Assembly (NCBI RefSeq): GCF_009914755.1
Contig: NC_060928.1
Reading direction: 5' to 3' (one strand)
Source of the DNA: the human T2T-CHM13v2.0 reference genome, Homo sapiens
DNA: 64,000 bases
Of this stretch, positions 1 to 64,000 are shown piece by piece. The stretch's first letter is position 1. Every line of letters begins with the position of its first letter. The translations under genes and the position numbers were made by a program. Under the pieces are notes generated by a model. The model was not told the DNA's origin and made no database searches. It saw only the letters and a program-made list of their open reading frames with translations.

Positions 1-93
1 AAACTCATATTGTTACTTAGTGTAAACAAAACAATCGCTTCAGTAAAGTGCAAGTTTTTCAGACAGTGAGTCCAGAAAACAATTACTTCTTAC

Positions 94-111
94 TTCCTCC
101 TCAAGAAATCA
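94..111 (-). CDS. candidate 18-nt microexon (x-DFLRR-x, phase 2/2)
   Basis: Minus strand reads tatttttgcatttcacag|TGATTTCTTGAGGAGGAA|gtaaga: pyrimidine tract with TGC, AG acceptor, GTAAG donor. Only one frame is open. Inferred from motifs only. Confidence 0.3.
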
Positions 112-1072
112 CTGTGAAATGCAAAAATAACGTTCTCGGCAATGACGTTACAAGAAACCCAAAGATGAGTTTTAATAGCATAATTCAATGAAAAATAATT
201 CTATGGGAAAAGAAAAGATTACAGCTCACCAGAAACACAAAATTGCGTATTCCAAAGCACAACCACTGATGGTCTGTGGCTGCTCCTGGTGGCTCAATGG
301 CACTATCTGTGACTGTGTTGGATGCACACAGGTGGTCATCTCCCAGTACAGTGTGAGTCATTCAGCACCTCAAGTCACTGAAGAGTGCCTGACAGACCCT
401 AGGCCCTCCTAGCCCCACATCTCAGTCTTGGTTCCTCAATACAGCAGCTAAGTCTTGATTTAAGCAAATGAAAACACAGCAGGGAGCTCTGCTATTACTC
501 CAAATATGATTACTCACTATAGGCTTTAGAACAAAGGAAATAGAGACAAATTAATCAAAAGAAGCAAAATATCTAGTAAAGACATTACTGTCAGTGGTTG
601 GCGGTTAATGAGTGAGTGACCTGGATAAGGACTACTTATTGCTAAAGGCATCCTCCAATACACAGAGTGGGGAAAGTGAAAGAAAATTAAACACACAAAA
701 ACAGCACTATTCTTTTTTGCCTGTGACAGCAAGCCAAAATGTCAACACCAACTCCTTAACTTTACTTTCCATGTAAGCAAGCAGCATTAGCATTTCTCTA
801 GAGGAAAGGACAAAAAAATAGTTCATAACAAGGTAAGATTTGGAATTAAAAACATAAACTGGTGTGGTTCAACAAAGCCAGATTTTTCAGTGCAAACAAT
901 GTATCAACTGTCAGTTGAGTGAAAAGATAACCCAGTCTCCAGTGCCTAGGGGCCTGGAATTATACACTGCAAGGTATTGTGCATCAATTTCCCATGTGTC
1001 AGAGAAAGGAACAGTTTAGCCTTGACACCAAGAGGTCTGCACACACAAATACCTAAAAGTAACCTAAAAGTC

Positions 1073-1474
1073 TATTCATGTCCTTAGCCCACTTTTTGAT
1101 GGGATTATTTGTTTCTTGCTAATTTGTTTGAGTCCATTGTAGATTCTGGATATCAGTCCTTTGTCAGATGTATAGATTGTGAAGATTTTCTCCCACTCTG
1201 TGTGTTGTCTGTTTACTCTGCTGACTGTTCCTTTTGCTGTGCAAAAGCTCTTTAGTTTGATTAGGTCCCAGCTATTTATTTTTGTTCTTATTGCGTTTGC
1301 TTATGGGTTCTTGTTCGTGAAATCCTTGCCTAAGCCAATGTCTAGAAGAGTTTTTCCAATGTTGTCTTTTAGAATTTTTATAGTTTCTTGTCTTGGATTT
1401 AAGTCCTTCATCCATCTTGAGTACCACTTGTTCCCCAATAACCTATGGAAATACAAATATTAAAAAATACAAAA
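1073..1474. mobile_element. 5'-inverted, internally deleted L1PB-like insertion
   Basis: 1073-~1420 is antisense L1 ORF2 3' sequence (ORF 1179..1463). ~1421-1474 is a sense L1 3' terminus (ttccccaataacctatggaaat plus A-rich tail). Flanked by taaaagtc at 1065-1072 and 1475-1482. Confidence 0.75.
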
Positions 1475-1847
1475 TAAAAGTCACTTAGCACTCAATTGCA
1501 GTATGTCTGAACCTCTTGGAAAGATGGATGCCTTTCAACTATTAAAATTATTTTTTAACTATATATCTGAAAAGCATTATTAATAAAGATTCGTGAACTT
1601 AGCAGTTATAGTTCCAGAGAAAGAGTGCCAGGTGTACAGCTCTTAGAATGTAAGCTATTAAGATGCAGAGATTGTATCTGTGCAAATCACTTTGTTCAAC
1701 ACCAAAAGCATGTCAGCGAGAAGTGAAATATTTACAAATATTTTTTTGATGACAATGACAAGGAATCAGGACCCTTGATTAGAAGAGATGGATATCCAAG
1801 TCAAACCAGCTATCTTAGAAAAGAAATTGGGAGCTCCCCTTACCAAA

Positions 1848-1975
1848 TGTTGAGAAGAGCAGAAACAGAGCTGGGCCTCAAGCTAGTGCCAACATCTGAA
1901 AAGGGGCTGTTGGGAAGAGCAGAAGCAGGACTGGGCCTCAAGCTAGTGCCAGCATCTGAGCATCTGAAAAGGGGC
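1848..1975 (+). repeat. 60-bp tandem duplication (2 copies)
   Basis: tgttg(a/g)gaagagcagaa..ctgggcctcaagctagtgcca(a/g)catctgaaaaggggc starts at 1848 and 1908. Confidence 0.9.
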
Positions 1976-2504
1976 CAGGACTCCCTGTCTCTAAGTCTTT
2001 CATTCCCACTTTCTTGGTATCTTGGCTTTATCTCCAAACCAAAATCCTTTTCTTCCCTAGAGGAGGAAATAGAACTCCAGTAGCTCTCTGCTAGCATCAA
2101 GCTAAGCTGAGGTGTAAAAACTCTCTTCTACTTAGTTCTGTGCATGGACAGAATCATCTGCCTACTCACAAACCAATCCTGTATTGGGGGTGTGGCATTC
2201 TGATCTCCCAGGTTGGGTCATGTGCCTACCCTTAGGGTGGGAGGCAGAGATTTATGAGTTGGGTGAGGAAAGAGAAGTAGTTCCTGCAGAGGAAAGGAAC
2301 ATGCACTGAACTACAGAAATGGGGAGAAGCAATGAATATTAAAAGAAGTAGACTGATGTTAGGAGAAAATGGCAAAACTAGGGTAGATTCCCATATATCT
2401 CAGCTGGAGTACTACAGAGCCCCATGTGTTAATACACAAGAATACATTTTATAGAAGATGTTATTATTATTTGTATGAAACTGGATACTCAGTTGAATTC
2501 GTAC

Positions 2505-2677
2505 ATGAATGCATAATGCCATCGCTCACTACCAAAAATTTTGCAGTAGAGCTTCCCACATTTGGGGCAATTCCAGGGATCAGCATGCCCCTATAATGGA
2601 TCCAGAGTGGAATGGATAAGCCTTGCCCTGGGAAAACTGCCTTTAAGATCATGGTATCTGCCCTGCCAGGTAAGTAT
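2505..2677 (-). pseudogene. U1 snRNA pseudogene (RNU1-like)
   Basis: Reverse complement reads ATACTTACCTGGCAGGGcAGATACCATGATC..TTTTCCCAGGGCaAGGCTTATCCATT..CCCCAAATGTGGGAA..ACTGCA..TGGTAGTG, matching U1 snRNA. It has a 13-nt insertion at 2587-2599 and a direct repeat gtatgaaactggat at 2473-2486 and 2674-2687. Confidence 0.95.
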
Positions 2678-2842
2678 GAAACTGGATCTTTCTAAGGCAC
2701 ATTGGAACAAACCTCATTTTTAGCCACAAGTTATGGGTATTTTGAAAAGCCCTTATTGCAAAACACATAGAAACAGCAGGTAAAATACAGTCAACATGGA
2801 CTTAATGCATGGTTGTTCTTCCAAGAGGGTAAGGAAACCCCC

Positions 2843-2905
2843 GGGGAAATGGCAAAGCAGAAAACCTGAATGGGGGGGAAACGGCAAAGCAGAAAACCTG
2901 AATGG
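2843..2905 (+). repeat. 32-bp tandem duplication
   Basis: ggggaaa(t/c)ggcaaagcagaaaacctgaatgg twice. Confidence 0.85.
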
Positions 2906-3104
2906 CCAATGAATGCAAAACCATGGCTGCTCCGGAAACATTTCCCAACCTCAAGAATCTAGAGACTTGAATCTGAAGGCTGAGCAGGGTGGCAGAAGAC
3001 AAGGCTTTTAGGTCACTGCCAGGTAGAGACCTCTGCATACATTCAGAACTCATTAATCAGGAATTAAAAGCTTCTAACAAAAGTAAAGAGATAAAAAAGG
3101 AGCT

Positions 3105-3455
3105 TGTTCATCTCATGTTCATTGCAGCATTATTCATAATAGCCAAGAGGTAAAAGCAACCTAAATATCTGTCAAGAGATGAATGGATTTTAAAAAGTGG
3201 TATATACACAATAAATTATTATTCAGCCTTAAAAAAGAAAGAAATCGTGTCATATGTCATAACATAGATAAACCTTGGGGATACTATACTAAGTGAAATA
3301 AACCAGTCACAAAAATACAAACACAGTGCTGCATGATCCTTCTTATATGAGGTTTTTAAAGTAGTCAAACTCTTAGAAACAGAGACGTAAAATGACAGGT
3401 GCCAGGGACTAGCGGAGGGGGAAAAGAGGACTTGTTCAGTGGGTATAGAGTTTTA
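3105..3455 (+). mobile_element. old L1 (L1MA/MB) 3' fragment
   Basis: catgttcattgcagcattattcataatagccaag...gatgaatggat...ctaagtgaaataaaccagtcacaaaaa, typical of an L1M 3' end. Confidence 0.8.
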
Positions 3456-3684
3456 TAGTGAATCCCACACTTAATCCTACTCAAGCTGGTATAGAGGATA
3501 GAAACAAAGATAAGACTATAGATTTATGAACAATAAAAAGTGTAAACCAAGCATTCTATACCTAGCCAAACTGTCATTCACATATGGAGATGAAAAGAGA
3601 AAAAGAGTTTCAAACATGCAGGAATGTAGGACAATCATTTGTACAACCTTACTGAAAAATTGTTCTCTGAATTAACATAAATGT

Positions 3685-3957
3685 GGCCGGGCATAGTGGC
3701 TCACGCCTGTAATCCCAGCACTTTCGGAGGCCAAGGTGGATGGATCGCTTGAGGCCAAGAGTTCAAGGCCATCCTGGGTAACATGGTGAAATCCCATCTC
3801 TAGTAAAAACTCAAAAATTAGTTGGGCCATGGTGGCGGGCTCCTGCAATCCCAGCTGAGGCAGGAGAATCACTTGAACCTGGGAGGCAGAGGTTGCAGTG
3901 AGCACAGCACTGCACTCCAGCCTGAGTGACAGAGGGAAACTATGCCTCCGAGAAAAA
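3685..3957 (+). mobile_element. Alu (old, AluJ-like, internal deletions)
   Basis: ggccgggcatagtggctcacgcctgtaatcccagcacttt...gcactccagcctgagtgacagag. Confidence 0.92.
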
Positions 3958-4430
3958 CCAAGCAGACAGACAAATACATTTTACACTGGCAAAGATCAAA
4001 TTATTTGTGATTATAGTGCTCATCATTTACTGAGCATATAATCCCTAGCAGTAGTTTCACTAGATACTTTATAAATGCCATTTCTGTCTGTCCTTCAACA
4101 AGCCTCTAAATTAGATGTTCTATCCACTTTATGGATATGAGAAATCTAAGAGAACTTACTAACCCACTCTTAGATTTCTCATCTATGAAGTTGACAAAAT
4201 AGCTCATTTACAGGCTTTGTAATTTCTAAAATATCATATAGCTAGGATTGTAAATTGATCCTGGTACTTTTTGATTTTTTGAGTTAAAGTTCATGCTGAA
4301 GCGTGTTGGGTTGACAGGCATTCTGAGATTCAGCACAGGGCATAAGCAAAATGGCAGCTTTTCCTACTGGGGTAAAGGAGTCAGACCACCAAAATAATCG
4401 GTTCTTTAAACCTCCTTTCTGATGACTCAC

Positions 4431-4472
4431 ATCCTCAAAACTTTATGAACTCTTAACATGATATCGTGTACA
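4431..4472 (-). CDS. candidate 42-nt small exon (x-VHDIMLRVHKVLR-x, phase 2/2)
   Basis: Minus strand reads acattgcatttttccag|TGTACACGATATCATGTTAAGAGTTCATAAAGTTTTGAGGAT|gtgagt. Length is a multiple of 3, only one frame is open, and TGC lies near the acceptor. Inferred from motifs only. Confidence 0.35.
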
Positions 4473-7359
4473 CTGGAAAAATGCAATGTATATTTTTAAT
4501 AAAAATGGAGTGGGTTTTAGGAGATCTAGAGCAGTCACAGCTGACATCCAAACTGTTCTATTTCACTCGCAGAGGTTTCCATCTTCCACCACCACGACCT
4601 CCACCTTCCTGCTCTTCACTCCTCCTTACTTTACTAATCTAGTTACTGTTTTTCTCTCTTCCAATTCAGACTCAAAGTGACAGGACGGGACAGAATGAGG
4701 CAGAAATCACAGGGTTTGTAAGGCCTGGAGAATGGGGTTCACACAAACCTTTGGACCACTTTTTCTCAGGGGTAGACTTCATGCTCAGATGCTGATGTTC
4801 TGTGCTGGACCTGTTTGGGTTCCTCCTCCTCATTCACTCTTGCTCCTGAGCATCACCTGCTCTGACTTGTAAACGTTCTTCTAACATCCCCTAACACAAA
4901 GGAGTTAACTGAAGCTCTGAGAGGCCTGGAGGTCAGTCATGGACCTTCACATTATTTGACTTTAAACAAATCTTGAAAGATTCATCCCCCTCAACATGGC
5001 ACTTGTGTGCATGTAGAGGCATTCATCTCACACCACTACAAAAGAAGCAGCAGTGTTTGCCAGAAATCATGGGATTCCTCTCTTTTCTCCGGGCTCCGGG
5101 TCTGAATTGCCAGGCCGGCTTTGTCAGGAGTGATAAATGTAAGAGTCATGGCTGGGTGGGGCTGGATTGTGCTATGTGTGGCACATAAGGGATGAAAGTG
5201 AGAGATATTTCCTAATTACAAATGTATGTTCTTTATTCTTCAAAGTTTAGATTCACATCTCTCAATTCCATTTTTCTGCACAAAATCTCATTGTATCATT
5301 AATGGATTTGTCCAGTGCATTGATAATATCATAATCTATCCACTGTAACCTGATTAAGCATGTGCTTGTCATTTTAAAAAATGAGAAAACTGGCATACAT
5401 GCTTCAGCAAAGAATTTGCCACACCTGCATTGTGTATGCAGCTGGTTTAATTACAGACATAATGTATTTAGCATAGTATGTACGAAGCTGCATCACACCT
5501 GAGCATCCCATTTGATGTATTTCCTGAGACCTATTTGCCACTGTTCTTTCCTTTGTGACTGTCCTTACAGAATTAATATTTTTATAACTATTATATAATT
5601 AATTATCCTTTAGGACCTCACTGAAACTGCGATCTTATTCCATCACATTTGGAAATGAGTGTACGCTTATAGCTCCTTTTGAAGATAATGAGGCATCACA
5701 GAAGGAGCCATGATCTACATTTCCTTGAACATCCAGAAAGCAGAAATTACGATACTGTGACTGGCCCTGGCTGTGTTTTGATGAGATTGTCTTGGCCATC
5801 ACTTTCTCAGTTTCTTAGCACCAAGTTCTTGGGTGACCAGTTGCACAGAACACCACTTGCATTACTGAATACAAACTGACTTGGGGTCTATAGGGTGACG
5901 GTGGTTGAGGGTTGACAGCAGTGCTGTAGGAACAAGACTTGAATCACAGAGGGAGTCTACATGGAGCAATGTGGTGATATATTTCCAAGCACACAATTTC
6001 TACAACAGGTCAACTGCAATTCCCACACAGCTGACCCAGCCCTAAAGTGAACATTGAGTAAAAGCAATCATATCTTTATTCCAAACCATCTGAATTTGCT
6101 GATTTTTATAAATATGTTATTTTATTCTATCAAATAAATTCTACTCCTGGATTCCTTAAAACAACTCCTGCATTACTTTGTAGGTAAAACTATCAAAAAA
6201 TTTGCATAATTACTTCATTTGAAGTTATTAAACTGCTAAGGCAGCAAAATTCATTAAGCTACATTTTACTAAACTCTAATCATTAAGTGAAACAATATTT
6301 TTCCCTCAAAAAAGGTAATAGTTTCCTGGAAATATTCTTCATGGCTTTATTTCCTCTGCTAATTGATCCGGGTCATTTAATTCAATAATTTTTATAAAGG
6401 TAAAATTATAGGAATTTAATTGACTTTTGCTTAGCTTCCAATTATGTCTAATTTGTTTCTATTCAGTCTCATTAGATCCAGTTATGGTTGGACTAATAGT
6501 AATTACTCCCAATAGTTAATGTACTTTAAAATAAGGACTCTGTCTTCTGTTATTTTCAAGTAATTTTTCATCAGGGTTAGGCAGGGCTTCTTAATCATAT
6601 TAATACAAATGGTTTCCTATGTGCATGAGTAAGTTTGCATTTAGTACGCAGGCAATCCCATGTAACTTAGCAAAGCTAGCAAGTCCCTAGACATGGCGCA
6701 GCCACTGTAGAGGTGGCCTCTCACTAGCATCGTTAATATCAATTGTAATTGGTAGGCAATCACTTAGTTTCACATTTCATTACCCGAGTTATACAAATGT
6801 GTAAAAAAAATACAGTTTTAATAAAAGGGAGTAAAGGATAATATGAGTAATATTCACAATCTCTAGTTGGAAGAGGTAGTGTTTTCTCAGAAATGATGCA
6901 TTCCTGGAGCAAGGTCATTTTGTGTTTGGTTTGTTAAATATCTATTTCCATTTTGACAAACCATTGGAAAAGCCCAGCTTCACAAGGACTCTCCATGAAA
7001 GCGATCACAAAAAAGAACACCCATAACACAAAATCAAAACAAGGGTGGTCTGGGCTTCAATTAAAGACTCATTACCAAGTTTTCTTAGAAGAGATAAGGA
7101 ACACAAAGTTACTTTTATGTGATGGAAAACAGAGAGAAAGAGTAAATGGAACAATAACCGTTAGGAAACAGCAGTGAGAAACAAGCTGTGGAAAAAAATG
7201 AATGGAATTATGTTTTGTTTGCTATTGATTTCCTATCCTGATATCAGAAAATATGGGAAAGAACAAAGCACATTTTTTGAGACAAATAGAACATAGAATA
7301 AATTAGCATTAAAGATTATTTTGCAGTGCTAACAAAAATATCTGTGACTTGTTTCTTCC

Positions 7360-7805
7360 CTTCAAAAATACGATTTTGTACAATTACATTTATATGAATT
7401 ATAGAAATAAAATTGTAAAGATGGAGAACAGACTATGGGGTTGCCAAGGGGAAGGGATGGAGGAAAATGTGTCAGAGTGTCCACAAAGATTGCAAGTTGG
7501 AGCCTGGCGGTGAGGCTACAGTTCTGTATCTTGACTGTCGAGGTTGTAGTTACAGAGATCTACACGAGATAAAAATGCACAGAACACATGCACACAAATA
7601 CACACACACATACATACAAAAACAAATGTGTACAAAATGGTTGTGATCTGAGCAAGCTTTCTGAATTGTACCTATGTCAGTTTCCAGGTTTTGATATGCT
7701 CTATGGCTATGCGAGATGTCACCGTTGGGAGAATTAGTGAAGAGTACCTAAGACATCCCTGTACCTTTTGCAACTTCCTGTGAATCTATAATTATTTCAA
7801 AAGAA
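7360..7805 (+). mobile_element. old L1 (L1MC/MD-type) 3' UTR fragment
   Basis: gatggagaacagact..ggttgccaagggg...tttgcaacttcctgtgaatctataattatttcaaaa 3' terminus. Confidence 0.7.
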
Positions 7806-9739
7806 ACTTGAAAGTCGAGTATAGCAAGGACTAAATCCATCACTTCAAAGAGGAAAAAACTGAAGATGAATGAAATTGTTGAAGAACATCAAATACTCAA
7901 CAGTCCGTATGAGAGCTGTATTCTGTCCACTCGAAGCTCAGCTGTCGTTTAGCCTTTTCCTGACGTGCCCTGGAGGACTTGAGCTCCCCTTGGATTGCCA
8001 AGGCCTATAATGTTTATTTGTTACTAACTTTGTGCTGGACCCAAAAAAAAATGAAAAGTGATCGAATAATCATTTATAATAACAACTAGTACTTTTACTT
8101 ATAAAGAGACAATAGTGGTAATGAATTTAAATATTTGGGGTAAAGAATAGGATCTTGGTAAGACAATATTGGCAAAATATAAAACAGAAAAAATAAGGAA
8201 TCAGAAACATAAGTAGTTCAGTACTGTGAAAAAATTCTGGATATGAGAAGCAAAAGAACAGAGATTGTATTGCATTTCTGCTCCAAACCTGCTGAATCAC
8301 CTTAGGCAATGCATGCCCTTTCCCTGAATCTGTTTTCTTTTCTACAAAATAAAGTGAGCTAGATCATCTCCAAATATTCACATTTTTCGACTCTACATGG
8401 ACTTCAGTTGAATTGCTAATTTCAGTTTGGATAATACATGTGTGCTGCACCACAAGTGGTGTGTCTAAACCCTCATGTTGGTCCTAAAAAATAATTAAAT
8501 CTAGCATTTGGCAGCTGGAAGCCATTGCAATCTTTTAAGTATTCCTGAAGCTTATTTTATCAGTGTATCAAGATAAAATGCTAATAACGTGGTAGATATA
8601 AAGTCTGTTAGCAACTATCAGTGCTGTGTTATCTCAGAAGACTTTGTAAGGATAATGATAAGAAGTGGATCAAGTAAAACAGCCTGAATTGACCCCCAAG
8701 ATCCACTAAAATGATTAACTATTCCATTCATGAAAATTCACTACAGTCAAACTATCTAAACTTGCTGTTCCTGAGCTGACGTTATTCCAGTTCTACATGG
8801 CAGTATTAATTGCACCTCCATTTGGCTAAGCATCATGAATAACAGCAGTCTTAACAATGTATCGCCACTTCCTTATATACCTGTTTACACTTGTGATCAT
8901 AATAATGTCAACTTTAATACTCTCACCAAAAAAATGTTGAAAAAAATACCCCTTTTACAACGTAAAGCTAAAGATCTAGGCTTGCATAAATGATCAAAAG
9001 CTAAAAGGTAGCACCAGTAATCTCTGTTAGTACTGCAAAAAGACATCAAGTTCAGTATCAACTTAATAAAAAAGACAGTTATTAACCAGCAACTGAACTT
9101 TAAAGTTATCATGTTGCTTGCAACTGAAATACGAGCCTATTCACGAACACAGACGATATTCACATGAACATCCCTGCTAAACTCTACCTGAGCTCACCAT
9201 GAGAGTAAACCGGGAGGAGGGGTAGAGATGATAGCTCTCCATATATAATGCTTGAATCTCCAGGAGGCAACAGAACAGGATCATTGCCCCACCATGGCTC
9301 CTTCCCATCTGTTTTGATCATCCAGGCAGACCTATAGTGAAACAAAATGAAAGCACTAACAGTTTCCTGGGCTGTATTTTTCTTAGTATCCTACAGAGAA
9401 ACACCTAGTCACACTGCCACTGACTGCACTCCTAACCCTGGATTTTGCATTCTCACACTGTGGGTTACAAGAGGCAAACAGCAATGCAGATCCATCACTA
9501 TCATCGGATATAATGCAAATAAGACACTTGCTGTGGATGGCTGATCATAACAATAACATGATCTGGGGGCATCAGAAGTCCTGCTTGACTCTTATTTTCT
9601 AACATTTTTGCAGGCTGCTGGCTGACCTCCACCCCACTTCAGGAACAACAGGATAGACTACAGCTGGGCCGATCCATAAACTCACCAGTAGCCCAGGAGA
9701 TGGCCTGACATGAAAAGTTCTGCACAAGCAGGAGCAAAA

Positions 9740-10480
9740 TGAGCCAATAGCTCCACTTGCATTCTGTTGGTATCCTGCATGTTATTTTCACAGAGCAATA
9801 CAAGTTTCTGCTGTACTGCACACACATATTACTCACTTTCTTTGCCGCCATGATGCTTAAGTATTTCAACTGCATTTTTAAGTAATATATCTTTCAAAAC
9901 TTCGCTTAAAAATTGCATGATCTCCAGTTGTAGCTTCAGTAGTCTGTTGAAAAGTTTGTCTAAGACAGTAGGCTTTAAACATTGAAATAACTCCTTGGTC
10001 CACTAGCTGGACGATTAAAGTTGTATTTGTTAGTAAAAAGCGGCTTTTTAACATCTTCATGGAGGTATCCAAATGAATAAAGGTGACCTGGACACTTATC
10101 CAACAGTGATGGTGCTTTAAAAGTTAAATTATGTGAGTTTATGACTGGAGGACAAGTAGTTTACACAACTACACACCTTGATATCTGTCTAAACTAAATT
10201 CATACAGACGCACAGGTACACAGCGACAAATAACCAGCACACTTTCACAGAGACAGCATGATTGCTCACTGATCATCATGCTTGTCCATTAAATACTTAC
10301 TAATTTTTGTACTAAAAACCAGCATCAAAATTTGTACTGAATGAAATTACACATAGTTAATACACTGTGGAAAGTGAAATTTGCACTGTGTCCATGAAGG
10401 AATTATATATGTTATCTAACCAAAGCACAGTAACAAAAATTCCTGCATATAAGAACCACGAAAAGCCAGGACTGCTGTAA
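9740..10480 (-). mobile_element. Tigger (TcMar/pogo) DNA transposon remnant
   Basis: ORF 9878..10072 contains NTTLIVQLVDQGVISMFKAYCLRQTF, resembling the Tigger DDE motif NTTSLLQPMDQGVI..FKAYYLR. Outer boundaries are approximate. Confidence 0.7.
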
Positions 10481-10630
10481 GATTTTTATATTACTTGGGA
10501 GATGATATAATAGTACTTAAGAATAAACTGTGATAAGTTAACAATATACACGGTAAACGCTTGAGCAATAACTTTGAACAAAAATACATAGTGCACCTAT
10601 TGAGCCAATAGTTGCAATAAAATATAATAC

Positions 10631-10725
10631 TGATATGGTTTGGCTGTGTCCCTAACCAAATCTCATCTTGAATTGTAGTTCCCATAATCCCCATGTGTCC
10701 TGGGAGGGACCTGGCAGAAGGTAAT
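10631..10725 (+). mobile_element. truncated THE1/MST MaLR LTR 5' fragment
   Basis: tgatatggtttggctgtgtccctaaccaaatctcatcttgaattgtagttcccataatcccc, ending abruptly after about 95 bp. Confidence 0.85.
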
Positions 10726-11576
10726 GATACTTATTGAGCATCTACTATATCAGGTGCAGCCAGTGTAGCTCTTGAACAAGACAGACAAAATTCTCATACC
10801 TCTACCAGGGTCATATTTGATCTTCATTTATCTACCATTTATAACATTTTATTTGTCTTTTATTGGAAACCCTTCAAATCCTTTCTGAAGTAGATATAGT
10901 TGAAATAAAGATATAAGTTGAGACTGAGATCATATACTGCATTATTTCCCTTGCAAATTCATATTAATTACAGTGAATATCTCATTTTGTTTTTCTTTTT
11001 GTTTGGAGGGAAGGAGTAGTTCCTGTCTTGCTACTTTTCTTTCTAACCGTGCCATGATTTAAGTTCCTTCATTCATCGTGTTGGCTCTCTTGAAGAAAAA
11101 TCCAGACACCTGCCTTACACTGGAAGCAGCAAGGGCTTTTCCTCGCCGGCTCCCGTGCAGCTCTCAGGCAGGCGTGTGACCAGACCATGGCTGTCAGTCG
11201 CTCTCCCTCCAGGCTTGGACTCTTGATCCGTGATGAGAGAACAGCAGAGGCACATGATATTTATCGCAGCACCAGTGCGCTGAGCGAACCCTTCCTGCCC
11301 AGAGACGAATGCAGGGTCCTTGCTTCCCCAGTCCCTTTGATTTCTATTTTCAAGCCTAGTTTCTCAGCTTCCAGTTTATTCTTTGAGCCTTGCTCTCATT
11401 GCTACCACCAACATTTTTCAGGAAATTCCCCTTTCTTTTCATGTTATTTTCAGATGGTTGCAACTAAAGAGCACTAAGCAACACTCTCCAAACTCAACTG
11501 GGCCCTGCTATTCCCAGTGTTGCCAATGAGAAAGAATACATGGAGCCCCACAGAAGGAGGAGTCAGAGTCCTTAGC

Positions 11577-12039
11577 TAAGGGAGGAGACCACTACTCATA
11601 TCGTCTTATGCGCAATTTCTGCCTCCAAAGAAATAAGAAGTAAAAACTAAAAGGCAGAAATGAAATCCACAGGCAGACAGCCCAGTGCCACACCCTGGGC
11701 CTGGTAGTTAAAGATCGACCCCTGACCTAATCGGTCAGGTTAACTATAGATTACAGATATTGTATGGAAAAGCACTGTGAAAATCCCTGTCCTGTTCTTC
11801 TCCGTTCTAACTACCAGTGCATGCAGCCCCCAGTCATGAACCCTCAGCTTGCTCAGTCGATCACGATCCTCTCACGCGGACCCCCTTAGAGTTGTGAGCC
11901 CTTAAAAGGGACAGGAATTGCTCATTTGGGGAGGTCGGTTGTTGGAGACGTGAGTCTTGCTGAAGCTCCCAGCCGAATAAAGCCCTTTCTTCTACAACTC
12001 GGTGTCTGAGGGGTTTTGTCTGCAGCTTGTCCTGCCACA
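11577..12039 (+). mobile_element. LTR2 (HERV-E/Harlequin) solo LTR
   Basis: Starts taagggaggagaccact.ctcatat.gtcttatg, contains aaagatcgacccctgacctaatcgg, a TATA-like cttaaaagg (~11901) and AATAAA (11976), and ends gtcctgccaca. Confidence 0.88.
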
Positions 12040-12094
12040 AGCCAGCACTGGACACTCAAAGTCTCTTGTGCAATAAGCACTCAATAAATAGTGG

Positions 12095-12310
12095 TGAAAG
12101 GAAAAGGGTGGAAAGGAGGAGGGAAGAGAAGAAAGGACAAAGAAAGAGAGGAAAAGAAGGAAAGGAGGGTGGGAGGGAGGAAGAAAGAGAGGGAGGGAGG
12201 GAGCAAGAAGGGAGGGAGGGAGGGAAAAATGTAGGGTGGGTGGGCAGGAGGAAGGGAGAGAGAAAAAGATAAAGGGAGGGAAGGGAGGGAAAGGGGAGGG
12301 GGAGGGAAAA
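12095..12310 (+). repeat. GA-rich low-complexity polypurine tract
   Basis: About 215 nt of almost exclusively G/A with (GGGA)n runs; source of spurious ORFs 11992..12388. Confidence 0.9.
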
Positions 12311-14427
12311 ACACAAGGGCGTGGGAATAAATCCCAAATGACCATTTCTGGCAAAAAATGCTGAGTTAAAAAAATCACGGGAGAACACCCCTTTGTTTAG
12401 GTACTTGCTATCTCTTAAAAGAACACAGAAATTATAGTTTATATATTTTACATGAATATTGAGGAAAATAAGGATCTGAAGGATATGCAGAGAAATACAT
12501 GAAAATACAAAATTAGGTGTCTAAATTCAGAAAAGCTGGTAAATATTAATGAAGTAAAATAGCAGGCAAAGACATGTGGGAGGGGAGTGTGACTTAGAAT
12601 GTAGACCTGAATAAGAAAATTAAAAGTTATTTTAAAGTTAGTTGAAGGACTAAGGGTGGAAATCCATAGGATTCCTGCTTTTTTTCTGTCTATGCTACTT
12701 TGGCAAGTATAGTGCATAAAAGACATAAGGAAGATTGAGAAAATCATGGATGATCTTTCTACTTAAATGAAATTGTATCCAAAACCAAAAAACAAAAACA
12801 AGAGTGAGAGACAGAACTTTTTCTATGGGTTTCCCACTGTGGAAATCTCCCTACAGACACCTCATGTGTTCTTTGATTATTTGGCTGGTTGGATTATTTT
12901 CTCTCTCTTCTGGCTGTTTGCTAACTGAGGTTTTCATTACAGAGGCCGTCTATCACCCGGGTACCAATTCCTGATTAATGGAAAGACACCATCTCTCGAC
13001 ATGGTACCCTCCAGGTTTGATTGACGCTGCTTCGAGCTTTGAGCACGCATCGGTTATGTGACCCCGGGCCTCTTGTTTGCTCATCTGTTTTCATTTTGTG
13101 GTATAGAAACTTTACATGTCCAGCCACTACTAAGCAGAAACACAAAGAAGCAATTATCTATTCAATTGATGTTTCCCAGATGCAAGTTATTTAATGCTTT
13201 TATTAACCCTTAGAGTGGCATGTTATCCAGTCTCCACACCAGGTGAATATTCGGTAGGAAACACAGCTCCTATACACACACTATTGTCATTTAAAATTAA
13301 AGGGAAAAATTAAAATGTCTCTCCAGCCAAACTAGCCCTTTTTCAGCATTTTTACATATTATGAAATAAATCTAAGGCAACTTTTAGGTTGTTTACAGAG
13401 AATAAAAAGTTATCTTTAAATCTAGGGCTTAAAATGAATAATTAGAGGTAAATCTAGTTGGCTTAATCAAAATAACTGCTATAGGAATTACATACAATTA
13501 GCGTCCAAATAAAATCCTTAGCCTACTCTATACAGGAAAGTAATATAAATATTAGATAGGAAAATATCAATTCTCTCTCTCATGTCTTCTCAAGATCACA
13601 TTTAAACCCTTGATCCTTCTTGTCATTTCAAGCACAAGCCAAAATACAAGCCAAAACACAAGCAAATCATGAGGATAAGGCTGAATTTTAAATCTTGATT
13701 CCAAAAGCCACTCTCCTATTCTGGTTAGAAAAATAACAAAGCTATGTTCTGTCTTTTATCACTGCACATTTAGGCCACAATCATTCAAGTGTTTTGCCAA
13801 CAATGAGCACAGCACAAGGTACCAGGGGGCAATGGGTAGACAACCTTTCGACAGCTTATTCCAGCACAGACTGATGCAAAACAAAATGCTGCCAGAGCCA
13901 AGTCCCCTTTCGGCTTCTTCCTGGCTTTGTACAATCTTATTCCTCACTTAATTTCTCCATCCTGTTCCCTTCTCTCTGCCCCTAGTAGCCCGTGACTCAC
14001 ATAAGCCTTTCTCAGGCCAGCAGGCACATGGGAGCCTCACCCGGCCTGGGGCCAGCAGATGAACCAGGAGTGTGACCCAGGTCCCAGCAATAACCAGAGG
14101 TGACAGGGCAAGGGCTACAGCTTAAGCACTTTGAAGATGAGACTTCTGACCACATGGAGAGAAAATAAGCACCAACCTATACCCGTTGCACAGGGTACAG
14201 TAGAGCCACCAAATTGCAGTCAGGAGCCAGGACCTCTTCGCTGGATGCTGTCCTCGCCCATATCACCCCACACCGGGTCATCGCGGTCTGTGTGCATCAC
14301 TTTCCACCTCTTTCCTTTATCTTTGTCCTATTCCACCATTGCTTCTGCTTCCTTCCCCAAGACTGATCATGTATGTCCCAACTGAAAAACAAAAATCTCT
14401 TTTCTGAACCCTGCAACAGTCTCTACC

Positions 14428-14654
14428 AGCGGTCCTCACACAGGGCAATGCCCTTCCCACCCCCACCAGAGGACATTTAGCAACATCTAGAGACCTTTAT
14501 GTTTGTCACCGCTAGGGGAGGGGTTGCCACTGTCATGGGGTGTCCAGGCCAGGGATGCTGCCAAACCTCCTACAAGGCACAGGACAGCCTTCTCTCCCCA
14601 ACAACAAAGAATTGTGTGGCCCAAACTGCCCATAGTGCTGAGGGAGCAACTCTG
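14428..14654. mobile_element. MER20 (hAT-Charlie) element
   Basis: ggacatttagcaacatctagagac...ggccagggatgctgccaaacctcctacaaggcacaggacagcc..acaacaaagaatt..ggcccaaa. Confidence 0.8.
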
Positions 14655-15210
14655 CTTTGGACACCACTCGCTAAACTTCCCAAATGAACTCCCTGCGTGT
14701 TGTCTACACTTAGTGGTTTGCGCTTTCTCCCTCCCAACTCACGCTGAACCGCAAGGATTGGTTGGCTGCCTGCTCTGCTGCACACACACAGCTCTTGCAA
14801 ATGGCACACCCAATTCTACAGAAAAACGCAGCGGATAGTGCAGAGGAGAAACGCAGGTTCTCTCCTCTCTTCTTTGCTTTTACACAAAGATAATCTTCTC
14901 ACCAAAACTGTGCTCTCAGTGTGACATCAGAGAGAAACCAGAATGGGACTTCACTGACATCACTCACCACCACAGAAATTCAACTAGCAGCTCTCCACAG
15001 GCAAGAATACCATCGTGCATGTCCCAGAATTCAGGACTAAGGCTGAGACACACTCCTGGACCCCAGAGCTAAGAAAAGCTGTTGCAATGGTAAAAAGTGG
15101 AGAGAGATGTTGAGCGCACACTCCTCCCCAACCTGGCAGAGCCTCACATGCAGAGATTCCTCTGGATCCGCAGTTGCACGGTGAGAAAGTGAGTTGGAGG
15201 CAGAAGTTCT

Positions 15211-15698
15211 GCTTCCCCACCATTCTGGGCCCCTTTGCAGGAGCTCACGCCTGTCTTGTCCCACGGGAAACGCTTCCCCACGATTCTGGGCCCCTTTGCA
15301 GGAGCTCACGCCTGTCTTGTCCCACGGGAAACGCTCCCCCGCCATTCTGGGCCCCTTTGCAGGAGCTCACGCCTGTCTTGTCCCACGGGAAACGCTTCCC
15401 CGCCATTCTGGGCCGCTTTGCAGGAGCTCACGCCTGTCTTGTCCCACAGGAAACGCTTCCCCGCCATTCTGGGCCCCTTTGCAGGAGCTCACGCCTGTCT
15501 TGTCCCATGGGAAACACATCCCCACCATTCTGGGCCGCTTTGCAGGAGCTCACGCCTGTCTTGTCCCACAGGAAACACTTCCCCGCCATTCTGGGCCCCT
15601 TTGCAGGAGCTCACGCCTGTCTTGTCCCATGGGAAACACATCCCCACCATTCTGGGCCACTTTGCAGGAGCTCACACCTGTCTTGTCCCACGGGAAAC
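15211..15698 (+). repeat. minisatellite, 61-bp unit x8
   Basis: Unit gcttccccaccattctgggcccctttgcaggagctcacgcctgtcttgtcccacgggaaac; 8 near-identical copies. Confidence 0.97.
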
Positions 15699-15949
15699 AT
15701 TGGGAGTGCCCACAGGGCCAGTTAGAAACAAAAACAGGTGGGGCTCACAGCAAACAGGGCACAGATCGGGCCTGGCCCATGGAGGTGCCACATCAGAGAA
15801 ACTAGCCAGAGGCACCACGCCACAGGAAGCACCCCCACAGGTGCTCCAGGCTCAGCCCCCAGCGTGCTTCAACGCCCTTCGTAATAGCAAACCCTCGCAA
15901 ATCCAGCATGGAGGGAGCTGCCTCAGCACAGGAGAGACGCCCATGCCAC

Positions 15950-18490
<2,541 letters not shown>

Positions 18491-18497
18491 TAATAAT

Positions 18498-18790
18498 ATT
18501 TTTTGTTCTGAGACAGTCTCACTCTGTTGCCCAGGCAGGGATGGGGTGGTGCAATCATGGCTCACTGCAGTCTCAATCTCTCAGGCTCAAGCGATCCTCC
18601 TGCCTCAGCCTCCTGAGCAGCTGGAACTACAGCCACATGCAACCACACTGGACTAATTTTTTAAATTTTGTGTAGAGATGGGATTTTGCTATGTTGCTCA
18701 GGCTGGTCTTGAACTCCTGGACTCAAGCTATCCTCCATCCTTGGCCTCCCAAATTGCTAAGCTTACAGGCAGGAGCCGCTATATTCAGGC
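18498..18790 (-). mobile_element. AluJ
   Basis: tgagacagtctcactctgttgcccaggc..ggctcaagcgatcctcctgcctcagcctcc..gaactcctggactcaagc. Confidence 0.9.
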
Positions 18791-18859
18791 AACTTTTTTA
18801 AAAAAACTATGTTCTCTGCTGGTTTCTGTGACCTCGTCACATCATTGTCGTGGTCATTG

Positions 18860-19310
18860 ATTCCTGAAGTGTGAACTCTAAATGCCTTTGTCTGGCTCCT
18901 AGGACCCTTGTCTACATGCCCCACCATTGAATCTCATAGGTCCTCCCCTCACACCTTGCTTTTCGGTTGTGCAAACCACTTATCAATTCCCAAAGAGGCT
19001 GAGCACACTCTAATCTTTCCTTTTCTGCCCAGATTCCTCCCCGCTAATGCTGATTAACCCTTTTCCACCTTTCGAAATTCAAGACAAATGTCTCCTCCTC
19101 TGTGACAGAATTCTGGGCCACCGTCAGTGCCTTCCTCTTGCCTGACAAATATCTTGTCACACTTCAGTTTCTACACTTGCTATACCTGTGTGTTCATATG
19201 TCTATTACAACCTCCTCTCCATGCAAATGGAAGGCCCTGGATCTGGGTTCTCTGTACTTTTGTACACCGAGAGCCCAGCACAGTGTCTGGCAATTAGTTG
19301 GTACTAAATA
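18860..19310 (+). mobile_element. L2 3' fragment
   Basis: caaatgtctcctcctctgtga...gcccagcacagtgtctggca..tagttggtactaaata, resembling the L2 3' end. Confidence 0.6.
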
Positions 19311-20843
19311 ACAAAATATGGCAAAACAAATAAATAAAATACATGATTTAAAAGCAGACAATGTAATTGTCATTTGAACAAGTTCTCCAACTTTATTCTA
19401 TTACCTTTAAATTCTCTCTTTTTCCTTTCTTCCCCATCCTTGCAAATGAAAAGATCCATGTACTATCAACCTTCCTCTCAAGGCTTGGGGTTTTAATGAG
19501 TCAATGTAATAAATTTACGTGTTTTGGAGACGAAAGAGCTGAGACAGAGAGGCTAAGTAACTTACCCGAGTAGGAGCTGCGACCTAAAGTCTGTATTTCT
19601 GACACTGCACTGATCCTAACCCAGGCAGTGAAGGTCCAGGGAAGTGAAATAAGACACACTGGACCATGACGATACATGGGAGGGAAATCTGTGAAAGACA
19701 GAGAAACAGAGCTTAGTGCCCAGGGTGGGATCTTAGGCTATTCTGGGTGATGGTGAGTGGGCAGGCCAGCAGCATTAAAGCAGCAGTAGGAGGCAGGGAT
19801 GGGACCCTCGTCATAACCCGCCTCTAAGGGAACTCACTGCAGGGTGAGCATGGCCCATCAGTGACCCGTCAGGCAGGTGTAGCAGATATTTTGCATGACT
19901 CTGATGCACTGCTTCCATTTTTTAAGGGAGTGGTTGACTCACAGTCGGTATACCGGGGGTGACCCAGGCTCTGGTCTGCCGCAGTAACACTGGTCACATG
20001 CTCCCCGGAGCGCAATGGTAGCTGGTTGAGCATCCTCACCAAGTACGGTTACCTGCTTCTCATTCTCACGGACACAGGCTTCTAACAACTTTTCCGATTG
20101 CACAAGATCATTTTTGAGGCTTCATTCCCTCCCCCACAGTAAAGAACAGACCCCAAATCCTCAGCTTGGTCTAAAAAAAGTATTCTAAAATATGTACATT
20201 GATTTTTTCAACTGAATGTTTTCAACTAAATCATCTCAATGGAAAGTGAAAAGGGAATTTTTGTTTGTTCAATAGTTTGCCCAAAGGATTGTATCATTTC
20301 TTTAAAGTAAATTTTAGTCAAAAAGTAGATTTATATAAAATTCTAACAAAATTGCTTTCTTCTGGAATAAACAAGTCCTGTAAAATACTGTGTATTTATA
20401 TATAAAATAACAGATAATATACACTATATATATATCACACCCTATAATATGTACTATATGTATATAAATATTTTATAAGGAGAATTTTATTCCTATGACG
20501 TAATGGTGTTATAATTTTGAAAACCAGAAGTAGGGCCTAACAATGTGTTAAAAATATTTGCACTAAGTGTTCATTGATGCGTTAATGTCATTTTCATCTT
20601 CCCCCAACAAATATTTAACATTCAATACTTATACATATCCCCTGGTAAATGAACTTTCTTATTTGCCAGCAAAGGTTCTTAGAAAAATAGACTGAAAAGA
20701 AATAACTTCTATCTAAAGATGTTTCAAAAGCTTCACACAACTTACAGAATGGATAAAAATGTCGCATAACTTACAAGGGTAAATTAGCATGTGAAGGGTA
20801 AATATCATTTTACTTTAATGTCTCTCAAAAATCAAAATCTTAC

Positions 20844-20861
20844 CTTACCATAATTCTTAAC
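20844..20861 (-). CDS. candidate 18-nt microexon (x-LRIMV-x in phase 2 or VKNYGK in phase 0)
   Basis: Minus strand reads ctgcttattaattgctttttag|GTTAAGAATTATGGTAAG|gtaaga, with two TGC motifs by the acceptor and a strong AAG|GTAAG donor. An internal GTAAG would give a 13-nt form. Confidence 0.38.
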
Positions 20862-22519
20862 CTAAAAAGCAATTAATAAGCAGTGTTTTATAATGTTGCT
20901 GTATCTTGGGTGTGCCTGGGGAACTATTTGTGTTCTTCTTAACTGAGCTGTATAAGCAAGTAACAAGCTGCTCTGAGAAATCATTCGGCTTTTGAAACCA
21001 AAATGATTATTAGATTAGGTCAGAGAGATCCACAGCCAAATTTATCATGCTCATATGTCTCTTTTTATCTGCCAAATATAATTGCTTGTTATTTGTCTTT
21101 TTAAAATATAAAATAAAGTTCAGTGCGCAAATAAAAATTCAATGCAGCTCAATACATGAAAGTTGTTTTTACAGAGATTCAAATCAAAGCCATCCTGTCC
21201 AATCCCGCTCTCATTTAGAAAGGTTTCCATTGGAGCAGAAAGGTGGTAATGGCTGACAGCCAATCTGCAGTGGAAAAAATGCAAGCCTGTGACCTAGAAG
21301 GCACTGGTGTTCAAAGCCCTAATTACTCAGATGTCAGAAGTACAAGATTACAGGCTTTTATAATGTCAAGATAATTAAGATAGTTTGCAAAATTGCACCT
21401 GGTAAATTCTAAATTCAAGTGACCCCAGTGGTCTGCAAAAGAATATAAAGATGTCCTTGGTAGCCTTCTGCCTGTATCTCAGTGGTACTCTCTTCCTGCC
21501 TTTATCTCAGTGGCACTCTCTTTCTGTCCCTAATAATGCACACTGTGATCCCAAACCTGTACCTGTGAGTCGAGACGAACAAGATGGTGCACCAGCTCTT
21601 GAGCTTCTGAGAAGAAAAGGAAAACAGGAGCCTGTCCCCATCCCACACTGTGCTGGAGACTTTCTTAGACACTGAACCACACTTCCACCCATTGTGTTGA
21701 AGACAAGAATACGGGGAGCCAGAGACGCTGAGGAAACGTGCCCAAGCCGGCGGCAAAGCTGAGATTTGCAGCAGCCCCGTTAGTCTAGAAGACTCTGACT
21801 GACATCAGCTGAGGCCAGATTTAAAGAGACGAGCATTCATGGGAGCATCTGTTATTTTGTCACACCCTCCCTAACTCGGTTTTAAATAAACAACTCAAGT
21901 GAAAAGGGGCAATATTATGTGAATAACTATCATATTACATTATTTGTATCGGAAGACGCTTTTGTTTTCCTCATATATTCTTGATGTCACATGACTTCAG
22001 GCCTTTATGCAAAATGTACAACTGCCACTGTTAAAGTACGTGCTGAAATTATAACGACAACCCTCTCACATCGACCCCCACCCATATGGGCTGGCCCACC
22101 CTATAAGATGCATTGTCATTAGTTATAAATTGAACACTCATTAGAGCTGACAAAATGTTGAACAGCAAAGTATCAAGCATTCCCTGTCATGATTTGAGGT
22201 TAAATTGTCCAAAGTGACTCAGCACAAGGGAGAATAGGTGTATTTCTGGGACACTTTTTGTATTTCAGACTCAAAATTCTCTTGAAAGAAATACAACTCG
22301 AACTTAGCTCATCATATCAAAAGCCAGATCACATAATCCTTCTCACTGAATAAAATCAGATGGGTCTGACAATGAGGTTGGAGGCTTTGCCAAGAGCTTT
22401 TGCTGTATGTTTCTCGAGGAGTGAGAGAGAGAGAGAAAGAGGATGCAACCTGAAGTTCAGCAGCAGCTATCACCACACAGTCAGCTACTCCTGAATCCCA
22501 GCACCTCGAGGATTAGAGG

Positions 22520-22780
22520 GTCCTGTTCAACACAGTAGCCACTAGGCACCTGTGGGTATTGGCCACGTGAAATGGGCTGGTTCCAACTGAGGTCAGCTGC
22601 AAGTGCAAACTATGTCCTGGATTTCACAGATTTAGAGTGGAAAAGAATGCAAACTCTCTTATTACGTGTTTAATTGATGATTTGTTGACGTGAGATTTGG
22701 ATATATCGAAGTAAGTAAAACGTATTATTAAAATTAATTCCACCTGTTTGCTTTTTACTTTTTTAATGAGGCCACTAAAG
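22520..22780. mobile_element. MER33/MER3-type hAT-Charlie fragment
   Basis: cagtagccactaggcacctgtgg...ttattaaaattaattccacctgtttgctttttacttttttaatgaggccacta. Confidence 0.7.
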
Positions 22781-22789
22781 ACAACTTAC

Positions 22790-23320
22790 CCATATGTTCC
22801 AAATAATTGAAAGTAGGATCTTGAAGAGGCATTTTCATGTCCATGTTCACAGCAGCATTGTTCACAAAAGCCAGATTTTCAATAGCTAAATGGATAAGCA
22901 AAATAAGGTCTATCTGCATAATGAAACCTCATTCAGCCATAAAAGATAATGAAGTACTAATACATCCTACAACATGCTTGAACCTTAATAACATCGTGGT
23001 AGGTGAAAGACGTCAGTCACAAAAGACCACATACTCCATGATTCCGTTCATATGAAAATCCAGAATGGAGGGGTCCACACAGACAGAAAGGAGGTAAATG
23101 GTTTCTTAGCCATGGGGGTGAGAAGATGGGGCCATTTGGAAAGAGTTCTAGGTTTCTTTTTGAGGTGATAAAAATGTTCTAAAATTGACTGTGGTGATGT
23201 TTGTACCTACTTGTGAATATATTGAAAACCATTGAGTCATACAGTTGAAGTGGGTGAGTTGTATGGAATGTGAATTATATCTCAACAAAGTTGTTTTTTT
23301 TTTTAAAAAAAAAAAAAAGA
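22790..23320 (+). mobile_element. L1MB 3' fragment
   Basis: catgttcacagcagcattgttcacaaaagcca..cagtcacaaaagaccacatac..gtgaattatatctcaacaaagttgtt plus A tail. Confidence 0.85.
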
Positions 23321-25551
23321 AAACTCTCAAGAAACTGATGGAAAGTTGGGAGAGGAGAATTTCAGGCAGAGAGAGTGGCACTTGCAAATAGGATCTGCTG
23401 TGAAGGAACAGATTTGTTCTCTCCCCTTGGATGGTGCTCCGTGTCTCTGTCCTTAATTAATACCCAGGCCAGGCTTTCACTGGGCCCCATGGCACTGGCA
23501 TGGGACAAAGCTCTCCAGGCCTGTCTTGCCCAAAACACTGCTCGTACAACCCTTTATTGTGCATGCATGCAGCCTCACTGAAGCTTCTACTGGAAGAAAC
23601 AGAAAAACTACCACATAACAGGAAGACAGGGTAAAAAAAAAAGTGCTCCTGGTGGAATACATTAAGTTGCTAGTGATAATTAACCTTGTTATTAAGAGCC
23701 ACAGTAATTATTACACAAAAATAATGTAACCATGCAAAGTAACAAATCAAATGGACATGTTTGTAAAAATGAGGATTGAGGAAGATTTTTTCTTACTGAA
23801 CTGCATAAAAGATGTTGCATTTGAAGCATCAGAAAGTGTTTCTCCACCAACAGCATCTCCAAAAAGTCAGAAATCTGACGAATACCATTCCCTTAAAGAA
23901 CGAGACACTTTGCATGATTGCCTTTTACAGCCCTCACTGAGGCTGGAGACTTCCACAACTGAATCAAAAGAGATGGCTCAACTGTGCCAGGGAAAGGGAA
24001 CTTTTGCCCTCTGATTCACTTAAAAGGCAGAATGACGGACAAGCCGACCTGCTCAGCCTGCAGGTGAGGGAGGGAATCCGAGCCGCTGGCACAGAGAGGA
24101 AAACCACACTGTTAGGTGTCCCGTTTACTTCATGTGCTCGCACCAGGGTGAGGACAGCAGGCCTCACCCCAAAACGCAGAAATGCTGGCATACTGTTCCC
24201 CTAAAAAGGAGCTGAAGAGGACATGATACAAACAGCACCTGCCACGTAACCCTCAAAAACATGAGGAAAATTACATGACACTTGTCAGTCCTTTTTGTTG
24301 ATTCAAATATCTGTGGATTGATTACTAAATTTGTTGACTAATCCCTCAGGTAGTAAACAAGTCATGAAAACCTGAAGGCTATTATACAGCCTTTCCCACA
24401 TTTTCAAATGTGTCCTGACCTCGACCAGGAATATTCTAGGGTCCGAAAGGGTGATTTATGTGATCCTATAAAGTGACATAATGAGACTGGCTATTAGCAT
24501 ATGTTCAAATACGTTCAAAGCCAGAACCTGGACATGCGATGTAGTGTTTAGGGCCTAACGAAGTAGACCCGATTGATCTTTCACACTTTCGAGAAGCAGG
24601 CAGGCGGCTCAGGGCAGGTAAGCAGCTCCGCTGCATGAAGTCATCTGGGGCTCTGATACCCTTGACATTGCACTGGCTTTCCTCGGGATGTTCTAATCAT
24701 CCATGCCGTCGATACTGACTCCCCACCACACCCATGCTTAATCCTATGAGAAGAGAAACCGAGCCCCAAATCCCTCCTTTTAAGGGCCTTTCACTGCTGG
24801 GGGACTTAGATACATGGTCCAGCTTTTTCACTGGGGAAGCTGGGATATGCAGTCTCCAGCAGGCAGCCATATGCCCAACCAAAGCTCAGGAGAATGGGGC
24901 TTCTGAGTTTAAGACAGACAGAGGGAAGGGGCAGCAGAGGACAGTTAATGTTGCCATGCCTGCCTTAGCAAAGCAGTTGTGTGTTTCTCCTTAGCACAGA
25001 AGGCTATGTGCTTTGAAATGATTGGATTTTCAAAGTCATTTGACCATTTACTAACTCCTCTCCATGACTTCCTGTGCATTCTATAATTTCTCACCCTATC
25101 CCATTTTCCCAAACTCTTCCTCTGCATCCTGCTCGTATATATCAGCTCCCTAAATCCTCTCTTGCATACTGTAGTTCCTCTTTAAAAATTCTCTTCACCC
25201 CTAGCTATCAGCGAGCATGACTTTCCCAGCCTCCTTCTCCACGGGAATGTTTTTCCTCCCATATTGCACATAAGCCATGGCCTGCAGGTGGGGCAAGCAC
25301 GCCCTTACTCCCACTGCTGTATTCACACGGTATCTCCTCCTTTCTCCTCCAAAAGCCTCCAGCTCCTTTGGAGCACACGCCATCTGACTAGACCACCTGC
25401 GTTTCCCTGCCATCTTCAGACCCCCCACGTTCTTTCCTTCATCCACCACGGACTTCAGCGGCTGGCTCCATCTTCATCTCTACCTACCCTTGTTACCATT
25501 TTCAGTGACTTCAGCTTGCGCGTAGATAATCCACTGAGCAGTGAGCTCTCA

Positions 25552-25986
<435 letters not shown>

Positions 25987-26267
25987 TCATTCTCCTACTA
26001 AGCCTTATCTTTCCAGCTCACTTACTCTGTGCTGCCTACTCCAACCATTTTCAACATTGTAAACCACAAATCCATTGACCTTAAAATGTTTTTATTATCT
26101 ATCATCCCCTCCTGGTCTTACTTTGAACTTTCCCACTTTGGGGTCCAGGGCCCATCATTATAATCACGTTATTCAATTTGATAAACTATAACCACAAACT
26201 TTGTTTCCATTGAATTCACACAGCAAAGCAATAACCTATTCAGACCAACTATTCACCTACTCAGCGC

Positions 26268-26796
26268 TGTTAATAAAAGATCATGAAATCTGCAGAGGAA
26301 AAAGGAAGAGCTTTGTTGTCTATAAAACAGTTAAAAAAAAAAAAAAAAAAAAAACAACAACTCCCGCAGACATTTCTTCGGAAGCACAAATGAAAGTGTG
26401 TGCACCGAAGAACAAAGGAAGGGTTTATGGCTCAAATAGGAAAAGTTTTCTCCCAGGTTCTCTGTCACGTCTGTTTATGCAAATGTAGGATTCACGTGTG
26501 TTCAGTTCTTATTGGTTGAGATAGCCAAGCCTTGACTGGGTGGCTTCCCATCCCAACATTAAAAGTGTCTTTGTCAGGTGTTTTCTTTTAAAATGGCCAA
26601 TGGGGTGGAGATGAGGAGTCTAGCCACTGTTTTTCTTGGCTCTGGTCACAGAAAGCACATGAAGTACGATGTTTGTGAAGAGATGGTTCTCCTCTCACTG
26701 CCCCTTATGGCCACTTGAATCTGTTATCTAAATTTGGGTGTCTCCATTAGTCACCGAGAGCCGATTTCCTCCGGAGAGCTTGAGGTTCCATTTACA
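26268..26796. mobile_element. probable ERV-type solo LTR (family unassigned)
   Basis: TGT...ACA-bounded block interrupting L2-like sequence, with ATGCAAAT, CACGTG and ATTGG motifs. No clear TSD. Confidence 0.4.
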
Positions 26797-26809
26797 ATTC
26801 TATTTCACT

Positions 26810-28270
26810 GCACCATCAGCCAGCAGCTGAAGAAAATCACAAAGCCATAGTGACTGTCCACACTCTAAACTCAAGGTCACAAATCTGAAACACATACTTA
26901 TCACCGTCCAGAGGTTGTGCTACACTTCCCTTGTAAACAAAACTCCAGTATTCAAGACATCCAAGTATTTCACACTTTCTTTATGCTCCTGAAGCCTCCA
27001 ATATTTCTTCTTCTTCCTTCTCTATCGAGAAGAGATAGAGGAACTCCATCTCCCCTCCACCAACTCCAACCTTCCAGGAGGATGGAAGCAACGTCAAGGT
27101 GTTCCCATTCCTGTCTCAAGGCAACACCTCCCCCAGCACTCGGGACCTCACCAGCTCTCAAGGTGCACAGGCTTTGCTTCAGCTGTTTTCTGCTCTCTCC
27201 TCTGCACCATCATAATGTCATCCACACAAGAGAATTCTCACCAACACACTAACCAACTCCAAGATATCCTTCCCTCTGAAACCCTGCCCTGAGCCAGTGT
27301 CTTTCTAGCTCTTTTCCTCATTTCCACTCCCTTGAATTTCATTCTCTTCCTTCCATTCTTGTCAGTGTCCTTCCCCACCACTCCCATAAAGCTCCTTTTA
27401 TCATCGCCACCAGTGGCCTTCATGTTTCCGAATATGGTGATTCATTTTCTTTCTTTCTGCCAAATATGGTGATTCGTTTTCTTTCAGCAGCATCCGGCAG
27501 ACCTGAGAATGCTTGTTGAGGCATTTCCTTCTATCAGCTTCCCTGCCACCTTCTCCAGTCAATCCCCTTGCTTCTCTGGCTACTCCTCGGTCTTCTCTGA
27601 GGGCTTTGGCTTCTCTGCCAGACTTCTAAACCCTGATGTTTGTCCTGGGCCTTCTCCCTTCTCTATCTATCCTCCCTATCTCCACTTAAGCTAAGTTGGG
27701 TCACGCTTTCAAATACTATCATCCCTAAGTGTATGACTTCCAAATTTATATTTTCTAGTCCTGACTAGCCATAGATTCCTAATAAGCCTCTGAAACTTAA
27801 CACATCCAAAACATTCAATCCAAGAAAATAGAACTATCCACCCAGTTGCTTCAGCCAAAAGTCTAGAAGTCCCATTCTTTCCCCCTCACTTCCCACAATC
27901 AGCTCACCAGCTGAATCTGCCCTCTTCTCTCTCACACCATTGCACCACCCAGTCCAACTCATGAACCATTTCCTCAAGTACTGTAATGACTTCTTAACTG
28001 TTTCTGTTCTTGCCCACTTATAATCCCTTTTCCACAGAGGAAACACAATAATCTATTTTAGGTATAAATAAAAGCATGTCATTCTTTGGTTAAGCCTTCC
28101 AGTAGCTTCCCATTCCTCTTGGATAAAATTCAAACTCCTTACTATGTTCCACAGAGCCCTGTATTATCTGGCTCTTGTTTATCTTTCTATTTTTATCTCC
28201 TGCCACACTCTGCCTGGCTTACCGCATCTGCGTCACATTGACCTTCTGTGAGTATTTCAAATGCTCTTTA
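26810..28270 (+). mobile_element. long degenerate L2 segment
   Basis: Pyrimidine-rich L2 hallmarks: gacttccaaatttatattttctagtcctgac, aaacttaacacatccaaaac, ccagttgcttcagccaaaa, ggataaaattcaaactcctta. Related L2 sequence also at ~25000-26250. Confidence 0.7.
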
Positions 28271-29250
28271 TTCCTCACCACACTCCAAGCTCTTCTCTTT
28301 GCCTGTTCCTCACCACACTCCAAGCTTCTCTCCAAGCCTGTTCCTCACCACACTCCAAGCTTCTCTCCTTGCCTGTTCCTCACCACACTCCAAGCTCCTC
28401 TCCTTGCCTGTTCCTCGCCACAGTCCAAGCTTCTCTCCTTGCTTGTTCCTCGCCACACTCCAAGCTCCTCTCCTTGCCTGTTCCTCACCACACTCCAAGC
28501 TTCTCTCCTTGCCTGTTCCTCACCACACTCCAAGCTTCTCTCCTGCCTGTTCCTCACCACACTCCAAGCTTCTCTCCTGCCTGTTCCTCACCACACTCCA
28601 AGTTTCTCTCCTGCCTGTTCCTCACCACACTCCAAGCTTCTCTCCTGCCTGTTCCTCACCACACTCCAAGCTCCTCTCCAAGCCTGTTCCTCACCACACT
28701 CCAAGCTTCTCTCCTCCCTGTTCCTCACCACACTCCAAGTTTCTCTCCTGCCTGTTCCTCACCACACTCCAAGCTTCTCTCCTGCCTGTTCCTCACCACA
28801 CTCCAAGCTTCTCTCCAAGCCTGTTCCTCACCACACTCCAAGCTCCTCTCCTTGCCTGTTCCTCACCACACTCCAAGCTCCTCTCCTTGCCTGTTCCTCA
28901 CCACACTCCAAGCTTCCCTCCTTGCCTGTTCCTCACCACACTCCAAGCTTCCCTCCTTGCCTGTTCCTCACCACACTCCAAGCTTCTCTCCAAGCCTGTT
29001 CCTCACCACACTCCAAGCTTCTCTCCAAGCCTGTTCCTCACCACACTCCAAGCTTCTCTCCAAGCCTGTTCCTCACCACACTCCAAGCTTCTCTCCAAGC
29101 CTGTTCCTCACCACACTCCAAGCTCCTCTCCTTGCCTGTTCCTCACCACACTCCAAGCTTCTCTCCAAGCCTGTTCCTCACCACACTCCAAGCTCCTCTC
29201 CAAGCCTGTTCCTCACCACACTCCAAGCTCCTCTCCTTGCCTGTTCCTCC
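28270..29250 (+). repeat. minisatellite, 34-35-bp unit, ~28 copies
   Basis: Unit gcctgttcctcaccacactccaagct(t/c)ctctcc(tt/aa/t). Confidence 0.97.
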
Positions 29251-29930
29251 ATCTGAAATGCTGTTCCCCTAGACCTTTATATCTGTCTCCTCCATGTTTA
29301 ACAATTTTATGGATTTTTATTTGGAATTCACATTAATATTGATGACATTAAAGTACATATAAATTCATATCCATATTGTATTTAGATCAATGATGGGTTT
29401 ATATAAATGTAAATTTTAGTTCCAACAATTTGGGTCATCCGTGAATACAAGTATGTTTAATATAAAATGTATTTTAATATAAAAAAGCTATTGATAATGT
29501 CATATAGATTGGAAATTTTAAACTCTATTGATGAACATTGAGTCTCTTTTCACTTAAATGTTATATTGCATAAATCAAACACTTTGTCAAAACAAAGCAA
29601 TAAATGAACAGACAGGTAGGTGATAATTTCTGGCAATGACAAAGCTATGTAAAAATCTAACAGTGTAAAGTGATGTGGCAGGTATGCGAAGGCGTCTAAT
29701 TTAAGTAAAATCAGCAAGGAGGATCTCAGAAGAGATGGCGCTGGAGTCATGTTCTCAAGTAGAGATGAGCATGTTTTGAAATGATATGGTCAGAGCCTCA
29801 CGTGATTTGAATACTATTTCTTACATATCTACTGGTGAGTTTCAGAGGCAAACAAGAACTTGAATGAGAGTACATTAGAAAACTAATTATATTTCAAGAA
29901 TATTTTACAAATGGTTTGAGGTAGGCTTAG

Positions 29931-30293
29931 TGATATGGTTTGGCTGTGTTCCCACCCAATTCTCACCTTGAATTGTAATAATCCCTGCACATTAGCCACC
30001 TGGCGGGGCCAGGTGGAGATAATTGAATCATGGAGGCCGTTTCCTCCCATACTGTTCCCGTGGTAGTGAATAAGTCTCATGAGATCTGTTGGTTTTATAG
30101 AGGGGAATTTCCCTGCACAAGCTCTCTGTTGCCTGCTGCCATGTAAGATGTGTCCTTCTTCCTCTTCACTTTCTGCCATGATTGTGAGGCCTCCCCAGCC
30201 ATGTGGAACTGTGAGCCAATTAAACCTCCTTCCTTTGTAAATTACCCAGTCCCAGGTATGTCTTTATTAGCAGCACGAGAACAGACTAATACA
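29931..30293 (+). mobile_element. THE1 MaLR solo LTR
   Basis: tgatatggtttggctgtg...gaacagactaataca; 5-bp TSD cttag at 29926-29930 and 30294-30298. Confidence 0.95.
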
Positions 30294-30759
30294 CTTAGCT
30301 TACGTACAAATTATAATAATTATAATAACTTGTACCTAAGCTAAGCCTGCCTCAAACCATTCTTGAAATATGATTGTCCACTTTCCAATTCAAAAAGTAC
30401 CAAATTTCTTAGATTAATACATTTTTAAAATGCCTAAATAAGGAAGGGTTTTCAAACAGAAGGCTTCCCATTTAGGTTTCTGCTGCTTCTTGTCCTATAG
30501 TATTTAAACACCACCATCCAGGACATCCAAGAAACGGTGGTTCCTTCTTAAGACAAAGGACCATTCATCTTTATCTTTCTATAGTATTGCACACCTCTGG
30601 CATATAATAAGCATTCAAAAACCATTTGATCAACCAATCAATCAATCTTTTATCCTCCAATGTCAAGCTAAGTCAGTTTCTAACATGTAGAAAACACTAA
30701 GTCAATGTGTTTGTTGAGTTAGCATGTTATGAATACATCATTCATCTAAATCCCTGAGT

Positions 30760-31030
30760 TTTGGAGGCAGGAAAATCAGAAGGATGCTGGCATTGGAGAT
30801 GGGCAAGTCTGGAGTCAAGGGAGCCCCAGCCCCACTCTGCAGTATCTATTTGGACTTAAACAAGTCCAGTAACCTTTCTGCATTTCAGACACTTCATCTG
30901 TTACAAAAGGATTATAGCTTTCAAGGTGCCGCGAGGGGTTGAAAGACAATGTGTGGAGCTCCCAACAAAGTGTGTGGCCCAGGGTAAGCCCAAGAATCAT
31001 AAAAGTCGATGTGATGATGGTGTTATTATT
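30760..31030 (+). mobile_element. MIR fragment
   Basis: ggacttaaacaagtccagtaacctttctgcatttcagacacttcatctgttacaaaaggattata, a MIR core. Confidence 0.6.
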
Positions 31031-31479
31031 AAGTGCCTTGTACATGTTTATGCCTTGGGTGCCCACGAATACAATTAGTAATGACTATTTTCATCATTGT
31101 GGGCACCAAGAGGCTTTCTGAGGTTTTTTTCCAAGCCGAACAGAACCAAGAACTAATTATTATACTCCAAACCCTTATTCTTAGTCTCAAGACTAAGCAG
31201 CACATGCCATGAGAGTTAGAGTCCTCCCTCCAGCTAGGAGCCTCTGCTAGGAAGCAGGCCAGTGAGCTATCCATAAAAGCACAACCTCTGCTAGAGAACA
31301 GTAAGCTGCAGACAGGTTTTATATGTGGCTATTCTTCTCAGACCAGAAGAGACATTCTGTTGGCATTTTCATCTAACAGTATAAAGTTACAATACAAATA
31401 TAAGGGTAGTTGTTATTGGATAACACTTTAACAGCATTTTCTTTTTAAATCTCTGTATAGAGAGGATTTCTATTAACAT

Positions 31480-32350
31480 ATAACAGGCCAAAAACCTGAG
31501 CATCATCCTGAGCATCATTCTTTCTCTCACGCCCTGCCTCCAATCCCTCAGAAAATGTGATTGTCCTACTTTCAAGATCTACCCAAATCTGGCTTTTCTC
31601 ACCACCTCCAATGCTACAACCTGGTTGGAGTCACCATCATCTTTCACTGGGAGGTTGCACAAGCCTCTCACAGACTCCACTGTTTCTACCCCTGACCCCT
31701 GCAGTCTACTCTGAGCACAGCAGTCAGAAGCATTCTTTTGAGACTTCCTTTTAGACACACTTCTGCCCAGCACCCTGCAATCGCTTTCCACTTCTGAGCT
31801 GGTGGGCTCTGAGGCCATCCGTGGTCTGGACCCAATACCAGTCCAACCTCCCCTCTGAAAGCTCCACCCTCCCTCACTGCTGCAGCCATGCCAGACTCCA
31901 TGCTCATCCATGGATGCAAGAGGCAAGCACCTGTCTCATGATCCTTGCTCTATCTGCTCTCCATTTGGAAGTCTCTTCTCTCAGATAGCCATGATCTATT
32001 TCTTTATCTTTTTCAAATTTTGGCTCAAGCTTCTTCTTTTCAGGGGGTCTACCCACTGCTCTGATCACCCCGCTTAACCCTGAAACCTCCCTCACCCAGA
32101 CACACACAGCACAGCACTCTGCACTCTCATCACTCTGTCCTACTGTTCTCCATAATTCTGTTCACTTTTACCACTCTGTACTGCCCACTTTATTGTGTTT
32201 ATTGTTGACTACCTGCCCCTCCCTGTGAAAAACAAGCACCTTGAGGATGGAGATCTTTGTCTCTTTTGTTCACTGATTTGCTGAAGCACAGAAAACTTAT
32301 GAGCAGTGCTTGGCTCATAGCAGGTACTCAGGAAATACTGAATCAGTGAA
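31480..32350 (+). mobile_element. L2 3' portion
   Basis: aggccaaaaacctgagcatcatcctga...gcagtgcttggctcatagcaggtactcaggaaatactgaat. Confidence 0.75.
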
Positions 32351-32974
32351 TATAAACTAAGAAGACAATGATGCCTTACCATGAGTGGAAAGATGCCCAT
32401 CATGTGGGAAGCAAGCAAATCTTTATGTGTGCAAAATCAGGGCTTTGCCACCTGTTTAGAGCAACCATTTCTTCCTCTGCTTAGAGGCATCAACAGGATA
32501 TGAGCAGGTGTTTAGTAGAGAATATAATCAGTTTAGTTTTTCAGAGCAGATGATACAAAAATATTCTTCTCACACAGATTATGAGATATTGAGCCTAACG
32601 GTTTTGAAATTTAGGAAAAGTTAATATGAATGAGAGAAAAATAACCAAAAAGAAATAGCAATTATTCCTTACTAATGTTATTTTTCTGTCTGCAAAGTAA
32701 ACATAGTAAAAGAAATTTTTCACTTTAAGTTATGAAAGTTGACACTATTATCTATAATTTTTACATGTGCCTCTATTATATGTCCTCTAGCCTTTCACTA
32801 AACTAGACCCATTGTAATCTGCTATTATTTGTACTTATTTTACCTATAATTTGGAAATAAGGTGATTAGCATATTTTTCCTTAAATTTTATTCCTGGTCT
32901 CAAAGACTTTTTCGACATAGTCATTAACTCTAAGACTAAACAAAAGTGAATAGCTAAAGAAAAGGTTATACTGG

Positions 32975-33182
32975 GCTGGAAAGCTACAGGTTGAAGGCCA
33001 GTTTGGCCCACATTTTTTTTTTTTTATAAAGATGATTGAAACAGCCATGCCCATTCACCTGCCTCTTGTCCATGGCTGCTTTCTAACTGGCAGAGTTGAG
33101 TATTTGTGACAGAGACCATATGGCCACAGAGCCAAAAATATTTACTCTCTGTCCCTTTACAGAAAACGTTTGCTGACCTTGT
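32975..33182. mobile_element. MER58A (hAT-Charlie)
   Basis: ggcagagttgagtatttgtgacagagaccatatggcc..aaaatatttactctctgtccctttacagaaaacgtttgctgacc. Confidence 0.85.
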
Positions 33183-33824
33183 ATGAGGCAGTCGATCTTC
33201 CTCCTACTGGCTTTTCACATGTTGCTGTGTGTCTGTGTGAGGTCATTTATTGAGCACCAAATGTGCCAAATATGCATCATGACTATGCGTCTAGCACAAG
33301 ACGGTGACGATCGCAAACATGTCATGATAGTTGCCGAAGGTGCTGTGGACAAACATCACTCCCTTCCCTCCACGTTAGAGACAAGATGGGAAAGAGAAGT
33401 GGGGAGAAATTGTTCATATCCACAAAAAGACGTCCTTCACTAAAGAGCACTGGCTCAGCCCTTGAATGCTGAGAAACTAAAAACAGAGAAAGGTTAAGGA
33501 CACAGGAAACAGGGATGACGAATAGCTCCTTACATTTTCTAATAACTCAGGGTATTGCAGGTGGCCAGAGCCAACCCAAATCATCACATCCAAACATGGG
33601 ACAAGGCAAAACCTGAAACTGTTAAGAGACATGCAGCGTCAGTTTGATTCCCGCTGCGGACGAGGGGCAGCCTGCACATGCTGAGGATGGACCCCGACCC
33701 TCCTGTTGCTAGCAGGCTGAGGGCAATGCCATCTCTATGCTACCTTGTGTCAGGTCACCACAGTGTCCCCAGCATCTGAATGCTGAGTGCAACCAAGGCT
33801 TTAGTTCAGCAACGTGAAACACCA

Positions 33825-34034
33825 GCTGCACTCCACACCCCAGCACCCCCACGCTGCATCCCACACCCCGGCACCCCCACGCTGCACTCCACACCCCGGC
33901 ACTCACACGCCGCACTCCACACCCCGGCACCCCCACGCTGCACTCCACACCCCGCCTCTCACACGCTGCATCCCACACCCCGGCACCCCCACGCTGCACT
34001 CCACACCCCGGCACTCCCACGCTGCATCCCACCC
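33825..34034 (+). repeat. C-rich minisatellite, 28-bp unit, ~7 copies
   Basis: Unit gctgca(ct/tc)ccacaccccggcacccccac. Confidence 0.95.
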
Positions 34035-34299
34035 TAGGAAAGCACAAGGAAATCATGTGAGCACCACAGGGGCCAATTTGTGCTGCATCTTCTCCAGCAT
34101 TCCAGTCAACAGACACTGAGCAGTAGACAGGAAAGAATTCCTCAAGCTGAGTTCAACAGGAATCCCTTCCTTGAGAATATGTACCAGACCACAGGATTAT
34201 TTTAGAAAGCATTAATCCTAGGAACATGTAATTGGGGTGATTCCTAACAGACTAGGAGTTATAAATAGAGCACAGACATATTTGGTCTATAAATAAAAT

Positions 34300-34472
34300 T
34301 CTTTTAACTGATGTTTTATTGTGGTAAGATATACATGACTAAAATGTGCCATTTTAATGATTTTCAAATGTACAACTCAGTGGCATTAAATTCATTCCCA
34401 TTGTTGTGCAGCCATCACCAATATCCACTCCAGCACTTTTCATCATCCCACACTGAAACGCTGTACCTTTCA
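34300..34472 (-). mobile_element. L1MB-type 3' end, left part of an element split by L1PB
   Basis: ttttattgtggtaagatatacatgactaaaatgtgccattttaa..tgttgtgcagccatcacca; continues at 41837. Confidence 0.8.
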
Positions 34473-37278
34473 GGTAGGAGAGAAAAAACACCAGAGAGGA
34501 GACAGGACTAACGTGCAGCTCCCATTTAGACAAACAGATCAGCGTCTGGAGATTCACATTGTGAACTTCTGTTCCAAGAACCAGTGTAGGGACATACTAG
34601 GGAGACTGAAAGAATTCACAGACCCTTTGAAAGAAGTGGCTTGCCACTGCAAATGCTGCAAGACAGCTGAAAAACTGTGAGTTCCCAAAGTGTGAGAGGC
34701 GAAAAAGTCTGCCTCTGAACACACATCCCCACTGGGGAACCTGAAAATTCAGATCACAGGAGAAGGCTTTAATCTTACCTAGAGCTGAAATGGATTTAGG
34801 AAGCCGAGCAAAATATAAAAGTAGAAGAAGCAGTGGGAAGAGCCCTGTAGGCACTCCCAGTCCCCAGCGAAGCCCAGGGAAGCCATTCCTGGCCTTATGT
34901 CACAGTCCTTGGGGAAGGGAGGGGAGTCAGTGAAATTGCAGAGGGGCCACAGGGTGACAGAAGCTCCTAGCTGAACTTTGTAATAATTTTGACTGAGCAC
35001 AAACTTTCCTGAGTAGAATGGAGATGGTGGGTTGTGGGAGTGGGTGGCAAATGGGAAGCACAATAGAGCACAGAAGCTTGCAGCCAAAGGTGTGAGCAGG
35101 CAGAGAGGTGAAGCCTGAGAGCCCTGCTTGCTTTCTCAGTGGAATGGCTTGTAGCCTGGGGCAAGATCTCAGCCCTGCTCACTGGCTGCCAGGATATAAA
35201 CTCAGTGCAGTTTGGGTGGCATACAGGAGACTGGCCCCACTGGCTGCATGAGAGCTGGGTGAGGCCTGTCACTGGCAGCTTTCCCCCACCTTCCCTGGCA
35301 ACCAGAATGATGCAGCAAAGGCTCCATTGGCCTGAGAACCACCCCATAATCCCCCATAGTGGCTGAAGCAAGCCCTGCCCAAGGAGAGTCTGAGCTTAGA
35401 CATGCCTAGCCCTGTCTTCAGCTGATGGTTTTTCTCTACCTGCCCTGGTAGCTGAAGACAAAAGACATAAACTCTTGGGAGCTCTATGTCCCTGCCCATC
35501 ACCTGAGAAACCCGAGTACTTATCCTGGCCAACATAGGGCAAGATGGTAGCCCCCTTCTACAACTGTAGCTTGTGCTCTCTTGAGAGTGCCACCTCCTGG
35601 CTGGAGGCCAACCAACTGAAGCCATTACAGCAACTCATAAGAGAACAACCCTGCTCCATAGAAGGAGAAAACAACAGCTAATTCCACGGTCTGCAACATC
35701 CTGGCTAACCAGAGGTCCTGAGTCTGTCCATGTGAAAATTTCACTGCTAGCATAACCAGCATTTGAGAAAACCATCACATTACAACAACCAAAAAATCCC
35801 AGAGTTCACTTCACTCCCCTGCCACCTCCACCAGAGCAGGGGCTGTTATCCAGAATTGGGAGACCTGAAGACAAATCACAGCACAGGACTTTTTGCAGAC
35901 ATTCTGCAGCACCGGCCTGGAGCCCAGTAGCCCCACTGGGTGTCTAGACCCAGAAGGGCATTAGCAATCACTGCAATCTGGCTCTCAAGAAGCCCTATCC
36001 CTAGAGGAAGGGGGAGGGCACACATCAAGAGAGCACCACCACGTGGGACAAGAGAATCTGAATAGCAGCCCTTGAGTTCCAGATCTTTCCACTGAAACAG
36101 TCTACCCAAATGAAAAGAAACCAAAAAAGTAATTCTGGTAATATGACAAAACAAGTTGTATAGTACCGCCAAAAGATCACACTAGCTCTCCAGCTGTGGA
36201 TCCAAACCAAGAAGAAATCTCTGAATTGCCAAAAAAAAAAAAAAAAAAAAAAAATTGGGAGGTTGGTTATTAAGCTATTCAAGGAGGCACCAGAATAAGG
36301 TGAAAACCAACTTCAAGAAATGTTGAAAACAATACAGTATATGGATGAAAAAGTCTCCAGAGAAACAGGTATCATAAAGCAAAGACAATCACAATTTCTG
36401 GAAATGAAAGACACACTTAGAAAAATATAAAATACACTGAAAAGTTTCAACAATAGAATAAAACAAGTAGAATAAAGAACTTCAGAGCTCAATGACAAGG
36501 CTTTCAAATTAACTGAAAAAAAGAGACAAAGAAAAAAGAATTTTAAAAAATTAACAGACTCCAAGAAATTTGGGGTTTTGTTAAATAACCAAGCATAAGA
36601 ATAATTGGCATTCCTGAGGAAGAAAAGAAATCTAAATGTTTGGAAAACTTATTTGAGGGAATACTCAGGGAAAACTTCCCTGGCCTTGCTAGAGATCTAG
36701 ACATCCAAATACAAGAAGCTCAAAGAACACCTGGGAAATTCATCACAAAAAGATCATCACCTATGCACATAGTCATCAGGTTATCTAAAGTTAAGATGAA
36801 AGAAATAATCTTAAGAGCTGTGAGGCAAAAGCAGCAGGTAACCTATAAAGAAAAAGCTATCAGATTGACAACAGATTCCTCAGCAGAAACCCTACAGGAC
36901 AGAAGGGATGGGGTCCTATATTTAGCCTCCTTAAACAAAACAATAACAGTCAAGAATTTTATATCTAGTGAAACTAAGCTTCATAAATGAAGGAGAGATA
37001 AAGTATTTTTCAAACAAACAAATGTTGAGAGAATTTGTTACTACCAAGCCAGCACTACAAAAAATGCTAAAAGGAGTCTTAAATCTTGAAATGAAACCTA
37101 AAATACACCAAAATAGAACCTCTTTAAAGCATAAATCTCACAGGATCTATAAAACAATAACACAATTAAAAAAACAACATATTGAGACTACAACTAGCAT
37201 GATGAATAGAACAGTACCTCACATCTCAATATTAATGTTGAACATAAATGGATTAAATGCTTCACTTAAGAGATACAG

Positions 37279-37664
<386 letters not shown>

Positions 37665-38115
37665 CTAAGGTAACCAAGTGGAAAAAGATATTCCACACAA
37701 ATGGATACCAAAAGTGAGTAGAAGTATCCATTCTTGTATCAGACAGAAAAGACTTTAAATCAGCAACAGTTAAATAGTGATCAAAAACTAGTCCAACAGG
37801 AGAAAAATCACAGTCCTAAATACATATGCACCTAACACTGGAGCTCCAAAATTTATAGAACAATTATCATGAGACCTAAGAAATTAGATAGACAGCAACA
37901 CTATAATAGTGGGCACTTCAGTACTCCACTGACCACTAGAAAGGCCATAAATACAGGTCAACAAAGAAACAATGGAAAACTACACCCTAGAACAAATGGA
38001 CTTAACAGATGTTTATAGAACATTCTATCCGACAACTGCTGAATATACGTTCTTCTCCTCAGCACATGGAACATTCTCCAAAATAGACTATATGATAGGC
38101 CACTAAATGTGTCTC

Positions 38116-38427
38116 GGCCGGGTGTGGTGGCTCACACCTGTAATCCCAGCACTTTGGGAGGCCAAGGCAGACATATCACCTGAGGTCAAGAGTTTGAGAC
38201 CAGCCTGGCCAACATGGCAAAACCCTGTCTCTACTAAAAATACAAAAACAATTAGCTGGGCATAGTGGCATGCACCTGTAGTCCCAGCTACTAGGGAAGG
38301 TGAGGCAGAAGAATCACTTGAACCTGGGAGGAGGAAGTTTCAGTGAGCTGAGATCATGCCACTGCACTCCAGCCTGGGCAACAAGAGTGAGACTCCATCT
38401 AAAAAAAAAAAAAAAAAAAAAAAAAAA
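38116..38427 (+). mobile_element. AluS, inserted in L1 ORF2
   Basis: ggccgggtgtggtggctcacacctgtaatcccagc... with long poly-A; short TSD tgtctc. Confidence 0.94.
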
Positions 38428-41400
38428 CCATGTCTCAATTAATTTAAGAAAATTGAAATTATGTAAAATACTCTCTCTCAGACCACAGTGGAATAAAATT
38501 ACAAATTAACTGTCAAAGGAGCCATCAAAACTATACAAATACATGGAAACTAAATAATCTGTTCCAGAATGATCCTTGGGTTAAATAAAATAAAGATGGA
38601 AATTAAAAAACATATTTGAACTGAACAAAAATAGTGACACAGCCAATCAAAATCTCTGGGACACAGCAAAAGCGGTGCTAAGAGGAGAGTTCATAGCATT
38701 GAATGCCTACATCAAAGAGTCTGAAAGAGCACAAATAAACAACCCAAGGTCACACCTCAAGGAACTAGAGAAGCAAGAACAGACCAAACCCAAATCCAGC
38801 AGAAAAAAAGAAATAACCAGGATCACAGTAGAACTAAATAAAATTGAAACAAGCAAACAAAAACAATACAAAAGATAAATTAAGCAAAAAGCTGGTTCTT
38901 TTTGCATAAACAAAAGTGAGATACTATTAGCAAGATTAATCAAGAGAAAAAGAGAGGAGATCCAAGTAAACTCAATTAGAAATGAAATGGGAGATGTTAA
39001 ACTAATACCACAGAAATACAAAAGATCATTCAAGGCTACTATGAACACCTTTATGTCCACAAACTAGAAAACCTAAAAGATTTGGATAAATTATTGGAAA
39101 TATATAATCCTCCTAGATTAAACCAGAAAAAAATAGAAACTCTGAACAGACCAATAACAAGTAGCAAGATTAAAACAGCAATAAAAAAACTGCCAGCAAC
39201 AACAAGTCCAGGAGCAGCTGGATTCTATCAGACATTCAAAGAAGAATTGGTACCAATCCTACTGAAACTATTCCAAAAGATAGAGAAAGAGGGAATCCTC
39301 CCTAAATCATTCTATGAAGCCAGAATTACCCTAATACCAAAACCAGGAAAAGATATAACAAAAAAAAGAAAACTACAAACCAATATCCCTGATGAACATA
39401 GATGTGAAAATCCTCCACAAAATACTATCTAACTCAATTCAACAGCATATCAAAAAGATAATCCACCATGATCAAGTGTGTTTGATAACAGGGATACAGG
39501 GATGGTTTAACATATGCAAGTCAACAAATGTGATACAGCACATAAACAGAAGTAAAATCAAAAGTCATATGATCACCTCAATAGATGCAGAAAAAGCATT
39601 TGATGAAATCCAGCATCCCTTTATGATTAAAACCCTCAGCAAAACAGCATAGAGGGACATACCTTAAGGTAATAAAAGCCATTTATGACAAATCCACAGC
39701 CAACATCATACTGAATGGGAAAAGCTCAAAGAATTTTCTCTAATCAGTGGAACAAAACAAGGATGCCCACTTTCACCACTTGTATTCAACATAGTACTGA
39801 AAGTCTTAGCCAGAGCAATTAGACAAGAGAGGTAAATAAAAGGCATCCAAATCAGTAATGAGAAAGTCAAACTGTTGCTAATGCCACTGACATGACGGTA
39901 TACTTAGAAAACCCTAAAGACTCATCCCAAAAGCTCATAGATCTAATAAACGAATTCAGTAAAGTTTCAGGTACAAAATTAATGTACACAAATCAGTAGC
40001 ACTGCTATACACCAACAATGACCAAGCTTAGAATCAAATAAAGAATTCAATGTCTTTTACAACAGCTACAAAGAAGTAAAATACTTAAGAATATACCCAA
40101 CCAAAAATGTGAAAAATCTCTACAAGGAAAACTACAAAACACTGCTGAAAGAAATCACAGACAACACAAACAAATGGAAACACATCCTATGCTCATGGAT
40201 GGGTAGAATCAATATTGTGAAAAGGATAATTCTGCTGAAAGCAATTTATAAATTCAATGCAATTCCCATCAAAATACCATCATCATTTTTCACAGAACTA
40301 GAAAAAACAATCCTAAAATTCATATGGAACCAAAAAAGAGCCCATATGGCCAAAGCAAGATTAAATAAGCAAAAAGAACGAATCTGGAGGCATCACATTA
40401 TCTCACTTCAAGCTATACTACAAGGCTATAGCTACCAAAACAGCACAGAACTGATGAAAAAATAAGCACATAGACCAATAAAACAGAATAGAGAACTCAG
40501 AAATAAAGCCAAATACTTATGATCAACTGATCTTCCACAAAGCAAACAAAACATAAAATGGAGAAAGGATCCCCTATTAACACATGCTGCTGGGATAATT
40601 GGCAAGCCACATGTACAGGAATGAAACTAAATCCTCATCTCTCACCTTATACAAAATCAACTCAAAATGGATCAAAGACTTAAATCTAAGACCTGAAACC
40701 ATAAAAATTCTAGAAGATAACACTGGAAAAACTCTTCTAGACATTGGCCTAGGCAAAAAGTTAATGATCAAGAACTCAAAAGCAAATGCAATAAAAACAA
40801 AGATAAACCGATGAGACTTAATTAAAGTAAAAACCTTCTGCAAATCAAAAGAAATAATCATCATAGTAAACAGTCAATGCACAGAGTGGGAGAAAAGATT
40901 CGCAAACTACAAACTATGTATCCAATAGAGGACTAATATTCATAATCTACAAGAAACTCAAACAAATCAACAAGATAAAAACAAACACATCAAAAAGTGA
41001 GCTAAGGCCATGAACAGACAATTCTCAAAAGAAGATATACTAATGGCCATCAAACATATAAAGAAATGCACAACATCACTAATTATCATGGAAATGCAAA
41101 TCAAAACCACAATGCAATACCACCTTTCTCCTGCAAAAATGGCCATAATTTTAAAAATCAAAAAATTATAGACGTTGGTATGGATGTTGTGAAAAGGGAA
41201 CACTTTTACACTGCTTGTAGAAACGTAAACTAGTATAACTACTATGAAAAACAGTATGGAAATTCCTTAAAGAACTAAAAGTAGAACTTCCGTTTGATCC
41301 AGCAATCCCACTTGTGAGTATCTACCCAGACGAAAAGAAGTCATTCTATGAAAAAGACACTTGCACACACATTTATAGCAGCACAGTTTAACAGTTGCAA

Positions 41401-41836
41401 AAATAAGGAACCAGCCCAAATGCCCATCAATCAATAGTGGATAAAGAAAATGTGGTGTATATATATACCATGGAATATTACTCAGCCATAAAAATGAATG
41501 AAATAATGGTATTTGCAGCAACCTTGATGGAGTTGGAGATCACTATTCTAACTGATGTAACTCAGGAATGGAAAACCAAACATCGTATGTTCTGACTTAT
41601 AAGTGGAAGCTATGCTATGGGGACGCAAAGGCGTAAGAATGACATAATGGACTCTGGGACTTGAGGAGAAGTGGGTGATAAGGGACAAAAGGCTATACAT
41701 TGGGTACAGTGTACACTGCTTGGGTGATGGGTGCACCAAAATCTCATAATCACCACTCAAGAACTTATCCATGTAACGAAACACCACCTGCTTTCTCAAA
41801 ACTATTGAAATAATAATAATTAAAAAAAAAAAACCT

Positions 41837-42450
41837 CTGTACCTTTCAAACAATAATTCTCCATTCTGCCTTCCCCCAGCCCCTGGCAACCATCATTCTG
41901 CTTTCTGTCCCCATGAATCTTACTAAGTATATTGTATGAGGGGAATCACAGAATATTTGTCATTTTGTGACTGACTTATTTCACTTAGCATAACATCTTC
42001 AAGGTTTATCCATGTTGTAGTATGTCTCAGAATTTCATTGCCTCTTAATGCTGATTAATATTTCATTGTATGTATGTAGCACATTTTGCTTATCTATTCT
42101 TCCACTGATGGATCTTTGGGTTGCTTCCACGTTTTAGCTGTTGCAAGTAATGCTGCTATGGACATGGGTATACACACATTTGTTTAGGTCCCTACTTTCA
42201 ATTCTTTTGGATATATCCCCAGAAGTGAAAATGCTGAATGACAAGATATATCTATTTTCAATTTCTTGAAGAACCTCCAAACTGTTTTCCATTGCTACTG
42301 TACCATTTTACATTCCACCAGCAGTGTCAAGGGTTCAAATATCTGTTTTTGTTTTTGTTTTCTAGTAGTAGCCAAACTAATGGCTAGAAAGTGGTACATT
42401 GTTGCAGTTTTGATATGCATCCCTATTAATTAGTGATATTGGGCACAGGC
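41837..42450 (-). mobile_element. L1MB-type fragment, right part
   Basis: ccccagcccctggcaaccatcattctgctttctgtc..gacttatttcacttagcataa..cattccaccagcagtg; colinear with 34300-34472. Confidence 0.85.
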
Positions 42451-42619
42451 ACATTTTTAAAAACATACAATCAATAAAATTGTTAGGTCATGGGGATTGA
42501 AAGTGGTCAGTTTTTCTGGGTAATATTTATTGCTCTTCAAAGTGATTTGCATTTACAAGAATTGTTAACACATAACAAGCATCCTAGATTTGTTTTAAGA
42601 AAGAAGGGACTTTACAATT

Positions 42620-44180
42620 TTTCACTTTTAGTTAACTTTGAAATACTAAGATTTATAGAAAAGTTGTAAGGATAGTATAAAGGGTTCCAGTAAGCCTTCC
42701 ACCCAGTCTCCCCTAATTGTAGCGTGTTATATAACCATGACACATTTATCAAAACTAAGAAATCAACATTGCTACACTATTGACTAAACTATGGACTTTA
42801 TTTGTCTTTTTGCCAGTTTTTCCAATAATACCCTTTTCCTATTCAAGGATCCAATCCAGAATACCACGTTGCATTCATCTGTTATGTCTTCTTAGTCTCT
42901 GCCAATCCGTGACAGCGTCGCTGTCTTCCCTTGTTACTCATGAACTTGACACTTTTGAAGAGTATTAGTCAGGTATTTTGTAGAATGCTCCTCAGTTGCT
43001 GATGTTTTCTCATGATTGGACTGGCATTCTGGATTTGGGGGTAAGGTAACACAGTGGTGACGTCCTTCTCGTTGCATCATTTCCGGGGATGCTTGACATC
43101 AACACTACTTATCATTGGTGATGCTCACCTCCATCACTTGGATAAGGCCAAATCTTTCAGATTTTTTCGCTGTAGGGTCACTATTTTTACTTTTCCAAAA
43201 CTCTATTTATTACAAGCAAGGCACTAAATCCAGCTTACTTTCATAAGGAGGGAAATTAAACTCCACCTGCTGGAGGAAAAAGTATGAAAGAATTTGTGGA
43301 TATATGTTAAATTCAGTACAGTAATTAATAAATCTTTGGGCACAGATATTTGAGGTTATGCAAATATCCTGTTTCTTCCTTATGTTTCAGACACTAATTT
43401 CAGCAGTCTTCCATGAATCTTCCCTATGGCGACTATTACTGTGGTATTCTAGTGGTGTATTAGTCCATTCTTACACTGCTAATAAAGACATATGGGAGAC
43501 TGGGTAATTTATAAAGAAAAAGATGTTTAATGGACTCACAGTTCCACAGGACTGGGGAGGCCTCACAATCATGGCGGAAGGCAAAGATAGAGCAAAGGCA
43601 CATCTTGTATGGTGGTAAGCAAGAGAGCATGTGGAGGGGAACTGCCCTTTATAAACCATCAGATCTCATGAGATTTATTCACTATCACCAGAACAGCATG
43701 GGAAAAAATCAGAGCCATTATTCAATTACCTCCCACTGGGTACCTCCCAGGTCAGGTGGGGATTATGGGAGCTACAATTCAAGACAAGATTTGAGTGGGG
43801 ACACAGCCAAACCACATCAAGTGGTGTCTTCCATTTCCCTCATTTCTTTTATGTTTACTATTTGGAAATCTTCCACAAGGAAGATTTTTTTCACTTCTCC
43901 TTCAATTATTTATGTATGTAACCATTTATTTTTATCAGTATAAACTCACTGATATTTACTTTTTTCTTTGGGTTATAACTCAGTAGTATTTTTATTAATT
44001 TTGTTGTTCAAAGTTTTCCAGCTTTGGCCACTGGGAGCTCTTTCAGGTTGGCTGCATGTTGCTTTGTCAGGCCTGTTCCCTGACCCCTTACTTTCTGGCA
44101 ACACAAGGTCCTCCAGGTTCATCATGCATTTTCCCTTCCCTAGCCCTTGAGTCAGGCAGTTCTCCAGGGAGTCCTAGTTC
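42620..44180 (-). mobile_element. old L1 (L1MD/ME) 3' UTR, interrupted by a THE1 LTR
   Basis: agatttatagaaaagttgtaaggatagtata..ggatccaatccagaataccacgttgcatt..ttctggcaacacaaggtcctccaggttcatc. Confidence 0.7.
43456..43819 (-). mobile_element. THE1 MaLR solo LTR
   Basis: tgtattagtccatt...ggacacagccaaaccacatca; TSD agtgg on both sides. Confidence 0.93.
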
Positions 44181-44239
44181 AACAGGGACAACTTTTCAAA
44201 TCAACTTCCATGTGTTGCTATGTATAATTTTCAGATTAT

Positions 44240-44561
44240 TTCTTTTCTTTTTTTTTTTTTGAGATGGAGTCTCGCTCTTTCGCCCAGGCCAGAGTGCAGT
44301 GGCACGATCTCCGCTCACTGCAAGCTCTGCCTACTAGGTTCATGCCATTCTCCTGTCTCAGCCTCCTGAGTAGCTGGGACTACAGGCACCCGCCACCACG
44401 CCTGGCTAATTTTTTTTTTTTTTTTTTTTTTTTTTGTATTTTTAGTAGAGACGGGGTTTCACTGTGTTAGCCAGGATGGTCTCCATCTCCTGACCTTGTG
44501 ATCCGCCCGTCTTGGCCTCCCAAAGTGCTGGGATTACAGGCATGAGCCACCACGCCCGGCC
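44240..44561 (-). mobile_element. AluY with expanded middle A-tract
   Basis: Diagnostic ctgcaagctc, atgccattctcc and tgttagccaggatggtctc; TSD aattttcagattat at 44226-44239 and 44562-44575. Confidence 0.93.
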
Positions 44562-45136
44562 AATTTTCAGATTATCTCTATGCTATAATTAATGCTATAA
44601 TTAACTATAGATTTTCCATAATTAAGTCATATGTATTACAGCACTCAGACTAACAGGCTGCAGTAAGAAGGAACATGAACCTATCACCAATGCTTTACCC
44701 TTCTTTCTCTAGCACTCACCTGGTAATCTCTGTGGGCCCAACTGGCTCTAAGATTCTATGATTCTATAATGAAAAGACAAAAGGCAAAAGATGTTCCCAT
44801 AAGGGACATTTCTTTGAATCAGAAAATTGTTTCATTTTGCCAAAAATAAATTTAAGCCCTAGTTGACCTCCATTTTGCCTTTTCTATCCTTCCTGTAGTT
44901 TAATCCTATTCCTTCCATTTTATTATCAATTTTGAAATGAAAATTTAAATTTGTTTTGCTTGATCAAATTATGATATAAATAAAGTAATAAAAATACAAA
45001 ACAATAAATTACACTTACTTATAAAGTCTACAGCTTCTTGAAATTAACATATTATAATCTACTGCTGCTGAAATCTTTAGTCATCAAACAGTTTAAACAC
45101 TAGAGTAGTGGTTCTTGACAGAGGGGACTTTGCCCC

Positions 45137-47407
45137 GATATGGATTGGCTGTGCCCCCATGCAAATCTTATCTTGAATTGTAGCTTCCACAATTCCCACA
45201 TGTTGTGGGAGGGATCAAGTAGGAGGTAATTGAATCACGGGGAAAGGCTTTTCCCATGCTCTTCTCATGATAATTAATAAGTCTCATGAGACATAATGGT
45301 TTTGTAAGGGAGAACTCTTTTCACTTAGTTCCCATTCTCTCTTACTGCTGCCATGTAAGAAGTACTTTTCACCTTCCACCATGATTGTGAGGCCTCCCTA
45401 GCCACATGGAACTGTGAGTTTATTAAACCTATTTTCTCTCCAGTCTCAGGTATGTCTTTATCAGCAGTGTGAAAATGAACTAATACAGTAAATTGGTACC
45501 AGTGGACTGGGGCATTGCTGAAAAGATACCCAAAAATGTGAAAGCAACTTTGGAACTGGCTAACAGGCATAGGTTGAAACTGTTTGGAGGGCTCAGAAGA
45601 AGACAGAAAATATAGGAATATTTGGAACTCCCTAGTAAAGACTTTTAAATGGCTTTGAGCAAAATGCTGATAATGATATGGGCAATGAAATCCGGGCTGA
45701 GGTGGTCTCAGATGGAGAGGAGGAATTTGTTGGGAACTGGAGCAAAGGTGACTCTTGCTATATTTTAGCAAAGATACTGGCAGCATTTTGCCCCTGACCT
45801 AGAGATTTGTGGAACTTTGAACTTGAGAGAGATGATTTAGGGTATTTGGCAGAAGAAATTTCTAAACAGCAAAGCATTCAAGGTGTGACTTGGGTGCTGT
45901 TAAAAGTGTTCAGTTTTAAAAGGGAAACAGAGCATAAAAGTTTGACAAATTTGCAGCCTGACAATGTGATAGAAATTAAAATCCCATTTTCTAAGGAGAA
46001 ATTCAAGTTGGCTGCATAAATTTTCATAATTAATGAGGAGCTGAATGTTAATCACCAAGACAATGGGGGAAATGTCTCCAGGGCATGTCAGAGACCTTTG
46101 TGGTAGCTCCTCCCACCACAGGCCCAGAGGCCTAGGAGGAAAAAATGGTTTCATTGGCCGGGACCAGAGTCTCTCTGCTGTGTGCAGTCTAAGGACTGTG
46201 TTCCAGTTGCTCCATCCATGACTAAAAGGAGTCAAGGTACAGCTTGGGCCATGGCTTCAGAAAGTGCAAGTTCCAAGCCTTGGCAGCTTCCATGTGGTGT
46301 TGAGCCTGCAGGTGCAAAGGAGTCAAGAATTGAGGTTTGGGAACCTCTGCCTAGTTTTCAGAAGATATTATGGAAACATCTGGATGTCCAGGCAGAAGTT
46401 TGTTGCAGCAGTGGGGCCCTCATGGAGAACCTCTGCCAGGGCAGTGAAGAAGAGAAATGTAGGGTGGGGACCCCCACAGACTCCCCACTAGTGTGCTGCC
46501 TAGTGAAGCTGTAAGAAGAGAGCCACCATCCTCCAGACCCCAGAATGGTAGATCCACTGACAGCTTGCACAATGCACCTGGAAAAGCCACAGACACTCAA
46601 TACCAGCCCATGAAAGCAGCTGGGAGGGAGGCAGTATCCTCCAAAGCCACAGGGGCAGAGCTGCCTGAGATCACGGGAACCCATCTCTTGCATCAGCATG
46701 ACCCAGATGTGAGACATGGAGTCAAAAGATATCATTTTGGAGCTTTAAAATTTGACTGCCCTGCTGCATTTTGGACTTGCATGGGGCCTGTAGCCCCTTG
46801 GTTTTGGCCAATTTCTCCCATTTGTAACAGCTGTATTTACCCAATACATGTACCTACATTGTATCTAGAAAGTAATTAACTTGCTTTTGATTTTATGGGC
46901 TCATAGGCAGAGGGGACTTGCCTTGTCTCAGATGAGACATTGGACTGTAAGCTTTTGAATTAATGCTGAAATGGGTTAACAATTTGGGGTTCTACTGGGA
47001 AGGCATGATTGGTTTTGAAATGTGAGGACATGAGATTTGCGAGGGGCCAGGGATAGAATGATATGGTTTGGCTGTGTTCCCACACAAATCTCATCTTGAA
47101 TTGTAGCTCCCACAATTCCAACATGTTGTGGGAGGGACCCAGTGGGGGGTAACTGAATCATGGGGGCACGTATTTCCTGTGCTGCTCTTGTGACAGTAAG
47201 TCTTACAAGATATGATGGTTTTATAAGGGGAAACCCCTTTCAGTCAGTTCTCATTCTCTCTTGCTGCTGCCATGTAAGAAGTGCCTGTTTCCTTCTGCCA
47301 TGATTGTGAGGCCTCCCAAGCCACGTGGAATTGGGAGTCCATTAAACCTATTTTTCTTCCCAATCTCAGGTATATCTTTATCAGCAGTGTGAAAATGGAC
47401 CAATAGA
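45137..47407 (+). mobile_element. complete THE1 (THE1A-like) retroelement: LTR 45137-45487, internal 45488-47058, LTR 47059-47407
   Basis: Two homologous LTRs. The internal region starts gtaaattggtaccag and ends in a purine tract gaggggccagggatagaa. Flanked by gcccc and inserted in a MER20. Confidence 0.95.
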
Positions 47408-47595
47408 GCCCCCAAGGGAAACTTGTCAATCTCTAGAGACATTTATGGTTGTGGCATCCTGGAGGGATACTACTGGCATCTAGCAGGGACAGTCCTGAAA
47501 TGCTGCTAAGCGTCTTATAATATATCAGAGCCCACCACACCAAAGAATTATCCAGCCCAAAAGCCAGTAGTCTCAAGACTGGTAAATTATGGTCT
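47408..47595. mobile_element. MER20 remainder (left part at ~45103-45136)
   Basis: caatctctagagacattt..ctactggcatctag..atgctgctaa..caaagaattatccagcccaaaa. Confidence 0.7.
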
Positions 47596-48364
47596 AAAGG
47601 GACTTTTAATTTTCTAATTGGCTAGCTGGCTAAGTAACAGATATTTTCCTCCAAAATGCTTAAGGAAAATGATTAGCAAATTCCAAGGACTACTGCCACT
47701 AAAATGTTGAGTACAATAAAGAATTGCCTGGAAGAATCAGATGATAGAATACTTAGGATCCACTGTAGCTATACAGTGCCAAGAAAGCAAAGACACAGTT
47801 AGACTCATGTTACATCTTAACTTATTCCATTTTGAATAAGTGACTTATCTGACACAGCAAGGGTCAAATGCATCTGAAAAATACACTGTTAAATGCATGA
47901 ATTATCAGTAAGTTAGCACTTTAAACAAACACACTGATGGTCTGTTGGCTAACATGATATGGTTCTAGTGTGATGTAGGTAAGTGAATTTGGGGCCAGGA
48001 GATAGAATCTAGGAGTGTAGTCATGGCTCCATCTCTTGCTGACTGAGTGACTCTAGCTAGGTCATATGGCTTACCTGGGCTTCAGTTTCTGCATCTGATA
48101 AACGTGAACGCTTATATATGTCTGTTTTATCTACCTCACTGGTCATTGTGAGAATTCTTTTTTTAAGTACACTTTCTCTTTATTTGAGTATTGATATATT
48201 CTCATATTTTTTTATACTCCTCATATATGGTTTTGGAAATAACAATGTATTTGGAAGACCAAGGAAAAGTAGATTCCTCCAGGGAGGAGGCTTCACACCC
48301 CCATGTAGAGACATGATTGGGCTCCTATAATTAACTAACTTCTCTCCTCTCATATGTCTCATTA

Positions 48365-49497
48365 GAGTGTAAAAATAGATTTTTAAAAGTATCATAGACA
48401 AGCCACAGACTTGTAGAAAATATTTTCAAAATGCATATCTGATAAAAAATGTGTATCTAAAATGTACAAAGAACTCTTAAAATTCAACAATAAGAAAACA
48501 AGCAACCCAGTTAAATAATGTAAAAAAACCTGAACAGACCCCTCACCAAAGAAGGTAAACAGATGCCAAATAAGGATATGAAAAAATGCTCAATATTGTT
48601 TGTCAACAGAGAATTGCAACTTAAAATGACAACAAAGTACCACTACATAACTATTGTAATTTTTGAACTGGAACAATTTGAGCAATAAAATAAATAGAAT
48701 AATATATAATTTTAACTCAAAGTACCAAATAAATATCCATGAGTCCATACTGTTACTAATAGATAATTGAATAAATATTTAAATGGGGGATATGAGACAA
48801 ATTATGCATAAGAATTCTAAATAATTTGTCTGGATACTCCACCCTCAGGAGGTGGAGCAAAACTTCTCACTCATTAAGTGTGGGCTGCACAAAGTGGCCT
48901 CCTTCTAAAGAGTGCACTATGGAAAGAGAAAACCTAACAAACACCACCTTGGCCAAGGTGAACAAGGTCACCATAAATAGTGATTAGTCATGTTGACAGT
49001 ATGTACCCTTCAGACGATGTGATGATGATGGCACCTTACCTCTGTGGTTCTCCTCCCCAAAAGCCATGACCCCAGTCTAATCATGAGAATAACAACATAA
49101 AGATTTCAGTACGGGGCATCCTACTGTACCCCTGATCAGTGCTCTTCCAAACCTGCAAGGTCATACAAAGCAGAAAATGTCCCAGCAACTGCCTCAGCCA
49201 GAGGAACCTCAGGAGACTTGACAGCTAAATGTTTCTTGGGATCTTGAATGAGATCCCAGAACAGAAAAGGACACTCAGTGAAAACCACATAAATGTAAGT
49301 AAAATATAGGCTTTAAGTAATAAAAATATATCAATATTGGTACATGAATAATAATAAATGCACTAATATAATATATATAATATTGTAAGACGTTAATGAT
49401 AAACACAGCCGAGGGTGGACGTGAACTCTGTGTACTCTAAGTTCACAATATTTCTGTAGATATGCAAATCTCCTAAAACAAAGTTTATTTTAAAAAC
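48365..49497 (+). mobile_element. L1MC/MD fragment
   Basis: gacaagccacagacttgtagaaaatattttcaaaatgcatatctgataaa..; 3' UTR ggatactccaccctcaggaggtggagc; ends aaaacaaagtttattttaaaa. Confidence 0.8.
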
Positions 49498-49827
49498 AAT
49501 ATTATTATAATGATTGATGAAAAACATTGTGAGAGAGCAGTCGTGGTTTAAACTGTTATTGCACTTTGTGAGCATTTGGTTTTTCTAACAGAAGATGGAA
49601 CTAGAAGACACACCTTTAGATTTGCTCAGTAGTTTACCCTGGGGCAGCTGGTACCACCCCTCTGTCATTAGCCATTTAGGAAAGCTAGGAGAAAAGTGTC
49701 ATTGTTTAATTACATGTCAGAGGACAATGAGCGTCACAGAGTGCATGTGGAGTATGTTGGAAAATGTTTCCTTCCACACAGTGAGCCTGATATATCTCTC
49801 TAATAAAGGGCAAATGGAGAAGGACTT

Positions 49828-50010
49828 CCATCCCTGTCACTGAGTATGTACCACCAGGGCTGTCAGCTGTGGACCATCCCCATCACTGAGTATAGGCCAC
49901 TAGTGTTGTCAGCTGTGGACCATCCCTGTCACTGAGTATGGGCCACCAGGTTTTGTCAGCTGTGGACCATCCCTGTCACTGAGTATGGGCCACCAGGGTT
50001 GTCATCTGTG
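49828..50010 (+). repeat. tandem repeat, 46-bp unit x4
   Basis: ccatccctgtcactgagtatg..ccaccagg..tgtcagctgtgga at 49828, 49874, 49920 and 49967. Confidence 0.92.
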
Positions 50011-50544
50011 AATGGAAACCATTCATCTCTCCAGGACGCTGGAGCCCTAGTGAAGTGAATGTGCTCATATGAAGACTCACACAAGTATAAAATGTTTAGG
50101 CTTCTTGGGGATGAGGCTGGCTATGGCCACTGGCTGGAAAACAGGGTGTGTTTTCCTACCATCCTTCCCTCTTTCTCTATTCCATTCATATCAGCCTCAG
50201 ACTTTCTGAAAAAAAAAAAAAAAAAAAAAACCCACAATAAAATTAGTTCTTCATGTAGAGCCCAGAGCAGTTTGGTTTTGTATCCAGGATTCCTGTAAAG
50301 ATAATATATTTCTCCCCTAAGTTTCACCTTAGAATGTCTCTTCTCGAACCATAGCAATTTCCCTCTCAGCTAAACAGAAGATTTTCCCAACTAGAAAATC
50401 ACCAGACATGCTGTTTCCAGGATGACTTACTTTGAATGCTCAGTGCATTTGAAACTGAACTCCCATGGATAGGAAAGGGGTATGGAGCCGTCATTACATA
50501 GCAAATCTTGAAAACGTCAAGATCATTGAACTAAAAAACTTCAA

Positions 50545-50904
<360 letters not shown>

Positions 50905-52499
50905 CTACATTAATACAAATGACAGATTATAACCATATATAAATATCCCAATTAAAACAAACAAATGACTAAAACAGGTGGCAGTGTTAATTGCCGATCT
51001 CTCTGTGGTCCACATTCTGTTTCATTCCTTTAGAACGTCACTACCTACCCCTCGATCTGCAATGCTAGTAAAAGGACTTTCATGTCTGTGCACTTTAAGC
51101 GTTTTGGGGATGGCATCACAGGAGCAGAAGAGGCCATGGGAAAAGAAACTTTGAATGCAGGGAGCATATTGAGGTAGTCAGTGTGTTCTGCTGCTTGATC
51201 CTGACACCGGGCTATTGAAATTGAAGATGGAAAACCCGTATTGAGTCATTTGGCTCTCTCCCTTGAGGGCAGTAGATTATGCTGGACAGTATTTTATTTA
51301 GCACCCTGTCCATTTCTATTTTAACTTGCTCTTCCTTGGAGGCCTATTAACTCAAACCCAGCAAGGATTTTATTACAAATGGAAGGCATTCTACTAGTTG
51401 GTCATTTCTTCCACAAAACACACATTCTCCTGCTGAGATATTAAAAAACAAAATTTACCAAACAACATGAAAACAGTGCTGGATTGTAGAAGGAGCAATA
51501 AGCGGATTGTCGCAAACTGGCTCCAGACGCTCACTCTGACTTGCCTGAAACACATGCTCACTGAGAATCCTCAACACTGGGTCCCTGGAAATAGGGACCA
51601 TGTGACACTAAGCGACCTGTAGCACTGATATCCTCATAGCCCCTTTTCCCCACAGGTCCCACGATACCCAGGTTCTGGGCAGTTAGTGTTCCCAGGCAAT
51701 TCTCATAAACAGCTACACCACATGCAGACTGCTTGGTACTGAGGAAATCTCATTCAACATCGACAAGTTTGCTTTCAGGCTTGCCCTTTGTAAAAGTCAG
51801 AGTGGCCCCAGTGGAATGCAAGTCCATGCTACTGGTCAGAAAAATATCTTGGTCCTCGTGTTTTCTCTATGGCAAAGATGAGAGGATGAGGGACACTGGG
51901 CTTTTCTCCTCCCGGGTTCTGTAAGCTTCTGCCTTCCTAAAAAGGCTGATTCCCTAACTCATGCCATTCTCCAACCTGGTGCATGAAAGACAGTGTCCCA
52001 GATGGCATCTTCCTTGAACAACGAAGAACGAGGACTTCTGGAGCCAAAAGCTGGGTTAAATATGTGCTCTGATGTTCATTCGCTACAGGAGCCTCGGGTT
52101 CCGCATCTGTCAACTAGAAATAACACCCTTGCCTTAGGCAGGGGCTGTGGTAACGTGCTGTGGGTACATAGTGACGGTCAGAACAGTAAAGAAATGCAAT
52201 CAGTGGTAGCTACTACTGTTGGCATAATTACGAACAGCAGGAGGATGAACAGACACCCCCTGAAAACTTAGGAACATTATTTTTAAATCACATGTAGTGT
52301 GAAAAGTACACAGTTTGGTTTGTTATACAGAAACAAGAGGTTTAAATCCATGGAGTAGAAGATAACGATAATGCACTGATTGCTGGTTATGAAAGTCAGG
52401 AAGAAAATAACCAAGTTCAGTGCTCATCTTGATCTAAGACCATTCATGGCCTGACCTCTCTAATGCGCAGAGGATAAAACCCGGGAGTGCATGATGCTC

Positions 52500-54972
52500 A
52501 CCAAGGATCAGTCAGAATTTCTCCAAGGATCAGCTCCCAAATCAACCAAAACTTCTCCAAGGTTCAGCTCCCAAATCAACCAGAACTTCTCTAAGGATCA
52601 GCTCCCAAATCAACCAGAACTTCTCCAAGGTTCAGCTCCCAAATCAACCAGAACTTCTCCAGGGATCAGCTCCCAAATCAACCAGAAATTCTCCAAGGAT
52701 CAGCTCCCAAATTAGCCAGAACTTCTCCAGGGATCAGCCCCCAAATCAACCAAAACTTCTCCAAGGATCAGCCCCAAATCAACCAAAATTTCTCCAAGGA
52801 TCAGCTCCCGAATCAACCAAAACTTCTCCAAGGATCAGCCACCAAATCAACCAGAACTTCTCCAAGGTTCAGCTCCCAAATCAACCAGAACTTCTCCAAG
52901 GATCAGCCCCCAAATCAGCCAGAACTTCTCCAGGGATCAGCCCCCAAATCAGTCAGAACTTCTCCAAGGATCAGCTTCCAAATCAACCAGAACTTCTCCA
53001 AGGATCAGCTCCCAAATCAACCAGAACTTCTCCAAGGTTCAGCTTCCAAATCAACCAGAACTTCTCCAAGGATCAGCCCCCAAATCAGCCAGAACTTCTC
53101 CAGGGATCAGCCCCCAAATCACCCAGAACTTCTCCAAGGATCAGCTCCCAAATTAGTCAGAACTTCTCCAAGGATCAGCTTCCAAATCAACCACAACTTC
53201 TTCAGGGATCAGCCCCCAAATCAGCCAGAACTTCTCCAAGGATCAGCTACCAAATCAGTCAGAACTTCTCCAGGGATCAGCTCCCAAATCAGCCAGAACT
53301 TCTCCAAGGATCAGCTCCCAAATCAACCAGAACTTCTCCAAGGATCAGCTCCCAAATCAACCAGAACTTCTCCATGCATCGGCTCCCAAATTAATCAGAA
53401 CTTCTCCAAGGATCAGCCCCCAAATCAACCAGAACTTCTCCAGGGATCAGCCCCCAAATCAGCCAGCACTTCTCCAGGGATCAGCTCCCAAATCAACCAG
53501 AACTTCTCCAAGGATTAGCTCCCAAATCAACCAGAACTTCTCCAAGATTCAGCTCCCAAATCAGTCAGAACTTCTCCGAGAATCAGCTCCCAAATCAACC
53601 AGAACTTCTCCAAGATTCAGCTCCCAAATCAGTCAGAACTTCTCCAAGGATCAGCTCCCAAATCAGTCAGAACTTCTCCAAGGATGAGCCCCCAAATCAA
53701 CCAGAACTTCTCCAAGGTTCAGCTCCCACATCAGTCAGAACTTCTCCAAGGTTCAGCCCCCAAGTCACCCGGAACTTCTCCAAGTTTCAGCTCCCAAATC
53801 AGTCAGAACTTCTCCAAGGATCAGCCCCCAAATCAACCAGAACTTCTCCAAGTTTCAGCTCCCAAATCAGTCAGAACTTCTCCAAGGATCAGCCCCCAAA
53901 TCAACCAGAACTTCTCCAAGGATCAGCTCCCAAATCAACCAGAACTTTTCCAAGTTTCAGCTCCCAAATCAGTCAGAACTTCTCCAAGGATCAGCCCCCA
54001 AATCACCTGGAACTTCTCCAAGGATCAGCCCCCAAATCAACCAGAACTTCTCCAAGGTTCAGCCCCCAATTCACCCAGAACTTCTCCAATGGTCAGCCCC
54101 CAAATCAACCAGAACTTCTCCAAGGTTCAGCTCCCAAATCAACCAGAACTTCTCCAAGGTTCAGCTCCCACATCAGTCAGAACTTCTCCAAGGTTCAGCC
54201 CCCAAGTCACCCGGAACTTCTCCAAGGATCAGCCCCCAAATCAACCATAACTTCTCCAAGTTTCAGCTCCCAAATCAGTCAGAACTTCTCCAAGGATCAG
54301 CCCCCAAATCACCCGGAACTTCTCCAAGGATCAGCCCCCAAGTCAACCAGAACTTCTCCAAGGTTCAGCTCCCAAATCAGCCAGAACTTCCCCAAGGTTC
54401 AGCCCCCAAATCACCCAGAACTTCTCCAATGATCAGCCCCCAAATCAACCAGAACTTCTCCAAGTTTCAGCTCCCAAATCAACCAGAACTTCTCCAAGGA
54501 TCAGCTCCCAAATCAACCAGAACTTCTCCAAGGATCAGCTCCCAAATCAACCAGAACTTCTCCAAGGATCAGCTCCCAAATCAACCAGAACTTCTCCAAG
54601 GATCAGCTCGCAAATCAGCCAGAACTTCTCCAAGGATCAGCTCCCAAGTCAGCCAGAACTTCTCCAAGGATCAGCCCCCAAATCAGCCAGAACTTCTCCA
54701 AGGTTCAGCTCCCAAATCATTCAGAACTTCTCCAAGGATCAGCTCCCAAATCAACCAGAACTTCTCCAAGGTTCAGCTCCCAAATCAGTCAGAACTTCTC
54801 CAAGGATCAGCCCCCAAATCAGTCAGAACTTCTCCCAGGATCAGCTCCCAAATCAACCAGTACTTCTCCAAGGATCAGCTCCCAAATCAACCAGACCTTC
54901 TCCAGGGATCAGTTCCCAAATCAGCCAGAAATTCTCCAGGGATCAGCTCCCAAATCAGCCAGAACTTCTCCC
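52500..54972 (+). repeat. large minisatellite, 34-bp unit, ~72 copies
   Basis: Unit ccaagg(a/t)tcagc(t/c)cccaaatca(acc/gtc/gcc)agaacttct over about 2.47 kb. Confidence 0.98.
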
Positions 54973-55103
54973 AGGGTGGGAGATCTTTTGATCTCATGCA
55001 GTCCCTTCATAGTGCTCAGCATTTTACCCAGAAAAGCATCAGTCACCCGTAAAGGCTAAGTTTTAAACACTGTAAAACCAGAAAATGTTATATACACGAC
55101 TGT

Positions 55104-55168
55104 GTGAGGCGTGAACGTGGGGAAGTGAGTGTGAAAGTGCATGAATGTGAGCATTCAAGAAGGCATGA
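55104..55168 (-). promoter_or_regulatory. YCAY cluster (candidate NOVA splicing enhancer)
   Basis: Eight YCAY tetramers in 65 nt on the minus strand, about 105-170 nt downstream of the 24-nt exon candidate. Confidence 0.4.
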
Positions 55169-55272
55169 GTGTGCGAGGGAACCCCACCAACAAAGCAAGC
55201 AAGAGGACCTGGCCTCTTTCTATTTGCGACAACCCTTAATGGGGCTCAGAGATTTCCCACTGCGTTCCTTAC

Positions 55273-55296
55273 CCTCTTAGTGCTGCACACCGGCCT
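55273..55296 (-). CDS. candidate 24-nt microexon (x-GRCAALR-G in phase 2 or RPVCSTKR in phase 0)
   Basis: Minus strand reads cctctatttcttttccttgcttatggctttgtag|AGGCCGGTGTGCAGCACTAAGAGG|gtaagg: long pyrimidine tract with TGC, GTAAG donor and a downstream YCAY cluster. Confidence 0.45.
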
Positions 55297-55439
55297 CTAC
55301 AAAGCCATAAGCAAGGAAAAGAAATAGAGGATCGTGAGTTTAAACAGTTCAGAATAAATTGGTATTGGGTGTTAAGGGCTTAAATTCCACTATCTATGTT
55401 TACCGTATCTTAAGTTGAATCAAAACAAAATCCAACAAC

Positions 55440-55990
55440 ACAATGTTACAAGATGTTGCTGCCTAGAAACAACCGAAAGCTGGATTAGAGGGTCATAAAT
55501 TAAGGATTGGGTACATTGTAACTAATTAAATACATACAAAAGAAAAGCAGATTTGGTAATATCATTTCAGGCTATGTAGTATTTAAAGTCTCTTATTGAG
55601 TTAAAAGAGCATCATATTATTTTAAATTGGTAAGCTAATAATAAAGATATGACATGAATAAACTTTAATATACCAAATAAAAAAGCCCCAAAGTATATAT
55701 ATATAAAACAAAAAACAGACAGACGTATGGCTGCAGCTGATAAATTTTTAACTCACCATTATCAACATACAGCAGATACCATATTCAAAAATGAAACAAA
55801 ATAAGAACTGAAAAAAATAAGTAATAAAATTAATGTGGTGGAACTAATAGAATATGCCAAACTTTTTATCTGAAAGTTAGAAATCTCATCCTCTTTCATA
55901 CCTTCTGTCCATATACAATCACCAACTGTGAAAACAAAATTATCATCCTATTTCCAGAAATTATTAAGACAAAAAGCTGATAAAAATATT
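55440..55990 (+). mobile_element. ancient L1M ORF2 (endonuclease region) remnant
   Basis: A-rich degenerate similarity: aaaagaaaagcagatttggtaatatcatttcagg..aataaactttaatataccaaataa..ttttaactcaccattatcaa. Confidence 0.45.
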
Positions 55991-57271
55991 TAGCCAAACG
56001 AAGCATTAGAATACCAAATTATAGGGATGTGCATGATGACTTAACTGTTTCTTGCACGTTTTGCTGGGCGCTGTAATTCAGATAGTTTGTGTTTTAACTT
56101 TTACAATCTTCTAGTCTGCAATAATAATTTTATAGTTTGCTGTGGAACTGCACCAAATCCATAAAATCTGCAAAAGTCCTCAAAATTCCACATATGTGGG
56201 TTGTCATTGGCCCTAATAATTGTGCTCCAAGTTTTGCACTAAATTCTTCCACAAATTAGAAATGAAAACACCATGTGTTTCAGAGGAATGAATGAAAAAC
56301 ACCTACCAGGACACGGCTGAGCTAACACTCAGCACCTTCCAAAATTCTGCACTTGAGTCTTTTGTAAACAACCCTGCCTTTCAGTTCCTCAGTCAACACA
56401 TTAAATACACATCCTTTTCAGAAATTATTGTCTATATAGCTTATGAATCTAAAACCAGAACCATTTCACCAGGTTGGTGGGGATCTTTTCCATGTTTGCT
56501 GTGAATGGCAAAACCACATAACTCAATGGAACCACAGATGTGCAAATCTGGGTGGACAGCAGGGATGGCAGCCACCCTCAGTATGCAGATAGAGACCATG
56601 AAACTAATGTGGCTGTTAACTTGTCCCAGAAAGCAAACTCAAGGGGTTAGCAGCTGTTTTTGTTTCCTCTCTTTCTCTCTCTTCTTTTGCTGCTGACATT
56701 TGAAACATATATCTCACCATTGCTGACACCATCCCCCTCACCCCCACCAGTAGGAGTCAGTTCATTGCATGGACTGAGAGAGAGACATCTTGCCACCGGT
56801 TTCTTCTCTATCCAGATGTGATTTTTGCAGAGTAGCAGAGCACCGGAAGCTGGCTTCACCATAAAGGCTACTCTGCAGACTATTATCTTCCAGCATACAT
56901 GAGGGATAGCATATGGTATGAGGGTGGGCGTTCTAATGAGACAAATCAAAGACACCAATGGTTCACAGACTTCTCTAGGAGCAAAGTATTGCCCTATAGG
57001 ACACAAAGGAATTGATTTAAGAAACCCTTCAGAAAACTGGTATTGCTTTTATTTTCACTACAAAATAAATATTGAAGTAAATACAAAAAGATGTTCTCCA
57101 TAATGATGTATGAGAACCTGCATGAAATCAAGCCTGCATTCTGTGGCCACCACAAATTCAAGGCAAGCAGGACGCCACAAACTTCACCCTCCCACTCCCA
57201 AGTTTCTGCCAAATTAAGCCCCAAAGTTTAGGGACAGAAAGCAAAATATCCTAGATTCCTGTAACTCCTGG

Positions 57272-57576
57272 TTTGTTTTTTTTTTTGTTTTTTTTTTTTG
57301 AGACAGAGTCTTGCTCTCTTGCTCTCTCACCAGGCTGGAGTGCAGTCGCGTGACAGCAACCTCCACCTCCCAGGTTCAAGCTATTCTCCCGCCTCAGCCT
57401 CCTGAGTAGCTGGGACTACAGGCATGTGCCACCATGCCTGGCTAATTTTTGTATTTTTAGTAGAGACAGGGTTTCACCATGTTGGCCAGGATGGTCTCAA
57501 TGTCTTGACCTCATGATCCACCCACCTTGGCCTCCCAAAGTGCTGGGATTACAGGTGTGAACCACTGTGCCCAGCC
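57272..57576 (-). mobile_element. AluS (Sc-like)
   Basis: Poly-T then gagacagagtcttgctct..ggccaggatggtctcaatgtcttgacctcatgatcc; imperfect TSD cct(g/t)taactc. Confidence 0.93.
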
Positions 57577-57797
57577 CCTTTAACTCATTTTGAAATGATT
57601 CTCACATAACATATTCACATCAATATTTTCATAACCTAAGAAATTTCCATTGACCTAGTTTCCTTAATTAACTTGTGAGAAAAATTCTTATCATTGGATT
57701 TCTTTTAATTTTCAAAATATATAAATTGATGTGCAGATCGATACAAAATAACAATTTATGCTTGTTATAAACCCATCTCTGCTCAGAGTCCTGGAAA

Positions 57798-57913
57798 GGA
57801 CATCACAGTGGAAGGCCAAGTGGGCTGCAGGTGGCAGACACAGTTCCTCAGCCTGGACGTCACAGTGGAAGGCCAAGTGGGCTGCAGGCAGTGGACAGAG
57901 TTCCTCAGCCTGG
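57798..57913 (+). repeat. 57-bp tandem duplication
   Basis: ggac(a/g)tcacagtggaaggccaagtgggctgcagg..agttcctcagcct twice. Confidence 0.9.
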
Positions 57914-60259
57914 TCAGTTGCTCCTGGGATGGTGGGTGAGTCAGAACATGTGTCTTTATTTGTCAAGTGGGGGTTAAGCCAGGCATTGTCTAAGGTGCCT
58001 CACAGAGTTAATATTCTTTGCTGTGAACTTGCTGCCAAATAGTTCATAGGACAGTTTTTATGTTCAGCCAATGGGTAGAAATGTAGCCCAAAGACCTACA
58101 ACATGGGGCAGGGAATCAGGGCAGGGGACCAGGGCAGGGATCCAGGGCAGGGAACCTGCTCTCCCTTGCTGATGGTCTTCACTGTCCTCCTCTCCTTCCT
58201 CCCACGTGTCGGGATCAGTGATGAAGTGGAGGCACCTTTCAGAGAATGTATCCAGGATCTCCTTCTCCTCTCCTTCAAAAAACAGAAAGCTCGATGTTGT
58301 CTTTTATCACATCTGGTATTTGAAAATTTATGTTCTGATGAGGCACTGTGCGCAGAAGCAGAACCCGCTGCATCCAATGGTATGCTGCTATGCTGACCTC
58401 GAAGTCACTCGCCTTGGACACAGGCCGTTAACTTGACATGGTGATTTATTCGCCAATAAGCACATCTCCCATATCACAGATCAGCGAGTGGAGTGTGCTG
58501 CAAATGGTGTGGTGGCCTTGAACCCCTGAGATATCCTAGAGACATGATGGATGGGCTGGCCTGGCCTGTTGTGACTGTGGTGAAGGCAAGGGAGGCAGGG
58601 GTCTGCACCTGCCCCTGGTACAACCTGCTGCCCCACAAGCACCCAAAGCCTGCTGCCGGCATCGTCTTCCTTTGCTCTGAATCTTAGTTGTTAAGCTTTC
58701 CCCCAGAGTAACAGGAGAGTTGCAGCCTGCGGGAAAAGGACAAGATGTGAATTCTGTTTCAGGAATTTGGCCTTAAAAACAATGATGCTTATTTGTGTAG
58801 CCCAAGAGAGGAGCTCATTGAACATAAGTCAGATGCCAGGGCTGATGTGGCCTCAGATAGTAATTCTTACCTCACTGCTGTTTCAGGCAGCCAGTTCTTA
58901 CATTTGCATCCATTAGTGGGAAGAGCATCTCATCTTTCATAGAAAAGGTCGAGTGACAGCACACAGTCAACCAGGCATTGCCTCAAGAGCTGTGAGACGG
59001 TGCTCTAGGGGCACTGAGCCTCGGTGACCTGCCTGGGAGCCTCATGTAGTCCTGGAAAATCACCAGCTCTGCAAATCTCAACCCAAACAGGAAACTCTCT
59101 GCCCCGAAGTAGCACAGACATAACTCTCGATACATACGTCGATTTATCTCCACATTATTATTATTATTTAATTTTTTGTAATACAGCCTTGTTTTGACTT
59201 ACAACTCCCAGAGACATCCTTTCAAGGTAATATAATTCTAGCTTTATTGCAGTTCAGATGAACATTCTTTTTTAAAGCTAAAATAATGTAAGTTGTATCA
59301 AGTACTAACACCATTCTTAGGGCTGACATGAATAATCAGATTTTCATTTTGTCCTACAATTTCATACATCCCTAGTCCATGCAAACACTTTAAAGCAACC
59401 ATTTTCTAGACATAAATGTGCTGCTATATGATGATGAGACTCTGCATGATTTCTGTCTTATTCTTTATGCTTTTCTGTATTTTCCCAGTTTTCTAAAATA
59501 TTAACAAAATTTGTTGTTAAAATTGTAACAACCTTTTGAAAGAACATGCATTTAAAAACAAAATTATAAATGGGACATTTATAATTATGTGGTACATTGT
59601 GATAAAGATGGTAGGCTCAGCTGGCCCTGTGTTTCTATGTTGTACATTCGAAGCACTCACAAGGTGCCCAGAGCGTCGCAAGGGCTCTGAGGCCCCTCAG
59701 ACAGCAGCCAAGTAAGAAAGTTTAATTCACTAATTACAGTAGGAAAAGCTGAATTACAGAACAAGTGATGATCTGCCTGAGATGCTCATGTAATAACCTA
59801 GAACATTCCTGGGGAAAGCTGGGCCTGACTCCCACTATTCTGCTCTCTCCACACATTCCTCCAAGACCTTCTACAGACCCTTTGAGAGCGTGGAAGTTTG
59901 GAGTGGGAAGCCACGCTGAAGACGCCTTAACGTCCCAACAGTTTTGTTTCTTAATAAATTGAAGACTTACTTCAACATAATCATGCAACCCACTGAAAGA
60001 CTTTTAAAAAGTTTTTTACAAAAAGAATTACTACATTTATCCTCGAGACACCAAACAAGAGCCTAACTAACATTTTCATTGAATTGGCGATTGGCTTGAG
60101 TTGTTTCCAAATTGACTTTATTTGTCCTTTGGAATCACATAGACACAACCTTAATCTAAAAGTCATTAGCAACTAAATTTAAGATTATTGACTTAGCTGC
60201 ATAGAAAACCAAAAACTTGACATCCTGATGGAAAACTTGCATTCAATTTTATAAGAAGA

Positions 60260-60770
60260 GCTAATATTTAAGGAGAACTTAGTATATGCCAGTGGTATTC
60301 CAAGCACCATACCCGTATTAACTTAATTCCTGTAACAACCCTAGGAAGAAGGCTACATTATTATTCTAATCTTAAAGAGGAATAAACTGAGATACCGAGC
60401 CATTGAATAACAGTGAGTAAGTAAAGAAGCAAAGGATTGATCAGAGGTAATCTCACCTGGATCCTCTTACCCACTGAGCTAGGACTGCATTCTCACCCCA
60501 CAAATGGTGATGTGGTCAGGGCTACATAGTGGAGTGATCTAGACCACAGGCCTGGTGTCAAACACACTCAGGTTTTCATGCTCAGCCTGCCACTTACTAG
60601 CTGAGTATACTTAGGCAAAGCACTTTATTAAATATATCATTTTGCCTCAGTTTTCTTAATCTAGTCCCTAACTTGCATGATTGTCATAAGGCTTAAATTA
60701 GAGAATGTTTACAAGTTGGTTAGCTAGTGTCATAACATACTAAGGCTCCTTTAAATGGTACCTACTAGGA
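60260..60770. mobile_element. two MIR fragments in opposite orientations
   Basis: aaagaggaataaactgagatac (~60375) and ctgccacttactagctgagtatacttaggcaa..gcctcagttttcttaatct (~60590-60660). Confidence 0.6.
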
Positions 60771-61794
60771 TTATATCAACTTTCTAACATCTATTTTATC
60801 CTCCACAATAGTAGGATGCATTTAGAATGTTTGCAGTCACATGAGAAATTTATAAGGAGGAAGGCAGACAGCCTTATTTCAGAACTGAACAAGACTCAGA
60901 AGCCAACGTTTAGCTGTGTTTAGAAAGTTTTGCAGATCTCAAGTGAGTAGCACTTTCATCTAGTGATTCTTTTATTCAAGATCATAGGAAATATCCATTT
61001 GGAGCCTTTAAAACTCTTTTATGCCGCGAAAATGCAGACACACAAACAACGCACTATGGGTAATCCTGGCCTCAAGAGATCTGTGAACAAAATAAAGCAA
61101 CAAAGAACTGGCACAGAGCACTGTGCTGGCTCCGTTCATTTCCACACTGCTCTTGGAGCTGGGAGTGGAAAGGAGCAGGTAATTTCTTCCATGGGAGCAG
61201 CCAATGCATATTATTCTGGTGAAAGTACTTAAATACACAGAATAGAGACAGAATATGAAAAAGAGCAAACTGCTTTAAGGAAAAAAATTCACTCCTAAGG
61301 GAAAAGAATCATCTAGTTTTGTTTTATACCTGCAGAACAGAGATCAATGCTGAGACCTCGGTGTCTAGCACACAGCCCAGTATGTAACAGGTAAGAAAGT
61401 CAATTAACATTTCCTAGATGATTGATAGAAAAACACCTGAAAACTTTCTACCCAACAACCAAAACCATCTTCCAGGAAAGACACCTATTTGCCTGGATTC
61501 AGTCCTGAACATATGTACCACCCAACTGTAGTCACAAAGAGGAATTCTGTTTATAGAAAACTATTGTTAATATTTTTAAACCATTTGCTACATTACTATA
61601 TTTTAAAAGCTTAAAATTTCACAGAGAAAAATAATTTTACCTTTTGGAATTACTACATTTTGGAATTACAAAATTTTGCCGAAAAATTCTTAAGACAGCT
61701 GAGTCTGCAGGGTTGAAAGACCAGCGGAGATGATGGTTACAAAGTATGCCAGATGGCTTTTGTCCCATAACACACCATCTTAAACTTGGTCGTT

Positions 61795-62203
61795 GCAAGG
61801 GGCGATTTTGTGCCAACTTGGATAGGCCATGAACCCAGATATTAGGTCAAACACTCAGTGTAAATATTGCTGTGAAGGTATTTGTTAGATGAGATTAACA
61901 TTGAAATCAGTGGATATTTAGTGAAGAGGGTTACCCCCATAATGTGAGTGGACTTCACCTAAATGGTTGAAGGCCTTAAGAGAAAGAAAGACAGAGGTCC
62001 CGGAGGGAAAGGGAATCCTGCCTCCAGGTGGTCTCTGGGCTCCAGATTCAGCATCATCTCTTCTCTTTTCTTCATCTCTTCTCTGGCTCTCCAGCCTGCA
62101 GCCTGCCAGTCCCCACAATCGTGTGGGCCAATTCATTATAATACATCTCTCCCTCTCATGTATCGTATCTTACTTCTTTCTCCGGAGAACCCCGACGACC
62201 ATA
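61795..62203 (+). mobile_element. MLT2 (ERVL) LTR
   Basis: gtgccaacttggataggccatg.acccagatatt.ggtcaaaca..ctgtgaaggtattt..agatgagattaacatt..ccccacaatcgtgtgggccaattc..ggagaaccc. Confidence 0.85.
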
Positions 62204-62252
62204 ATGGCTTATACAACAACCTTTATTTCACTTACAATTTCCGGGCTCGCAG

Positions 62253-62399
62253 TTTGAGCTGTCTTCACTGGGGCAGGCCTGATCTTCTGGGCCGGACTCA
62301 GCTGATCTGGACTGGGCTCATTTGTGCAATTTGAGCTGGCTTCATTGGGGCAGGCCTGATCTTCTGGGCCAGACTCAGCTGATCTGGACTGGGCTCATT
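62253..62399 (+). repeat. 77-bp tandem duplication within an MLT1-like fragment
   Basis: tttgagctg.cttca.tggggcaggcctgatcttctgggcc.gactcagctgatctggactgggctcatt at 62253 and 62330. Confidence 0.85.
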
Positions 62400-62429
62400 C
62401 ACACATCTGTAACTGTCATTTGTTAGTCA

Positions 62430-62717
62430 AACATTTAAACGATTTGCAAAAATGTGAAACAATTTCCCTTTTCTCACCAATTTTTGAGGGGTTTGGAAAA
62501 TATAATTATTTTTCATAAAATGTTATTTACATTAAAATGTGTTGGTCTTAATATTATTTTAAATGAGTTGATAAATATTTTTTTACATTTCCCATTTTGG
62601 TATTCAATAAAGTAAATATAGATAGACATGACCCATGTGAATAAAAGCTGTTAAGTGTCCTCAATAATTTGAACTGTGTAAAGGGGTCCTAAGAATGAAA
62701 AGTTTGTGAATCACTGC
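62430..62717. mobile_element. Charlie1-type hAT terminal fragment
   Basis: gtcctcaataattt..gtgtaaaggggtcctaagaatgaaaagtttgtgaatcactg terminus. Confidence 0.7.
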
Positions 62718-63690
62718 TCAATACATGTCATCTGGAAGCAGCTAGTGTAGGATCCAGCCTAAATCTCCACGGCGTGAGGAAAGCCATGGCCATCCGGACC
62801 TCCTTTAGCAGTGATCAATGTCATCCATTACGTAAAACCTATTGAGGGTTTGCTATGTGCCAGAAAGGCGAGGTTTGCTGTGTATGCAGGAGCCAGGTCA
62901 TGGGAAGATTTGCAAACTTCACTAGGGCTTCAGCTTCACTTAGAAAGAAAAAAAAGTGACTGAAGTATTTTAACGAAGAGAATGATGTGTCTCGATTTAT
63001 ATTTTAGGAAGGTGATTACGAGGCTGTGTCTTTGATGGAATGAAGCCAATAAGGCTGCAGCCAAGAAGATCAGTTGGAGCTTTTAGCTGAAATCCAGGTG
63101 AGAAGAGATTAAGGCCTCCTAAATTAAGGCAGGAACAGAAGGAAAAGAAAGAAGAGCTTCCAGGAGCGATAAATGAGATAGATCTACTACACTGGGTGAC
63201 TAAATGGGCACAAAAAAATGAACGGCATTTCCTTTCTCCAAAGGCAATTTTCCTCAAATTATTGACATTATCCGAAAGACATAAACAGGTATTTTTCAAA
63301 GGAAGATATACAAATAATCAATGAACATACTAAAATGTGTTCAGAAATCACTAGAATAAAAAAATGCAAGTATAAGCAATAAAATAAATTGTCTTTAACC
63401 AAATGGCAGTTTTTTTTTTAGCAACACCTGTTTTCAAAGATAGGAAAAGAGATATGCAAACATGTTTGACAGAAAACTGAATCAGTACAACCATTCTGAA
63501 AAGCATTTTAGAAGAATGTTTCAGGACTTCTAGGAATTTATCTTAAGAGAACACAGTTCATGTCATTTACCACGTTCTAATATACTATCTAACGGGCTTC
63601 TCTATGTTTACTGTAAGTCTCACCTACTGGAATATAAATACTGCAAGAACAAAGATGGAATCCCAAGCACATAGAAGAGTGCACAACACG

Positions 63691-63840
63691 CTGTAAGTGC
63701 TTCCTAACCCCACTGTAAGTGCTTCCTAACCCCACTGTAAGTGCTTCCTAATCCCCACTGTAAGCGTTTCCTAACCGCTTCCTAAATAAATAAAAGATGT
63801 AAGTACTTCCTAACCCCTTTCTAAATAAATAAAAGATGTC
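63691..63840 (+). repeat. 22-bp tandem repeat x4 plus an adjacent duplicated AT-rich unit, amid L1M/L2 fragments
   Basis: ctgtaagtgcttcctaacccca at 63691, 63713, 63735 and 63758; ctaaataaataaaagatgt twice. Confidence 0.85.
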
Positions 63841-64000
63841 CACTAGGATTTACTTACCAAAGTGGTCACTATAGCATTACTTACAATGGCTAAACTGGAT
63901 AAATCTAAATGTTCATCAACGGGATACTGGTTAACAAAATAATGATGCCACTGCCATAGGAGGCAAAATCACATAATCATTAGAAAGCAAGTCATTAAGG

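What the first reader, a model, noticed from the sequence alone, without database searches (positions are those of the whole stretch)
55104..55330. 24-nt microexon with an upstream UGC and a dense downstream YCAY cluster
Seen: ...ttcttttccttgcttatggctttgtag|AGGCCGGTGTGCAGCACTAAGAGG|gtaagg, then eight YCAY motifs in 65 nt about 105-170 nt into the downstream intron. Established: downstream YCAY clusters mark NOVA-enhanced exons. Two independent neural splicing signatures make this the best-supported exon candidate.
Basis: partly seen in the sequence, partly recalled or inferred. Interest (0 to 1): 0.7.

Follow-up and report, generated by a model that had tools for sequence, protein, structure and literature searches.

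The report
Microexon look-alike without a host gene
A 24-letter stretch of human chromosome 4 carries the sequence signals of a nerve-cell mini-exon, but it lies outside every annotated transcript and is likely a chance look-alike that is rarely or never spliced.

Summary
The motifs are real, on the minus strand: a 24-nt AG...GT unit at 55296-55273, UGC at -17, and eight YCAY at +105 to +169. I also found a branch-like CTCAC at -42, an 80-nt AG-free zone and an RBFOX motif at +273. The combination is rare per window (1 of 1,749 simulated windows), but about 30 to 1,400 chance look-alikes are expected genome-wide, or 3 to 140 with RBFOX. UGC is weak evidence (86 of 222 pyrimidine-rich acceptors), and the YCAY tract has the even-lag periodicity of a decayed CA-type repeat. 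No annotated transcript covers the site: it lies 2.07 kb past the annotated FRG1-DT end, beyond a poly(A) signal. The only other copies found are in a 97-98% duplication on chr13, 14 and 21, with no slowed divergence (6 substitutions versus mean 6.4; low power). Verdict: likely an unselected pseudo-exon (0.72). Inclusion in a read-through lncRNA is possible (0.2). RNA-seq and cross-species conservation could not be tested.

The parts
55273..55296 (-). 24-nt candidate microexon (no annotated host; one of three frames has a TAA stop)
   Evidence: four genomic copies within 3 mismatches
55297..55338 (-). Acceptor region: branch-like CTCAC at -42 (A at -39), pyrimidine tract, TGC at -17 (55313-55311), TAG; 80-nt AG-free zone
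   Evidence: branch point is a consensus match only
55267..55272 (-). Donor GTAAGG (AGG|GTAAGG, 7 of 9 consensus positions)
55104..55168 (-). YCAY cluster, 8 motifs in 65 nt; CA-rich tract with even-lag periodicity, likely a decayed microsatellite
   Evidence: no TRF array at score 30
54995..55000 (-).
   Evidence: present in all four copies; 393 of 4,100 random 300-nt windows have one
57048..57053 (-). AATAAA poly(A) signal between the annotated FRG1-DT end and the candidate, followed by U-rich sequence
   Evidence: use not shown
57370..58726 (-). Annotated last exon of lncRNA FRG1-DT, the nearest possible host; its annotated end lies inside an Alu about 70 nt before the A-tail
   Evidence: hub annotation
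1..56304 (.). Segment duplicated at about 97-98% on the short arms of chr13, chr14 (inverted) and chr21; contains the candidate
   Evidence: traced to window base 1 on chr21, to about 44500 on chr13 and 43700 on chr14 (limits of what was fetched)
52513..54975 (.). 34-bp VNTR, 72.5 copies, starting about 300 nt downstream of the candidate donor

Best explanation
This is likely an unselected pseudo-exon: chance splice signals lying next to a CA-rich tract that is likely a decayed microsatellite, about 2 kb past the annotated end of a non-coding RNA. Shown: the motifs, the absence of an annotated host, the four near-identical copies, neutral-looking divergence. Inferred: most FRG1-DT RNA would be cleaved at or before the poly(A) signal at 57053, so the unit would seldom sit inside an intron with an upstream donor and downstream acceptor; NOVA could bind the tract only in such RNA; no reading frame exists for the 24 nt to join.
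For: No annotated transcript covers 55104-55330 (hub table); AATAAA at 57053 lies between FRG1-DT and the site. Look-alikes are expected: 1 of 1,749 Markov-simulated windows, i.e. 28 genome-wide (95% range 0.7-155), or 470-1,370 from leave-one-out rates in 208 kb of real sequence; about a tenth of that with RBFOX. A strict 24-nt UGC architecture pattern has 110 genomic matches. TGC occurs at 86 of 222 pyrimidine-rich YAG sites. Tract autocorrelation is raised at lags 4, 8, 12, 16 (z 2.3-3.1) and lowered at 1, 3, 5. 6 substitutions in the 293-nt block versus mean 6.4 in 170 blocks. No parent gene: only 4 copies at up to 3 mismatches and in DNA searches up to E 10. No stop-free frame of 130 aa overlaps the exon. 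In mouse, spacing alone is the weakest predictor of Nova binding, and 841,501 genic YCAY clusters are predicted (PMC3737533 passages).
Against: The unit has nearly every textbook feature at once: distal branch-like site, long pyrimidine tract, UGC between them and the AG, long AG-free zone, fair donor, length 3n, YCAY cluster scoring 26 on the published scheme (reached by 0.39% of 6,380 windows, candidate included), no YCAY cluster in the exon or upstream, and an RBFOX motif. 0 of 5,000 shuffles of the first 250 intron bases match the cluster. The annotated FRG1-DT end sits inside an Alu and may not be the true end, and a predicted minus-strand lncRNA lies 39 kb further on. My null thresholds were set after seeing the candidate and rest on 5 events in 208 kb. 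The paralog test has little power at 2.2% divergence. TRF does not call the tract a repeat.
Confidence: 0.72

Rival explanations
1. It is a real, neuron-biased exon of an unannotated long isoform of FRG1-DT that skips or reads through the annotated last exon. SRRM3/4 would act at the UGC, NOVA at the YCAY tract and RBFOX at +273. It arose by chance and has no protein consequence.
For: Architecture matches SRRM4-responsive microexons (UGC in 74-79%, strong donor matters most; 10.1101/2024.09.17.613571 sections 10, 12; branch point median 45 nt, PMC12871342 passages). Same strand as FRG1-DT and LOC105377616. FRG1-DT end inside an Alu. Donors of 7-8 of 9 exist upstream and pyrimidine-rich acceptors downstream, e.g. 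51866 and 49799.
Against: No annotated or published isoform. Poly(A) signals at 58450, 57960, 57709, 57053, 55669 lie upstream. Only 2 of 8 YCAY are predicted more than 50% unpaired, and the branch-to-AG region is not more open than its surroundings (0.43 versus 0.50).
Confidence: 0.2
2. It is a selected, conserved neural microexon: part of a functional non-coding RNA or a relic of a lost or duplicated neural gene.
For: Joint presence of three regulator motifs; all are intact in all four copies.
Against: No parent copy found (these searches can miss old paralogs). Divergence not reduced. The exon itself carries 1-2 substitutions in the copies. No coding partner exons or long frame nearby.
Confidence: 0.04
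3. The unit is spliced only in the chr13/14/21 copies, in RNA started from the SST1-like CpG element or the SVA-like element that flank the duplication edge about 1 to 4 kb upstream.
For: All three copies share the same junction with an SVA-like element and an SST1-like monomer. SST1 hypomethylation is linked to transcription in cancer (PMC12657243 passage).
Against: The LINC01667 forward primer matches the element in the opposite direction, and the SVA-like element points away from the candidate. No transcript evidence.
Confidence: 0.04

Closest known systems
SRRM3/4-dependent neural microexons (3-27 nt)
   Same: 24 nt, multiple of three; UGC between pyrimidine tract and AG; branch-like site about 40 nt upstream; long AG-free zone; donor near consensus.
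   Different: No coding host gene, no inclusion evidence, no sign of constraint; predicted branch-to-AG region not especially open.
NOVA-enhanced cassette exons with a downstream intronic YCAY cluster
   Same: Dense YCAY cluster 105-169 nt downstream of the donor; none in the exon or upstream 200 nt.
   Different: Validated clusters are 94% conserved mouse to human (PMC2014790 passage) and flank annotated alternative exons; here conservation is untested and the tract looks repeat-derived.
Cryptic microexons / pseudo-exons (e.g. the cryptic class with and without UGC used as controls in 10.1101/2024.09.17.613571)
   Same: Good local splice signals with or without UGC and little expected inclusion.
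   Different: Those were seen at low level in RNA-seq inside genes; this one has no read support that I could examine.
4q35-derived segmental duplications in the chr13/14/21 pseudo-homologous region
   Same: Copies on 13, 14 (inverted) and 21, about 215 kb from the SST1-type arrays; HSA4-to-acrocentric duplication is described for FRG1 (10.64898/2025.12.22.696095 passages).
   Different: This piece is 2.2% diverged, so probably younger than the 25-27 Ma FRG1 event, and ends at an SVA-like element; that paper's text has no 'SVA' hit.

Membership tests
SRRM3/4-dependent neural microexon | Length 3-27 nt between AG and GT | tested here: met
   24 nt
SRRM3/4-dependent neural microexon | UGC between branch point and AG, distal branch point and pyrimidine tract | tested here: met
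   TGC at -17, CTCAC at -42, 76% pyrimidine, 80-nt AG-free zone; consensus matching only
SRRM3/4-dependent neural microexon | Strong 5' splice site | tested here: inconclusive
   7 of 9 consensus positions; duplex with U1 5' end -9.4 kcal/mol, mid-range among 9 local donors; MaxEntScan not available
SRRM3/4-dependent neural microexon | Internal exon of a transcribed, usually protein-coding, host | tested here: not met
   No annotated transcript over the site (hub table); 2,074 nt past FRG1-DT end; no long frame. Annotation of lncRNA isoforms may be incomplete.
SRRM3/4-dependent neural microexon | Neural inclusion that depends on SRRM3/4 | not testable with these tools
   No RNA-seq available
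SRRM3/4-dependent neural microexon | Conserved exon and intronic flanks in vertebrates | tested here: inconclusive
   No vertebrate genomes on hand; paralog divergence 6 versus mean 6.4 per 293 nt, low power
NOVA-enhanced exon | YCAY cluster in the proximal downstream intron scoring at least 0.6 | tested here: met
   Sum 26, log10 1.41 by the PMC2014790 scheme (log base assumed); 20% of random 200-nt windows also pass 0.6
NOVA-enhanced exon | Accessible (single-stranded) YCAY motifs | tested here: inconclusive
   Unpaired probability 0.13-0.81; 2 of 8 above 0.5
NOVA-enhanced exon | NOVA CLIP tags and loss of inclusion on Nova knockout | not testable with these tools
   No CLIP or knockout data available

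The most novel reading that the evidence does not exclude
A complete neural microexon code (SRRM4 UGC, NOVA cluster, RBFOX site) assembled by chance in non-coding DNA is switched on in neurons in a read-through FRG1-DT isoform, and was then copied to three acrocentric short arms: a neuron-specific microexon with no protein to alter, showing how such exons are born.
Probability: 0.15. Interest if true: 0.45.

Novelty: not a real feature. Interest (0 to 1): 0.15.

Why it matters
On the best reading it matters little: it shows that even a near-perfect set of neural splicing motifs turns up tens to hundreds of times by chance in a genome-wide scan. If neuronal inclusion were shown, it would be a natural test of whether the SRRM4/NOVA/RBFOX code is sufficient without selection, with four nearly identical copies in different chromatin settings as built-in controls.

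Tried and rejected
Parent gene elsewhere: pattern search with 3 mismatches and two DNA searches gave only the four duplicated copies. Coding context: 28 stop-free frames of 130 aa or more in the window, none over the exon. Structured RNA: folding z +0.62; Rfam finds only the U1 pseudogene. LINC01667 as host of the acrocentric copy: published primers do not match the duplicated segment. A second 24-nt unit at 55925-55902 as partner exon: weak pyrimidine tract (0.51), no UGC. The reversed-pattern control (7 versus 110) was not used as a null because reversing creates a CpG and many true hits share one repeat. The pattern (19 rows, 14 places) used an 80-110 nt gap that excludes the candidate itself, so it only shows that look-alike donor-plus-cluster spacing exists elsewhere. 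A larger real-sequence control set was not obtained, so the empirical null rests on 208 kb. Earlier scan notes were not available.

Full report
1. Observation. The quoted sequence is absent from the plus strand and present on the minus strand. The unit runs 55296 to 55273. TGC starts at -17. YCAY motifs start at +105, 123, 129, 139, 145, 153, 159 and 166, so the count and distances are right. I add a branch-like CTCAC at -42, an 80-nt stretch without AG, 76% pyrimidines and a TGCATG at +273. The three frames read RPVCSTKR, GRCAALR and a frame with a stop.

2. Is it more than chance? Locally yes: 0 of 5,000 dinucleotide shuffles of the first 250 intron bases reach 8 YCAY in 65 nt, and on the published cluster scheme (PMC2014790 section 9) it sums to 26, reached by 0.39% of 6,380 windows. 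But most of the density follows from CA-rich composition: shuffles of the tract that keep dinucleotides give a mean of 5.6 and reach 8 in 5.5%. The tract shows raised self-match at even lags and lowered at odd lags, as a decayed CA-type repeat would, although TRF does not call it. The window holds a second 8-motif cluster, and 28 of 100 block-shuffled windows hold one. UGC adds little: 86 of 222 pyrimidine-rich YAG sites have it.

3. Joint chance. With simple rules set at or below the candidate's values (YAG, at least 70% pyrimidine, AG-free for 30 nt, donor 7 of 9, 3-27 nt), the window has 6 pseudo-microexons, 5 with UGC, and 40 kb of chr21 control has 1 more. In 1,749 Markov-simulated windows, 1 had a UGC unit with a cluster of 8 and 6 had one of 7. 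Over 48,707 windows that is 28 (0.7-155) and 167. Leave-one-out rates from 208 kb of real sequence give 470-1,370. Requiring RBFOX within 300 nt (393 of 4,100 windows) cuts these tenfold, to about 3-140. A strict pattern for 24-nt units alone has 110 genomic matches; about a quarter of the 100 listed share one repeated sequence that I recall as antisense L1. So the site is unusual for one window but expected in a whole-genome scan. These nulls are rough and were tuned after seeing the candidate.

4. Host transcript. The hub annotation has nothing over the site. The nearest same-strand gene, lncRNA FRG1-DT, ends at 57370, 2,074 nt upstream; five AATAAA/ATTAAA signals lie upstream of the candidate, one at 57053 followed by U-rich sequence. 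The annotated end lies inside an Alu about 70 nt before its A-tail, so the true end is uncertain, and a predicted minus-strand lncRNA starts 39 kb further on. Read-through is therefore possible but unshown. No stop-free frame of 130 aa covers the exon. Searches for FRG1-DT (6 papers, listing seen; passages of PMC11451815 mention only an intronic variant), LINC01596 (7, listing only; the name is recalled as a neighbour), LOC105377616 (0) and the exon sequence (0) found no description of the exon. VastDB and paper supplements, including the novel micro-exon list of PMC4317164, were not seen. That paper's passages state that annotation of 22-51-nt internal exons of coding genes appears nearly complete and that flanks of symmetric alternative micro-exons are highly conserved.

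5. Relatives. The exon has four copies within 3 mismatches: chr4, chr13, chr21 and chr14; DNA searches agree but can miss old or repeat-like relatives. The chr21 copy matches the window from 56304 down to base 1 with 1,114 substitutions in 50,674 aligned non-VNTR bases, 2.2%. The 293-nt block holding acceptor, exon, donor and cluster has 6 substitutions against a mean of 6.4 in 170 blocks: no sign of constraint, but little power. All motifs are intact in the copies, with one UCAC changed to UCAU. The copies begin at a shared junction next to an element with hexamer, Alu-like, VNTR and poly(A) parts that I recognise from memory as an SVA, pointing away from the candidate. Beyond it is a CpG-rich element that matches a published LINC01667 primer with 2 mismatches; that primer matches about 70 sites exactly in 1.4-kb arrays on chr13, 14 and 21, which fits SST1 (PMC12657243 and 10.64898/2025.12.22.696095 passages). 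I infer that chr4 is the donor.

6. Mechanism. Most likely (0.72) the unit is an unselected pseudo-exon: RNA polymerase from the FRG1-DT promoter would be cleaved off before or near it, so it seldom lies in an intron. If a read-through isoform does cross it (0.2), the published rules predict neuron-biased inclusion: SRRM3/4 at the UGC with a fair donor (10.1101/2024.09.17.613571 passages and sections 10, 12), a distal branch point (PMC12871342 passages), and NOVA and RBFOX enhancing from downstream (PMC10987577 passages). Predicted accessibility is mixed. In mouse, YCAY spacing without conservation is the weakest predictor of Nova binding (PMC3737533 passages). A conserved functional exon (0.04) or use only in the acrocentric copies (0.04) has no direct support.

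7. Verdict. It works like a neural microexon on paper and fails the membership test on host transcript; inclusion and cross-species conservation were not testable. Observation confirmed, interpretation partly supported, interest low (0.15).

Noticed in passing
L007:8300-10000 and L008:1-421 (chr21 9,159,300-9,161,421); same on chr13 and chr14: The edge of the 4q35-derived duplication is an SST1-like monomer joined to an SVA-like element (names inferred or recalled) with about 200 extra bases and a second poly(A) at its 3' end; its hexamer end abuts chr4 sequence at window 56304 and no chr4 homology continues on the far side. It may record an SVA-associated rearrangement.
   Followed up: partly
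chr13 12.30-12.43 Mb, chr14 6.98 Mb, chr21 9.38-9.45 Mb: The LINC01667 qPCR forward primer used in two cancer papers matches about 70 sites exactly (216 within 2 mismatches) in 1.4-kb arrays, and the reverse primer has no exact genomic match; the assay may read SST1-derived RNA or span a junction.
   Followed up: no
window 57272-57583: The annotated 3' end of FRG1-DT (57370) lies inside an Alu about 70 nt before its A-tail; an AATAAA at 57053 may mark the true end.
   Followed up: partly
window 55925-55902 (-) and donor at 55756 (-): A second 24-nt AG...GT unit with weak pyrimidine tract and no UGC, and an 8-of-9 donor further down.
   Followed up: partly
window 34387-34456 (+): Second cluster of 8 YCAY in 65 nt; a 795-bp stretch nearby (about 34634-35427) is missing from the chr21 copy.
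   Followed up: no
window 52513-54975, 28271-29249, 33825-34034, 15211-15698: Large VNTRs (34, 35, 28 and 61 bp units); the 34-bp array has 72.5 copies on chr4 and is much shorter in the chr21 copy.
   Followed up: no
window about 43450-47400: A 2.3-kb interspersed repeat with 350-bp terminal repeats, 80-83% like many genomic copies, plus a lone inverted terminal repeat; looks like a MaLR-type LTR element (name recalled).
   Followed up: no
window 2502-2677 (-): U1 pseudogene RNU1-51P confirmed by Rfam (90.5 bits) with an intact 5' end; it is inside the duplicated segment, so acrocentric copies are expected.
   Followed up: no
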